NCBI GenBank assembly: GCA_002937585.1
Contig: PTKE01000005.1
Coordinates: 1 to 62,024, forward strand
DNA from: Alphaproteobacteria bacterium MarineAlpha9_Bin6
GTDB lineage: Bacteria > Pseudomonadota > Alphaproteobacteria > UBA7887
Reading direction: 5' to 3'
Length of the DNA: 62,024 nucleotides
Shown: positions 1 to 62,024 of the stretch, piece after piece
Layout: every line of letters starts with the position of its first letter
Numbering within the stretch: position 1 is the first letter of the stretch
Notes under the pieces: generated by a model
The model's input: the letters and a program-made list of their open reading frames with translations, nothing else
Told to the model about the DNA's origin: nothing
Databases searched by the model: none
Translations under genes and position numbers: made by a program

Positions 1-221
1 CCTCCACTCCCTGCTTCCTTATAATCTTGGGCGTTGTAGTAGATCTCACCGAGGTTTTGCTGGGCATTGACATACCCTTGTTAGGCAAGAGGCAACCATT
101 CACGCAGAGTAGTTGCGAAGTCCCCACTCTGGGCAGCCTCCAACCCTTTCTGGAAATCAGCACACGATGCTCCCGAAATGAACAGGAGAGAGAAGACAAT
201 GATAGAAAGCAGAAATCTCAT
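1..221 (-). pseudogene. Secreted Sel1-repeat protein, 5' part, with in-frame stop
   Basis: Manual translation from ATG 221: MRFLLSIIVFSLLFISGASCADFQKGLEAAQSGDFATTLREWLPLA*QGYVNAQQNLGEIYY. Signal peptide plus typical Sel1 'PLAEQG.A.AQ.NLG..Y' pattern; TAA at 81-83 replaces the expected Glu. Runs off the window edge. Confidence 0.75.
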
Positions 222-665
222 ATGGATATGCTATGCCCACACGAAAATTAGGGCATTAAGGGGTAAACGCAGGGTTTTATCCCTTTAACAGGCCTGATTC
301 TGCACTTTCGGTCACTAATGATGGACTAAGCGGGCCGCATTACAGGAGCCAGAGAGATGCTTCGTAATCTGTTTCTATTCGTGTGCCGTCACTGTTGCCG
401 GTCAAAGTGGGTAGTGCTTTTGATATAGATGATTTGCCTCCGTGTGAGTGGTTCAGCCTATCCGTCAATATGTGGACCGGCTGTAAAGGAACTCATACGT
501 TGCCATTCTGTTAGTAAATCTGCTGGAAATCCGCCTTGTAGCACTTTAGGCCATTCTATAAGATTGACTACTGTAGATGGTGAAAGCATGTTTTTGCTGA
601 GCTTTCGTTTTCGCGGATTGTTTCGGCAAATTTCATTCCAAAGGATGAAAGGACAAGCGGAAACG

Positions 666-1877
666 ATGGCGAGGAAAACAAAGTTCTTTGCCGCGATCTG
701 TGTGGCGGTTTTGGTAGGCGGGTGTTCTTTTGTCCAGGACGGCTTATGGCCAATCCTGGGTGAGGATCCCGAGCCAGTTCGGACAGCTCGAGTACAAGTA
801 GGGGGTTCATTGCCTGCTCCTCGGTCCTCCGTTGTTGAGGAATTAGCCGTGGCCGCGCCTGGCGGAAATGCGGTTGTTCAGGCGGCACCTGGCGCACCTG
901 AGGTCGTTCCATTGCCTACACGCCCGTCCGAGAGCGGTCCTACCACGGGGACTTATGTTGGTGGCAAGATCACGACGCTAAAGGGTGAGTTGAATTTGCT
1001 CAAAGCGACTCTGGGCGCGCAGAACAATGAATTTCAACAACTGCTCAACAGTACGACGCAGAACTCCCAGCGTTATCATGCCGTGGTGGCCGCAATTAGT
1101 GCGCGCCTTCAGATTGGTACCACGCCAGGCAATCCAGTTTTGAATAGCCAATGGCAAAGTGCACAAACCGAGCTTGATCGGGTGTTTCAAGGTACGTCTA
1201 GGCTAAACGAGCTGTCGAATCGGATCGCTTCTAATTCGGCGCTTGCTAATTATCTGGTTGAGTCTACACGCGCAGCATACGGTATTCAGGGTGCGGTCGA
1301 CGAAGATCATCGTCAGCTCTCAGTGCTTGAGGACGACGTCAGTCGCACGGTGGTATCGATTGAGCGCCTTTTAAACGAGGTGAATGAGACAATTACCCGA
1401 CAAAATAACTACGCGACGGGAGAACGCCGTAGTCTCACTGCTCTCGCCTTGGCGATTAGTAATGGTGAAGCTTTTGGTCCAAACCTAAGCAGTTTCGCAT
1501 TCAGTGAGGCAGTTCGCCTTGCCCACGCTGATTCTGGTTCGAGTGTATCGCAGGCAACAGCAAGTCGGGTTGGGAGGCGTCCACCGTTGGTGGTTATCCG
1601 CTTTGACCGACCCGATGTTGATTATCAGCAGGCGCTGTATACTGCTGTTAGTCAGGCTATTGAACACCGGCCAACGGCTTTGTTTGAAGTTGTAGCCGTA
1701 ACTCCTAATCGGGGTGCTCCGAGCAACGTGGCGGTGAGTAGTGGCGGAGCAAAAAAGAGTGCGGAGAAAGTTCTACGCTCACTGATTGCTATGGGCCTTC
1801 CAGCAGCGCGGTTGAACCTCAGTTCATCAACTAGTGACAGCGCCTTCAGCAATGAGGTTCGTGTCTATATTCGGTAA
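666..1877 (+). CDS. Hypothetical lipoprotein (coiled-coil middle, OmpA-like C-terminus)
   Basis: ORF 429-1877. Likely start ATG 666 gives signal peptide with lipobox LVGGC, a Pro/Ala linker, a long Q/N/S-rich helical region, and a C-terminal 'VIRFD...NEVRVYIR' segment resembling OmpA-type folds. Confidence 0.6.
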   Translation: MARKTKFFAAICVAVLVGGCSFVQDGLWPILGEDPEPVRTARVQVGGSLPAPRSSVVEELAVAAPGGNAVVQAAPGAPEVVPLPTRPSESGPTTGTYVGGKITTLKGELNLLKATLGAQNNEFQQLLNSTTQNSQRYHAVVAAISARLQIGTTPGNPVLNSQWQSAQTELDRVFQGTSRLNELSNRIASNSALANYLVESTRAAYGIQGAVDEDHRQLSVLEDDVSRTVVSIERLLNEVNETITRQNNYATGERRSLTALALAISNGEAFGPNLSSFAFSEAVRLAHADSGSSVSQATASRVGRRPPLVVIRFDRPDVDYQQALYTAVSQAIEHRPTALFEVVAVTPNRGAPSNVAVSSGGAKKSAEKVLRSLIAMGLPAARLNLSSSTSDSAFSNEVRVYIR

Positions 1878-1891
1878 GTTACCTTGAACTT

Positions 1892-2392
1892 TTGCAATTG
1901 CCTGTTAGGCGTATGATCATTATTCGGCTTGCAGGGTCGCTAGCCGCGTGGCGCTGTGCCTCGGTATTGGCTGCGGCGTTGTTTTTGATTGGTGAGCATT
2001 TGGTTTCGGCAGTTTCGGCCGCTGACCCGATTAGCTTGGATGCAGGAGATGGGGTCGAGATTCGCGACATCATCGGGCGCCAGCTAGAGGCTTTCAGAAG
2101 CGATCAAGCAGAGCAAGCATTTTCTTATGCCTCTCCCGGGATTCGGGCAAAATTTGGCAACCCGATCCGTTTTATGTCTATGGTGAAGCAACATTATCCG
2201 GCGGTTTATCGGCCACGAGAGGTTGAGTTTCTCGATTTGGTGAATGTGAAGGGCACTTGGGTGCAAGAAATTTTGTTTGTTGATGCTGGTGGTGATATAT
2301 ACGTCGCCCAGTATCCGATGGAACGTCAGGCTGATGGCAATTGGCTCATCGATGGTTGCATGCTGACCCGACAAGGGGATAAAAGCATATAG
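1892..2392 (+). CDS. DUF4864 family periplasmic protein
   Basis: Signal-like N-terminus; 'I..QLEAFR.D....AFSYASPGIR.KFG....FM.MV...YP.VYRP' and 'Y.MERQ.DG.W.IDGC' motifs. Confidence 0.75.
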   Translation: MQLPVRRMIIIRLAGSLAAWRCASVLAAALFLIGEHLVSAVSAADPISLDAGDGVEIRDIIGRQLEAFRSDQAEQAFSYASPGIRAKFGNPIRFMSMVKQHYPAVYRPREVEFLDLVNVKGTWVQEILFVDAGGDIYVAQYPMERQADGNWLIDGCMLTRQGDKSI

Positions 2393-2516
2393 GGTCCGCG
2401 TTTTTGCAGAGCTCTCTTGACTTTTGTCGTTTTTTTATAGCGCTAAATTTGCACAAACTTCAGGGTTAAAGCGCTGGCAGAATTCCTGTGCAGCAGAAAC
2501 GGTTCGGTGGCATGTG

Positions 2517-3380
2517 CTAAATCGCCGGCGGCATGACCGGCCAATTGTCTATCAATCGGGTTTTATTGACGGTTATAGCGGTTAATAGACGCGCAGGTGC
2601 GGTTAATTTCTCGACTGGGGCTAAGGTCTCCGCGTTGCAGAGTTCAATATATTCCGGGGGGGCACCAACTTTTTCAATTAGTTGGGTGTGTGCCTTAGCT
2701 AGCTCTTTAGGCGGCATGTGACCTGCCGTTAGCCGGGCTGCAGTAGTAGCGAGAATGACGTTGATTTGCGCGGCCCGGGCGCGTCCCTCTTCGTTTAAGT
2801 AAACATTTCTTGAAGAGATAGCTAGTCCGTCGGCTTCGCGCACTGTTGGCACCCCACATATTTCAATTGGTATATCGAGATCTTTCACCATGCGTCGGAT
2901 CACCTGAAGTTGCTGATAATCTTTTTCTCCGAATACGGCGACATCGGGAAGGCATTGGTTGAAAAATTTAGCGCATACAGTAGCGACGCCGCTGTAATGG
3001 CCGGGTCTTGCGATGGCGCATAAATTTTGGGTCAGGCTTGGTACGTCGATTGTCGTCGAAAAGTTGCTAGGATAAATTTCGCCGACTGGTGGCAAAAACG
3101 CCAGGTCCACTTGGTGGGCTGCGAGTATGGAAAGGTCATTTTGCTCATCGCGGGGGTATCGTTCGAAATCGTCATCGGGTCCAAATTGTTTTGGATTAAC
3201 AAAAATACTGACAACGCTTTTTGAGCAACTCTGACGGCCCGCTTCTATCAAAGCTATATGTGCGTTGTGCAAGTAGCCCATTGTGGGGACCAACGCTACT
3301 TTCTCATTTCGCCTGTGCCAGGCATCAACCCGTGCCCGTAGGTCGGTTGCAGTGCGGACAACTTCCGTCATGCCAAACAA
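2517..3380 (-). CDS. panC: Pantoate--beta-alanine ligase
   Basis: VPTMG.LH..H, SIFVNP.QF, RPGH, FGEKDYQQ, READGLA.SSRN, RLIDN motifs. Confidence 0.95.
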   Translation of the reverse strand: MFGMTEVVRTATDLRARVDAWHRRNEKVALVPTMGYLHNAHIALIEAGRQSCSKSVVSIFVNPKQFGPDDDFERYPRDEQNDLSILAAHQVDLAFLPPVGEIYPSNFSTTIDVPSLTQNLCAIARPGHYSGVATVCAKFFNQCLPDVAVFGEKDYQQLQVIRRMVKDLDIPIEICGVPTVREADGLAISSRNVYLNEEGRARAAQINVILATTAARLTAGHMPPKELAKAHTQLIEKVGAPPEYIELCNAETLAPVEKLTAPARLLTAITVNKTRLIDNWPVMPPAI

Positions 3381-3563
3381 TTAGATGACTTGTCAGGTTA
3401 CTTCCATCTCAATGTGCACAGTAATTCTGACCTAGTGATTGGTCAATCCAGCGCCATATGATTTACAATTTTTACTTCGAAAATTTCAGTGCCGATTGCA
3501 TTGCGGTTAATCTCGATTTACGTCAAAGACTCTCTAATATTAGCCTAGATTAGTTCCGACAGC

Positions 3564-5351
3564 GTGGGTGGTGCGAAGATGATAAATGCTGCAATGGCCG
3601 TGTCGAGACCGAAGACCAAACACGTCGCATGTCTTGTATTATCTGGGTCGCTGTGGACTTGGATGGCTTTTGCAGCTGAAGGCGGGGCACCAGAATCTTC
3701 CGGTGGGCATATGCCACAGGGTCTGGTGAGGGAGGGGCAGGAATTGATTGCTGTGGCCAATCCTCACGCTGCAAACTTGGGTGCGGCCATCCTACGAGCC
3801 GGAGGCAGTGCGCTAGATGCAGCCATCACGGCTCAATTAGTGCTTAATCTGGTTGAGCCTCAGTCATCTGGGTTGGGTGGCGGAGCCTTCTTACTCTATT
3901 TTGATTCTGCCTCCGGAGAATTGACTAGCTACGACGGGCGCGAAACCGCCCCGGCTTCAGCAAAGCCTAATATGTTTCTCGAGCCAGACGGCGCCTCGCC
4001 CGGTTACCTCGCGGCCTTGGTGGGGGGGAACTCAGTCGGTACTCCCGGGTTATTGCGTATGCTGGCGCTTGCACACGGGGCCCATGGGCGTTTGTCTTGG
4101 GCCGAACTATTTGTGCCAGCAATAGATCTTGCAGAGAACGGGTTCGCTATCAGTCCACGCCTCCATGCGCTAGCTGGAAAGGTCCCTACCCTCACACAGT
4201 TTAATATGACAGCAGAATATTTCTTAGCGTCTGATGGGCGGCCAAAAGCAGTGGGTACGAAGCTTGTCAACGGGGCCTTTGCCCAAACGTTGCGGGAGCT
4301 CGCCGCGGGGGGCGCGGAATTGTTTTACCTTGGGCCAATTGCGCGTGAAATTGCCGAAACGGTCACTTTTGCGACAGTTAATCCGGGTGGGTTGACGGTT
4401 TCGGATATTGCTAATTATCGGCCAAGTATACGACCTCCGGTATGCGCTGATTACCGGGGCTTTCTCGTATGTGGTATGGGGCCACCGAGTTCTGGAGGGA
4501 TTGCAGTGTTGCAGATCCTTGGTTTGCTTGCACATTTTGATATGGGTTCCATGACTCCGTGGTCGGTGGATGCGGCGCATCTATTTTTAGAAGCAAGTCG
4601 CCTGGCTTTTGCTGATCGTGCGCGATATGTCGCGGATCCCGATTTCGTTAGTGTGCCGGTAAAGGGGTTATTAGACGGAATTTATCTTGACCAACGTGCC
4701 GCTCTCATCAACCCAATGATTGCCAACGGCGCGGCCACACCGGGCTTGCCGCCTGGGGCCCAAGCTAGCTTTTTTGCGGACGATGATTCAGCTGAGCTTC
4801 TGTCGACCACGCATATCAGCATCTTTGACCGATACGGTAACGTCGCTTCAATGACAAGTAGCATCGAGTTTGCGTTTGGTTCAGCCTTAATGGTGCGTGG
4901 TTTTTTGCTAAATAATCAGTTGACCGATTTTTCTTTTACTTCTGTACGTGATGGTTTCCCCGTCGCTAACCGGGTAGAACCCGGAAAACGACCACGTAGT
5001 TCAATGGCACCAACGGTGGTTTTTGACGGAAGTGGCCATCCATTGTTGGCGATCGGTTCTCCAGGCGGCTCGCGTATTATTTGCTACGTAGCAAAGGCTT
5101 TGATCGGTGTGATTGATTGGGGTCTGGATCTCGACCAAGCGGTTACACATGCGAACTTGTGCAATCGGAATGGTCCTTCAGAGCTTGAGGCGGGTAGTTC
5201 AATGCTTGATCTAGGAGCATCCTTGGAAGAGCGCGGCCATGAAGTCGTTATACGCGAAATGAACAGTGGCTTGCATGCGGTTATGGTGGCAGGTGATAGT
5301 TTGGTTGGGGCAGCGGATCCTCGTCGTGAGGGCGCAGTGCGAGGCCGCTGA
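3564..5351 (+). CDS. ggt: Gamma-glutamyltransferase
   Basis: VEPQSSGLGGGAF, YDGRETAP, PPSSGG, nucleophile 'STTH', NNQLTDF, PGKRPRSSMAP, GSPGG, ADPRREG. Confidence 0.93.
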   Translation: MGGAKMINAAMAVSRPKTKHVACLVLSGSLWTWMAFAAEGGAPESSGGHMPQGLVREGQELIAVANPHAANLGAAILRAGGSALDAAITAQLVLNLVEPQSSGLGGGAFLLYFDSASGELTSYDGRETAPASAKPNMFLEPDGASPGYLAALVGGNSVGTPGLLRMLALAHGAHGRLSWAELFVPAIDLAENGFAISPRLHALAGKVPTLTQFNMTAEYFLASDGRPKAVGTKLVNGAFAQTLRELAAGGAELFYLGPIAREIAETVTFATVNPGGLTVSDIANYRPSIRPPVCADYRGFLVCGMGPPSSGGIAVLQILGLLAHFDMGSMTPWSVDAAHLFLEASRLAFADRARYVADPDFVSVPVKGLLDGIYLDQRAALINPMIANGAATPGLPPGAQASFFADDDSAELLSTTHISIFDRYGNVASMTSSIEFAFGSALMVRGFLLNNQLTDFSFTSVRDGFPVANRVEPGKRPRSSMAPTVVFDGSGHPLLAIGSPGGSRIICYVAKALIGVIDWGLDLDQAVTHANLCNRNGPSELEAGSSMLDLGASLEERGHEVVIREMNSGLHAVMVAGDSLVGAADPRREGAVRGR

Positions 5352-5604
5352 GCACGATTCCTGTAGACCTGTATATTTAATTTTAGGCTTATATATCGTG
5401 TATGGGGCGATCGGAAATGTGTGGCGAGCTTAAAGACTATAGTGGCAGTTAGTCCTTGTTCCTGCTATGGGCGCCTATATTTCTTGCTCTATCGGGTTTT
5501 TTTGGTGCGGGTAGCTTGGACCGTTGCTTGAAAGTGCAGTGTTGGTTACTTAAGTCCAGGGCCAAGTAACTAAAGTCCATCGTTCAGACCCATCAAGACT
5601 GAGT

Positions 5605-5644
5605 CCCGTAAAAAGCGGGTTGCTCGTTTGGGGGCGTTGTAATG
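5605..5644 (+). promoter_or_regulatory. Candidate ROSE-type RNA thermometer in hsp20 leader
   Basis: Hairpin CCCG-taaaaag-CGGG followed by GUUGCUC-guuu-GGGGGC. The UUGCU motif with a bulged G pairs with the G-rich SD region just before ATG 5642. Confidence 0.5.
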
Positions 5645-6070
5645 GCACGTTCATCTATATTTGGTAGTCCGATGTTGGTGGGATTTGAGCCGTTCGAGCG
5701 GATGCTTGAACAAATGTCTAAGGCTTCATCCGATGGCTATCCACCCTACAATATAGAGCAGCTCAACGAGCGTCAGTTCAGGATTTCTCTCGCTGTTGCG
5801 GGATTTGGGCCAGAGGAGTTGAGTGTAGTGGTCGATGATAGTCGACTAACAATTTCCGGACACCATCGTGAGGACGGACACCAAAGTTTTCTCCATCGCG
5901 GCATCGCGACCCGACAATTTCAGCGTAGCTTTTTGTTGGCTAACGGACTCGAAATTTCCGGATCTTGGTTGGATAACGGCATGCTCCATATCGACATCGT
6001 GCGTCTTGATCCGGGGACGCGTGTCCGACAAATCGAAATTAGAAGCTCGCCAAAGAACGGTTCGCAATAA
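5642..6070 (+). CDS. Small heat-shock protein (Hsp20/IbpA family)
   Basis: YPPYNIE, LAVAGF, LHRGIA.RQF.RSF.LA, L.NG.L.ID motifs. Confidence 0.93.
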   Translation: MARSSIFGSPMLVGFEPFERMLEQMSKASSDGYPPYNIEQLNERQFRISLAVAGFGPEELSVVVDDSRLTISGHHREDGHQSFLHRGIATRQFQRSFLLANGLEISGSWLDNGMLHIDIVRLDPGTRVRQIEIRSSPKNGSQ

Positions 6071-6090
6071 ATACATTAGGAGAAAATTAT

Positions 6091-7734
6091 TTATCCTGCA
6101 GCTAAGGGTATCCGGACGACGAAGCAGGCTCCGGACACCGTGGTTTTTTCGTTGTCCCTTGATGCTCGGTTTGAAGCCACTACACCTCCTCCATGTGCTT
6201 CCAAAATTTGTCTTGCGATGCTTAGCCCTAACCCTGAGTGATCGCCAAATTTCTCGCCCGCTGGCCGGTCACTGTAAAAACGCTTGAATACGCTATCGAT
6301 GCTTCCCAGCGGCAAGCCCGGACCTTCATCCTCAACGAGGATTTCGGCGAATTCGTCTCGGTTGTCCAGTGAGATGCTAACTTTCCCACCGTCCGGGCTA
6401 AAACTGATCGCATTGTCCAGAAGATTTCGAAAGGCTTGAGCAAGCTGGCTTTCAATTCCTTGCACCAAAACTGGTTTTCTCAATTCCGAGATGAACTCTA
6501 AGTGCACCTCCCGCAAATCAGCCCGCGCGCCGTAGACTTCAACCATGGCACTGAGCATGTTTTGTAATTGGACAGGCTCAGTGAGGCCTCTTGCAAGTTC
6601 AGCATCCAAACGGGAGGCTGCGGAAATATCTGTGATCAACCGGTCCATCCGGCGGATGTCGTCGTTCAATATTTTAAATAACCGGTCACGCTTATGTGGA
6701 TCATCAATGCTCTGGAGTGTCTCAGCGGCGCTACGCAGGCTGGATAAGGGATTTTTTAGCTCGTGCGCGACATCCGCGGCGAAACCCTCAACTGCGTCAA
6801 TGCGTTCCCATAGTGTCTCAGTCATGCGACGTAGGGCCACACTCAGTTCTCCGATCTCATCACGCCGCGCCGATAGATTTGGAATCTCTTGGGCCCGTCC
6901 TAGATCGCGGGCAACGCGGTCGGCACTAGCTGCAAGCCAACGTATCGGGCGTGCAACAGAGCGTGCTAAATAAGTGGATAGCAGGGCTGTGACCAAAAAT
7001 GCTAGCGCTGAAAGTAACAAGATTTGAATGCGCATAGACTGCACGCGCGCGTCTATACCGGTAGTGTCCGCGGTCAAAAGCAAAGCACCGACTACCTGTT
7101 TAAAACGCTGGACTGGTGCCGCGGCTAATAAAATTGCGCCCCCGTGCTCCAGTCGTTGGACACTAGCAGTCTTATCTCCGCTGAGTGCATTAGCTACTTC
7201 GAGATAATGGTTGGCAGTCTGGTCTGGGTATTCAATGTAGCGTTGCAAATTGGCACGTCCCCCGCGGTCCACCCAACGACTTAACTGGGAAAGCCATTGC
7301 TTTATAGCGCCAATCATAACTGGGGATGGTAATTCTTTAAGGCGCACTTCTGCGCCACCCACTGCGAGAAGGCGCGTATCCGCTATCAGTTGGCCGCTAG
7401 GATCGAACAACCTAGCGCGAAGCTTAATTGGTGGAACCAGCCGTCGAAGGACCTGCTGACTGCGTTTGGTGTCAATTTGTTGCGGCAGAATGGGGTCACG
7501 AGGGACGGCGCTTTCACCGAGGGCGGCAGCGAAAGCCTCCGCTTCGGTTTGTAGTGCGTCTAAGCGCTCGATCATTAAACCTCGCTGATATTGGGCAAGG
7601 TAAAGAATGCCTCCGGCTACAATTGCCAGCGCAACAATATTGATTGCAAGTAGCCGAAGAGTAAGCTTTGAAATCGCCGGTGACTTATAAACAGGCCGCA
7701 TCGCCATCGGGTGCGTTTCAACGGCGATACCCAT
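6091..7734 (-). CDS. chvG: Sensor histidine kinase ChvG/ExoS
   Basis: Two TM segments, HAMP, FAADVAHELKNPL H-box, NLLDNA, DEGPG, FYSDRP, HSGLGLSI. Directly downstream of chvI. Start uncertain (ORF extends to 7899, overlapping chvI). Confidence 0.88.
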   Translation of the reverse strand: MGIAVETHPMAMRPVYKSPAISKLTLRLLAINIVALAIVAGGILYLAQYQRGLMIERLDALQTEAEAFAAALGESAVPRDPILPQQIDTKRSQQVLRRLVPPIKLRARLFDPSGQLIADTRLLAVGGAEVRLKELPSPVMIGAIKQWLSQLSRWVDRGGRANLQRYIEYPDQTANHYLEVANALSGDKTASVQRLEHGGAILLAAAPVQRFKQVVGALLLTADTTGIDARVQSMRIQILLLSALAFLVTALLSTYLARSVARPIRWLAASADRVARDLGRAQEIPNLSARRDEIGELSVALRRMTETLWERIDAVEGFAADVAHELKNPLSSLRSAAETLQSIDDPHKRDRLFKILNDDIRRMDRLITDISAASRLDAELARGLTEPVQLQNMLSAMVEVYGARADLREVHLEFISELRKPVLVQGIESQLAQAFRNLLDNAISFSPDGGKVSISLDNRDEFAEILVEDEGPGLPLGSIDSVFKRFYSDRPAGEKFGDHSGLGLSIARQILEAHGGGVVASNRASRDNEKTTVSGACFVVRIPLAAG

Positions 7735-7756
7735 ATCTGCCTGATTTTGCTCCGTG

Positions 7757-8464
7757 TTAGGTGTCTTCTTTATACCGGTATCCGATTCCATATAGCGTTT
7801 CGATCTTTGCAAAATTGGGGTCGATAATACGGAATTTTTTGCGAATCCGTTTGATATGGCTGTCAATAGTACGGTCATCAACATATGTCTGTTCATCATA
7901 TGCTGCGTCTAAAAGCTGGTCTCGGCTGCGTACGTGTCCTGGCCGTTTTGCAAGCGAGGAAAGAATCAGAAATTCGGTTACAGTCAGTGATACAGATTCG
8001 CCGCACCAAGTACACATGTGGCGAGCTGAATCCAGCATTAAGTCTCCGCGAGAGATGCTCTCTTTGGAGTTGTCAATTTCAGCACCCTCAGCCGTTAATA
8101 AGTCGATGCGTCTCAGTAGTGCCTTAATGCGTTCTATAAGCAAGCGGACCGAGAATGGTTTGGTGATATAATCGTCTGCTCCCATCTTAAGGCCGAGCAG
8201 TTCATCAATTTCATCGTCTTTCGAGGTAAGGAAGATAATGGGTAGAGACGACTTCTGTCGCAGTCGGGAAAGTAACTCCATGCCGTTCATGCGTGGCATC
8301 TTTATATCAAGCACGACCAGATCTACTGGATTTTCCCGAAGCCCACGCAATGCCTGCTCACCATCCTTGTACGTGTGCGCTTCAAATCCCTCATTTTCAA
8401 GAGCGATACCGATCGAAGTTAGTATGTTGTGATCGTCATCAACTACGGCAATTTTTGCTGGCAC
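7757..8464 (-). CDS. chvI: OmpR-family response regulator ChvI
   Basis: [59 protein letters not shown]. Confidence 0.93.
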
Positions 8465-8690
8465 GCGAATGTCTCTCTCAATGCCTTAATGGCAATACTC
8501 GTAACATGAATATGTCTCACAAAGGTAGGATATGGTTGCCTCACTGTAAAATTTAAGTCTTGGCACTCTTTGCTAGGATTGGCAATTTTGGTTGCTAGCT
8601 GCGGTTTGACCATTAGATTAACAGTGCCTATCGTTTTTACTGGATAATCGCAGTGTTAAGAACTCAGAATTCTTCACGACGAGTGCCAGG

Positions 8691-9422
8691 ATGAGTTTAT
8701 CGTCTCAATCAACTGTTGTTGCTGCTGGTGCGCGTGCTTTGGTTCGTCAATGTGATCGGGCGATACTATCTACGGCACAAGCTGATGAAGGTGGTTGGCC
8801 CTATGGATCCCTGGTCATGACTGCGTGTGACTACGAGGGAAAGCCGATTATGCTGCTTTCGGATCTTGCTGAGCACAGCAAAAATCTCAGTCAGGATGTG
8901 CGAGCTTCATTATTGTTTGATGCTACTGATGGCCTTGAGAATCCATTAACTGGTGCACGGGTCACTGTGATGGGACGTGCAGTTTTGACTAAAACACTAA
9001 CGGATAGGGAGCGTTACTTGGCAAGACATCCGTCTTCTGCCGTATACGTAGATTTTGCTGATTTTAAGTTTTACTCCGTGGAGGTGACACGGGTTCACCA
9101 GGTTGCAGGCTTCGGGCAGATTGATTGGATCTCAGCTGAAGCGTTCCTGTGCGAAACTAGTCGGATGACGGAATTCGCCGCAGTCGAAGCGCAGATTATT
9201 GAAAAGTTAAATCGGGAAAGTATGGATAAGGAGTCACTTTATGGGAGTGTTTCCTTGGTTTTAGCAGGCGACGATTGGAGTTTTACGGGGATCGACCCAG
9301 AAGGCTGTGATCTGCGAGCAGGTAGTCGAGTTAGGCGGATTCTTTTTGATAAGCCTGTGACCGATTTGGCAAGCACTCTAGATGCGCTTAAGGAATTAGC
9401 TGGGCGCACGACCACTGCCTAG
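8691..9422 (+). CDS. HugZ-like pyridoxamine-5'-phosphate-oxidase-fold protein
   Basis: PYGSLV, LLSDLAEH..NL..D.RASLL, RYLARHP, YVDF.DF, VAGFG.I.W, GIDPEG.DL. Confidence 0.85.
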   Translation: MSLSSQSTVVAAGARALVRQCDRAILSTAQADEGGWPYGSLVMTACDYEGKPIMLLSDLAEHSKNLSQDVRASLLFDATDGLENPLTGARVTVMGRAVLTKTLTDRERYLARHPSSAVYVDFADFKFYSVEVTRVHQVAGFGQIDWISAEAFLCETSRMTEFAAVEAQIIEKLNRESMDKESLYGSVSLVLAGDDWSFTGIDPEGCDLRAGSRVRRILFDKPVTDLASTLDALKELAGRTTTA

Positions 9423-9635
9423 TTCAGCTCAGTTGATGATGCGGCGATGATCCAAATGGCTGGCATCACGGATGGTGTCTAGTGGCACATTAATGACATG
9501 GCGCAGGGACGAAGGAAACCTGGTGTTAGTGCCAAGACTCAAACGATTCCCGTTTAAGGACTTCCAAAGCATGTTCTGTAAAGTGGGTCGAGTGATAAAT
9601 AATTCAAAAGTTATATGCCTCCAACGTCGTAACGG

Positions 9636-10613
9636 ATGATGAACGTGCCAACTCCTTCAGGCGATTTGTTGGCGCCGGTGCTCGCTGGTAAGGCGCGGGC
9701 GATTGCTCGTCTAATCAGTCGCGCTGAGATGGGCAGTCCGGAGTGTCTCCAGACGCTTGCAAAGATTTATCGTAGTGCGGGACACGCTCATGTGATTGGC
9801 ATCACTGGTGTGCCGGGTAGTGGAAAATCCACTTTGGTGCGATCCTTTGCTCAGGCGGTGCGTCGGGAAGGTCGTACGATCGCCGTGGTAGCAATTGATC
9901 CATCCAGCCCATTTTCGGGTGGTGCGATTCTGGGCGATCGTATACGAATGCTTGAAATTGCGCGTGATCCGGGTGTGTTCATTCGCAGTATGGCGACGCG
10001 AGGAGTACTCGGCGGGCTCGCCCGGGCGGCACTCGACGCGGTAGACATATTGGATGCAGCGGGCTTCGATCTCGTTGTAATAGAAACTGTTGGTGTTGGT
10101 CAGGATGAGGTCGATATCGTTCAGGCTGCGCATTCGACAGTGGTTGTCTCGGCTCCCGGACTTGGAGATGATGTGCAGGCAATCAAGGCGGGGATTTTAG
10201 AAATCGCGGACATCCATGTTGTAAGCAAGGCGGACCGGGCGGATGCTAACAAGACTGTCACTGATCTCACGCAGATGCTTGCCATGGGTCTCCCAGAAAT
10301 ATCTGATAAAGTTTGGGTAACACCCGTTCTTTCTATCAGTGCTCTGAACGATGATGGTGTAACGGGTCTTTTAGTGTCTCTTGATAAGCATCGCGCTTTT
10401 CTCCATGAGTCGGGTAACATAAGCAAGAGATCTCGCCGGATCGCCGCTCATCGGATCTTAATGATTGCTGAAGAGGTTATTCGGGAACGCTTGGCTGTGG
10501 ACCAGAGTCAGGTGATGCAAGCTCTTCTGGATCGCGTGTTGGCGCGCGAGGTGGATCCGCATAGTGCAGCAGTCGAATTTTTGGCAAGGGTGAATGAGAA
10601 CGCTTCGAAATGA
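9636..10613 (+). CDS. meaB: MeaB/MeaH-type G-protein chaperone of B12 acyl-CoA mutase
   Basis: GITG.PG.GKST, DPSSPFSGGAILGDRIRM, FIRSMATRG, ETVGVGQ.E, GDDVQAIKAG. Stop overlaps the mutase start (ATGA). Confidence 0.92.
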   Translation: MMNVPTPSGDLLAPVLAGKARAIARLISRAEMGSPECLQTLAKIYRSAGHAHVIGITGVPGSGKSTLVRSFAQAVRREGRTIAVVAIDPSSPFSGGAILGDRIRMLEIARDPGVFIRSMATRGVLGGLARAALDAVDILDAAGFDLVVIETVGVGQDEVDIVQAAHSTVVVSAPGLGDDVQAIKAGILEIADIHVVSKADRADANKTVTDLTQMLAMGLPEISDKVWVTPVLSISALNDDGVTGLLVSLDKHRAFLHESGNISKRSRRIAAHRILMIAEEVIRERLAVDQSQVMQALLDRVLAREVDPHSAAVEFLARVNENASK

Positions 10614-12328
10614 GTAAGAGGACCGTGACTAAAGTTGGAGAAGTTGCAAAGGACATGCGGCTCGAGCAGCTACAGCAAAGCTTCGCAGATTGGGAAAAAA
10701 ATGAACTAGCGAACTTCTTAAGCCGGACCCCTGAGTCCAAACAAGATTACCGAACAGCCTCAGGAACAAAGCTCAAGCGCATATACAGTGCTCTGGACGT
10801 CGCGGATACACCGATCGAGGATATCGGGTTGCCGGGACGTTATCCATTTACACGCGGACCATACCCGACAATGTATCGAGGTCGGAACTGGACCATGCGC
10901 CAAATTGCTGGATTTGGTACTGGTTCAGACACCAATCAAAGGTACAAGTTTCTGCTCAAAAGCGGCCAGACAGGGCTATCTACTGATTTCGATATGCCAA
11001 CGCTGATGGGTTACGACTCCGATCATCCAATGGCACATGGAGAAGTTGGTCGAGAGGGCGTTGCAATTGATACTCTGGATGATATGGAAGCCTTATTTAA
11101 GGGTATTGATCTTACTGCGATTTCAGTATCGATGACGATCAATCCCTCGGCTTGGGTTTTGTACTCGATGTATATCGCCCTTGCCGAGAGCAGAGGATAC
11201 GATTTAAACAAATTATCCGGTACCATCCAAGCCGATATTCTCAAGGAATATATTGCTCAAAAGGAATGGATTTTTCCGATCCGGCCCTCGGTGCGATTGG
11301 CACGTGATTGCATTGCATATGGGGCCAGGAACATGAGGCGTTATAATCCAATCAACATTTCCGGCTACCACATATCCGAGGCAGGTGCGACTGCAGTTCA
11401 GGAAGCTGCCTTCACGATGGCAAATACCATTGCTTATGTAGAAGAGGTGACAAAGGCTGGGGTCGATGTTGACGAGTTTGCACCAAGGCTGTCGTTTTTT
11501 TTCGTTAGCCAGGCAGATTTTTTTGAGGAGATAGCCAAGTTTAGGGCTCTACGTAGAGTGTACGCGAAAATTATGAGGCATCGTTTCGGAGCAAAGAATC
11601 CGGAGTCGATGCGGCTTCGGTTCCACACTCAAACCGCTGCTGCCACGCTCACCAAACCACAATATATGGTTAATGTTGTGCGCACTGCCTTTCAGGCGTT
11701 GGCAGCCGTGCTAGGTGGGACCCAAAGTTTACATACAAATGGCATGGATGAGGCATTCACAATTCCTAGCGAGGAAGCAATGCGTCTATCCCTTCGAACT
11801 CAGCAGGTGATTGCTGACGAAACCAATATAACCTCAGTGGTCGACCCTCTAGGTGGTTCCTATATGGTCGAAACTCTGACCACTCAGATGGAGCGGGACA
11901 TTTTCACTATTCTTGATACGGTCGATTCCATGGGAGGAACGATTAAGGCGATAGAGGACGGTTGGTTTCAGCGTAAGATTGCGGAGTCGTCTTATGATTT
12001 TGCTATTCGCAAAGCGAGCGGCGAAAATCCGGTGATAGGAGTTAATAAATATATCGAGGATAATGAAAGCGAACCTCAGATTGGACTGCACCCCTATGAT
12101 CCGGAAACAGAGGCGCGTCAGGTAGCAAATTTGACCCACACTCGAACAAATCGTGATGAAGGGAAGGTACAAGCTTTGTTGAAGGAATTGATAATTCACG
12201 CAAGGGAGGAGTCGAAAAATTTGATGCCTATTACTATTGAGTTGGTCAAGGCGCGTGCCTCAATGGGCGAAATTGTTGAAACACTAAAAAGCCTTTGGGG
12301 TACCTATCGCGAAAATCCGGTAATCTGA
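10610..12328 (+). CDS. hcmA: B12-dependent acyl-CoA mutase large subunit, 2-hydroxyisobutyryl-CoA mutase type
   Basis: PFTRGPYPTMYR, TMRQIAGFG (Ile99), STDFDMPT (Asp126), ISGYHISEAG, QSLHTNG.DEA. No C-terminal DxHxxG cobalamin domain. Confidence 0.85.
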   Translation: MSKRTVTKVGEVAKDMRLEQLQQSFADWEKNELANFLSRTPESKQDYRTASGTKLKRIYSALDVADTPIEDIGLPGRYPFTRGPYPTMYRGRNWTMRQIAGFGTGSDTNQRYKFLLKSGQTGLSTDFDMPTLMGYDSDHPMAHGEVGREGVAIDTLDDMEALFKGIDLTAISVSMTINPSAWVLYSMYIALAESRGYDLNKLSGTIQADILKEYIAQKEWIFPIRPSVRLARDCIAYGARNMRRYNPINISGYHISEAGATAVQEAAFTMANTIAYVEEVTKAGVDVDEFAPRLSFFFVSQADFFEEIAKFRALRRVYAKIMRHRFGAKNPESMRLRFHTQTAAATLTKPQYMVNVVRTAFQALAAVLGGTQSLHTNGMDEAFTIPSEEAMRLSLRTQQVIADETNITSVVDPLGGSYMVETLTTQMERDIFTILDTVDSMGGTIKAIEDGWFQRKIAESSYDFAIRKASGENPVIGVNKYIEDNESEPQIGLHPYDPETEARQVANLTHTRTNRDEGKVQALLKELIIHAREESKNLMPITIELVKARASMGEIVETLKSLWGTYRENPVI

Positions 12329-12337
12329 GCAAATCCG

Positions 12338-13432
12338 ATGAGTACTGTCGCGACACCCGTGGTTGTTACGTTCAAAGGTACTGCGCCAAATTGGGGTGCG
12401 GCCGATTTCGGGTTAGGAGCGGCGGTAATCGGGCGGGCTAGCCTGGGTAAGGATGTCTCGTTGGGTCCTTGGGCAACATTGCGTGGTGACGGCAATTTTC
12501 TCGAAGTTGGAGACGGTTGTCGGTTCCTTGATAGGGCCACTGTGCATATAGCGGATGGCATTTACCCTACTCGAATGGGTCGCAATATTACTGTTGGTCG
12601 TTTTGCATTAGTCCACGCTTGTACTATTGCCGATGACTGCATTCTAGGGGACGCAGCCGTGGTGATGGATAATTCTTCCGTTGGCGCTGGCACAGTGATC
12701 GCTGCCGGTGCGTTGGTCCCTCCAGGTAAAAAACTTGACGGTGGATGGCTTTATGACGGAAATCCAGCGCAGCCCGTGCGCGAGGTGTCGTTGGATGAGC
12801 GTGAGCAATTGCGTTCCATTCTGCTGGCCGGCGAGAACAGTGACATCGTGCGTGATTCAAACCTGCCGCCTCTTGATATGAAGCCATTTATACCGACGGG
12901 TAGTGGTGAGGGGCCACTCTACCCCCTTGGGGGTGCTAAACCCCTGATTGATGCGAGAGGCTATGTCGCGCCCACAGCAGTTGTTGTAGGTGATGTGGTG
13001 GCGGCTGAGGGCACCAGCATCTGGTTTTCCACCGTCATGCGGGGAGACGGAGCGCCGATCATCCTTGGTGAACGCAGTAATGTTCAGGACAACTCAATTC
13101 TGAGTACCGATGCGCGTCGTGGACCTATAACCATCGGTGCGGATGTTACCATTGGCCACAACGTTAGAATGGGAGCCTGCACTCTCGGCGACGAATGTTT
13201 AATCGGTATGGGTGCGCAACTTAGTGATGGTGTAGTAGTAGAGAACGGTGCACTAGTGGGAGCCCGCGCTTATGTTGAACCAGAGACCTTAGTCAAGGCC
13301 GGGTATATTTGGGCGGGTCGTCCGGCTGTTGAGTTCCGACCAGTGAAGCCTGAGGAACATGAGTTTTTTCAGCGCGGCAAGGAAGTTTATGTTGGTTACA
13401 CCGACACATACCTTGCGGAACAGGCGGCGTGA
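12338..13432 (+). CDS. Tandem two-domain gamma-carbonic-anhydrase-like (YrdA/PaaY/CaiE) hexapeptide-repeat protein
   Basis: Two left-handed beta-helix domains (aa ~10-165 and ~195-360), each with (L/M)RGD and G.PA...R motifs. Starts 9 bp after hcmA. Confidence 0.85.
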   Translation: MSTVATPVVVTFKGTAPNWGAADFGLGAAVIGRASLGKDVSLGPWATLRGDGNFLEVGDGCRFLDRATVHIADGIYPTRMGRNITVGRFALVHACTIADDCILGDAAVVMDNSSVGAGTVIAAGALVPPGKKLDGGWLYDGNPAQPVREVSLDEREQLRSILLAGENSDIVRDSNLPPLDMKPFIPTGSGEGPLYPLGGAKPLIDARGYVAPTAVVVGDVVAAEGTSIWFSTVMRGDGAPIILGERSNVQDNSILSTDARRGPITIGADVTIGHNVRMGACTLGDECLIGMGAQLSDGVVVENGALVGARAYVEPETLVKAGYIWAGRPAVEFRPVKPEEHEFFQRGKEVYVGYTDTYLAEQAA

Positions 13433-13457
13433 AATCAGCCATGAACGTTACGCGCGT

Positions 13458-13763
13458 TCAATCGTAGCCGAAAAACCATCGGGTTATGCCGTTGTTAGAG
13501 TTCTTAACCGAATGAACGGCCCCTTTAGGAATAAAGACCTCGTCGCCGGGATCGACCATGAGGCGTTGACTGGCAACTGTCATTTCGAGCCGACCTTCCG
13601 CCACGGTTACGAGCTCGTTGGTCTGGTGGACAAAGTTATTCCATTCTTGGCCCGGCGGATCGACGAATGGTCGGCAGTCATAGCCACGTGCCTTCCAGTC
13701 ACGCATCACTTCGTCACAAACTATTGGCGGAGAAAATTTATTGCGTGTAACGAGACAGACCAT
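13458..13763 (-). CDS. Small cupin-domain protein
   Basis: H..NELV.V.EG.L and PGDEVFIP.G.VHSV.N cupin motifs. Confidence 0.85.
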   Translation of the reverse strand: MVCLVTRNKFSPPIVCDEVMRDWKARGYDCRPFVDPPGQEWNNFVHQTNELVTVAEGRLEMTVASQRLMVDPGDEVFIPKGAVHSVKNSNNGITRWFFGYD

Positions 13764-14029
13764 GGAGGGGATCTTTTCAGTGCTTGCAGTGCTCTATTGA
13801 TTGCAGCCTATCAAAGATCATGGCGGTCGGGGAGACGAAAAACGCCTATGCTGGGCTGATCAAATCTCAGCGCTGGCTATATGCGGCGCACCTGGGACGT
13901 CCAGTGCTTCGGAGGTTTATGCGCGGTTTTTCTGGATATAAGAAGCGGCTTAAGTTCAGGGATTTGCAGAATTTTGGCTTATTGATCGACATAGGTTACT
14001 GACTGTTATGGATTTTTCTTTACTGGGCG

Positions 14030-14403
14030 GCGTTCCAGTTGGAGCATGTTCGAGAACGCTGGCGTGAAAATTTCAACGCGACACTCGACTTTGCGTGTGA
14101 GAATTCAGAGACTTTTTTTGCGCCGTTTATTTGCTGTATCAGAGAGCCGCTACCTTCTGAATGACTTATTTCTATTCGGCTTTGGTGCCATAGAGAAAGA
14201 TCGGTTTAGTGCCTTCGAGTATCGGTTTGGGCGAGGCAGTCGGAATTGGGTACCAACTTATCGAAACCAAGGATTATACGTTGGAAGTCGAGGTGGGTCC
14301 GGGTGTCCGCCAATCCCAATTACGTGATACAGATGACTTTGAGGCCAAGTAAATTGGACGCCTAGTAGGGGTGGTCCCATCAGGCAGTGCACGACCTGCA
14401 TAA
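14030..14403 (+). pseudogene. Decayed DUF481/YdiY-like outer-membrane beta-barrel gene
   Basis: Fragments in three successive frames: FQLEHVRERWRENFNATLDF / YLLNDLFLFGFGAIEKDRFSAFEYRFG / EAVGIGYQLIETKDYTLEVEVGPGVRQ, then a stop at 14350. 'DRFS..YR', 'G.GY.LI' and 'LE.GPG.RQ' recall DUF481. Confidence 0.5.
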
Positions 14404-14491
14404 AGTTTATTGGTTTACTCCCACGCAAAACCATTCTTAGGAGATCTTTCTGGAGAGATTTGGCGCCACCTCGTGTGTACGATTGTCGTAA

Positions 14492-15472
14492 TTATTCGCC
14501 CCAGACCTTAGCTAAAATCGTGAGCCAGTTCTCCCCCATCACCTTTCTGATTTGTTTTTCGGTCCAGCCCCGCGTAATCATGGCTGTGGTAAGATTGGGA
14601 AACTCGCCTAATCGTTGAAAGCCGGGCGGGTTTTTGATTTCACCGAAATCGGTAAGTTTGCGCCCCGTACCTTTGTCGTGGGTGATCCAATCAAAGAATG
14701 GTTCACCATAGTCTTGCGTCATGTCAGTTCCTATACCCACTTGGTTTTCCCCAGCGACATTGATCACGTGCTCTATGGCGTCCAGATAATCTTCGAGGCT
14801 CGAGTTTGCTCCTTTGGGCAAAAATGGTGGAAACATTGTCACGCCGACAAAGCCGCCTTGCTCGGCAATAAACCTGAGTTCCTCATCTGTTTTGTTGCGT
14901 GGGTGTTCCCGCAGTGCTTTGGGGCATATGTGGGAGTAGCAAACCGGTGCCTTTGAATGACGGATCGCATCGGCACTGGTTTTTGAACCTACATGCGACA
15001 AATCTACCAGCATGCCGAGCTGGTTCATTTCATCAATCACATCCCGTCCAAAATCAGATAATCCGCCATCTTCGCTTTCGTAGCAGCCGCTTCCGACCAA
15101 GTTCTGTGTGTTGTAAGTAAGTTGCACCACGCCCACGCCGAGGTTTTTGAAAAGACCTAGGAAATCCAGTCGGTCCTCAATTGGGCTGGCATTCTGCCAC
15201 CCTAGGACGATCCCGACTTTTCCTTCGGCTTTGGCTCGCTGAATGTCAGACACGGCCCTAACCTGAATTAAAAGATCGTCGCAACTCTTAAACCAATTAT
15301 GCCACTGCGCGATATTCTCCATCGTGCCACGAAAGCCTTCCCATACCGCGCATGTACAGTTAGCTGCGGTGACCCCACCTCGCTTCATGTCCTCAAATAC
15401 TGCGCGACTCCAGTTTGAGACGATCAGGCCATCAAATACGACCATGCTATCATGGAGATTTTGGGTGTTCAC
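14492..15472 (-). CDS. Membrane dipeptidase (M19) family protein, betaine-catabolism-associated type
   Basis: DGL..SNWSR.VFEDM..GG.TAANCT, QLTYN.QN..G.GCYE, DLSHVG, YSH, HPRNK, GIGTD, MGENW. Confidence 0.85.
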   Translation of the reverse strand: MNTQNLHDSMVVFDGLIVSNWSRAVFEDMKRGGVTAANCTCAVWEGFRGTMENIAQWHNWFKSCDDLLIQVRAVSDIQRAKAEGKVGIVLGWQNASPIEDRLDFLGLFKNLGVGVVQLTYNTQNLVGSGCYESEDGGLSDFGRDVIDEMNQLGMLVDLSHVGSKTSADAIRHSKAPVCYSHICPKALREHPRNKTDEELRFIAEQGGFVGVTMFPPFLPKGANSSLEDYLDAIEHVINVAGENQVGIGTDMTQDYGEPFFDWITHDKGTGRKLTDFGEIKNPPGFQRLGEFPNLTTAMITRGWTEKQIRKVMGENWLTILAKVWGE

Positions 15473-15615
15473 CGGAGTGGGGTCCGCAGCACGTTTATGA
15501 GTGGCATCAGTTGCTCGTCATTCCTCCGAACAACCTCATGTTGCGACATGGGAATAGACAGGTCAAGATGGCTCGGTTGGGTGGAGCGAGAACTAACCGC
15601 ATAGAGAACTGCATT

Positions 15616-17016
15616 ATGAGAGCCAAACCTGCGGCAGAAACTGTACAGTCCGCATCAAGTGGAGATGATTATCAATCCTGGCTGACCCGCGAACCGTCCT
15701 TTGTCACGACGGGTGGTGGCTTGGATTCGGATGTGGCGGCTCTCAAACAGTTTAGCGATGCGGGCGATGGTTTGCTCCAGCTTTCTACCGGGGGTAAAGG
15801 CCTTGATCACAAAAATTTAGACCTAACGCGTCTAATTAAGGACAAAATCCATGATGTCCGCGCTGCTTTCCTGCGTGTTCATGCGGAGGCAGTGTACTCC
15901 TCATTAACTGACACTTTTGCCCAGCCGGTTCGGATTCAATCCTTGGTGGACACAGCTGTCCGCCGCTACCCAGGTTTATTGCCGAGTGCCTCCAAAATCA
16001 CGGAAGATGCCACCCGAAGTTTAAAGGAGAAAGAAGGCCACGAACGAGCCATCGGGTTATTGTTATCGCATATTTTTGCGAATCCTCGGGCAGGCATTCA
16101 TTTGCTCCAAAGTATGTTGCGGCCGCTACCCGATTCGGTTGAAGAAACGGCTAAGTTCAGCCGTGACGGCGTACTTGATTTGGGAGCTGCCGTGCTCCGC
16201 CGTACTGGAAAAGCGGCCGAGTTGTTGATGTACAACCCAGAGTACCTGAACGCCGAGGACGCGAGCACTATCGGGCCCATGGAGCAGGCGGTGGATGTCG
16301 CAATACTCGATCCAATCACAGAGGTATGCGTGTTGCGTGGTACACCAGCACAGCACCCGCGTTATGCGGGCCGCAACATTTTTTGCAGCGGCCTCAACCT
16401 GACTCATCTTTATGAAGGAAAAATACCGTATCTTTGGTATCTCACACGCGATCTCGGTTTTGTGAACAAAATCGCGCACGGATTGTTGGATGATCCGGAC
16501 GCAATAGATGATCCTATGCCTACGGTTGAAAAGCCATGGATTGCTGCGGTAGAGACCTTTGCGATCGGTGGCGGATGTCAATACCTACTGGTAATGGATT
16601 ACACCCTCGCTGAAAAAAGCGCTTATTTGACTTTGCCGGCCCGCAAGGAAGGCATTATTCCCGGCTTAACTAACATGCGTTTGCCAAGGTTCGTCGGAGA
16701 TCGAATTACCCGACAGGCAATATTGTTTGATCGTCGGCTTGAAGCGGATAGCCCTGAAGGGCGAATGATTGTTGATCAAATTGTGCCAGACGGTGAGATG
16801 AGCTCAGCAGTGGAAGCAACTGTGCAAAAATTAACTAGTTCCGGCAGTGTCAGCACCGTTGGTAACCGCAAAGCGCTGAGAGTGTGTCAGGAAAGTTTGG
16901 ATGATGTGCGAAGGTATATGGCAAGCTACGCCCGTGAGCAGGTAAAATGCCATCTGAGTCCGGCTTTAGTTCGAAATTTAGAGGACAACTGGCTTAAGCC
17001 AAAGGGCAAGCTGTAG
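15616..17016 (+). CDS. dpgC: DpgC-like (3,5-dihydroxyphenyl)acetyl-CoA 1,2-dioxygenase, crotonase superfamily
   Basis: N-terminal helical extension (FLR.HA..VY..LT, PGLLP, KEG.E...G), LNAED, HPRYAGR..FCSG.NL, EKPWIAAV..FAIGGG.Q.LLV.D, LPARKEGIIPG..N.RL.RF.G. Likely start ATG 15616. Confidence 0.8.
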   Translation: MRAKPAAETVQSASSGDDYQSWLTREPSFVTTGGGLDSDVAALKQFSDAGDGLLQLSTGGKGLDHKNLDLTRLIKDKIHDVRAAFLRVHAEAVYSSLTDTFAQPVRIQSLVDTAVRRYPGLLPSASKITEDATRSLKEKEGHERAIGLLLSHIFANPRAGIHLLQSMLRPLPDSVEETAKFSRDGVLDLGAAVLRRTGKAAELLMYNPEYLNAEDASTIGPMEQAVDVAILDPITEVCVLRGTPAQHPRYAGRNIFCSGLNLTHLYEGKIPYLWYLTRDLGFVNKIAHGLLDDPDAIDDPMPTVEKPWIAAVETFAIGGGCQYLLVMDYTLAEKSAYLTLPARKEGIIPGLTNMRLPRFVGDRITRQAILFDRRLEADSPEGRMIVDQIVPDGEMSSAVEATVQKLTSSGSVSTVGNRKALRVCQESLDDVRRYMASYAREQVKCHLSPALVRNLEDNWLKPKGKL

Positions 17017-17232
17017 CCAGCCTCATGCCCACCACTCGTGAAGCCATGATCTTTCGCATGTATGGTTTATCCGGATTGCAATGTCACCGACGGTCCTGTC
17101 GGTGCTCGGTGTCATGAACATAAGGTACCAGCAGCGGTTGCTATCGCGCCCGAAACGGGCTTGGCTGCTACACCTAAGCGGTCATTTCAAGGGTATCCAG
17201 GCCGGCGGAACCCTAGGATAACCCGTAGAAGA

Positions 17233-18027
17233 TTAACGGCCATGGAAAACTGGGTTTCGTTTCTCAACGAATGCTCGCACTGCTTCTTTGTGGTCTTCGG
17301 TCATGCCACAGCGTGTATGGTGCCAGGCTTCGAGGTCGAAGATTTCAGCTAGTGTACCGGTTTCCGCAGCGTTAAGGTTCTTCTTCATATACCCGAGAGC
17401 GATTTGCGGCCCGCCGGCCATTTGTTTCGCTAGCTCATGAGTTTCGGCCTCGAGATCTCCGTCAGAGACAATCCGATTGACCATTCCCAGTTTGAGGGCA
17501 CCTTCGGCGTCAATTAGGGCCGAAGTGAAGTACAGCTCTCGGGCTTTGGCAGTGCCGACCAGTCGGGTCAGAAAATAACTTCCGCCGAAGTCTCCTGAAT
17601 AACCTACCCGACCAAAAGCAGTGGTAAACTTTGCGCTTTCACCGGCAATTCGAAGATCGCAAGCCAGCGCTATTGAAAGCCCTGCTCCGGCAGCGGCTCC
17701 TGGAACCATCGCAATAGTTGGCTTGGACATGTTATGCAACCAGTGTGATACGTCCATACTGGTGCGTAAGGCGCGTGCTTTTGCTTCAAGCGTTTGTTCC
17801 TTAAACTCTTTACCCTCGGCCATTGCTTTGACGTCCCCCCCGGCACAAAAAGCTTTCCCAGCCCCGGTTAGTACAACTACGCCAACGCGTTCGTCCTCGG
17901 CTAAGCGTGGCAAGGCTTCGAGCAGACCATCAAGCATTTCTCCAGACAGCGCGTTGCGGCGTTCTGGGCGGTTCATTGTTAATGTCGCCACGCCATCGGC
18001 CGCGGTTTCAAGCAACACGTCGGTCAT
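17233..18027 (-). CDS. Enoyl-CoA hydratase/isomerase (PaaG-like)
   Basis: LTMNRPERRNAL, FCAGGDV, GAAAGAG.S.ALACD.R, GYSGDFGG, AF.EKR.P.F.G. Likely start MTDVLL at 18027. Confidence 0.88.
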   Translation of the reverse strand: MTDVLLETAADGVATLTMNRPERRNALSGEMLDGLLEALPRLAEDERVGVVVLTGAGKAFCAGGDVKAMAEGKEFKEQTLEAKARALRTSMDVSHWLHNMSKPTIAMVPGAAAGAGLSIALACDLRIAGESAKFTTAFGRVGYSGDFGGSYFLTRLVGTAKARELYFTSALIDAEGALKLGMVNRIVSDGDLEAETHELAKQMAGGPQIALGYMKKNLNAAETGTLAEIFDLEAWHHTRCGMTEDHKEAVRAFVEKRNPVFHGR

Positions 18028-18182
18028 TTTATCTGTTCCTTTGGTAGGGCATTCTTGTTGAGACAGCATTAGATCAAGTTGATCTGAGACCTGCAATTCT
18101 CCATTCATATTTTCCAGGAAGTGCGAAAAGATTGCTGCCACCACCCTTAACACGCTAACTAGGGTTCTCACTAACTGGAGGG

Positions 18183-19139
18183 ATGGATATGAAATTTGGC
18201 TTCAATGTTCCAGTGCGCGGTCCCGGCGCTGATCCCGCAGGAATGACGGAGATAGCTCGCCGTGCCGAGTCACTAGGCTATGACTATATTTCGGTAACGG
18301 ACCATATCGCTGTGCCCCGCAATATCGATTCCCGTTATCCCTATACAGAAGATGGAATGTTTCCGGGGCGCGCTGGCGAATATTTGGAGCCGTTAACTTT
18401 GATGGGTTTCCTTGCCGGGATTACCGATCGGGTGCAATTGTTAACCTCAATTTTAGTTGTCCCCCACCGTCCCGCAGTGCTGGCAGCGAAGATGATTTCC
18501 AGCCTGGACGTGATGTCCAAGGGTCGGGTCATATTGGGAATTGGGGCAGGTTGGATGAGAGAAGAGTTTGAGGCGATAGACGCTCCAGATTTTGATGCGC
18601 GTGGGCGGGTGACGGATGAATACCTTCAGGCATTTCGGATATTGTGGACAGAACAAAACCCGACTTTTCATGGTGAACACGTCACTTTTAATGATTTAAT
18701 TTTCGAGCCTAAACCCGTGCAGCCGCGCGGTCCGAGGATATGGGCGGGGGGCGAAAGCAAGGCTGCTAAGCGACGGGCTTCCACACTGGCAGATGGCTGG
18801 TTTCCGGTAGGGAACAACCCGAAATTCCCGTTGGACACTATGGAGCGTTATTCTGCGGCTCAGGATGAAGTCAAGGATTTGTCACAAAACGCTGACCGGG
18901 ATCCTGCAGCTCTTGATTTTGCATATTGGGCTATTTGGCCCTGGACCGGTGGGGCAGAAACTACAACGGATGGTGAGCGCCGGTTGTTGACTGGTACCGC
19001 CGAAGATCTGAAGGGTGATGTCAAACGGTTCGAGGATCGCGGTGTGCGCAACTTATCAATTATGTTGCTTGGAGGGAGCTTAGATAAAACTTTGGATAAT
19101 ATGGATCGATTTGCCGATCAAATAATGTCCAAGATCTAA
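18183..19139 (+). CDS. LLM-class probable F420-dependent oxidoreductase (Rv2161c-like)
   Basis: DHIAVP, SRYPY, VVPHRP.VL.AK....LDV.S.GR, G.GWMREEF, PKPVQ, GGES, DGWFP. Confidence 0.85.
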   Translation: MDMKFGFNVPVRGPGADPAGMTEIARRAESLGYDYISVTDHIAVPRNIDSRYPYTEDGMFPGRAGEYLEPLTLMGFLAGITDRVQLLTSILVVPHRPAVLAAKMISSLDVMSKGRVILGIGAGWMREEFEAIDAPDFDARGRVTDEYLQAFRILWTEQNPTFHGEHVTFNDLIFEPKPVQPRGPRIWAGGESKAAKRRASTLADGWFPVGNNPKFPLDTMERYSAAQDEVKDLSQNADRDPAALDFAYWAIWPWTGGAETTTDGERRLLTGTAEDLKGDVKRFEDRGVRNLSIMLLGGSLDKTLDNMDRFADQIMSKI

Positions 19140-19163
19140 ACGTAGATCTTTGTTCAATTGTGA

Positions 19164-20093
19164 ATGAATGGAATGATTATGGTGGAATTGGTTAAGGATA
19201 AGGTAGTGGTGGTGACTGGCTCTGGACGTGGCATTGGGCGCGAGATGGCGCTCCTGATGGCTGCTTATGGAGCCAAGGTAGTGGTCAATGACATTGGCGG
19301 CACTGAACGTGGTGATGGCGCCAATCAGGTGCCTGCGATGGAAGTGGTGGCAGAGATCAATGACTCTGGCGGCCAAGCCGTTGCACATTTTGGTAGTGTC
19401 TCAGAATTTGAATCAGCCCAGAGTATTGTAGATACGGCGCTCGAAAAATTCGGCCGGCTCGACGTTGTCATTAACAATGCTGGTATTTTGCGCGACGTGA
19501 TTTTTCATAAAATGACAGAAGAAGACTGGGACGCAGTCATTAACGTTCATTTGAAGGGCAGCTTCAATGTTAGTCGAGCCGCTGCGACAGTGTTCCGTGA
19601 GCAACAGTCAGGTTGCTTCGTTCATATGACCTCCACTTCCGGACTGATCGGAAACTTTGGTCAGGCCAACTATGCTGCTGCTAAGTTGGGGATAGTTGGT
19701 TTGGCTAAGTCGATTGCACTTGATATGGCGCGTTTCAATGTTCGTTCAAACTGTATTTCTCCGTTCGCCTGGACGCGGATGATTGGGACCATTCCAATTC
19801 ACGACGAGGCGCAAGCCCAGCGAATGGAAAAACTTAAGGAAATGAATCCGGCGAAGATAGCGCCACTGGCAGTGTATTTGGCGAGTGATGCTGCCACGGA
19901 TGTGTCAGGGCAAATTTTCGCGGTGCGTAACAACGAGATATTCCTGATGGGTCAATCGCGACCCTTACGGTCGGTGCAGCGTACCGAAGGATGGTGCCCT
20001 GAAACGATAGCTGCTCATGCGATTCCGGCGTTGGCAAAGCATTTTTACCCGTTGGACCGGTCCCAGGACGTGTTTGATTGGGATCCTGTATGA
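19164..20093 (+). CDS. SDR family oxidoreductase (hydroxyacyl-CoA dehydrogenase-like)
   Basis: TGSGRGIG, VVVND, NNAGILRD, GNFGQANYAAAK. Confidence 0.88.
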   Translation: MNGMIMVELVKDKVVVVTGSGRGIGREMALLMAAYGAKVVVNDIGGTERGDGANQVPAMEVVAEINDSGGQAVAHFGSVSEFESAQSIVDTALEKFGRLDVVINNAGILRDVIFHKMTEEDWDAVINVHLKGSFNVSRAAATVFREQQSGCFVHMTSTSGLIGNFGQANYAAAKLGIVGLAKSIALDMARFNVRSNCISPFAWTRMIGTIPIHDEAQAQRMEKLKEMNPAKIAPLAVYLASDAATDVSGQIFAVRNNEIFLMGQSRPLRSVQRTEGWCPETIAAHAIPALAKHFYPLDRSQDVFDWDPV

Positions 20094-20259
20094 CCGAATT
20101 TATACAGCGCATTATATAATGGGAAGTGACTATATTGTGGTCTCTTGCAACTTGCCGGACGCTTGCCACAATTTTAAAACAAGTTTAACGCAAGTACGCT
20201 GGCATGAGCAACGCGTTGAGCGGCGATTGCCGTAAGGCATTAAGTAGAAAGGGAGCGCG

Positions 20260-21300
20260 ATGCGACTGGGTTTACAACTGAGTTTGGCTGGGCCGAATTT
20301 TGCGATTGACATGGACTTGGTCCGTGAGGCGGAAACGCTTGGTTTTGACTCGGTCTGGACTGGCGAAGCCTATGGCTCGGATTCGGTGACACCTATCACG
20401 TGGGTTCTGGCCCAGACCGCTCGCATTAAGGCTGGCACCGCGATCATGCAAATGCCTGGCCGCACCCCCGCAATGGCAGCAATGACAGCAATGACATTGC
20501 AGGCCTTATCAGGCGGACGCTTTATCCTGGGCATCGGGCCGTCCGGACCCCAAGTTGTCGAAGGTTGGCATGGTGTGCCTTATGGAAAGCCTCTTACGCG
20601 GACTAGAGAATACATTTCGATCATACGCAAGATCCTGGCGCGGGAGAGTGCAGTAGAGTTTAAGGGGGAATATTACGAGCTTCCCTACACTGGCCCAGGA
20701 GCTACAGGGCTCGGAAAACCGTTACGCAGTATTATCAAGGGTGATCCGTCGCTCAAAATATATACCGCCGCAATTAGTCCCAATGGTGTTCGCACTAGCG
20801 CTGAGGTAGCGGACGGTGTATTTCCTTTCTTCACTGATCCCGAAAATTTCGAGGTTTTTGCAGGACCGATTGAAGAAGGATTTTCAAAAGCTAGAACCGG
20901 GAAAAGCCTAGAAAACTTTGAGGTGTTGCCGCTGGTCCAAGTTACTATCGGTGACGACCTCGAAGCCTGCCGACTTCCTACAAAGCAATTCCTTGCTCTT
21001 TACGGTGGTGGTATGGGCGCGCGTGGGAAAAACTTCTATAACGATCATATTAAGCGTTTGGGCTACGAAGAAGCAGCGGTCAAGATTCAGGATCTTTATT
21101 TAGGTGGCCAGAAACGTGCGGCTATTGGATCGGTGCCTGACGAATTGGTCGACAAGGTGGCATTGGTTGGCTCTAAAGATCGCATCCGCGACCGCTTAGG
21201 TGCATGGAAGGATGCAGCTGCGCAGCGCCACGTGGGGACTATGGTTGTCCCGGCGTCTGACGTAGACACCCTTCGGTTCCTTGCCGAGGAGTTACTCTAA
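20260..21300 (+). CDS. LLM-class probable F420-dependent oxidoreductase (Rv3520c-like)
   Basis: EAYGSD, IMQMPGRTPAMAAMTAMTL, SGPQVVEGWHG.PY.KPL.RTREY, GLGKPL, LY.GGMGA..KNFYN. Confidence 0.88.
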   Translation: MRLGLQLSLAGPNFAIDMDLVREAETLGFDSVWTGEAYGSDSVTPITWVLAQTARIKAGTAIMQMPGRTPAMAAMTAMTLQALSGGRFILGIGPSGPQVVEGWHGVPYGKPLTRTREYISIIRKILARESAVEFKGEYYELPYTGPGATGLGKPLRSIIKGDPSLKIYTAAISPNGVRTSAEVADGVFPFFTDPENFEVFAGPIEEGFSKARTGKSLENFEVLPLVQVTIGDDLEACRLPTKQFLALYGGGMGARGKNFYNDHIKRLGYEEAAVKIQDLYLGGQKRAAIGSVPDELVDKVALVGSKDRIRDRLGAWKDAAAQRHVGTMVVPASDVDTLRFLAEELL

Positions 21301-21357
21301 GCATGCGGGCAGAAATTAACCATATGCTGGCTAGCATGGATTGGTGCAGGACTTCCG

Positions 21358-23814
21358 ATGGTGGATGAAGTTTCTTTACATCAACACCCCTCGAATGAGG
21401 GGACGGTCATGTCAGCTGATGCGCTGCGTCACCTAGCGCGTGAGCTGGACCTTTCTGAATTGATTGTCCGAGCGAGTGTTCTTCGCGATCAAGGTCACGG
21501 AACAATCCAGACTTTTTCACCTAAGGTTTTTATCCCTCTCACCCATCTCTGCCGAGATGTATGCCATTACTGCACGTTTGCGAAGCCACCACGGCAGGGG
21601 GAAGCCGCGTATTTGACTCCTGATGAGGTATTGTCAATTGCCCGCGAAGGGGCCCTCGCGGGCTGCCATGAAGCTTTATTCACTCTCGGCGATAAGCCCG
21701 AGTTGCGATATCAGGTCGCTCGTGAGCAACTTGCCTTGCTCGGTCATGAGAACACAATTTCCTACCTGGTCGAGATGTGCGAGTTGGTCCTCAAGGAGAC
21801 TGGCTTGTTGCCGCACGCCAACCCTGGCGTGCTGGCGGCAGATGAAATTGCTGCGCTGCGTCGGGTTACCACGTCTCAAGGGATAATGTTGGAAAGTGCA
21901 GCTAAGCGATTATGCCAGCACGGCGGTCCGCATTTTGGCTCTCCTGATAAGGAGCCCGCTGTGCGCCTTGAAACCATCCGATCGGCCGGTGAACAGGCAG
22001 TACCAATTACGTCTGGAATTCTGATAGGGATCGGGGAAACGCGAGAGGAACGCATTGATGCATTGCTTGCTTTACGCTCCCTTCATCTTGAGCACGACCA
22101 TATCCAGGAAATCATTATCCAAAATTTCCGCGCTAAGCCCGATACTAAAATGGCTGATGCACCGGAGCCTGACCTAAATGAATTGATGTGGACGATTGCG
22201 ATCGCACGCATCGCATTTGGCTCGACGATGAATATACAGGCACCACCAAATCTCAGCCCGAATGTGTTTGGTCGCCTCATAGAAGCTGGGATCAATGATT
22301 GGGGTGGCGTTTCGCCGGTGACACTCGATCATGTCAACCCGGAAGCGCCGTGGCCTGAGGTGGGAATGCTTGCAGAAGCAACCAAGGAAGCCGGGAAGAC
22401 ACTAGTTCCAAGGCTCGCTATTTATCCTGAATACGTGAAAAATTTAGAGCGATGGCAAGATGATGGAGTGGCGTGCCATGTGCGCCACGTCGCAGACGCG
22501 GATGGTTTTGCGCGGCCCGAAGCATGGTCTCCGGGCTCATTAAACCCGGTACCTTCTAACAACGTAACTGACGGGCCGTTTGTTGCGGAATCATATGGCC
22601 AGATCGAATCCATTCTTAACCGCGCCTGTGATGGAATACGCCTCGAAGAAGGAGATATTGCACGAATGTTTCGTGCCCGAGGGGAAGAGGTTGATTTAAT
22701 TAGTCAGACTGCTGACGATTTACGTCGCGCGACTGTAGGTAACGTGGTCCGTTACGTCGTTAATCGAAATATTAATTATACAAATGTGTGTTACTTCCGT
22801 TGCCAATTCTGCGCTTTTTCGAAAGGAAAACTTAGCGAAAATTTACGTGGTGCACCGTACGATCTAGCGCTGGACGAAGTGACGCGAAGAGTCCAGGAGG
22901 CTTGGGAGCGCGGAGCCACGGAAGTATGTATGCAAGGTGGCATCCACCCAGATTACACAGGTGATACCTATCTCGAGATATGCAGAGCGGTGCGAGCGAC
23001 GGTACCGGATATGCACATTCACGCTTTTTCGCCGCTCGAGGTATATCAGGGTGCAGAGACATTGGGTATGCCAGTGAGTGATTTCCTGGAGAGTTTGCGG
23101 GAGGCTGGTCTTGACACACTCCCTGGCACCGCGGCAGAGATTTTGGATGACTCGGTGCGTGCAACTCTTTGTCCGGACAAGCTCAATACCGCGAGTTGGT
23201 TAGAGGTGATGGAGGCGGCACACCGGTGCGGTTTCCGCACCACTGCGACGATTATGTTTGGGCATATAGATGGTCCTGAAAATTGGGCTCGCCATCTGCT
23301 CAGAATCCGCGACCTACAGGCTAAGACTGGGGGATTTACTGAATTTGTGCCCCTTCCATTCGTTCACATGGAAGCCCCAATTTATCTAAAAGGTAAAGCA
23401 CGTCGAGGTCCAACTTGGCGAGAAACAATCCTTATGCATGCTATTGCGCGTCTGTCCCTGCATCCCCTAATCCCCAATATACAAGTATCGTGGGTCAAAT
23501 TGGGGCCGTGCGGCGCGAGCGCGTGCTTACAAACTGGTGCGAATGACCTTGGCGGTACATTAATGAACGAAAGTATTTCGCGTGCCGCTGGCAATGAGCA
23601 TGGCCAGGAAATGGGGCCGGCAAAAATGGAACATTTGATCAAGGCGATTGACCGTACACCCGAACAACGCACTACGCTCTATCAGGTAGCGCCAGCTGGT
23701 CAGCGCGAAAGATCATTTGGTGCGTCCCCCTTAGCCCCGATGGTTCAAACGCCGGCTGGGAAGTATGCTCGCACTGGCACTTCTTCGGACGTGACAGTTG
23801 GTGCTGCAGGTTGA
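21358..23814 (+). CDS. fbiC: FO synthase, bifunctional CofG-CofH fusion
   Basis: Two radical-SAM motifs (CRDVCHYC; NINYTNVCYFRCQFC), plus GINDWGGVSP.T.DHVNPE.PWP and NDLGGTLMNESISR.AG. Confidence 0.95.
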   Translation: MVDEVSLHQHPSNEGTVMSADALRHLARELDLSELIVRASVLRDQGHGTIQTFSPKVFIPLTHLCRDVCHYCTFAKPPRQGEAAYLTPDEVLSIAREGALAGCHEALFTLGDKPELRYQVAREQLALLGHENTISYLVEMCELVLKETGLLPHANPGVLAADEIAALRRVTTSQGIMLESAAKRLCQHGGPHFGSPDKEPAVRLETIRSAGEQAVPITSGILIGIGETREERIDALLALRSLHLEHDHIQEIIIQNFRAKPDTKMADAPEPDLNELMWTIAIARIAFGSTMNIQAPPNLSPNVFGRLIEAGINDWGGVSPVTLDHVNPEAPWPEVGMLAEATKEAGKTLVPRLAIYPEYVKNLERWQDDGVACHVRHVADADGFARPEAWSPGSLNPVPSNNVTDGPFVAESYGQIESILNRACDGIRLEEGDIARMFRARGEEVDLISQTADDLRRATVGNVVRYVVNRNINYTNVCYFRCQFCAFSKGKLSENLRGAPYDLALDEVTRRVQEAWERGATEVCMQGGIHPDYTGDTYLEICRAVRATVPDMHIHAFSPLEVYQGAETLGMPVSDFLESLREAGLDTLPGTAAEILDDSVRATLCPDKLNTASWLEVMEAAHRCGFRTTATIMFGHIDGPENWARHLLRIRDLQAKTGGFTEFVPLPFVHMEAPIYLKGKARRGPTWRETILMHAIARLSLHPLIPNIQVSWVKLGPCGASACLQTGANDLGGTLMNESISRAAGNEHGQEMGPAKMEHLIKAIDRTPEQRTTLYQVAPAGQRERSFGASPLAPMVQTPAGKYARTGTSSDVTVGAAG

Positions 23815-24514
23815 GGCGATACACGTGTCTTGCGACAAATTGCGAAAGCTGGCGGTCTTGGGGGGAACGGGTGATCAGGGGAGCGCGTTAGCGTTGCGGT
23901 GGGCGCTCGCCGGGCATCAAGTGACGCTGGGCTCCCGGTTGGCCGAACGGGCATGCAAGGTGGCTGACCAACTAAACAAACAGCACGACGGCGCCAAACT
24001 GCAAGGAGCGGGCAATAGAGACGCTGCTTCTGCCGCGGACGTTGTTATTCTTACCGTTCCCTTCAGCGCGCAGAGTGCCACAGTGGAGGAAGTGCGTGAG
24101 GTGCTTGATGGTAAAATATTAATTGATGTAACTGTTCCACTCGTGCCACCGAAGGTTGCTCGTGTGCAATTGCCAGATGGTGGATCGGCCGTTGTGAACA
24201 TCCAGAAGCTATTAGGAAATTCAGTTCGGGTAGTCTCTGCTTTCCAGAACGTGTCCGCCCAACACCTGAAGAACATCGATGGGCCGATCGATTGTGATGT
24301 CCTGGTGTGCGGGGACGATGTGGAAGCTCGAGAAGTGGCAATCGAGTTGGCGAATGCTGGAAGAATGCGAGGAATTCACGGTGGGCCGTTGGTAAATTCG
24401 GTGGTTGCGGAGGCTCTTACGTCTGTGCTTATCGGCATCAATAAGCGTTACAAGGTGCCTGGCGCAGGTATCTCAATCACCGGACTTTCGGACCAGACGA
24501 ACGGCCTTCGCTGA
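23798..24514 (+). CDS. npdG: F420H2:NADP+ oxidoreductase (Fno/NpdG)
   Basis: GGTGDQG..LA.RWA, GSR..ERA, D.TVPL, AFQNVSA, GPL.NS...E.LT..LI..N. Inside the F420 operon. Confidence 0.9.
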   Translation: MVLQVEAIHVSCDKLRKLAVLGGTGDQGSALALRWALAGHQVTLGSRLAERACKVADQLNKQHDGAKLQGAGNRDAASAADVVILTVPFSAQSATVEEVREVLDGKILIDVTVPLVPPKVARVQLPDGGSAVVNIQKLLGNSVRVVSAFQNVSAQHLKNIDGPIDCDVLVCGDDVEAREVAIELANAGRMRGIHGGPLVNSVVAEALTSVLIGINKRYKVPGAGISITGLSDQTNGLR

Positions 24515-24537
24515 GTTACCAGCTATATTGTGCGACC

Positions 24538-25335
24538 ATGCCTCACTCAGCGTCTGTTAAGTCCTCTCAACTAGTGTTTACCGCACTCACCGGCCTGCCG
24601 TTGATCCGTGCCGGCGACGACCTGGTTGCATTAATTTTGGGTGAGTGCTCCGCAGCTGGTGAGAAACTGTGTGACGGTGATATTTTGGTTCTAGCTCAAA
24701 AAATTGTCTCGAAAGCAGAAGGGCGAGTGGTGGATTTAGCTAGTGTCACTCCTTCGGCGGCAGCTTTGGCGTTGGCCCAATCATCAAACAAGGATCCCCG
24801 TCTGGTTGAGGTGATTCTCACCGAATCAAACGAAGTAATTCGCCAAAGGGAGGGTGCACTCATCGTCGAGAACCGGCTCGGAGTTGTGCTGGCAAATGCT
24901 GGGGTCGATATGTCCAACGTGGATCAAGATGGTGGTGATGCCGTACTGCTTTTACCCGAAGATCCGGATCGAAGTTGTGCTCTCCTGAGGGAGGGAATAA
25001 AGCAACGTGCCGAGGTTGATGTTGGTGTCATGATTAACGATAGCCTTGGTCGTGCTTTTCGTAATGGCACCGCGGGGGCCGCGTTAGGGGTTGCAGGAGT
25101 GCCGACGTTGGTAGATCTGTCCGGAACACCTGACCTATTCGGACGGCCACTCAGAGTTACGCAGGTTGCTATTGCTGATGAGCTCGCCGCAGCGGCGTCT
25201 CTCTTGATGGGGCAGGCAAACGAGGGCCGACCAGTAGTTCTGGTGCGTGGATTCCAATGTCATGCGGCACCAGGAAAGGGGCAGGATTTAATCCGGGTTA
25301 AGGAGCAGGACTTGTTTCGTGAGCCTATACGATGA
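24538..25335 (+). CDS. cofE: Coenzyme F420-0:L-glutamate ligase
   Basis: GDDL, KIVSKAEG, ANAGVD.SN, LLPEDPD.S, DELAAAA.L.MGQ..EG.P, DLFR. No C-terminal nitroreductase domain. Confidence 0.93.
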   Translation: MPHSASVKSSQLVFTALTGLPLIRAGDDLVALILGECSAAGEKLCDGDILVLAQKIVSKAEGRVVDLASVTPSAAALALAQSSNKDPRLVEVILTESNEVIRQREGALIVENRLGVVLANAGVDMSNVDQDGGDAVLLLPEDPDRSCALLREGIKQRAEVDVGVMINDSLGRAFRNGTAGAALGVAGVPTLVDLSGTPDLFGRPLRVTQVAIADELAAAASLLMGQANEGRPVVLVRGFQCHAAPGKGQDLIRVKEQDLFREPIR

Positions 25336-26300
25336 TTCTTGCTTTGGCCGGGGGTGTAGGCGGTGCAAAGTTGGCAAATGGCTTCGCAAAAATCCTCGAT
25401 CCCGATCAATTGCTTGTCGTGGTTAATACCGGCGATGATTTTGAGCATTTCGGGTTTCCGATTTCGCCGGACCTCGACACAGTAACCTACACCTTGGCGG
25501 GAATGAACAATGCTGAGGCTGGATGGGGTCTCGCCGGTGAGAGCTGGGAATTTATGAATGCGCTTGAGCGTCTGGGTGGGGAAGGGTGGTTTCGCCTAGG
25601 GGACCAGGACCTTGCCACCCACGTAATGCGCGCTAAATTTCTTAATGAGGGACAAAATTTATCTGATGTAACCGCAAGGATCGCACGTCGGTTTGGAATT
25701 TTACATCCAATTGTGCCGATGAGTGATCAACGAGTTCGGACCGTTGTTGAAACTGAAACAGGCAAAATGCCGTTCCAAATTTATTTTGTCCGTGAGCGGT
25801 GTGTCCCAGTGACTAAACACATACATTATGAAGGCGCAAACGAAGCTGTTCCATCGGAAAAATTTGCGGCGGCTTTGGATCGCGACGATCTTAGTTCAAT
25901 TATAATTTGTCCTTCTAACCCGTTATTGAGTGTTGCTCCGATCTTGGCGTTGCCAGAAGTAAGGGGGCGGTTGATTTCACATAATGCTCCGGTGATTGCT
26001 GTATCCCCAATCATAGGTGGGGAAACAGTGAAAGGGCCTGCGGCTAAAATTTTCAGAGAACTTGATCTTGAGGTGTCGGCGCTCGGTGTTGCCCGGTATT
26101 ACGGAGATCTGCTTGATGGCATAGTAATTGATTCTAAGGATGCTGCTTTAGCGTCTAGCATATCTGAAGTCGGGCCCCAGACGTTGGCCACCCGAATTTT
26201 GATGCAGTCGTCGAGTGACCAGATTCAGCTAGCGCGCGAAGTTATGGAGTTTTCCAAACTCCTTTCACGGCGAGATGACCGCGGCGTCGGTGAAACATGA
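25332..26300 (+). CDS. cofD: 2-phospho-L-lactate (phosphoenolpyruvate) transferase
   Basis: LAGGVGGAK, NTGDD, SPDLDTV.Y.LAG, WF.LGD.DLATH, PSNP..S..PIL, KGPA.K. Confidence 0.95.
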   Translation: MILALAGGVGGAKLANGFAKILDPDQLLVVVNTGDDFEHFGFPISPDLDTVTYTLAGMNNAEAGWGLAGESWEFMNALERLGGEGWFRLGDQDLATHVMRAKFLNEGQNLSDVTARIARRFGILHPIVPMSDQRVRTVVETETGKMPFQIYFVRERCVPVTKHIHYEGANEAVPSEKFAAALDRDDLSSIIICPSNPLLSVAPILALPEVRGRLISHNAPVIAVSPIIGGETVKGPAAKIFRELDLEVSALGVARYYGDLLDGIVIDSKDAALASSISEVGPQTLATRILMQSSSDQIQLAREVMEFSKLLSRRDDRGVGET

Positions 26301-26932
26301 GCGTGGTTGCGATTATTCCCGTGCGTTCGTTAATCGATGGAAAGACCCGGCTTGCACCGGTGCTCGATGGGGCGGAGCGTTACAAATTCAGTGCGCGTTT
26401 ACTAGCTCATACTCTGCGTACGACCGCAGCCTTAGCTGTTAATACCATGGTGGTTAGCCGGTGCCTGGAGGCACGCGAGATGGCCCATGCGTCCGGTGCA
26501 CACAATTTGTTTGAGGTAACTCGCGGTGGTCTGAATCCCGCTCTGAACAGGGCCTCTAAAGTAGCCCGCGCGCGCGGAGCGGCGCGGATTTTGGTTCTGC
26601 CGGCAGATTTACCATTTGTTTGTCTTGATGACCTTCATACTTTGATTTGGCATGCCGGGCGGGCAGGTGCTGCTATTGCGCCGGACCAACTTCGGGATGG
26701 AACAAACGCATTGTGCATACCGGCGGGGCATTCGTTCCGCTTTCGGTTTGGCGTAGGAAGCTTTTTTAGGCACCAACGTGAAGCAGGGAAGGTTGGTTTG
26801 GATATGGCAGTGGTTTGTCGTCCGTCGCTCGCTTTCGATGTTGACTGGCCCAATGACTTTTCCCAACTAAAAGCGTTGGAGGAACGCAATCGTGGCACCC
26901 ATTTCACAGCAGGTTTACAGAACACGACGTAG
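26297..26932 (+). CDS. cofC: 2-phospho-L-lactate/PEP guanylyltransferase
   Basis: IPV......KTRL, GLN.AL, PADLP, GTNAL, FG.GSF..H, DVD.P.D. Confidence 0.9.
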   Translation: MSVVAIIPVRSLIDGKTRLAPVLDGAERYKFSARLLAHTLRTTAALAVNTMVVSRCLEAREMAHASGAHNLFEVTRGGLNPALNRASKVARARGAARILVLPADLPFVCLDDLHTLIWHAGRAGAAIAPDQLRDGTNALCIPAGHSFRFRFGVGSFFRHQREAGKVGLDMAVVCRPSLAFDVDWPNDFSQLKALEERNRGTHFTAGLQNTT

Positions 26933-26933
26933 C

Positions 26934-27887
26934 TCAGTTCCCAATTTTGGGCATTACCTCGCTGGCAAAATGGTCCATCCTTTCCTTCGTCTCTGATACG
27001 GTTGCGCCAAAACAGTTAACTAAAATCATTTTAACACCGCTGTTTTTTAACCAACCAATGTCACCGGCAACATCCTCCGCATTGCCAGTAAAGGCGCGTC
27101 GCGTGCCGTCACGAGTTTCGGGTTCCTCCCGATACCAGTTCGTGAAGTAAGCGAGCTCTACGGCTGCTGGATCGCGGTTGGCCTCGGCAAGATATGTTCG
27201 GAGTTTGGTCAGCGCGGCGGAAAAGCGTTCCTGGGTATCGAGAGGGTAACGAGGATTTGAACCGATGGGAAACCACCCGTCGGCGAGTCGTGCCGCGCGG
27301 CGCAGTGCAGCGTCACTTTCGCCGCCGATCCAAATTGGGGGATGAGGTTTTTGCACCGGCTTGGGTTCGAAAATGATGCTTGAAAAGCGATTATATGCGC
27401 CATCAAATTCCGGTGTATCTTTGGTCCAGAGTTCACGGAAAACGTCAATAAATTCATCCGTGACCTTGCCGCGTTCTTTGAATGGAGGTGCGCCAATTGC
27501 TTCAAACTCCTCTCGCATCCAGCCAGTACCGCAACCTACTGTAAGGCGCCCATTTGAGAGGACATCAATCGAAGCAAGTATCTTGGCAGTTAACACTGCG
27601 CTTCGGTGCGGTACGACCATGACCGAAGTAAGTAGTCGAGCCTTGTCCGTAACCGCGGCGATGAAGGTCAGAGTCGTCAGTTGATCGAGCCAACCATTGT
27701 GTGCACGCAGTGGGAACTCGCCAGTCTGGCTATAAGGGTAGGTGGATTCAATATCTTCCGGAATTATGATGTGGTCCGGCGCTGATAAATAATTGCACCC
27801 CTTGGTCTCTCCATATTGCGCGAGAGCTGTGATGTCGGCCTTGTTAGCCATTGGGCCTAAAGACGGCATGACAAATCCGAATTCCAT
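26934..27887 (-). CDS. LLM-class probable F420-dependent oxidoreductase (paralog of 18183-19139)
   Basis: DHIIIP, STYPY, VVPHR, GWMREEF, FEPKPVQ, IGGES, LADGWFP. Confidence 0.85.
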   Translation of the reverse strand: MEFGFVMPSLGPMANKADITALAQYGETKGCNYLSAPDHIIIPEDIESTYPYSQTGEFPLRAHNGWLDQLTTLTFIAAVTDKARLLTSVMVVPHRSAVLTAKILASIDVLSNGRLTVGCGTGWMREEFEAIGAPPFKERGKVTDEFIDVFRELWTKDTPEFDGAYNRFSSIIFEPKPVQKPHPPIWIGGESDAALRRAARLADGWFPIGSNPRYPLDTQERFSAALTKLRTYLAEANRDPAAVELAYFTNWYREEPETRDGTRRAFTGNAEDVAGDIGWLKNSGVKMILVNCFGATVSETKERMDHFASEVMPKIGN

Positions 27888-28071
27888 TAAAATCTCCTTT
27901 TAAGAGCTAACCGGGCGAGCCCTACCGTATGAAAACTCAAGTACTACGTTCAATGTATCAATATTTCCTGAAGGAAAATCTTGCACCTAAATTACCGTGC
28001 TACGATGCTGGGTATTGCAACAGCAATACGTGGTTTCCAATTCTATGAATTAGGATCTACTTTGGCCGATC

Positions 28072-28497
28072 ATGTTTACCTCCGTGGAGCGAAAATTTGT
28101 TGAGCGCCTCCGAGTGGGCCGCCTGGCGACTGCTGATGCAGGCGGTGCCCCCCATGTGGTGCCAGTTTGTTTCGCATCCGAAGGCAACAACATATATATC
28201 ACGATTGACGAAAAACCGAAGGGAGCTTCGCCTAAGGGGCTCAAGCGGTTGCGTAACATCAGAGAAAACCCGCAAGTCGCGATCGTTATCGACGAGTATG
28301 AGGAAGACTGGTCGCGCTTGGCCTGGGTGCTTTTCCGAGGTTATGCAGAGATTCTTGAAAATGGTGATGAACACGCGTGGGCCCAAGATCTGCTTCGTGG
28401 TCGTTACCCGCAAATGCGTGGGATGACCCTAGAATCCCTGCCCGTAATAGCAGTGCGACTGAGCAAAGTAACGAGTTGGGGCGATTTAAACGCGTAA
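28072..28497 (+). CDS. PPOX-class probable F420-dependent enzyme (Rv0121-like)
   Basis: RLAT.D..G.PHVVPVCF, DEKPK, L.RLRNI..NP.V, D.Y.EDW..L.WV, L..RYPQ. Confidence 0.85.
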   Translation: MFTSVERKFVERLRVGRLATADAGGAPHVVPVCFASEGNNIYITIDEKPKGASPKGLKRLRNIRENPQVAIVIDEYEEDWSRLAWVLFRGYAEILENGDEHAWAQDLLRGRYPQMRGMTLESLPVIAVRLSKVTSWGDLNA

Positions 28498-28578
28498 CCT
28501 CTGAACCCGTGCTTGCGGAGTGATTGATTTTCAGAAAAGATTGACCTTCACTACTAATTTTTTTGGCGGAGGAAAGCC

Positions 28579-29010
28579 ATGCCGCTCGAGGTGATGGAAC
28601 ACTTTAACATCCGAGCTTCCAACATGGAGGCTACCAAAGATTTTTACTGCGATGTGCTGGGCATGCGCGTTGGCGAACGACCGCCTTTCGATTTCCCGGG
28701 GTACTGGATTTATTTAGGTGAGACAGCTTGTGTCCATTTAATTACTGCTGACTCTAACCCGGCTATGGAAAGCTATATTGGTGCGAAGGAAGGGACCTTA
28801 GAGGGGTCGGGCGCTATAGACCACGTTGCCTTTCGAGGTAGTGATGTGGGAGCGTTTGTTGCTAAGGCCAAGGCCCATAATGCGGAAATGATTCATCGTA
28901 AAGTCCCGGAATTTGGTATCCACCAGATATTTATCAAAGACCCAGACGGGATCACAATTGAACTTAACTTTCGTGGCGAAGATGCAAAGAACTTCGATCC
29001 TGACGCCTGA
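28579..29010 (+). CDS. VOC/glyoxalase family protein
   Basis: HFNI, FY.DVLG, RPPFDFPG.W, IDHVAF, F..DPDG..IELN; GGAGG RBS. Confidence 0.88.
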   Translation: MPLEVMEHFNIRASNMEATKDFYCDVLGMRVGERPPFDFPGYWIYLGETACVHLITADSNPAMESYIGAKEGTLEGSGAIDHVAFRGSDVGAFVAKAKAHNAEMIHRKVPEFGIHQIFIKDPDGITIELNFRGEDAKNFDPDA

Positions 29011-29344
29011 TTACTGCTCGGCTTCGTCAGTGACTCTGTTCATCAGGATTCTCGGTGCTCTGGGCACACGGGCGTATGGCAAAGTCGAGCGTGCTGAGTT
29101 TCTTTATCTTTAGGCGACAGAGATAAAGTAATGGGCTGTTCCAACGTACAGATCGACTTCGAGCCAAATATGGTTTAAGTCCGGCCGATCCAGAGGTTCG
29201 CTTGGGTCTTAATCCTGCGTGTACGCACGATTGAATTTAGGTCCGTTCGTACAGTACAAAGTTGGCAATGATTCCTTTAAATTCCGTCTTAGGTGGGAGT
29301 GCTGCAATATACTGGGGTCATCGTACTTATGGTTCGGCTTAGGC

Positions 29345-30007
29345 TTAGCGGTTCGACCGTGGTGTGAGCTCTGGTGGTGCTTCCCCAGGGGCATATTGGT
29401 CTCCATTAACCCATGCGCCTTGCTGAAATTGCCCGGACCAAATTCTTCCGTCGGTAAATGTGACAACTCCATACCCGTCCATTTTATCGTATTTCCATTC
29501 GCCAACATACGTCCTTCCGTTTGACCATGTGTAAGTGCCATGACCATGGGATAAGCCGGCAAGAAACTCACCAACGTATTGATGGCCGTCTGGCCATATG
29601 TGGGTACCGTAACCTTCCGGTTTGCCGAATTTAAATCCACCAACGTATATTTGCCCGTCTGTCCAAGTCCAAGTCCCCTCACCGTGCGGGTGATCATTTG
29701 TAAATTGGCCTACATATTTTAGGCCGTCGGGCCGCGTATGAGTCCCCCGGCCATGCCGTCTATCGTCCTTCCACGTACCAACATACTTTTGTCCGTTAGG
29801 CCACGTTAGGGTTCCTTGGCCGTGCCTCTTATCATTTTTCCATTCGCCAGAGTATTCACCCCCATCTGGGCCTGTCCATATGGCCTGGCAGTTGTGCCAT
29901 ACGTTTTCATGGGATGAATCGCATGGAGAAAGGCTCCAAGCATCTGGTGTTCCTGAGAAGGCGAAGATGAATGAAATGAGGGCTAAAAATGGAGCGCGGA
30001 TCATCAA
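29345..30007 (-). CDS. Secreted MORN-repeat protein
   Basis: Signal peptide followed by about six 23-aa Y.G.W..G..HG.G..TW.DG repeats. Confidence 0.9.
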   Translation of the reverse strand: MMIRAPFLALISFIFAFSGTPDAWSLSPCDSSHENVWHNCQAIWTGPDGGEYSGEWKNDKRHGQGTLTWPNGQKYVGTWKDDRRHGRGTHTRPDGLKYVGQFTNDHPHGEGTWTWTDGQIYVGGFKFGKPEGYGTHIWPDGHQYVGEFLAGLSHGHGTYTWSNGRTYVGEWKYDKMDGYGVVTFTDGRIWSGQFQQGAWVNGDQYAPGEAPPELTPRSNR

Positions 30008-30108
30008 TCAAGTTGAACACGTTGATGTTCGAAAATCAAACGGCGTAACTGATGGAATAGGTTATGCTATTGAGGCACAACTCTACAGATAAACGAACAG
30101 GACTATTA

Positions 30109-31104
30109 ATGACTCGCTACTCAATACTCAACGCTATCAGTCTTATTTTTGTCCTATTTTCCGCTGTGACAGCGCCGATCCGGGGAGCTGAGCTTACGGT
30201 CGAGCCAACACATGTGACGGTTACGGCCGGCTCAATCGGCGGTAGCTACTTTGTCATGAATACGGCGATGTTCGATATCTTCTCGAAGCACATAGAAGGA
30301 TTGGCATACGCAATTGTACCCGGCGGTTCGGTCGCCAATCCAATTGCTATCAACAAGGGTGATGCTCAATTTGGTCTTTCTTTTACGAATGATCTGAAGT
30401 CTGCCGTTATTGGACAAGCGCCATATTCCGAACCACTTACTGAAATACGCGCTATTGCCAATGTCGGTTTTGAGGCGCGGTTGCATGTTTTTGTAGCAAC
30501 GGAGCTCGGGGTGCAATCTATGGAGGAACTAGTTACAGAAAAACCAAAACTCAGGGTGGATACTGGTCCTCGCGGGACGGGCTCGGAGTTAGCGGCAAAA
30601 CGGGTGCTTGAATTACATGGTTACAGCTATGAGGATATTAGAAATCGCGGGGGACGGGTGATTCATTCGCAATTCCGCGAGATGGTTGATCGCTTGAAGG
30701 ACGGCCACTTAAACGCGTTAATGTACAATGATTTACTTGGCGCACCGCTGTTTGCTGATTTAGTGTCGTCTCGAGATGTTAAGTTGTTATCACTGGAGGA
30801 GCGTGTCATTGGAATTCTTGCCGGAGATTTTGGCTACACACCGGGGATCATTCCCGCCGGTACGTATAAGGGTCAAAATAGTGATATCGCCACTATCAAA
30901 CGCCACACGATCTTCATCTGTCACAAGGATATGGCAGAGGACCTAGTCTACGTGATGACGAAGTTAATGTTTGAGTATCGAGATGATTTGGCATTGGCGT
31001 ACCGCGCATTTAATATTGAAGAGGATAAGGCAGCGGCTGACCTTCCTCTGCAACTTCATCCTGGCTCGGAGCGCTATTATCGTGAGCGTGGTTTGATCCA
31101 GTAG
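30109..31104 (+). CDS. TAXI-family TRAP transporter solute-binding protein
   Basis: Signal peptide, G..GG.Y, GGSVAN, G..G.G.E, IPAGTY.G, LHPG.ERYY.E.G. Confidence 0.9.
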   Translation: MTRYSILNAISLIFVLFSAVTAPIRGAELTVEPTHVTVTAGSIGGSYFVMNTAMFDIFSKHIEGLAYAIVPGGSVANPIAINKGDAQFGLSFTNDLKSAVIGQAPYSEPLTEIRAIANVGFEARLHVFVATELGVQSMEELVTEKPKLRVDTGPRGTGSELAAKRVLELHGYSYEDIRNRGGRVIHSQFREMVDRLKDGHLNALMYNDLLGAPLFADLVSSRDVKLLSLEERVIGILAGDFGYTPGIIPAGTYKGQNSDIATIKRHTIFICHKDMAEDLVYVMTKLMFEYRDDLALAYRAFNIEEDKAAADLPLQLHPGSERYYRERGLIQ

Positions 31105-31309
31105 GGGTGCCATCTCCGTTTTGAGTGGAGCGCCTTTACGGAATCCAACATCTGCTATTTTTAGGGCAGTGATGTCTGGTTCGATTCTGTTTTCTCATGA
31201 AAGGTCGATGTAAGTCGAGAATTGTTATTTGGGTCGAATTAGATTTTTGAATCGGCAGGAGGCTTCTGTTGTGAGGTCGTCTGGGTTGAAGGTTCTAATG
31301 GGACCGAAA

Positions 31310-33643
31310 ATGTTAGACACCGGCCACACAGCACACATTCAAACGAATTTTGATCAAAAGGAGGACGGGTTTACTGTGCTGATACGGTGGTGTGGCGTCG
31401 CAATAATCCTAGCCCACTTGTTTGCCGGTAGATTTGGTGGATTAGTGACGCAGTCCGTCCATCCAACAATCATTGCTATATACTTATTCATCTTGTTTTT
31501 GGCGTTCGGGTTGCCGGCGCTTGAAAAGACGGGGCGGGGGCGTTTAATCGAATTGAGCAAATTGGTTACTGCCAGTTTGCCAGTTTTCTACGTCTACTAT
31601 CGGCCTACTCTCCTCATCGGGGAATTTCCTTATCTTAATCCGCTCACGTCTTTTGATTGGATACTTGCCACGATAGCAATGGTAGGCATCGTGTTGGCGT
31701 CCTTACCATTAGCCCGCGGTTTTTTGAGTACTGCGTTCGCCCCACCAGGAGAGCCCGTGCAGGTTGGTGGTCAACGGGCACTTGTTGGGCGGCTTGGTGC
31801 GCTGCTTCGTTGGTTCGCTGTGGCGGTTATTCTCTATCACCTGGTGGCAGCGGCTGTTGGAGCTCCCGAAGTAATGAAGTTCCGTCCCACGCATGTGGCC
31901 ATGTACGTTTCCATGATCTTCTTGGTCTATGGGATCACAAAAGACCGACAAACAGACCATATCCCTTGGTATGACTGGGCATTGTTCATGCTGTCTTGGA
32001 TCCCCGTCCTCTACATTTATGGGAATTATAATTATGTAGTCGAACGCTATCCCTACATCACTGACCTGACCCCCATCGATTGGGTAGTTGCGATAATCGC
32101 AATTACGTTAGCAATGGAGTCGTGCCGACGTGCAATCGGCATCACCCTTGTCGCATTATTAGCCATTTTTTTGGTCCATGGTCTATTTGGGCCATATTTC
32201 CCTGGACCTCTCAACCAAGCCGCAGTCAGTCCGATGCGGTTTGTTGATCACTTGTTTCTTACGACACAAGGACTTTACGGCTCGATCACCGGGATTTCGG
32301 CGACTTATGTGCTGATGTTTGTACTTCTTGGTGCCGTGCTTGAACAAGCGCGCGGGGGAGATCTGTTTATGAACCTTGCTGCCGGACTGATGGGGAAGCA
32401 GCCGGGAGGGCCTGGCAAGGCTGCAGTCTTGGCGAGCGGATTATTTGGGTCTATCTCCGGCGCTGCGGTCGCAAACGTATACGCCACTGGTACATTTACA
32501 ATTCCTCTGATGATCAAGACCGGATTTAAGCCACGCTTTGCTGCGGCCGTAGAAGCGGTTGCTTCCGCAAGTGGTCAATTAGTGCCTCCGATCATGGGTT
32601 CTGCGGCTTTCCTCATCGCAGATTTCACGGGTACTCCGTATATAGAAGTGGCGAAAGCAGCGGCTCTACCCGCCTTTTTATACTTGTTCGCCGTGTATTT
32701 CATGGTTCATTTGGAAACCAAAAAATTTGGTTTGCCCTCAATGGAACTAGATCTTGTGCGGAAAGCACGTAGGGAAGTTCGTTTAGATATTCATATGATG
32801 TTGGTTTTGGTCATCGTTGTTATTCTGCTTGTTGACCGAACGACCCCGTTTTATGCGGCATTTGCTGGGGTTATTTGTACAGTATTGGTTTCATTTTTAC
32901 GATCGCGTACGCAACTTACCCTGCATGGTGTGCTGGATGCTTTCGAGGTTGGCGCGCGGCGCATCGCACCGATCGCTGCCGCACTCTTTATTGCTGCACT
33001 GGTGGTTGGCACGATCGAACTGAGCGGCCTTGGTCTCAGATTTACTTCAATACTGATAAATATTACCGGTGGAAATTTGTTGCTGACGTTGCTCTTAGTG
33101 ATGGTCAGCTGCATCATTTTGGGTATGGGGTTGCCCACTTCAGCGGCCTACATGATCGTTGCTATTTTTGGGGCACCAGCTCTCATCAAACTTGGGATCG
33201 AACCGTTAGCGGCACATTTCTTTGTTTTCTACTACGCGATCATATCGGCCATCACGCCACCGGTAGCGGTAGCCGCTTATGCTGCTGCGACGATCGCTGG
33301 TACGCCATTGCAGAAAACAGGGTTGACCGCGATGAAGCTTGGAGCAGCTGTCTACTTGGTTCCATTTGTGATGGTTTACAGTCCGGCCTTGTTGTCGGTT
33401 GGTGGGGTGGGAGAAATCATCCAAGCATTTGTTACGGGAGTGGTGGGCGTAGTCGCTTTAGCGACAGCGGTGCAAGGGTTTCTAATTATTAGTTTGACGA
33501 TACCCGAGCGGGTTTTGGCAGCTCTTGCCGCTGCATCTTTGTTACACGGTGATTGGCGTACCGATACTGTTGGCGCCGCAATTTTAGCGCTCATAGTTAT
33601 TACGCAAATGTATCGATCGAAGCACGATCGTTCAGTTGGCTAA
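31310..33643 (+). CDS. TRAP transporter fused (4TM/12TM) permease with duplicated N-terminal module
   Basis: GGPGKAAV.AS.LFG.ISG.AVANV..TGTFTIPLM, EAVAS..GQL.PPIMG, LGMGLPT.AAY, SAITPPVA.AAY. Start uncertain (ORF from 31229). Confidence 0.9.
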   Translation: MLDTGHTAHIQTNFDQKEDGFTVLIRWCGVAIILAHLFAGRFGGLVTQSVHPTIIAIYLFILFLAFGLPALEKTGRGRLIELSKLVTASLPVFYVYYRPTLLIGEFPYLNPLTSFDWILATIAMVGIVLASLPLARGFLSTAFAPPGEPVQVGGQRALVGRLGALLRWFAVAVILYHLVAAAVGAPEVMKFRPTHVAMYVSMIFLVYGITKDRQTDHIPWYDWALFMLSWIPVLYIYGNYNYVVERYPYITDLTPIDWVVAIIAITLAMESCRRAIGITLVALLAIFLVHGLFGPYFPGPLNQAAVSPMRFVDHLFLTTQGLYGSITGISATYVLMFVLLGAVLEQARGGDLFMNLAAGLMGKQPGGPGKAAVLASGLFGSISGAAVANVYATGTFTIPLMIKTGFKPRFAAAVEAVASASGQLVPPIMGSAAFLIADFTGTPYIEVAKAAALPAFLYLFAVYFMVHLETKKFGLPSMELDLVRKARREVRLDIHMMLVLVIVVILLVDRTTPFYAAFAGVICTVLVSFLRSRTQLTLHGVLDAFEVGARRIAPIAAALFIAALVVGTIELSGLGLRFTSILINITGGNLLLTLLLVMVSCIILGMGLPTSAAYMIVAIFGAPALIKLGIEPLAAHFFVFYYAIISAITPPVAVAAYAAATIAGTPLQKTGLTAMKLGAAVYLVPFVMVYSPALLSVGGVGEIIQAFVTGVVGVVALATAVQGFLIISLTIPERVLAALAAASLLHGDWRTDTVGAAILALIVITQMYRSKHDRSVG

Positions 33644-33762
33644 ACCACAACAATAAAACGATTTGCGCCTTAGCTGAGGACGACCACCTATTATGGGTAT
33701 TCTGCGTTATTCACGGCAGTGCCTTTTGTCCACACGCGCGGGAATATCGTATGATCCGACGT

Positions 33763-34413
33763 TTATTCGGCGTCTGGCTGGTTTTCCGGTGCGGCAGTGC
33801 GGAAGGTGTCCAATTCAAGACATTTTTTATTGATGCGAAGAATGGTTGGGTAGGTTGTAAGATCACAGTTAAATCGGCTGGCGTTAAATATTTGCGGTAC
33901 CAAGCATGCATCTGCTAGGCCGGGAATATCGCCATGGCAAAATGAGCCAGTGTCTGGGTGGTCTACAAGCATTGCTTCTAACGCGCTTAGCCCAGTCGAG
34001 ATCCAGTGCCTATACCAGTCCATCCGAGCGCTATCTTCCACGCCTAAAGTGTCGCTCAAATACTTCAATACCCGTAGGTTATTTAGAGGGTGGATATCGC
34101 AAGCGACCGATAAAGCGAGTGCTCGCACGCGAGCCCGAGCTTTCCGGCTTTTGGGGAGAAGCGGCGTTTCTGGATAGGATTCTTCGAGATATTCTATAAT
34201 CGCGAGCGATTGAGTGATGTAGGTTGGGCCGTCCTGTAAGGTGGGAACCAAAGCCTGGGGGTTGATTGAGCGGTATGCGGTTCCAAATTGTTTGCCACCA
34301 TCTCGGGTTAGGTGAACAGATTCAGACTCCCAGTCGAGCCTCTTAAGTTTTAGTGCGATACGGACGCGATACGCGGCTGAGGAACGAAAATAGCCGAAGA
34401 GTTTTAATGGCAT
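33763..34413 (-). CDS. maiA: Maleylacetoacetate/maleylpyruvate isomerase (GST zeta)
   Basis: YFRSSAAYRVRIAL, NPQ.LVP.L, QSLAIIEYL, CDIHPLNNLRVL, P..QPD. Confidence 0.92.
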   Translation of the reverse strand: MPLKLFGYFRSSAAYRVRIALKLKRLDWESESVHLTRDGGKQFGTAYRSINPQALVPTLQDGPTYITQSLAIIEYLEESYPETPLLPKSRKARARVRALALSVACDIHPLNNLRVLKYLSDTLGVEDSARMDWYRHWISTGLSALEAMLVDHPDTGSFCHGDIPGLADACLVPQIFNASRFNCDLTTYPTILRINKKCLELDTFRTAAPENQPDAE

Positions 34414-34696
34414 TGTTTTGCTCTTAGTTGGGCGTTATTTCGCGCGGCATTTAACCCTGTTCTCATTTATAAAACTGATTAGGGCTATACAAACCGCCGG
34501 TATGCCGCGCAGTAAAATGCCGACCCCATTCCCAGCTTCCCAAAACACCAACACTATAGCTCGTGAACTGCAGGTGAATTGTACGGTAGCTACTTGATGA
34601 TTTTTCTCTTATAGGCGTCCAAGTCAAACATTTTGGTATTTTGATAGATACCCAAACGGACCAGCAATCGTTTGTAATTTGGAAGGAAAAATTTAT

Positions 34697-35493
34697 ATGG
34701 CCGATCTTGAGGTAAACATGGATGGTGGGATTGCAACATTGACCATGAACAGACCGGAGGTGCGTAACGCCCTATCGATGGAAATGCGGCAATCATTAGA
34801 TGAAAACCCTACACCAACTTGAATTGGACGATAACGTACGATGTGTTGTGCTTACTGGTGCGGGCGATCATTTCATGGCTGGGGGAGATGTGCGGCAAAT
34901 GCATGATTACATTAGCAGTCATGAAGGTAAAGAAATCCAGAGGTATTTTCTTCACCGTATTCATGATCTGCATCCGATCATGTTTTCTATGCGGCGGATG
35001 TAAAAGCCGATCGTTGCGAAGGTTCGGGGGGCAGCCGCAGGTGCGGGTGTTTTTCTTGCCTCAGTATGTGATCTAGTAATTGCTGAAGAGGATTTTTTTT
35101 ACGTTGGCCTACTGTCATATCGGAACTACTCCAGATGGCCCCTCTTCTTTTCATTTGCCAAGAGCTATTGGCATAAAGCGAACCCTTGAAATGACGCTTC
35201 TCGGTGACCGCTACACCGCACGTCAAATGTCGGATATGGGGCTGGTAAATTTTGTTGTAGCGCCAGGGGATCTAGAGCAGGAAAGTGATAATCTTGTTCA
35301 ACGTCTGCCCCATGGGGCTACCCATGTATACGGGATGGCCAAAAAATTAATGTATCGGAGTTTAGAGAACGAGTTTGAGTCTCAATTACAACTTGAGAGT
35401 GAATGTTTCGCTGATTGCGCTGGTCGCGATGATTACCGTGAGGGGGTGGCTGCGTTTGTTGAGAAGCGTAAAGCGAGCTTCACCGGGGAATGA
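34697..35493 (+). pseudogene. Enoyl-CoA hydratase/isomerase (PaaG-like) pseudogene
   Basis: MADLEVNMDGGIATLTMNRPEVRNAL, then a frameshift in an A-run at ~34803-34806, an in-frame TAA at 35001 (M*KPIVAKVRGAAAGAG), a second frameshift in the T-run at ~35093-35100, and an intact C-terminus EGVAAFVEKRKA.F.G. Confidence 0.88.
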
Positions 35494-35730
35494 TCGAACA
35501 GCAGGTGTGCGGCGGACGGCTACTCCGATGCATTCATGGCATCCTAAGTCTTGCCATACGTGGAAATATAAAGGCTAGTCCAATAAAAATGCTGTATCGC
35601 TAGCAGATTAGGCAAGAGTCTAGGATCCTATGATATGACGTTTGCCGTTGTGTTTGGCCAAGTGGGGGATATTTGTTTGCACTCCAATTCGACTTCCTAT
35701 CGGAAGTCTTCGGTGTGAGGAGCTGAGGCT

Positions 35731-36753
35731 ATGACGAGCGATGAAAATCATCAGTGGAGACTGGCACGCAGACCTATCGGAAACATCCAGGACGGGGATC
35801 TCGTTTGGGACCAAGAATCTATCCCAAGCCCAAACGATGGAGAGGTGCTTGTTCGTACGATTTATCTCTCTCTAGATCCGACCAACCGCATCTGGATGAG
35901 TGATATGGATCAATACATGCCACCTGTCAAAATAGGTGAAGTCATGCGGGGTGGCGCCATGGGGGAGGTCCTCGAAACGAAGCATCCGGGTTACAAAGTG
36001 GGTGATATTGTGACTGGGTTATTGGGTTGGCAGACATATTCAACGGTGCATGGGGATAATATCCGTATGTCTATCCCTCACCAGAAAGGTACTCCGCTGC
36101 CAGCCTGGATGAGTGTATTGGGACTTACCGGAGTAACGGCCTATTTTGGGATGCTTGACATCTGCGAACCCAGACGAGGAGAAACGCTTGTCGTCACCGG
36201 TGCAGCTGGGGCCGTTGGCTCCATTGCTGGACAGATAGGTAAAATAAAGGGACTACGTGTGGTTGGGATTTCGGGCACGGACGCCAAATGTTTGTGGCTT
36301 AAAGAAAAGTGTGGATTTGACGCTACGATAAATTACAGATCTGCTGATGTTAGTGCTGCTCTGCGTACGAGCTGCCCAGACGGGATAGACTGTGTCTTCG
36401 AGAATGTTGGTGGCTCTGTCTTCGATGAAATACTTAGCCAAATTAACCTAAGGGCTCGGGTCGCGCTGTGTGGGCTGATCGGGCAATACAATGCGACTGA
36501 GGCGGTGCCGGGTCCCTATAGATTTGCTAATGTCTTGATGAAGCGCGCACGCATAGAGGGCTTTATAGTCAGCGATTTTGCGAAACGTTGGGGTGAAGCG
36601 ATTAAGGAGCTTTCTACCTGGTTGGCAGACGGAAAATTGACGTATAAGGTCGACATCGTAGACGGTCTCCAGAATGCCCCGACTGCCGTTAAAAAACTAT
36701 TCGACGGTTCGAATGACGGCAAACTGTTAGTACGTGTTGCAGCCGAACCCTAA
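35731..36753 (+). CDS. NADP-dependent alkenal/enone reductase (MDR, CurA/PTGR-like)
   Basis: LARRP.G, YLSLDP..R.WM, G.TG.TAYFG, GAAGAVGS..GQI.K..G, FENVGG, G.N.GK. Confidence 0.88.
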   Translation: MTSDENHQWRLARRPIGNIQDGDLVWDQESIPSPNDGEVLVRTIYLSLDPTNRIWMSDMDQYMPPVKIGEVMRGGAMGEVLETKHPGYKVGDIVTGLLGWQTYSTVHGDNIRMSIPHQKGTPLPAWMSVLGLTGVTAYFGMLDICEPRRGETLVVTGAAGAVGSIAGQIGKIKGLRVVGISGTDAKCLWLKEKCGFDATINYRSADVSAALRTSCPDGIDCVFENVGGSVFDEILSQINLRARVALCGLIGQYNATEAVPGPYRFANVLMKRARIEGFIVSDFAKRWGEAIKELSTWLADGKLTYKVDIVDGLQNAPTAVKKLFDGSNDGKLLVRVAAEP

Positions 36754-36899
36754 GTAAGGCTATTTGTTGGGGGCAAGGCGTGTCTAAAAGGCTGAATCTG
36801 GTTAACTTCCACCCCTTCTCTCCTTGGTGTAGGATGCGGTCCGCTACCCCTTCTGGATGGTTTTACTGGAGTGCTAAGATTTCGTATGAGGGGCGATAG

Positions 36900-37736
36900 A
36901 TGAGTGAACCAAGACCCAAGATCGTGCCCACGGCAGAGCCGTTAATGGCGGGCAAAAGGGGACTGATCATGGGAGTTGCGAACGATCGTTCTCTTGCCTG
37001 GGGTATCGCGCGTTCGGTCGCTGAGCACGGCGCAGAACTTGCATTTACATACCAGGGTGAGGCGTTGGCCCGTCGTGTCGGGCCACTCGCTGAATCACTT
37101 GGCTCGAATGTTGTGTTGCCATGTGACGTCAACGATGATGAGGCGCTGGATACAGTATTCGATGACATTGCCGGGCGTTGGGATGGTTTGGATTTTTTGG
37201 TCCACGCGATCGCTTTTTCCGACAAAGAAGAGCTGAAAGGTCGTTACGTTGATACTAGTCCCGGAAATTTTGCGCAGACAATGCAAGTTTCGTGTTACTC
37301 GTTTACAGCGATTTGTCGGCGTGCAGCTGCATTGATGCGGGAGGGTAGCAGTTTGTTGACTCTGACCTATTATGGAGCTGAGAGAGTTATCCCGCATTAC
37401 AATGTGATGGGAGTAGCTAAGGCTGCGCTGGAGGCAAGTGTGCGTTATTTGGCGGCAGATTTGGGTGGGGACGGTATTCGCGTAAATGCGATTTCGGCTG
37501 GACCAATTAAAACACTGGCGGCAAGCGGGGTCGGGGATTTTCGTTACATTCTGAAATGGAATGAGTTGAATTCACCGCTGCAGCGCAACGTCACAATCGA
37601 GGACGTGGGGGGAGCAGCTTTGTACTTGTTAAGTGATCTGAGTTCCGGGGTGACCGGTGAAGTGCACCACGTTGATTCAGGCTATCATGTGGTTGGCATG
37701 AAGAGACCCGACGCGCCCGACATTTCTACGGTGTAG
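36900..37736 (+). CDS. fabI: Enoyl-ACP reductase
   Basis: [37 protein letters not shown]. Confidence 0.96.
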
Positions 37737-37743
37737 TGGGCGA

Positions 37744-38826
37744 ATGCCAGGCAATAGCTTTGGACAGGCCTTTCGATTCACTACCTGGGGTGAAAGCCAT
37801 GGACCCGAAATAGGTTGTGTCATTGATGGAGTGCCACCTCGTCTTACACTCTCTGAAACAGACATTCAACATTGGCTAGACCGTCGCCGGCCAGGCCAAT
37901 CTCGATTTACTACACAACGACGCGAAGCCGACGTGGTCCAAATTGTTTCGGGTGTTTTTGATGGCGTGACGACCGGGACACCCATCGGGCTTGTCATTGA
38001 AAATACGGACCAGCGGCCGCGTGACTATAGTGAAATCGCGGAGAAATTCCGTCCGTCCCATGCTGATTACACCTACTCGAAAAAATATGGTGTGCGCGAT
38101 TATCGAGGTGGTGGTAGGGCGAGTGCGCGTGAAACGGCAATGCGTGTTGCTGCTGGTGCGGTCGCCCGCAAAGTGATCGGAGATGACGTAACGGTTCGGG
38201 GGGCATTGATTCAAATTGGCGAACAGCCGATCGACCGATCAGAATGGGATTGGGCGGAGGTTGAACGGAACCCATTCTGGTGCCCAGATGTGAAGACTTT
38301 AGCGAAATGGGAGACAACGCTTGAAGCGGTCCGCAAAGACGGGCTTTCGCTTGGTGCAGTGATCGAGATCGTAGCGAGTGGTGTTCCGGTGGGACTTGGC
38401 GAGCCAGTCTACGACAAATTGGATGGAGATCTTGCGAGGGGCATGATGACGATAAACGCGGTCAAAGGGGTAGAAATAGGGGCGGGCTTTGCAACTGCTG
38501 CTATGACCGGGGAACAAAATGCCGACGAAATGCGTGCGGGTACAGATGGTAAGCCGCGGTTTCTCAGTAACAATGCGGGCGGTGTGCTTGGTGGTTTGAG
38601 TACAGGTCAGGATGTAGTAGTGCGGTTTGCAGTCAAGCCAACGAGTTCAATTTTAAGGCCTATGCGTACAATAGACGATCGTGGCCGGGATACTGAAATT
38701 GTGACCCGGGGCCGCCATGATCCTTGTGTTGGCATCCGTGCTGTGCCAGTAGGAGAGGCCATGATGGCGTGTGTTCTCGCTGACCATATGATTCGCCATC
38801 GAGGCCAGATCGGCGCTTTCTCCTAA
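37744..38826 (+). CDS. aroC: Chorismate synthase
   Basis: GESHG, RRPGQS, RP.HAD, RGGGR.SARETA, GRHDPCV. Confidence 0.96.
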
Positions 38827-38974
38827 TGTCGGTCTAGTTCAGACTCATTGACTATGGAAAGTTAATTCTCTGCGTGGAACGTCGTTCAGCACTTTCGACG
38901 CGCTTTATTGCTTAGTGAATGTTTCTCTTTGCACGTCAATAAGTACGGTTCCGTGAAATGAAACTGATGGGCGT

Positions 38975-39739
38975 TTAGCGTCGAATAACCCAGTTATAAA
39001 AGCCTGAAAAAACTAATATCAGCAACGCCAAGGCAGCACCATCCATCAGATAAGGTCCCCAGACCCCCAAAATGCGCCCGCTATGAAGATCGAGGATAAC
39101 CCTTTCCCATGGCAGGCCGCGACCTCGGTATGCCCGCAACACATCATCTCCGATTGCTTTAGGTGTTGCGATCGTTTCTGTCCAATTAGGCACTCGATCG
39201 GCTTGTCGCCAGATTAAAAAGTCGGGATCGGTCGAAAAGATGCCCCTAGGAGTATCGATATAGGTGCTGCTCTCACGCCAACCTAGACGAAGAATTTTAG
39301 CCGGAAGGTTAACAATTTGTTCAATCAATCTTCCATTCGGGTCGAAGAGGTACAGGATGTCCTCGGTTGCGACGGCAAATATCCCCTGTGTCTGAAGTGC
39401 GCCCCTCACGAAGCCCGTGCGTTCGAAAATAAGTGTGCTGTTCAGAAAAAGGTGTCCATCCAGTTCGGTTATCCAATGCGTGCCAACCCGATAGCTTACT
39501 GGGGCGTTTTTTGGGGCAATGCCATACCAATCGAGCAGCCATTCGGTAGCGATATATCGTTGGTCGAGAGCCAATCGCTCCGCATGGTTTAGCGCTATGC
39601 CGGTGACCAGAAGTATCAAGAACAAGAGAGCAGCGGCAACGCCCAAACGGCCGTGCCAACGAAGAACGGAATACGCAAGTTGAATGCGTCGCCGATTAAA
39701 CATTCTTCCCTTGCGATTAGTCTGGGCTAATTTGCTCAT
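38975..39739 (-). CDS. PepSY-associated TM-helix membrane protein
   Basis: RWH.RLG...L..TGI.LNH at the N-terminus and LDLHSGR..G...MD..A....SG at the C-terminus (putative heme-ligating His). Confidence 0.8.
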   Translation of the reverse strand: MSKLAQTNRKGRMFNRRRIQLAYSVLRWHGRLGVAAALLFLILLVTGIALNHAERLALDQRYIATEWLLDWYGIAPKNAPVSYRVGTHWITELDGHLFLNSTLIFERTGFVRGALQTQGIFAVATEDILYLFDPNGRLIEQIVNLPAKILRLGWRESSTYIDTPRGIFSTDPDFLIWRQADRVPNWTETIATPKAIGDDVLRAYRGRGLPWERVILDLHSGRILGVWGPYLMDGAALALLILVFSGFYNWVIRR

Positions 39740-40259
39740 GAAGATACAGCGCCAGGCGCGATAGCCGAGTCAGAGCACTTACCGATAAGGTGGCGCCTGA
39801 AATGCCGTCGATTGAACGGCTGAGTCGGTGATTTTCGACTAGCCGCGCTCCTATAAATTGGTCTGTAAAAAATGAATGCCGCACTTCCCAACCGCGACTT
39901 TCACGGTAGATTAGCACGGTGACGCGTTCAATGTGCCCATCGTTGATGACGATACCTGTCGTTATAGGCTTGACCTTCCCGATTTCTTCCAGGATCCATG
40001 CGCTCCGAGTGCTTTGGGTCCAGTAACGTATACGCCTGGGGCCTTTACTGTGGGTCATTATTGCACGGGTATCTGCCCGGAGGCCTTTTGTGATCCACAA
40101 TACTTTTGGTTCGGGGACAGCGTTGGCAAATACCTCCACAAGGAAATCCTGTGGTGCCAAGTAAACTTGATCAGCCACCGTCGATGTGGGCCAGACACAT
40201 AACATGGTTAATAGGGTGAGCGAATGAAGATAAATTTTGTAACGAGCTATCATGTCCAA
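39717..40259 (-). CDS. Periplasmic FMN-binding (flavinylation-motif) protein
   Basis: Signal peptide, IGK..PIT, YRESRG.EV, F..QF.G, IDGISGATLS (DxxSGAT flavinylation motif). Confidence 0.85.
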   Translation of the reverse strand: MDMIARYKIYLHSLTLLTMLCVWPTSTVADQVYLAPQDFLVEVFANAVPEPKVLWITKGLRADTRAIMTHSKGPRRIRYWTQSTRSAWILEEIGKVKPITTGIVINDGHIERVTVLIYRESRGWEVRHSFFTDQFIGARLVENHRLSRSIDGISGATLSVSALTRLSRLALYLHEQISPD

Positions 40260-40323
40260 TGGCCGAGAATAAGGACAGGCCAGAAAGGGCCCTTCCTATG
40301 ATCCATTATCTACTGTCGGAAAT

Positions 40324-41574
40324 TTAGAACTGCCAACCGAGACCAACATTTAGGCGATCGTCCCCAGAATCTTCCTGAAGGCTGACCTGATTGTAGTCGG
40401 CCTTGATTACAACATCAGGATGTATCCAATAATTGAATCCAATATCAAATTCTTGTTCCTCGCTGTCGGTGTTATCACCAGCTTGACTATCGAATTTTCC
40501 ATAGCGTGTGAATATGCCGAGCACCGCATCGCCGTTGGCGCCCATACCGGGAAGTGTGAACCGATAGGATGGTTCAATGTAGTAACCCCATTGATTGTCA
40601 CGGCCAAAAGACGCAGGTCCAACGCTCGTTGCACCGCCGTCCATGTCCCATGCCGCATATAGGGCCCTCAGACCCCAGCTACCCATACGGATGTCGGCAT
40701 TGACCGTATACAACCAGGCGTCGATGTCTGCCCTAGTATCGTCTCCCGCGATGTCTGTGTTCTGTGTAAGATCAGACTGGTATTGTAAGGAGGCGGCCAG
40801 GCTGACACCTGGCATGCCATTCCATTTAATACGGCCCGTCACAGCGGGGTCTGTCGCGACCGCTTCAGCCACCTTTTGGCGGCCGCTCCGAACGCGGAAG
40901 GCGTTGTTGCCGGTGACAGGTGTTTGCAGTCCAGAGTGAACGAACAAGTCGTAGCCCAGTCCGTTACCTATTGCTCCATTTGCTCCGACGCCTGCTTCCC
41001 ACCAGGTGCTGGGGATAATCTCAGCCTCAACACGGTTGCGCTCGACACCGAAGAATGTCGGTGGTTCATGAGTCTCGTTTAGTAATCCTACTGGAACTAG
41101 ATGAACACCACCATAAATGCGCTGTTCTTTGCCAACATCCCATTCGATAAAGGCTTGCTCCAATTCGATGTCCCCCGGTTGTCCTTCACCGGCGAGAGCA
41201 TGTTCAAGTTCGAGCTCCGATTGGAGACGAAGTTTGTCGTTGAATTCGTATTCCGTAAAGAAAACAAACCGATGAACATCAATTTGCTGAGTATCGCCGG
41301 CATTGTAATGAAGTTCACCATAACCGCCCCAGTGCAATCGGTCATCGCCGCCTTTACCAGCGGCTTGTTCGATCATTTCTCCGGCGGCTTCCACCTTTTG
41401 GTCGGTCTCACTGATTTTTGCCTGAAGTGCTTCAATCGTCGCCTGTTGTTCCTGAATGATCTTCCACATTTCCTCAGCACTTGGTGTTTGGGCACTTGCC
41501 TGACTGACAGCAATTACACTGCCTAAGAAAGATGCCATAAGTGCCGGTCGTAAAGTTTCTGGCGATGCACCCAT
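40324..41574 (-). CDS. Outer-membrane porin (phosphate-selective OprO/P-like fold) with N-terminal coiled coil
   Basis: Signal peptide, coiled coil, GGYGELHYN, D.HRFV.F, ELELEH, LEQAFIE, NETHEP.TF.GVER, C-terminal GLGWQF. Confidence 0.8.
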   Translation of the reverse strand: MGASPETLRPALMASFLGSVIAVSQASAQTPSAEEMWKIIQEQQATIEALQAKISETDQKVEAAGEMIEQAAGKGGDDRLHWGGYGELHYNAGDTQQIDVHRFVFFTEYEFNDKLRLQSELELEHALAGEGQPGDIELEQAFIEWDVGKEQRIYGGVHLVPVGLLNETHEPPTFFGVERNRVEAEIIPSTWWEAGVGANGAIGNGLGYDLFVHSGLQTPVTGNNAFRVRSGRQKVAEAVATDPAVTGRIKWNGMPGVSLAASLQYQSDLTQNTDIAGDDTRADIDAWLYTVNADIRMGSWGLRALYAAWDMDGGATSVGPASFGRDNQWGYYIEPSYRFTLPGMGANGDAVLGIFTRYGKFDSQAGDNTDSEEQEFDIGFNYWIHPDVVIKADYNQVSLQEDSGDDRLNVGLGWQF

Positions 41575-41679
41575 TTTCTGTTTTTCTTTCTATGGCCGGG
41601 GCTTTGATGGTGGTTTTTGGGGCCGGAGCGACTCATGCAGCGAAGCTTAGTTTTAGAAATGAATATTAGCGTTACTAAT

Positions 41680-41714
41680 AATGCGAGGCACCCGCAATGA
41701 GAATCAGTCCTGTT
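41680..41714. promoter_or_regulatory. Candidate Fur/Mur-family operator upstream of porin operon
   Basis: Imperfect 9-1-9 palindrome AATGCGAGG-C-ACCCGCAAT (41680-41698) overlapping AATGAGAATCA, about 105-140 bp upstream of the porin start. Confidence 0.5.
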
Positions 41715-41925
41715 TTCAGTGGGAATGCGTCTTAACCGCATAATTTCAGCGAGATGTGTTAAATTTACCACGGAATGTTCGGCAGGCACCTTTGTCCACA
41801 CACTAGCTGCGCAGAGAGCGGAAAACCCTGTCTACTGGAGGAACTGTTCTATCACCGTGGTATAGGATTTTGCTGTTGTGTTAACGGACGTGGGTTGGTG
41901 TACCACTATTGGATAACTAGCACGA

Positions 41926-42723
41926 TTATCTTTTGGGGCATCTGGTTTCGTCGGGCATGTCGAAGGGTGGTACATGGGACGAAAGCTGTGCAGCGATAAG
42001 GAATTCGACATTCCCTCGCGGGCCGGTTATTGGGCTCCTTTCTATTCCCAAGACAGTCCACTCCCGTTGCGTACCCAACCATGCCTCGATTTTTTGACAG
42101 ACGATGGTGTGGACCGCTGGGTCCCGCACTACACCACCTTTCCCGACTTGGTGTCGTTCTGCCTCAAACTGCGGTTTGATTAACGCTATCAATTTAGCTC
42201 CAGGCTGGGCGCGCTGAAGGGGGGCTGGTAAAACCTTGGTCAAGCTAATGAAACTAGCATCGCAGGTAATCAACCCTACTCGTTCCGGTACTTGGTTGGG
42301 ATCTAAATAACGGGCATTAACGCGCTCGCGAACTATTACCCGAGGATCATTGCGGAGTCGCCAATCAAGCTGACCGTACCCGCTGTCGACTGCATAAACT
42401 TTGATTGCACCGCGTGTTAACAACACATCCGTAAAGCCGCCGGCGGATGCGCCAATATCGAGGCATATTGCGCCTCGGGGTACGATTTTGAAATGATCGA
42501 GAGCGTGCGCGAGCTTTATTCCACCGCGTGATGCCCATGGGTGCGGTCGACCGCGGATTATGAGGTTTATATTAGATTCTACTCGTTGGCCTGGCTTGTC
42601 GAGCCGTGTTTCCCCCCGAAACACTAACCCGGCCATAATTGATGCTCTTGCCTGAGACCGACTGGTCGCGAAGCCGCGGGTGACCAAAAGGTCATCAAGG
42701 CGAGGTTTGTCACGATTTGCCAT
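41926..42723 (-). CDS. tlyA: TlyA rRNA 2'-O-methyltransferase
   Basis: S4 domain RLD.LL..RG...SR, SRGG.KL..AL, DIGAS.GGFTD.LL, D.SFISL, LIKPQFE, SPI.G..GN.EFL. Confidence 0.93.
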   Translation of the reverse strand: MANRDKPRLDDLLVTRGFATSRSQARASIMAGLVFRGETRLDKPGQRVESNINLIIRGRPHPWASRGGIKLAHALDHFKIVPRGAICLDIGASAGGFTDVLLTRGAIKVYAVDSGYGQLDWRLRNDPRVIVRERVNARYLDPNQVPERVGLITCDASFISLTKVLPAPLQRAQPGAKLIALIKPQFEAERHQVGKGGVVRDPAVHTIVCQKIEAWLGTQREWTVLGIERSPITGPRGNVEFLIAAQLSSHVPPFDMPDETRCPKR

Positions 42724-42786
42724 CTTTGCTTGTCTATCCGTGTGGCAGTCTCCATAGAACTCAAATTTTTGCTGTCGATACCAAGT

Positions 42787-43674
42787 TTAATGACTGCGAG
42801 AAACAACGAATTGCGCAACATCTCGTAGCATCTCGGCGCGGCCATTAAAGTGTGCGAGGCAGGCAATTGACTGCTCAATTAAGGTCTGAGCCTTGGAGCG
42901 AGCCTCCGCGACACCAAGCAATGATACAAAAGTAGCTTTACCAGCATCATCATCTTTTCGGACACTCTTGCCAATTTTGTCTTGGTTTCCCTCAACATCA
43001 AGTAAATCGTCTGTTATTTGGAAGGCTAGGCCGAGCGCCTGGGCATACCCTGCTAAAGCCGCTCGGTCTTTTGAGGTTGCCGACCCCAGGATTGTTCCTG
43101 CTTCCACACAAAATCCAAATAATGATCCGGTCTTGAGTTGTTGAAGTCGGGTAATTTCAGAAAGGTTGAGGGAGTGATTTTCGGCATGCAGATCGATCGC
43201 TTGGCCACCAATCATCCCAGCCATGCCCGCAGCTTGTGCAAGTCCATGACTTAGTTGAGAACGAATTTCAGAGTCAATTTTAGTGTCCGGCCGGTTCAAT
43301 ATCTCGAAGGCAAGTGTAAGCAAACCATCACCTGCAAGGATCGCTGTAGCCTCCCCGAAGATCTTATGGTTAGTCGGCTCACCGCGCCTCAGGTCGTCAT
43401 TATCCATTGCTGGCAAATCGTCATGTACTAAAGAATAACAATGGATTAACTCGACGGCTGCCGCTACTCGCACCGACTGCCTCGTGGGTACGTTAAACAT
43501 AGCCGCGCTTTCCATCAAAAGAAACGGCCGCAAGCGTTTCCCCCCGCCGAGGGCTGAATATTGCATGGAGTCTGATAAAGTTGAAAGCGCTCCCTGATCG
43601 ACTGGTATCAGCACGGTCAGTTCTTTTTGGACGGTTTTAGCAACCGCTACCATCTTTTCATCGAGTTTCCTCAA
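42787..43674 (-). CDS. ispA: Farnesyl diphosphate synthase
   Basis: GGKRLRP, HDDLPAMDNDDLRRG, GQAID, KTG.L, FQITDDLLD. Confidence 0.95.
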   Translation of the reverse strand: MRKLDEKMVAVAKTVQKELTVLIPVDQGALSTLSDSMQYSALGGGKRLRPFLLMESAAMFNVPTRQSVRVAAAVELIHCYSLVHDDLPAMDNDDLRRGEPTNHKIFGEATAILAGDGLLTLAFEILNRPDTKIDSEIRSQLSHGLAQAAGMAGMIGGQAIDLHAENHSLNLSEITRLQQLKTGSLFGFCVEAGTILGSATSKDRAALAGYAQALGLAFQITDDLLDVEGNQDKIGKSVRKDDDAGKATFVSLLGVAEARSKAQTLIEQSIACLAHFNGRAEMLRDVAQFVVSRSH

Positions 43675-43937
43675 AACGGTGGATCATTCTCGGTCCCGAC
43701 GGATTCTTCGGTAACGGCACCGTCCGCGCCCAGCTTAATTTTGCTGACTTTCTCCTGAGCTTCACGCAGTTTTGTATCGCAGTGCTGCTTGAGTGCTGCG
43801 CCGCGTTCATACGCTTGGATCGCACCATCGAGGTCAATTTCTCCACTTTCGATTCGACGTACGATTTCCTCAAGCTCACCGAGTGCTTCTTCAAAAGTCA
43901 TCTTGGAAATTTTAGAGGCTGTGTCCTTTTGAGCCAT
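43671..43937 (-). CDS. xseB: Exodeoxyribonuclease VII small subunit
   Basis: TFEEAL.ELE.IV..IESG...L..AI..YERG..L...C...L..A. Likely start MAQKD at 43937. Confidence 0.92.
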   Translation of the reverse strand: MAQKDTASKISKMTFEEALGELEEIVRRIESGEIDLDGAIQAYERGAALKQHCDTKLREAQEKVSKIKLGADGAVTEESVGTENDPPF

Positions 43938-44055
43938 GATCCATCTTCCGTCCCGATGCTTCGTCGAGTGCAATGACCAAGTGTACGGATGTGAGAACCT
44001 TCAGACAAGCCAGCACAAATTCATCGGCTGTTTCTGTTATGAACACTGCCTCTCG

Positions 44056-44835
44056 CTATTCCACTGTCCAATTAGGTGCACGTTTTTCAGCGAATGCCTT
44101 TGGCCCTTCTACGAAGTCGGCGCTGTCGTACAGTGACTGCACGGCCGGGTAAACAGAGTCTATTGCATCTTTAAGTAATGGTTTGTCCAGGCCTCGGTAC
44201 ACGGCCTGTTTAGAGGCACGTAGCGACATGGGGGAGCACTCCAATATCATTTCTGCCCACTGCTTAGATGTGGCCATAAGACCCGCCTGGGTAGTTACTT
44301 CGTTTACGAAACCTAATTCCTTTCCTTCTTTTGCTGTGACCCGACGTCCGGTCAAAATCATTCCTAGTGCCTGTTTTTGGGGGATCATGCGAGGCAGGCG
44401 ATGCAGACCGCCGGCTAAGGCCGCTAGACCCACTCGCGGCTCGGGTAGAGCGAAGACCGCATTGTCGGAAGCGATAATCAGATCACAGGCGAGTGCAATC
44501 TCAAATCCACCGCCCATAGCGTAACCATTGACCGCTGCTATCACCGGCTTTTCTAGATCAAAGCGTTGCGTCAAGCCGCCGAAACCGCTTGCTGGCCGTT
44601 CGCGTGATCCCCCTGCAGCTTGGTATTTGAGGTCGTTACCTGCGCTAAACGCTTTGTCGCCTGCACCAGTGATAATGGCGACCCATTGTTTTGGATCGGC
44701 TGCGAAATCGTTAAACACCGAGTCGAATTCGAAATGCGCGGGCGGATGTAGTGCGTTGTATACGGCCGGGCGGTTGATGGTGATGACGGTCAGTTTTGCT
44801 TCCCGTTCAACTGTCAGAAATTCATAGTCTGGCAT
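44056..44835 (-). CDS. Enoyl-CoA hydratase (CaiD-like crotonase)
   Basis: INRP..YNAL, FSAGNDLK, GGGFEIALACD, LPEPRVG (both catalytic Glu), EGP.AFAEKR.P.W. Confidence 0.9.
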   Translation of the reverse strand: MPDYEFLTVEREAKLTVITINRPAVYNALHPPAHFEFDSVFNDFAADPKQWVAIITGAGDKAFSAGNDLKYQAAGGSRERPASGFGGLTQRFDLEKPVIAAVNGYAMGGGFEIALACDLIIASDNAVFALPEPRVGLAALAGGLHRLPRMIPQKQALGMILTGRRVTAKEGKELGFVNEVTTQAGLMATSKQWAEMILECSPMSLRASKQAVYRGLDKPLLKDAIDSVYPAVQSLYDSADFVEGPKAFAEKRAPNWTVE

Positions 44836-45020
44836 AATGTTCTCTCTGGATAGATAAAGGCCAATGTTCGAAACAGTATTCGGTTTTCAGGGCAGGTCTT
44901 CCGATATGACACTCGACTGAAGTTTCTATATAACGAAGTAAGATCTGCGTTTGATTTCCACTTTGTGTACTATTTTACGTGGAATACGCACCGAAAAAAA
45001 AGATGGGATGACGGCATCAT

Positions 45021-45860
45021 TCAATCGAAAAAAAGCATTGACCTAATTTCAATGCTCTCACGCGGTACTGCTTCGGCCGAAGTGTCTGGGTATTTAAATG
45101 AGCCGTGAGCAGTCCATCGAGCTGTCCCATCGGTAAGGGAATCATAACATTTCAGCAGTACAATCTCATCGCACATTAGCTTAGGGAAAAAATACCAGCG
45201 TTGGGTCGGGTTAAAGGCAAGATTGTAGATACGGCCAATGCGTTTATTTGGATAGTGCCGTTCCGCTACGATTAGATCATCGTCTCGAATAGCAGCGTAT
45301 TCGCAAATTGCGAGTGGCGCAGTTTGCACTGGTTCGCGAATTGCGCGCCATACATTAACCGATCCAAAACGCTTTTTTAGCCGTGCTTTTGCTTCTTTGG
45401 CTGGCAATAGATCCCGCACTCTCTGTTCGGCAGAAGCGATGGTGAAGTCATTGTGGACAATCGCTGCCGGAGGGCGGGCATTTTTTTTTGTAAGTGCATT
45501 GTTATCGTCAATCCGACGAGTGTGATCGAAGATTAATGCTTTGGCAGCGCCGGTAACTTTTTTTAGCAAGTTCTCCATCTCTGGGTAATAGATCTGTTGA
45601 ACCTCATCGTCGTTATAAAAGTCGGATACCTCCGTGCCTTGTCGCATGAGTGCAAAGCCTTCGCGGTCTAGATCGAACCGATTAGCTTGCAACCGTCCAT
45701 TGCGAATGAAGACGTCTCGACGCACAAAGTTGCCGGTTCGTTTATCTAGTCCCTCACCAATGGAATTGACTAGGGCGACCGGCGCAGTGTTATTGTCGCG
45801 ACAAAACTCAAGTTCAGCATTTACACCTGCTATGTTATTTTCAGCTGCCACGTTTTGCAT
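45021..45860 (-). CDS. CmcJ/NvfI (AsaB-like) putative Fe/2-oxoglutarate-type oxidoreductase
   Basis: YY.E, FDHT.R, VHNDFT (HxD), NVWR, PLA.C, YNL.F.P.QRWY.FP, K.YDS, AH..F, RESIE.R. Confidence 0.78.
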   Translation of the reverse strand: MQNVAAENNIAGVNAELEFCRDNNTAPVALVNSIGEGLDKRTGNFVRRDVFIRNGRLQANRFDLDREGFALMRQGTEVSDFYNDDEVQQIYYPEMENLLKKVTGAAKALIFDHTRRIDDNNALTKKNARPPAAIVHNDFTIASAEQRVRDLLPAKEAKARLKKRFGSVNVWRAIREPVQTAPLAICEYAAIRDDDLIVAERHYPNKRIGRIYNLAFNPTQRWYFFPKLMCDEIVLLKCYDSLTDGTARWTAHGSFKYPDTSAEAVPRESIEIRSMLFFD

Positions 45861-46247
45861 GTGTATATCCTTGTGAATGTTCCAGCGCCGGCTCGAGAAT
45901 TCTTTATAAGCTATTTACACTTCCGTGGTATTTTTTGTGATAAGTCACTAGGTGCGCTAAACGGCCGTTGTGTGGTCTCTATTTTGGGCTGGCGCGGAGT
46001 TATGCGCGCACAATCCATTATGCACAAAGCTAGCCCGCGAACAGCAACGCAAGCGCAATAGATATCGTATTTTCTGGCAATAACGGCTCTTGCTGACACA
46101 TTTAACAGGCCCAAATCCGGCTGTTCTCGATCATATATCCTGGAGTTTTTGGTAACAGCTTGCTTGGTTGGCAGGAAGCGACTAAGGCTCCTCTATGGAT
46201 GGACACTGATTACAAAAGGCGGTCCGCGGACTGGGATAGGAGAGCCT

Positions 46248-47744
46248 ATGGCTAATATGCTGCATCACTGGATTAACGGTCAGAAGGTTAAAGCTGCTAA
46301 CGGCAATCTCGGGCAAATTTTTAATCCAGCGACCGGTGAGGTCGCGTCTCAGGTTCCGTTTGCTAGCACTAAACAGGTTGGGGACGCGATTGCTTCTGCT
46401 CAGGCGGCGCTACCTGCATGGTCCGCCACTCCACCGATTCAGCGCGCGCGCGTAATGTTTCGATTTAAGGCCTTGCTCGAGGAGAATATTGATGAAATTG
46501 CTACTTTGGTTTCATCCGAACATGGCAAAATTCTCGATGATGCGCGTGGGTCAACCACGCGCGGCCTTGAGGTGGTGGAATTTGCATGTGGCATACCACA
46601 CCTCCTCAAAGGCGAGTTCACCGAGCAAGTTGGGACTAATGTTGACTCATACTCTATCCGCCAGCCCGTAGGGGTATGTGTTGGTATTACACCATTCAAT
46701 TTTCCGGCCATGATCCCGTTGTGGATGTTTCCGCTTGCAGTTGCTTGCGGAAACACCTTTGTACTCAAACCATCCGAAAAGGATCCGTCATGTCCGCTGC
46801 GCCTCGCAGAATTGTTTAAGGAGGCGGGAGGGCCGGATGGGGTTCTGAACGTCATCAATGGCGATAAACTAGCGGTTGATGCTTTGCTCACGGACCCTCG
46901 GGTTGATGCGGTAAGCTTCGTTGGCTCGACGCCTATTGCAGAATATGTATATGCGACAGCAGCAGCGAACGGTAAGCGGGTACAGGCCCTGGGTGGCGCA
47001 AAAAATCATATGGTTGTTATGCCTGATGCTGATTTCGATCAGGCTACAGATGCTTTGATGGGCGCGGCGTACGGATCCGCCGGGGAACGTTGTATGGCAG
47101 TGTCGGTAGCTGTTGCGGTCGGTGAATCAGCACTACCATTGATCAAAAAATTAACACCCCGGGTCCAAAGCCTTAAAATTGGGCCCTATACAGATCCTGA
47201 TGCAGAAATGGGCCCAGTAGTGAGTGCACAAGCACTTGAACGGATTAAGGGGCTCGTTGACTCTGGGGTTTCGCAGGGCGCTGAGTTAGTTGTTGACGGT
47301 CGCGAAACAACTTTGCAGGGCTATGAAGAAGGGTTTTTCCTCGGTGGCTGTCTCTTTGATAAAGTAACGCCCGAGATGGATATTTATCGTGAGGAAATCT
47401 TTGGCCCGGTTTTGTCTGTCGTGCGTGTGCCGGATTATGAGAGTGCTTTGCAACTTGTGTGTGACAATCCCTATGGAAATGGCGCTGCGATATTCACTCG
47501 TGATGGTGATGCCGCACGAGATTTCACTAAGCGTTCCAATATAGGTATGGTTGGGGTTAATGTTCCGATTCCTGTGCCCGTCGCTTACCACAGTTTCGGT
47601 GGGTGGAAGCGATCCATGTTTGGAAGTTCAAACACTCACGGGATGGATGGCGTTCGTTTTTACACTCGGATTAAAACCGTTACGGCTAGGTGGCCATCCG
47701 GAATTCGTCAAGGTGCGGATTTTTCAATTCCGACATTAAAATAA
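46248..47744 (+). CDS. mmsA: CoA-acylating methylmalonate-semialdehyde dehydrogenase
   Basis: ITPFNFPAM.P.WM, KPSEKDP, SFVGST, GGAKNH, GSAGERCMA, EEIFGPV. Start ATG 46248. Confidence 0.95.
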   Translation: MANMLHHWINGQKVKAANGNLGQIFNPATGEVASQVPFASTKQVGDAIASAQAALPAWSATPPIQRARVMFRFKALLEENIDEIATLVSSEHGKILDDARGSTTRGLEVVEFACGIPHLLKGEFTEQVGTNVDSYSIRQPVGVCVGITPFNFPAMIPLWMFPLAVACGNTFVLKPSEKDPSCPLRLAELFKEAGGPDGVLNVINGDKLAVDALLTDPRVDAVSFVGSTPIAEYVYATAAANGKRVQALGGAKNHMVVMPDADFDQATDALMGAAYGSAGERCMAVSVAVAVGESALPLIKKLTPRVQSLKIGPYTDPDAEMGPVVSAQALERIKGLVDSGVSQGAELVVDGRETTLQGYEEGFFLGGCLFDKVTPEMDIYREEIFGPVLSVVRVPDYESALQLVCDNPYGNGAAIFTRDGDAARDFTKRSNIGMVGVNVPIPVPVAYHSFGGWKRSMFGSSNTHGMDGVRFYTRIKTVTARWPSGIRQGADFSIPTLK

Positions 47745-47788
47745 GGCTGCCGTAACACGGCCGTGTTGTATTGCTCGGATTTGCCAAA

Positions 47789-48913
47789 ATGACCGATGGG
47801 CCAGTTGCCATTTATCAAGGGTAGATCCGGACAGGTGTGCTCCGACCGGATCCAGTATAGGAGCTGGCTGCCTAAAGGTTCCAAATTTTGTATGAAAGCC
47901 TCCGAGGTTATCGCCTGTCTGGAAAGCCACGATTTTCACTTCTCGCTCGAGTGGGGCTCAAACGGGGTGTGCCAGTGCCCAAGGGTATTTATCTGTTTGG
48001 TGGTGTTGGGCGGGGTAAGACCGGGTCAATGGATCTGTTCTACGCGGCAGCGCTAGCCAGCCCGAAACGTCGGGCTCATTTTCAAGTGTTCATGCTCGAA
48101 ATGCATCGGTGGATTGACTATTGGCGTAAAAATGGTGGAACCAAAGACGGCGAAGCTGACCCAATTTTCTCGCTGGTGGCAAATTTGGCGTCCAAAGCTT
48201 TTCTTTTGTGTTTCGACGAATTCGAAGTTCGTGATGTGGGGGATGTCCTGATTATGCGTTATTTGTCTTCCGCTCTTTGGGGTCACAACGTGCTGGTCGT
48301 GATGACATTTAATTGGTCTCCAGATGACATTTATCTTAATTGATTGTAACGAGAATTGTTCTTTCCCTTCATAGATATACTTGAAGATCGAATTGATCTT
48401 ATTGAATTGGGTTTGGGACTCGACTGTCGAGTGCGCAGTTGGCGGCAAATACAAGTCTATTTTATGCCGCTTTAGGGTTCGGCAAACTTTTTCATGAGCG
48501 ATGGTGTTCACGAACTGATTGGTGACGTCGACGTAATTACTGAAACGCTCATTGTGGATGGTCGAACACTTAAAGTTCTTGGGATTAATCAGGGTGTGCT
48601 TTGGTTTACTTTCGGAGGGATGTGCGATCAGTCGCTGGGGGCCGCAGACTACCTTGCACTTGCTGTGCGATATCACACCTTATTATTGTCCAACATTCCC
48701 GTAATGACGCTAGAACAACGGAATGAGGCTAAACGTTTTGCGACTCTGATAGATATTCTTTACGAGCACAATGTTAAGTTCGTGTGCAATGCCGCAGCAG
48801 TTCCCAAAGCACTTTATCCTTCTGGGAATGTCGCCCTTGAGTTCACTCGAACTGCGTCGCGACTACGCAAAATGTACACCGCGCAGTATTTAACTCGCAC
48901 CCAAGTGGCATAA
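47789..48913 (+). pseudogene. zapE: Cell-division ATPase ZapE (AFG1 family) pseudogene
   Basis: One reading frame from ATG 47789 with KGIYL.GGVGRGKT, LCFDEF, EAKRF.TLID.LYE and F.RT.SRL, interrupted by stops at 47822, 47858, 47873, 48341, 48347 and 48473. Canonical position before mdh. Confidence 0.9.
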
Positions 48914-48997
48914 TAGAACCCACGTGCGGACCTTGCCGGGTCTCAACAATTTGTCTACCTAGCAACAATTAACAACTGCACGCCCTTGGGAGGGTAG

Positions 48998-49972
<975 letters not shown>

Positions 49973-50008
49973 CGATCGTGCGGATGGGTCAGTTAAGCGA
50001 AAGTTGAG

Positions 50009-51178
50009 ATGAATATTCACGAATATCAAGCGAAGGCCATTCTAAGGAAATTCGGCGTTGCCGTGCCGCGAGGCCGTGTTGCCTATACTACAGTAGAGGC
50101 GGAAGAGGTAGCTCAGGAACTCGGGGGTCCTGCATGGGTGGTCAAGGCTCAAATCCACGCTGGGGGCCGTGGCAAGGGTGGCGGCGTCAAGCTTTGCACA
50201 ACAGTTCAAGAGGTTGTTGATGCGGCTAAGGCAATGATAGGGATGAACTTAGTAACCCATCAGACGGGGGCTGATGGCAAAGAAGTCAAACGGGTTTACA
50301 TAGAGGACGGATGTGAAATTGCGCGCGAGCTATACCTTGGTGTGTTGCTTGATCGTGCGAATAGTCGCTTGGCGGTTATAGGTTCAGCGGAAGGTGGAAT
50401 GGACATTGAGGAAGTGGTGGGCACCGCCCCCGAAAAGATTCTTCGCGCAACCATAGACCCCGCAACCGGGCTGCTTCCTCATCATGCGCGCAATCTGGCA
50501 TTTGGGTTGGGTCTAAATGGAAAACAGGCCCTTGATGCCGTCAAATTTATTGGCGGAGTTTATGACGCATTCACTGCTACTGACGCGAACCTAGTTGAAA
50601 TTAACCCAATGGTAGTAACGAGAAGTAATGAGTTGTTAGCGCTCGACGCGAAAATGAACTTTGATGACAATGCCCTCTTCCGTCATCCTGAACTTGCCGA
50701 GTTGCGTGATGAGAATGAAGAGGATCCGCGTGAGCGGGAGGCCCGGCGTTATGATCTCAGCTATATCAAGCTCGATGGTAACATAGGCTGCATGGTCAAT
50801 GGTGCTGGTTTAGCCATGGCGACGATGGACATTATAAAACTCTACGGCGGAAAACCCGCTAATTTTCTTGACGTTGGAGGGGGCGCTACTGGGGAAAGGG
50901 TGACCAAGGCGTTTAAGATCATCCTTTCAGACCCTGATGTTGAAGGGGTGCTGGTGAATATTTTTGGAGGCATAATGCGTTGTGATGTGATTGCCGAGGG
51001 TATTGTCGCAGCAGCGCGTGAAGTTAGTGTTCGCGTCCCTTTGGTGGTCAGGTTGGAAGGCACTAATGTGGACTTAGGTAAGAACATACTTGCCAAATCA
51101 GGTTTATCGCTCGTGACTGCAGACCATCTAGCTGATGCCGCGAAAAAAGTGGTAAAGGCGGTTATGGTGGGACTCTGA
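50009..51178 (+). CDS. sucC: Succinyl-CoA synthetase beta subunit
   Basis: [42 protein letters not shown]. Confidence 0.97.
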
Positions 51179-52053
51179 TGGCCGCGCTTGTTGATTCGTC
51201 AACCACAGTAATTTGCCAGGGTTTTACTGGACGCCAGGGAACATTTCATTGTGACCAGGCAATTGCATATGGCACCAAAATGGTTGGTGGTGTGACACCA
51301 GGTAAGGGAGGTAGCACGCATCTTGATTTGCCGATTTTTAATACCGTTCATGAAGCGGTCGTGAGGACGGGTGCAAATGCCACAGTGATCTATGTTCCGC
51401 CTGCTTACGCGGCTGATGCAATTTTGGAGGCAATCGATTCCGGGATCGAATTGGCGGTCTGCATTACTGAGGGTATTCCTGTCGCCGATATGATTAGGGT
51501 CAAGCGGGTTCTGTATGGCTCCAAGACTCGACTGATTGGGCCAAATTGCCCTGGTATCATTACGCCTGATCAGTGCAAGATCGGTATTATGCCGGGGCAT
51601 ATTCATGCTGCTGGAAAAATAGGCATTATTTCGCGCTCAGGTACACTGACTTATGAGGCTGTAGCGCAGACTACCGCGGCGGGACTTGGGCAGAGCACTT
51701 GTATTGGCATAGGAGGTGACCCCGTTAACGGCACTAATTTCGTAGATTGCATGGAGCTATTTATTAGCGATCCGGAGACGGAAGGTATCATCATGATTGG
51801 TGAAATTGGAGGCACGGCCGAGGAGGAGGCGGGAGAATTTTTGATCCGGTCAGGTAATGTCAAGCCGGTTGTCAGTTTTATAGCGGGTGTTAGTGCCCCC
51901 CCGGGTCGCCAAATGGGCCATGCTGGAGCCATTGTTTCGGGTGGAACGGGTGGTGCTGCCGAAAAGATTGAGGCGCTACGAAGCGCCAATGTTGTAGTCG
52001 TGACATCTCCCGCTGATATCGGGTCCACAATGGCCAGGGTTTTGCAAGGCTGA
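51178..52053 (+). CDS. sucD: Succinyl-CoA synthetase alpha subunit
   Basis: [30 protein letters not shown]. Confidence 0.97.
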
Positions 52054-52304
52054 TTTGAGGGTTCTCCCGATCCATCTTATGAGGATACCTTGTGTGTCAG
52101 CCTGTATATTTGCGGCGGTTGAGTAAATCCAGGATCTTTTCGTTCAAACAAGGCGTGCAACCGCTTAGATAGGAAAGGTTTGGGTCACTATGGCGTTGAC
52201 TGTGCAGTATCTTGCCCAAAATAGTGTGCTGGACTTAGTTATATCAAGCGGTGAGAATAGCTCGCTTTTGGCTCTGGCTTGCGCTGACAATCTAACAACT
52301 TAAT

Positions 52305-53234
52305 TTACTCCTTGGCGCGTGGATGAGCGGCTTGATACACTAATTTTAGTTGCGTGTCGTCGACCTCCGTATAACGTTGAGTTGTGGAAAGGCTTGAGTG
52401 TCCAAGCAGTTCTTGGATCATGCGTAAGTCACCACCACGAGATAATAGGTGGGTTGCAAAGCTATGGCGGAGTGCGTGCGGCGTTACGCTGTCTGGTAGA
52501 TCAAGCTCAAAGCGTAATCTCCGCATAATTCGCTGGGCCATGCCCGCATTGAGTGGCCGCCCGCGGACACCGAGGAATAAGGCATTATCTGAGTTGATAG
52601 GATATGGGCATGCGGTCCGGTAAGTTTCCACCGCCACTAACACACATGGTAAGAGGGGGACCAACCGTTGCTTGCGACCTTTGCCTGTGATTGTAAGGGT
52701 TTCAGGTTGACCCGACAAATCTCCCCCAGTTAATGCGAGAGCCTCACTGATTCGCAATCCTGTGCCGTATAGAAGTATGAATAATGCCTGGTCGCGTAGC
52801 GAGAGCCACGCTAATCGTTGGCTGGTCAGACGGCCGGCAGCTGCAATTGTTTCTTTCGCATCCACTGGACTCAACGGGTGTGGCACTAATCGGTCGCTTT
52901 TGGGGGTTTGAAGTACGGCGAGCGCAGGGTTCTGTCCTAGCCCTATCTTGTCCATGTATCTGTATAGCCCACGGACCGCAGATAGTGCACGCGCGCGGGA
53001 GCGGGCTGACAGGCCCCGTCGACTCAATCCGGTGAGCCACGCTCTGAAATCGCGGATGCTGAGAGACATGAGTGCAGTAAGGTCCGGTGGATGACCTAAA
53101 TGCTCAGTCATGAAGGCTAAAAAACTGCCGACATCTCGTTTGTACGCTGTGGCGGTGTTTGCCGCCATTCGTCTTTCAGCCAAAAGACATCGCTGCCAGT
53201 CGCCAATTACGCGTTCCAAACTAACCGGGATCAT
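52305..53234 (-). CDS. xerC: Tyrosine recombinase XerC
   Basis: T..AY.RD, LYG.GLRISE, GKG.KQR, TPHALRHSFATHLL..GGDLR.IQELLGH.SLSTTQ.YT. Confidence 0.92.
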   Translation of the reverse strand: MIPVSLERVIGDWQRCLLAERRMAANTATAYKRDVGSFLAFMTEHLGHPPDLTALMSLSIRDFRAWLTGLSRRGLSARSRARALSAVRGLYRYMDKIGLGQNPALAVLQTPKSDRLVPHPLSPVDAKETIAAAGRLTSQRLAWLSLRDQALFILLYGTGLRISEALALTGGDLSGQPETLTITGKGRKQRLVPLLPCVLVAVETYRTACPYPINSDNALFLGVRGRPLNAGMAQRIMRRLRFELDLPDSVTPHALRHSFATHLLSRGGDLRMIQELLGHSSLSTTQRYTEVDDTQLKLVYQAAHPRAKE

Positions 53235-53503
53235 CCTGTGGATAAGTCTTGATTTGGTCTCATCTTACAAAATATGGACCAAAAAGAGTCTCAGGAACAC
53301 TAAATTTAGACAAACGGGTGTTTTCATCAGCAGTGGATGTAGACGGTGTTGAGGGGGCTTGCTCTGTCGTTCCGTCATTTGTCCGGCGATTTTTGCGTAA
53401 ACTTGTGCTCAAACCCAAAATCCGGTGTGAGGGCTTAGTGGGCTGGATGGCTGCAATATTAAATTAGGCTTCGGGGTGGGTCGTCTAGCTTCTGCAGATC
53501 TTG

Positions 53504-54133
53504 TTAAGACTCAGCGGCTTCTTTAATTTTAATGTTCAAGTCTTCGAGTCTTCCAATCAGTGCGTCGACCCCTTCTCGCGCAACGACGGAAGTAAATTCA
53601 GAGCGTTTAGTAGTCAACATGCTCACGCCCTCAGCGACGACATCTATCACTTTTAAACCATGGTTGGTTTCTCGAACCCGCCAATCTAAGCGTAGTGGGA
53701 TCTCTCCGTCCCGCAGTATCAAGGTATATATCACGGTATCTTTCTTTGATAACGGTGCGGATTTTTCTATTTCGATGGTCTCGCCTTGATAAAGCCCGAG
53801 CTGGGAGGTGTATACCTGCAGCAAGTGAGTCTTGAAAACTCGCGCAAATCTGGATTTTTGCCGAGGAGTTGCTGTCCGCCAGTGGCGCCCCAATACTAGC
53901 CGGACGATCGTTGGCATATCGAAATTTTGATTTAAAAGGGCACGAAAACCCGCTTCACGCTGTGCCCTTTCTTCGACAGGTAATTCCAAAAATTTGATCG
54001 CTTTGTCGATCAGTTCGCCGACAAATTGTTCCTGGGGTGGTGTTGCCTGAGACGCAATTGATGCTGAAAATCCGAGCATAATTGCTGTGGCCGCTGCGGT
54101 GACAGAGGTCATACAGAGACGCCTGATCATCAT
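53504..54133 (-). CDS. mlaC: MlaC/Ttg2D phospholipid-binding protein
   Basis: FD...I.R.VLGR.WR.A, DWRV, IDV..EGVSM..T.R.EF. Next to mlaA. Confidence 0.88.
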   Translation of the reverse strand: MMIRRLCMTSVTAAATAIMLGFSASIASQATPPQEQFVGELIDKAIKFLELPVEERAQREAGFRALLNQNFDMPTIVRLVLGRHWRTATPRQKSRFARVFKTHLLQVYTSQLGLYQGETIEIEKSAPLSKKDTVIYTLILRDGEIPLRLDWRVRETNHGLKVIDVVAEGVSMLTTKRSEFTSVVAREGVDALIGRLEDLNIKIKEAAES

Positions 54134-54136
54134 CGA

Positions 54137-55105
54137 TTAATTCACGTAGGATAGTTCGCTGTCATCTGGGAAGTCTTCGGAATGTCCTAAGAATGGATCA
54201 ACTCCGGACGGATCGCCATTTTTTATCAAATCCGCACGACGTTGTCGATAAAGACTGCGAATGGCCGCATAGAAATCGACAGAACTGCGTTCGATTTCAT
54301 CAAGCACCTCAATATTACGCGAGCGCTGGTCAATCCCGTTGACCGCAGTCATGGTCCACCCAACCCACTCAAGACCCGCGTTGTCTAAGGCGTAGTTCAG
54401 AGGATTTAGGAAAAAGTCTACGCCTTGACCTAGACCATCTCGGAATGAAGAGGGCCCCAATACTGGTAGGACTAAATATGCGATTTCGCCACTACCCCAG
54501 ACGGCTAACGTCTGACCAAAATCTTCATCAATCGGTTTGAGTCCTATCGTATCTGCCACGTCGATCAGTCCAGCAATGCCTAACGTCGAGTTTACTAGGA
54601 GCCGTCCGGCTGCAGTGCTCGCGCGGTCAAAGTTACCTTGCATAACTGCGTTCGCAAAATTCAGTGGCTCGCTGAGATTATCTAAGACGTTTTCGATTGC
54701 ATCACGCAGAAAACCAGGAAACACCCACCGGTAGCCTATGGCTATCGGCCGGATCAGTGCGCGATCAAGTGCTAGGTTGACTTCAAATATTCCGCGGTTA
54801 AATGGCTCTAAGGGATCGTTGGTTGCTTGCCATTCTGCGATCGCTTCGGGGTCATTGGCGGGTGGTGTCGCGCATGCCCCTAGGATTGCTATGCAGCACC
54901 CCGCCACAAACAAACGGAACCTAGAACCTGTAAACCATGTTTTTGATATGGCGTTATTTCTGGGCAAGCATCTGAATCCTTTTTTGTCCTTATCGCCAAA
55001 ACGCTTCTTTGCAATAGCCGATGTGCGAAAGGCAAAAATGTTAAGGACCATCGACATATACCAACCCAGACGGATACTTGGTTCCAAGTGCCTCCGTGAG
55101 GGCAC
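54137..55105 (-). CDS. mlaA: MlaA/VacJ lipoprotein
   Basis: Lipobox ILGAC, DPLEPFNR, NL.EP, NST.G..G..D.A, EDFGQTL..WG, YLVLP.LGPS, D.Y...R..Y.Q.R. True start probably downstream of 55105. Confidence 0.9.
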   Translation of the reverse strand: MPSRRHLEPSIRLGWYMSMVLNIFAFRTSAIAKKRFGDKDKKGFRCLPRNNAISKTWFTGSRFRLFVAGCCIAILGACATPPANDPEAIAEWQATNDPLEPFNRGIFEVNLALDRALIRPIAIGYRWVFPGFLRDAIENVLDNLSEPLNFANAVMQGNFDRASTAAGRLLVNSTLGIAGLIDVADTIGLKPIDEDFGQTLAVWGSGEIAYLVLPVLGPSSFRDGLGQGVDFFLNPLNYALDNAGLEWVGWTMTAVNGIDQRSRNIEVLDEIERSSVDFYAAIRSLYRQRRADLIKNGDPSGVDPFLGHSEDFPDDSELSYVN

Positions 55106-55480
55106 CCGTGGAACTCATCTTATCAAGTGACCTAATAGTACTCTCAACCGTTAAATTCGGTATCACAAGATACTATGAAACGCCAGTGTCCGTAATGTAG
55201 TCAGTTGCATCATGGCAAAGATGTTGCAAATTTGTCTCGGTCTTTGAAAACGTCAAAACAGGCAACCACGGTGGTGGGGGGACGCGGGGAACCGGTGTAA
55301 AGGTGTGTGCGATACAGCTTCCTTCTCCCTTAACTCTTCGTACTTCAGTTGGTTGGAGCTCAGGGCAGTGAATTTTGGGGTGACCAAACTTCAAATTACA
55401 CGTGTGGGCATCCTACTATAAATCAATTCACAAACAGTATCTGCTATAGTAATTTATTGTAACATTAAAACATATTTATA

Positions 55481-55498
55481 TACGCACATATCTGTGTA
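55481..55498. promoter_or_regulatory. Palindromic operator, probable autoregulatory site of the ArsR-methyltransferase regulator
   Basis: TACGCACATATCTGTGTA matches its reverse complement at 14 of 18 positions. It lies in an AT-rich promoter region 15 bp before the regulator start. Confidence 0.5.
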
Positions 55499-55513
55499 AG
55501 ACAATCCCAAGAG

Positions 55514-56485
55514 GTGGGGATGCTAAATTTTGTTCTGCAAGGATTACGGGCTGCGGCCGAGCCGACACGGCTCCGTTTGCTTGCGCTTTGTGCCGATAGT
55601 GAACTGACAGTTACGGAATTGACAGAGATTTTGGGGCAAAGCCAACCGCGGGTGTCGCAACATTTGCGACAGCTTTGTGATACGGGGTTGCTTGAGCGGC
55701 GGCAGGAGGGGACTTGGGCTTTTTACCGCATGATATCTGATGGCGCTGGTCGAGAGTTAGCTCAAACATTATTGACTCTGCTCCCTGAAAAAGACGAGGC
55801 GCTAACGTTGGACCGCGAGCGACTTAGTAAGGTCAAACGGGCACGTGCCGTGGAGGCCCAGAGGTTATTTGCGGAAAACGCGCCGTGTTGGGATGAATTG
55901 CGTAAACTCTATGTTTCCGAACGCGAGGTCGAGTCTGCGCTTAAAGGCGTGTTTTCTAACATGCAGGTCGGGGACTTTCTTGATATCGGCACGGGTACCG
56001 GGCGGATCCTGGACCTGATGGCTGACCAAATTGACCGAGGTATTGGTATCGATCTGTCGCGTGCCATGTTGGCGGTAGCTCGTGTCAATTTACAACGCCC
56101 GGGAGCAAGTAACTGTCAGGTGCGACATGGGGACATGTACAAAATGCCCTTCGCAACGGAATCATTTGATGCAGTATCAATTCACATGGTGTTGCATTAC
56201 TCGGATGATCCGTCGAGCGTGCTAGTTGAGGCGGGCCGCGTACTGCGTCCTGGAGGGCGTATGGCGGTGGTTGATTTTGATCGCCATGATCTAGAATTTT
56301 TGCGTACAGAGCATGCCCATAGACGTCTCGGCTTTACTGATACAGAAATCCGCGATTGGTTCCGAGGTGCTGGTCTTGAGTGTGAGACTGCGCTGCGACT
56401 AGAGGGCGAAGAATTGACAGTTGTGTTGTGGGGAGCTCGGCGTCTGATAGACGCCATGGACTACGCCGGACCACCTTTGTCGTGA
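55514..56485 (+). CDS. ArsR-HTH/SAM-methyltransferase fusion regulator (SahR-like)
   Basis: A.PTRLRLL, LTV.EL..ILGQSQPRVS.HL, then LDIGTGTG, H.VLH, LRPGG, HAHRRLGF. Heads metF-metH. Confidence 0.9.
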   Translation: MGMLNFVLQGLRAAAEPTRLRLLALCADSELTVTELTEILGQSQPRVSQHLRQLCDTGLLERRQEGTWAFYRMISDGAGRELAQTLLTLLPEKDEALTLDRERLSKVKRARAVEAQRLFAENAPCWDELRKLYVSEREVESALKGVFSNMQVGDFLDIGTGTGRILDLMADQIDRGIGIDLSRAMLAVARVNLQRPGASNCQVRHGDMYKMPFATESFDAVSIHMVLHYSDDPSSVLVEAGRVLRPGGRMAVVDFDRHDLEFLRTEHAHRRLGFTDTEIRDWFRGAGLECETALRLEGEELTVVLWGARRLIDAMDYAGPPLS

Positions 56486-57402
56486 GTGGTGCAGGCGTGA
56501 AGAGTCTCCGTAAGTTGGGACATAAGGACCGGGCCGCATTGGAGGTGTCCTTTGAGTTTTTTCCCCCAAAGACGGAGAAAACGGTAGAGAGGCTTTGGCG
56601 TTCGGTTGATCGCCTAGCGCCCTTAAGGCCACGATTTGTGTCCGTGACCTATGGGGCGGGCGGCAGCACTCGCGACCGCACACATGCCATAGTTGCCCAC
56701 CTTCGCCGCAACACAGATCTCGAGCCCGCCGCCCATTTAACCTGTGTTGGGGCAAGCGTTGAGGAAGTCAACGCAGTTGTTCGTGATTATTACGCAGCAG
56801 GTGTTCGACATATAGTGGCGTTGCGCGGCGATCCTCCTGAAGGAGAATCGAAATTTACCCCCCATCCGGAGGGTTATGATGGTTCGGTTGAGTTGATCTC
56901 AGGACTCAAGACCATCGCCGATTTCGAAATCAGTGTTGGAGCTTATCCGGAGCCTCACCCAGACTCACGCGGGATGCAAAGTGAACTCGACTATTTGAAA
57001 CGAAAATTGGACGCTGGTGCAACACGTTTCATCACACAGTTTTTTTTCGACAACGATTGTTTCTTACGTTTTCTCGACAAGGTTCGCGGTGCGGGGATCG
57101 AAGCACCGATAGTGCCTGGTATCCTACCGGTCACCAATTTTCAGCAGGTTGCGCGTTTTAGTTCTATGTGTGGTGCTTCCATACCCGACTGGTTTGGGAG
57201 TCGATTTGATGGACTGGACGATGATCCAAGTACTCGCCAGCTCGTCGCAGCTCACACCGCGGCTGATCAATGTTTTGGACTGCTGGAATCGGGAATTAAT
57301 GAGTTTCACTTTTATACTTTAAATCGTGCGGATCTCGTGTTCGCCATCTGTCATATGTTGGGCGTGCGCGCAGGGCCAACCGATGCCACTGGCGCGGACT
57401 GA
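56482..57402 (+). CDS. metF: 5,10-methylenetetrahydrofolate reductase
   Basis: [42 protein letters not shown] 56482 overlaps the upstream TGA. Confidence 0.96.
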
Positions 57403-57404
57403 CT

Positions 57405-58457
57405 ATGACAGCTCTAAATGAACGCTCGATCGCGGCGGTAGCGCGTGAGCGTATCTTGGTGATGGATGGTGCCATGGGAACCATGATCCAAGGCTATCAG
57501 TTGAGTGACGCCGACTATCGCGGGAAACGCTTTGCTGATTATCCGTCTGATCTTAAAGGCGCTAATGACCTTCTTAATATTACTCAAAGCCGGGTTATCA
57601 AAGAAATCCACACTTCGTATTTGGAGGCTGGGGCCGACATTCTAACCACGAACACGTTTAATGCGAATTCGATCTCGATGTCGGACTATAAACTCGAAAG
57701 AATTGTTCAAGAACTCAATTTCGAGGGAGCACGTATTGCCAGAGAGGCAGCAGACGAGGCGTCGACGCCGGAAAGGCCACGATTTGTCGCGGGTGCGCTT
57801 GGGCCAACCAATCGGACCGCGTCAATGTCTCCGGATGTCTCTGACCCCGGCTATCGCGCGATCACTTATGATGAAATACGAACCACATATCGTGAGGCCG
57901 CATCTGCGCTCATTGAAGGCGGTGTAGACTTGCTGCTACTAGAGACCGTATTTGATACCTTGAACGCGAAAGCGGCGTTATTCGCCTTTGAGGAATTGTT
58001 TGAGGAGCGCGGTTCTCGTTTGCCGGTAATGGTCTCAGGTACGATCACTGATCGTTCGGGACGTACTCTCACCGGACAGACTATCGAGGCTTTCTGGTAT
58101 TCAGTCCGTCACGGACGTCCCATCAGCATCGGTCTTAATTGCTCATTTGGTGCTGCACAGTTGAGACCTTATATAGCAGAACTCGCAGCCATAGCTGATT
58201 GCATGATCAGTGCATATCCGAATGCTGGCTTGCCGAACGAATTTGCTGAATATGATGAGCTACCGGAAGAGACCGCAAGCCATATACAAACCTGGGCCGA
58301 AGACGGTCTTGTAAATTTTGTAGGTGGCTGCTGCGGAACTACGCCGGACCATATTCAGTCTATTGCAGAGGCGGTTGCGGGGTTTCCACCTCGTGAGCCA
58401 CCAATATTACAACAATGCTTGCGACTGTCAGGTCTCGAAGCGATTGAGGTGGTTTGA
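57405..58457 (+). CDS. metH: Methionine synthase, homocysteine-binding module (split MetH, part 1)
   Basis: [40 protein letters not shown]. Confidence 0.93.
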
Positions 58458-61129
58458 TGATGACGCCACGATTTATCAATATCGGCGAGCGCACCAATGT
58501 TGCTGGATCTGCTAAGTTTCGCAAACTTATTATTTCGGAGGATTATGAGGGTGCACTCCAAATTGCTCGCCAGCAGGCGACAAACGGTGCACAAATTTTA
58601 GACATAAATATGGACGAGGGCATGCTGGATGGTGAGGCTGCTATGGTCCGGTTTTTACGAATGATTGCTGCTGAGCCGGACATTAGTAGGATCCCAGTAA
58701 TGATTGACTCGTCGAAATGGTCCGTAATCGAAGCAGGTTTAAAAAATGTCCAGGGGAAGGGCATCGCTAATTCAATAAGCCTTAAAGAAGGTGAAGCTCC
58801 ATTCGTCGAGCAGGCCGAGTTGATTCGTCGTTACGGGGCAGCTGTGGTGGTCATGGCCTTCGATGAGAATGGGCAGGCTGAGACTGCTGCACGGAAAGTA
58901 GAAATATGTACTCGGGGCTATTGTTTGTTAACCGACCAAGTCGGTTTTCCACCTGAAGATATCATTTTTGATCCCAATATCTTCGCAGTCGCCACTGGTA
59001 TCGAAGAACACAATGATTATGCCGTGGCGTTCATAGAGGCAACTCGTCGAATTAAATCTGAATTGCCCTACGCTCATGTCTCTGGTGGAGTTTCGAACGT
59101 ATCTTTCTCGTTTCGCGGCAACGACAATGTGCGATCAGCGATGCATTCTGCATTCCTCTACCATGCCATTCAAGCTGGTATGGATATGGGCATCGTCAAT
59201 GCGGGACAAGTTCCTATATACGAGGAAATCCCGATCGATCTTAAAAACCGGATCGAGGACGTATTATTTAATCGAGGTAACGATGCTACGGAGAGGCTGC
59301 TGGAGGTCGCGCAGCAGCATAAAGGTCATTTCTCTAAACCAACGGAAGATAATGATGCATCGTGGCGTGAGACTGATGTGGCTGGGCGGCTTCAATACGC
59401 ATTGGTGCGCGGTATAAACGATTTTGTCGTCCAGGACACAGAAGAAGCGCGACAGGCTGCTGATCGTCCAATATCTGTCATCGAAGGCCCATTGATGGCT
59501 GGGATGAGCGAGGTAGGAGACTTATTCGGCGCAGGGAAAATGTTTCTGCCTCAAGTGGTTAAGAGCGCACGCGTGATGAAACAGGCTGTTGCCCATCTGA
59601 TTCCCTTCATGGAGAAGGAAAAGGGTTCCAGAAACGGTGTCGGAAACAAAGCCGGCAGGATCGTCTTGGCAACTGTCAAGGGTGATGTCCATGACATTGG
59701 CAAGAACATTGTAAGCGTGGTGCTCCAGTGCAACAACTACGAGGTTATCGATCTTGGCGTCATGGTGCCGTGCCTAGATATTATCGAGACAGCAAAGAGT
59801 GAAGGCGCGAACCTGATAGGTTTGTCGGGATTAATAACTCCTAGCCTAGAAGAAATGCGCGTTATTGCTAGGGAAATGACACGGGCTGATATTAAAGTGC
59901 CATTACTAATCGGAGGTGCTACGACGAGTCGAGTTCACACTGCGGTGAAGATCGCTACAAATTATACTGGGGCGACCGTTCATGTTTCTGACGCCTCCAA
60001 GGCTGTGGGGGTCGTGGGAAGCCTCTTATCGGTTGATCGGTGTGATAAATTCCTTGCCGAAGTCGCGGACGAATATGAAGAAATTCGTGACAGGCATGCT
60101 AAGGGTGACCGAAGGAGCACGAGACAGACGCTCGCAGGAGCGCGCGCGAATAAATTTAAGATTAATTGGTCAGATTATAAACCGCCCAAGCCGAACTATT
60201 CTGGTTTGCGCGTTTTCGAGAATTATGACCTCTCAATGTTGGAGCGGTATATCGATTGGAACCCATTTTTCCAGGCGTGGGAGTTGGCTGGAAAGTTTCC
60301 CAGGATCCTCGATGATGAGGTGGTTGGGGAAGCAGCGCGTGAGCTGCATCGTGATGCTCAGGTCATGCTTTCACGAATTATAGATGAGGGTTGGTTTAAT
60401 GCCCGGGCAGTGATTGGGTTGTGGCCTGCAAACGTGATCGGAAACGAGGACATTGTCGTTTTCAGCGATCATAGTCGGAAAGTGGTGCTCGCCACATTGC
60501 ACACACTTCGCCAGCAAATGGCACGTGATCGACGGCGTGCTAATCACGCACTCGCCGACTTTATTGCACCGCTTGAAAGTGGAGTGGCAGATTACGTAGG
60601 TGCGTTTGTAGTTACCACGGGTCATGGTTGTGACGAGGCTGCTAATCGTTTTGAGGTTGCTCATGACGATTACAATGCAATTATGGTTAAATCCCTTTCG
60701 GATCGTCTGGCCGAGGCCTTTGCTGAGCATATGCACGAGCGTGTTCGCAAAGAATTATGGGGTTACGCTACTGCTGAATCTCTCGACAGCGAGTCACTGA
60801 TACTCGAACAATATCAAGGCATTAGACCTGCTCCAGGTTACCCGGCTTGTCCCGATCATACAGAGAAAAAAACCCTATTTTCGTTGCTGGAAGCTGAATT
60901 CAATACTGGTGTTACCTTAACGGATAATTTCGCTATGTGGCCCAGTGCTTCCGTATGCGGAATATATTTCAGTCACCCAGAAAGTCGTTATTTTGGTGTT
61001 GGGAAGATAGAACGAGATCAGGTTGAGGATTATGCGAAGCGGAAGGGCATAGCAGTCGCTGATGTCGAGCGGTGGCTGGCTTCAACGCTGAATTATGATC
61101 GAGATCAATCTGCTGAAAAAGCAGCATGA
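58454..61129 (+). CDS. metH: Methionine synthase, pterin/cobalamin/reactivation modules (split MetH, part 2)
   Basis: [59 protein letters not shown]. Confidence 0.95.
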
Positions 61130-61268
61130 CTGCACTACTGGATACTGGAAGGTTTTATTTTTAGGCAACAAAATTTGTGACGTAATTTGGTGTCAAAGGG
61201 TTGCCCATACCGATTTTTAAAATGGCTAATGCAGGTACCTCGTTGCCGGGTGAAGAAGTGAAACTGGT

Positions 61269-62024
61269 CTAGCGTGTTGGGACGGGAACTTCAGTGGAAT
61301 AATCGTAAAAACCGCATCTTGACTCGTGGCCTAATCAACCGGCCTCAACGTATTTAACCAATAAGGGACAGGGCCGGTATTTGCTATCTGCTAATCCGTC
61401 GTGAAGGATCTGCGTGACTGCAAGGCACACGTCAAGGCCAATGAAATCAGCCAGTTGCAGAGGGTCCATAGGATGATTTGCGCCAAGACGCATGGCGGTA
61501 TCGATGGATTCAACCGATCCCACACCCTCATACAAGGTGTAAACTGCCTCGTTAATCATCGGTAATAATACCCGATTGACAGTAAACGCCGGGAAATCTT
61601 ACGCACTTATCGGAGTTTTCCCAAGCCGTGCTGTGAGCACACGAATTTGCTTGAAGGTTGCAGAATCAGTGGCTATGCCGCGAATGAGCTCGACAAGCAG
61701 CATCGCTGGCACTGGGTTCATAAAATGCATACCCATAAATTGGCCGGGCCGATCTGATGCAGCGGCGAGACGTGTGATGGAGATGGACGAAGCGTTGGTG
61801 GCGATCAACGCTGCCTACTTAAGGATCCCAGTTAACTTCTTAAAACTTTCCCTCTTAACTTCCTCTTTCTCACTGACCTCCTCAATTACCAAATCTACAT
61901 CAGTTAGTATGTGTAGCGGAATTGAGGTTTGGATTCGCGCGAGCGCACTATCTTTATCTGACACCGATATCTTGCCACGGGCAATCTGGTGATCGAGGAT
62001 TCCATTAATTGTCTCGATGCCATG
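61269..62024 (-). pseudogene. hbd: 3-hydroxybutyryl-CoA dehydrogenase pseudogene (5' end outside window)
   Basis: One frame with [43 protein letters not shown] and GFYDY...PVPTR*, interrupted by stops at 61815-61817, 61599-61601 and 61335-61337. Confidence 0.9.

Follow-up and report, generated by a model that had tools for sequence, protein, structure and literature searches.

Introduction

Gamma carbonic anhydrase (gamma-CA) fold proteins are very common, and most of them are without a known role. To our knowledge, the sole asymmetric gamma-CA assembly with a single site so far is the heterotrimer of eukaryotic complex I, whose subunits are encoded by several genes. The usual state of a gamma-CA domain is a homotrimer, in which His81 and His122 are contributed by one monomer and His117 by its neighbour (excerpts of PMC4519908). 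Arg59 and Asp61 make an intra-monomer salt bridge, while Asp76 acts between monomers (excerpts of PMC12635333). In Arabidopsis complex I, one complete site is built from R86, H107 and H135 of gCA2 and N99, Q101, D102, H130 and Y207 of gCA1; the single-His subunit brings the Asn, Gln, Asp and Tyr, and the two-His subunit brings the Arg (excerpts of PMC8290278, which also describe scaffold roles of gamma-CA folds elsewhere).

PaaY (8gpp) is a single-domain homotrimer of the gamma-CA fold, the thioesterase of the phenylacetate catabolon, and is described as bifunctional (carbonic anhydrase and thioesterase). Its gene belongs to a CoA-ester pathway (paaK/paaX/paaY) that also comprises a CoA ligase of the PaaK type and a regulator of the GntR type. 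CaiE is a single-domain, gamma-CA-like accessory protein from a CoA-ligase/CoA-ester operon (carnitine), and its role is not known. Here we describe a protein with two gamma-CA-type domains in one chain (D1 and D2), encoded beside a 2-hydroxyisobutyryl-CoA mutase gene. Sequence comparison and structural models support a real feature in which D1 and D2 each supply one half of a gamma-CA-type metal site.

Results

The tandem gene follows hcmA in an apparent operon

The window analysed in this work is the 62,024-nt contig PTKE01000005.1 (positions 1 to 62,024, forward strand, assembly GCA_002937585.1) of Alphaproteobacteria bacterium MarineAlpha9_Bin6 (GTDB Pseudomonadota; Alphaproteobacteria; UBA7887). 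The features of the locus are collected in Table 1. The meaH/meaB-type gene is apparently the first of the operon; its product scored 326.6 bits against TIGR00750 (cut-off 240.75, exceeded), and the gene overlaps the hcmA-like ORF by 4 nt. The hcmA-like protein is closely related to the solved large subunit of 2-hydroxyisobutyryl-CoA mutase (4r3u_A, E 6.3e-268, aligned residues 19-571) and is without a B12-binding domain. The Ile and Asp that mark HcmA are identical in the 4r3u alignment. From the stop of this ORF to the start of the tandem gene there are 9 nt, the gap after hcmA that an earlier reading of the DNA, made from sequence only, had pointed out.

Table 1. Coordinates of the genes, domains and ligand codons in the window.
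Feature	Position	Strand	Remarks
meaH/meaB-type G-protein chaperone gene	9636..10613	+	PF03308 MeaB 290.9 bits
hcmA-like large (substrate-binding) subunit of 2-hydroxyisobutyryl-CoA mutase	10610..12328	+	572 aa; PF01642 686 bits
Tandem gamma-CA-like gene	12338..13432	+	ATG start, 364 aa product; two gamma-CA-type domains
Domain 1 (D1), residues 1-178	12338..12871	+	left-handed beta-helix, then helix 152-164
H70 codon (Cam His81 equivalent)	12545..12547	+	
H93 codon (Cam His122 equivalent)	12614..12616	+	
Linker and domain 2 (D2), residues 179-364	12872..13432	+	left-handed beta-helix, then helix 338-363
H274 codon (Cam His117 equivalent)	13157..13159	+	
Convergent cupin gene	13458..13763	-	101 aa; PF07883 Cupin_2 43.7 bits; ends unit

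RNA-library contigs from three marine runs spanned the hcmA/tandem junction; gaps in the RNA-contig cover of the window (e.g. 13125-13265) are not informative. A promoter/terminator scan revealed no promoter-like site and no convincing terminator 3' of the tandem gene. The cupin gene, which keeps its place behind the tandem gene in the two nearest relatives (L006 and L086), is probably outside the system. The B12-binding small subunit (hcmB) is encoded on another contig of the same genome (C91), with the lyase and hcl, so that hcmA, hcmB, meaH and hcl are all present over the window and C91. Hcl of this genome is PaaK-like (TIGR02155, 260 bits).

Neither domain carries a complete metal site

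Both halves of the tandem protein match Pfam Hexapep, and NF050158 (gamma-CA) matches in two stretches, one per half, with 203.2 bits summed against a cut-off of 250, which was not reached. The scores against PaaY (TIGR02287, 151.1 bits, cut-off 319.6) and CaiE (NF010150, 122.8 bits, cut-off 305) were also below threshold; the tandem gene stands with hcmA and meaH rather than with paa genes, and there are no cai genes near. Judged by sequence, the protein is no closer to PaaY than to ordinary gamma-CAs. An Atlas cluster of tandem size (338 aa, 63 members) carries the automatic name CaiE. The Hexapep match, together with weak NCBIfam matches to NeuD, DapD, WcaF and Vat-type acetyltransferases (25-52 bits), would suit a hexapeptide-repeat acyltransferase with a pathway acyl-CoA as donor. 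However, the strong sequence and fold matches are all to the gamma-CA class, and the conserved set is that of a gamma-CA metal site, not the catalytic His of an acyltransferase; we give this proposal hardly any credence.

The translation gives H70, R88 and H93 in D1, and N248-V-Q250-D251, S256, H274 and G279 in D2. HMMER alignments with 9rmq and 3vnp placed R88 at the second His and H93 at the third, and the alignment with 3ixc placed S256, H274 and G279 at the three His of a canonical domain. D1 contributes R49, D51, H70 and H93, with an Arg (R88) in the second-His position, and D2 contributes N248, Q250, D251, N252, H274 and N275, with S256 and G279 in the first- and third-His positions. A full three-His set was found in neither domain and is complete only across both. 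The second-shell set (Cam Arg59, Asp61, Asn73, Gln75, Asp76) is present once per chain and likewise divided: the equivalents of Arg59/Asp61 are in D1 only, and those of Asn73/Gln75/Asp76 in D2 only. Homotrimers of the Cam/CamH/YrdA type (1qrg, 3tio, 3ixc, 1v3w) share with the tandem protein the beta-helix plus C-terminal helix and the same interfacial site residues, but they have three His in each domain and three sites per trimer, whereas neither tandem domain is self-sufficient (D1 H-R-H, D2 S-H-G).

The sequence-only reading had described this ligand pattern (including N248-x-Q-D in D2), which the translation and the alignments bear out. It had likened the pattern to the trimer rule (His 1 and 3 against His 2) and to the subunit specialisation of complex I; the former agrees with the excerpts of PMC4519908, and the latter with those of PMC8290278. 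As in the tandem protein, the gCA1/gCA2/gCAL chains (7aqq, 7a23) are specialised units with one complete interfacial His3 site and otherwise degenerate interfaces; the one-His partner with Asn/Gln/Asp/Tyr corresponds to D2, and the two-His partner with Arg to D1. Complex I gCA chains matched both tandem halves in sequence (E 1e-33 to 1e-25). Unlike the complex I heterotrimer, the tandem protein is bacterial and unites two of the three positions in a single chain. It is soluble, without sign of a membrane-arm anchor, and its gene lies in an operon for CoA-ester catabolism with no complex I context. The likeness is one of functional analogy, not membership.

The split is conserved across the tandem family

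H70, H93 and H274 were each present in 121 of 121 homologs (at least 47% identity), and the pattern was kept in all 18 divergent members (32-50% identity), including those of M. petroleiphilum PM1, Agrobacterium and M. bullatum. Among 32 tandem cluster representatives, 31 retained the three His, and the sole exception was missing both H93 and H274; none of the 32 had His at 88, 256 or 279. The expected H-x-H / x-H-x conservation in homologs was thus borne out, and because it is invariant in 121/121 homologs and held at 32-50% identity, the pattern is far from chance.

The second shell is distributed in the same way. R49 and D51 of D1 were found in 121/121 homologs and R88 in 118/121, while the D2 equivalents of R49 and D51 were Arg in only 42 and Asp in only 35 of the 121. 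Conversely, Q250, D251 and N275 of D2 were each present in 121/121, N248 in 108 and G279 in 109, with position 256 variable; the D1 equivalents of Q250/D251 (positions 62 and 64) hold variable residues. That D2 has lost Arg/Asp and D1 has lost Asn/Gln is intelligible only for a D1-to-D2 interface. The D2 face of the modelled interface (see below) had an entropy of 0.42, compared with 1.18 in random position sets (0/5000 random sets matched it), and the D1 face 0.96, compared with 1.24 (3%). The homologous unused faces (1.41 and 1.25) showed no excess conservation.

A contig scan with a single protein query matched mostly single-domain gamma-CAs, the only tandems being in L006 and L007. When 400 genomes of the phylum were searched with a profile at E<=1e-60, a threshold that might overlook PM1-like members (about 33% identity), no tandem was returned besides the window's own. 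For that reason the five hcmA-bearing genomes were searched again at 1e-15; they contained no tandem, just single-domain canonical gamma-CAs. Fusions of the tandem to longer proteins were not found in the search, which is weak as evidence. Some short proteins among the representatives resemble D1 alone or D2 alone (e.g. P0165, P0185), and these may be split genes or contig-end fragments.

A D1/D2 model places the three His together

The AF2 model of the 364-aa chain (pLDDT 95.7, pTM 0.92) has an ordered linker and shows the left-handed parallel beta-helix with C-terminal alpha-helix twice. In Foldseek searches each half matched gamma-CAs of the Cam/CamH/YrdA type (TMt 0.89-0.96; 0.96 for 3ixc and 0.91 for 3tio), and PaaY 8gpp matched with TMt 0.85; no PDB chain spanned both domains in one arrangement. 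D1 (1-178) and D2 (179-364) were then modelled as separate partners with Zn. This model scored 0.94, and the best of three controls 0.00; the 0.94 mark is attained by 58 of 80 solved complexes and by 2 of 110 mismatched pairs. Here a single chain was split artificially in two and, unlike in that calibration, a custom alignment and a riding ligand were used. Three runs agreed in at least 92% of contacts, with partner pLDDT of at least 92. The contacts with the least expected error include 70-274, 93-274, 49-251 (the counterpart of Cam Arg59-Asp76), 70-251 and 66-252; this evidence is a contact list, not a set of His-His distances. The predicted convergence of H70, H93 and H274 was seen as the contacts 70-274 and 93-274. 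The model resembles solved gamma-CA trimers, so its pass may reflect memory of them.

A homotrimer is the usual gamma-CA state (excerpts of PMC4519908), and each domain might accordingly trimerise with its own kind (D1/D1 and D2/D2); the resulting stacked homotrimers would have no complete site, and their conserved His would serve another purpose. This arrangement is very improbable. The monomer model (pTM 0.92, ordered linker) and the meeting of 70, 93 and 274 in the D1/D2 model argue against it, as do the complementary Arg/Asp and Asn/Gln losses, which fit a D1-to-D2 interface only. That such an interface would rebuild one three-His site, as proposed from the sequence at the outset, is supported by the published ligand sharing, the family-wide split and the D1/D2 contacts.

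The tandem gene is an optional member of hcm clusters

Within the sequence available, an hcmA-like gene was present, with meaH, at 10 of the 18 tandem-bearing places examined. On the M. petroleiphilum PM1 plasmid (tandem protein WP_011831868) the order is hcmB-hcl-meaB-hcmA-hyp-ATR-lyase-tandem-ATR-3HB-CoA dehydrogenase, and the tandem and lyase genes overlap by 4 nt. The tandem gene was contained in hcm clusters of PM1, Agrobacterium deltaense, L007, L087, L091, L094 and L097, and GntR regulators lie beside tandem-bearing clusters. The linkage between tandem and mutase is real and conserved over Alpha- and Betaproteobacteria. It is not constant: hcmA-like clusters were found in 5 of the 400 sampled genomes, none of which has the tandem, so the gene is an optional member of the cluster. 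The tandem gene of M. bullatum lies outside an hcm context, amid housekeeping genes, and the only mutases found in that record are MCM-like (at most 42% identity). The hcmA linkage of the sequence-only reading stood, then, as an association over both classes, and did not stand as a fixed one.

We considered whether the tandem tracks the 2-hydroxyacyl-CoA lyase rather than the mutase, and rejected this on account of lyase loci without a gamma-CA and tandem loci without a lyase. Lyase homologs on plasmids of Azoarcus, Cupriavidus (one of two records) and Mycobacterium ELW1 had no annotated gamma-CA nearby. The lyase was not seen in L007/G402 and L006/G401 (the completeness of G401 and G402 is not known), on the Agrobacterium plasmid or in the M. 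bullatum record. A third, single-domain subunit completing the trimer was also rejected as a general rule: L087 has a gamma-CA gene immediately upstream of the tandem gene, but this is a canonical three-His one, and the source genome has no other gamma-CA-like gene.

The tight position of the tandem gene, 9 nt after hcmA in the window or overlapping the lyase gene in PM1, would also suit a non-catalytic structural or docking protein with a structural metal, comparable to complex I gCA/gCAL or carboxysome CcmM, whose two free faces would bind HcmA/HcmB, MeaH, the adenosyltransferase or the lyase. PduO-type adenosyltransferase genes come next, 3' of the tandem, in PM1 and Agrobacterium, and gamma-CA folds act as scaffolds in other systems (excerpts of PMC8290278). 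However, conservation is lowest on the free faces, strict conservation falls on residues of the catalytic type and, as weaker evidence, no fusions with pathway proteins were found. We consider a pure docking role improbable.

Discussion

Taken as a whole, we think it probable that the tandem protein is a single-chain pseudo-heterodimer of the gamma-CA fold and belongs to the hcm pathway. The beta-helices of D1 and D2 would pack side by side, like adjacent subunits of a gamma-CA trimer. D1 would form the two-His side of the interfacial site (H70, H93 and the R49/D51 pair), and D2 the one-His side (H274 with N248, Q250, D251 and the tyrosines of the C-terminal helix), which together would make one complete gamma-CA-type metal centre per chain. 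The two remaining would-be sites would be dead and free to evolve. The gene would be an accessory, co-transcribed member of the hcm cluster, whether or not the 2-hydroxyacyl-CoA lyase is part of it. A point against the single-chain reading is that a canonical gamma-CA requires three helices, and the source genome lacks a third gamma-CA-like domain.

The site may hold Zn or Fe with a bound hydroxide and would act as a hydrolase or hydratase for the CoA-ester pathway. The leading candidate functions are those of a PaaY-like thioesterase and of a true carbonic anhydrase. We tentatively prefer the PaaY-like acyl-CoA thioesterase, by analogy: the tandem protein shares with PaaY the fold and a CoA-ester pathway setting, here with a PaaK-like Hcl and GntR regulators beside the clusters. 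Such a thioesterase would relieve CoA trapping or clear unwanted thioesters (2-hydroxyisobutyryl-CoA, formyl-CoA or a side product), which would be products of Hcl, the mutase and the lyase. With CaiE the tandem protein has the accessory position in common, in another gene context.

A lesser though serious possibility is that the protein is in fact a carbonic anhydrase, which would interconvert CO2 and bicarbonate at a single active site in each chain. Its hcm linkage would then mean that inorganic carbon is needed, or has to be removed, locally, or simply that the only CA gene of a small genome happens to sit there. The CamH-type catalytic set of three His, Asn, Gln, Asp, Arg and the helix tyrosines would be whole at the D1/D2 interface, no beta-CA (PF00484), alpha-CA (PF00194) or further gamma-CA was found in the 98.6%-complete source genome, and M. 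bullatum retains the pattern without an hcm cluster. The canonical gamma-CA directly upstream of the tandem in L087 counts on both sides, as it also suggests that the two are not redundant. Against a carbonic anhydrase, the mutase route from 2-hydroxyisobutyrate to acetoacetyl-CoA, as given in excerpts of PMC7176365, is without carboxylation or decarboxylation, and the NF050158 score is under its cut-off. A search of the genome for an acetone carboxylase gamma subunit found none, which is a weak point, as its control was without a match anywhere. A point against the preferred thioesterase is that the complete Asn/Gln/Asp/Tyr set is equally compatible with plain CO2 hydration.

A bolder proposal, which we regard as unlikely, is that the tandem is an overlooked, dedicated monomeric metallo-hydrolase of the gamma-CA fold in 2-hydroxyisobutyryl-CoA metabolism, with two freed beta-helix faces that would dock it onto the mutase, MeaH or the adenosyltransferase. 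Its single Zn-hydroxide site would cleave formyl-CoA from the lyase, or surplus or misactivated 2-hydroxyisobutyryl-CoA. If true, it would be the first asymmetric gamma-CA in a single chain to act on a substrate other than CO2, and would fill a gap in the textbook pathway for MTBE / 2-HIBA in M. petroleiphilum PM1.

The tandem family appears to be conserved but unstudied: a literature search returned no paper mentioning the gene, although the primary hcm papers (Rohwerder 2006, Yaneva 2012, Hristova 2007) could mention it. With its very clean complementary conservation, the family would represent the single-site solution of complex I hard-wired in one bacterial chain, and the protein would offer a simple soluble model for the role of one gamma-CA site and for the reason for giving up the other two. 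It is also an uncharacterised, co-transcribed hcm gene in the model fuel-oxygenate degrader M. petroleiphilum PM1 and in marine bacteria in which it is expressed. Metabolic engineering currently draws on the 2-hydroxyisobutyrate, acetone and isobutene pathways. With an uncharacterised gene in the hcm cluster, such engineered pathways may lack a component.

Gene order and expression of the tandem locus

The gene of the tandem protein, a 364-aa protein resembling gamma-class carbonic anhydrases (gamma-CA), follows a methylmalonyl-CoA-mutase-family gene on the same strand (table). ORF coordinates confirmed the 9-bp spacing claimed in the sequence-only reading: the gap between the stop of the 572-aa ORF and the start of the tandem ORF is 9 nt, and the 325-aa and 572-aa ORFs share 4 nt. 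4r3u_A, the large subunit of 2-hydroxyisobutyryl-CoA mutase, was by far the top solved relative of the 572-aa protein (E 6.3e-268), followed by human MCM (E 2.9e-130). The Ile of RQIAGF and the Asp of STDFD, which we take to be the HcmA signature residues, were identical in the alignment of the 572-aa protein with 4r3u.

The stretch was present near-identically in many marine metagenome runs. Contigs from four marine metatranscriptome runs matched meaH, hcmA and the tandem gene (95-100% identity), and the hcmA/tandem junction was spanned in three of these runs (12208-12617, 12102-12424 and 12303-12447). This is consistent with co-transcription of hcmA and the tandem gene; contigs of RNA libraries may contain DNA and are no proof of a single transcript.

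Genes of the window, of contig C91 (same genome) and of the Methylibium petroleiphilum PM1 plasmid
Feature	Position	Strand	Remarks
PNPOx/CREG-like beta-barrel protein with DUF2470 domain	8691-9422	+	HutZ-like, weak match; 214 nt upstream of meaH
MeaB-type GTPase (meaH), 325 aa	9636-10613	+	TIGR00750, 326.6 bits, above cut-off
Methylmalonyl-CoA-mutase-family large subunit (hcmA), 572 aa	10610-12328	+	Profile matches; 4r3u_A
Tandem gamma-CA-like protein, 364 aa	12338-13432	+	ORF translation
M19 dipeptidase, DpgC-like crotonase-fold dioxygenase, enoyl-CoA hydratase	14492-18171	-, +, -	Order shared with locus L006; dioxygenase NF042432 387 bits, under cut-off 530
Three luciferase-like monooxygenases	18183-21300 and 26934-27887		Flank the F420 set
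F420 biosynthesis set	21358-26932	+	Fused radical-SAM CofH/CofG-like (818 aa), F420-dependent NADP oxidoreductase, CofE, CofD, CofC
MTHFR, then methionine synthase as two genes	56428-61129	+	The two genes share 4 nt
Methionine synthase, first gene	57405-58457	+	Homocysteine S-methyltransferase domain
Methionine synthase, second gene	58454-61129	+	Pterin-binding, B12-binding and activation domains
C91: 2-hydroxyacyl-CoA lyase	2609-4378		NF058623, 808 bits
C91: hcmB	4445-4879
C91: PaaK-like ligase	4836-6335
PM1: PduO-type adenosyltransferase	6619-7200		Located 5' of the lyase gene, itself followed by the tandem gene
PM1: PduO-type adenosyltransferase	10040-10597		Directly downstream of the tandem gene

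The two halves carry complementary putative metal ligands

Both halves of the protein (D1, residues 1-178; D2, residues 179-364) were gamma-CA-like, and model NF050158 matched as two stretches. The PaaY and CaiE models matched more weakly, and all three were below their cut-offs. HMMER alignments to solved gamma-CAs placed H70, R88 and H93 of D1 and S256, H274 and G279 of D2 (the latter after N248-V-Q250-D251) at the ligand positions, upholding the equivalences first proposed.

Of the 8000 candidates scored in a word-indexed search, 732 were relatives at E<=1e-5. In an alignment of the query with the best 120 of the 732 (n = 121; 47-99% identity, 346-389 aa), H70, H93 and H274 were each present in 121/121 sequences. 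His was absent from position 88 (Arg in 118/121) and from position 279 (Gly in 109/121), and occurred in one sequence at the variable position 256. In the second shell of D1, R49 and D51 were invariant (121/121); their D2 counterparts were R in 42/121 (position 235) and D in 35/121 (position 237). In D2, Q250, D251 and N275 were kept in 121/121, N252 in 120/121 and N248 in 108/121, and the corresponding D1 positions, 62 and 64, were variable. Y351, Y354 and Y358 were invariant in the C-terminal helix of D2.

The same residues (R49, D51, H70, H93, N248, Q250, D251, N252, H274 and N275) were kept in all 18 members of a distant set (15 loci and three stored proteins: PM1, Agrobacterium, M. bullatum, L007 and L087-L097; 32-51% identity). 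None of the 18 had His at 88, one had it at 256 (L093) and one at 279 (L096).

When 1.84 billion cluster representatives were searched exhaustively, 8405 matched at E<=1e-3 (89 at 1e-30), of which the best 150 were examined (149 after setting aside the query's own cluster). Two domains in tandem were found in 32 of the 149; 31 of these retained all three His, and none had His at 88, 256 or 279. The predicted H-x-H / x-H-x pattern was thus conserved in the two-domain homologs, the one exception having lost two His jointly. This protein, P0153 (353 aa), carries H93->R plus H274->Q, retains N-Q-D and looks like a decayed or re-purposed tandem member. Single-domain proteins among the best 150 were nearly all R-D-N-Q-D-H-H-H. 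Single-chain pseudo-trimers exist beside the tandem family, because P0140 (514 aa) and P0125 (826 aa), also among the best 150, carry three gamma-CA-like domains per chain. In the printed sequence of P0140 the patterns are H, D, H (domain A), R, H, H (B) and the canonical H, H, H (C), and the A-to-B interface would again be a complete one.

Predicted assembly of the three-His site

In the gamma-CA Cam, one monomer gives His81 and His122 and its neighbour His117 (PMC4519908). The sole complete site of the Arabidopsis complex I gamma-CA heterotrimer, as described by Klusch et al. 2021 (PMC8290278), consists of gCA1_H130 with gCA2_H107 and H135; gCA1 N99, Q101, D102 and Y207 and gCA2 R86 lie near it. 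In that heterotrimer, therefore, the single-His side brings Asn, Gln, Asp and Tyr and the two-His side brings Arg, a split exactly matched by D2 and D1, respectively. Salt bridges are formed by Arg59-Asp61 within a monomer and by Asp76 between monomers (PMC12635333). The gCA/gCAL heterotrimer of complex I is the nearest known analogue of the tandem protein in logic, and single-domain CamH/YrdA-type gamma-CAs are the nearest in sequence and fold.

The full-chain AlphaFold2 model (35-sequence alignment) had a pLDDT of 95.7, a pTM of 0.92 and an ordered linker; this implies that the predicted arrangement of D1 and D2 is fixed. D1, D2 and Zn were also folded as separate chains. This model scored 0.94 (best of three controls, 0.00), a mark reached by 58/80 solved complexes and 2/110 mismatched pairs. 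The two modelled chains come from an artificial division of one chain, and the custom alignment and the ligand carried along depart from the conditions of that calibration. Runs shared at least 92% of their contacts, and the pLDDT of the partner was at least 92. The contacts of lowest expected error included 70-274, 93-274, 49-251, 70-251, 66-252 and 68-274. The proposed convergence of H70, H93 and H274 is thus borne out in the model through contacts 70-274 and 93-274; the pass may reflect memory of solved gamma-CA trimers, which are of the same kind.

Entropy at the D2 interface positions was 0.42 bits vs. 1.18 bits for random same-domain sets (0/5000 as low), and at the D1 positions 0.96 vs. 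1.24 bits (3%). The homologous faces toward a would-be third subunit (1.41 and 1.25) showed no excess conservation. As the used and unused sets share positions near the helix corner, this backing of the D1/D2 contact is only suggestive. Stacked homotrimers are a less likely arrangement.

Genomic surroundings

Within the available sequence, an hcmA-like gene (68-81% identity) with adjoining meaB was found at 10 of 18 tandem-bearing places (the window and 17 loci): the window, L006, L007, L087, L089, L091, L094, L097 and the PM1 and Agrobacterium deltaense plasmids. The tandem gene was immediately 3' of hcmA in five of these ten, immediately 3' of a TPP enzyme gene in PM1 and L097, and just before hcmB in L091; in L087 a canonical gamma-CA gene lies between the TPP enzyme and tandem genes. 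An eleventh place, L090, has the TPP-to-tandem adjacency too, and its contig stops before any hcmA could appear. Against the NCBIfam 2-hydroxyacyl-CoA lyase model (cut-off 600), the TPP enzyme scored 812 (L087), 742 (PM1) and 808 bits (C91).

The annotated order in PM1 is GntR, then B12-binding (hcmB) - AMP-binding (hcl) - meaB - mutase (hcmA) - hypothetical - adenosyltransferase - TPP protein - gamma-CA family protein - adenosyltransferase - 3-hydroxybutyryl-CoA dehydrogenase. In Agrobacterium it is GntR, then hcmB - hcl - meaB - hcmA - gamma-CA family protein - adenosyltransferase - MFS. The remaining hcm genes of the present genome, adjoining a TRAP transporter, are on C91. This genome, PM1 and several metagenome loci each combine a mutase with a lyase acting on the same CoA ester, a possible hint of an acetone / formyl-CoA connection.

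No hcm or lyase gene was seen at 7 of the 18 places, six of them contigs of 1.4-4.7 kb. The seventh, M. bullatum, had none within 9 kb per side (MoaE, shikimate kinase and dehydroquinate synthase are there), and the mutases of its record are MCM-like only (<=42% identity). Among 400 genomes sampled from the phylum, five had an hcmA-like gene (59-71% identity), in hcl-meaB-hcmA-ATR (adenosyltransferase) or hcmB-meaB-hcmA-crotonase clusters. Neither the tandem protein nor the lyase was found in these five, so the tandem gene is optional in hcm clusters. The linkage to hcmA that had been proposed therefore stood for the ten places and not as a general rule. Tracking of the lyase by the tandem gene was rejected: plasmids of Azoarcus, Cupriavidus and Mycobacterium ELW1 carry lyase homologs, and no annotated gamma-CA was found near these.

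Function

A search of main-text literature outside the primary PM1/Aquincola cluster papers found no mention of the tandem gene in hcm clusters. Its public annotation is "gamma carbonic anhydrase family protein", nothing more. Because three His per domain are lacking and every curated cut-off (gamma-CA, PaaY, CaiE) was missed, the protein is not classed here as a member of any of these families. The interfacial site would bind a divalent metal, with water/hydroxide placed by Q250 and N248.

In build the hcm cluster resembles the paa system: each has a gamma-CA-fold protein, a GntR regulator and a ligase of the PaaK type. Owing to this resemblance, to reports in which PaaY, an enzyme of gamma-CA type, is called bifunctional and the term thioesterase is used, and to the absence of a CO2 step from the mutase pathway, we tentatively favour, by analogy, a PaaY-like thioesterase. 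That absence also speaks against a true CA, which we rate somewhat below the thioesterase. In favour of a CA, the catalytic set is complete, no alpha-CA (PF00194), beta-CA (PF00484) or further gamma-CA was found in the 2.38 Mb, 98.6%-complete genome, and the M. bullatum member occurs without hcm. A scaffold and an acyltransferase are less likely than either. The tandem protein works like a single interface of a gamma-CA trimer, and the data show or strongly support that it is a fused pair of gamma-CA-fold domains with exactly one canonical interfacial site, and that it is an accessory member of hcm clusters.
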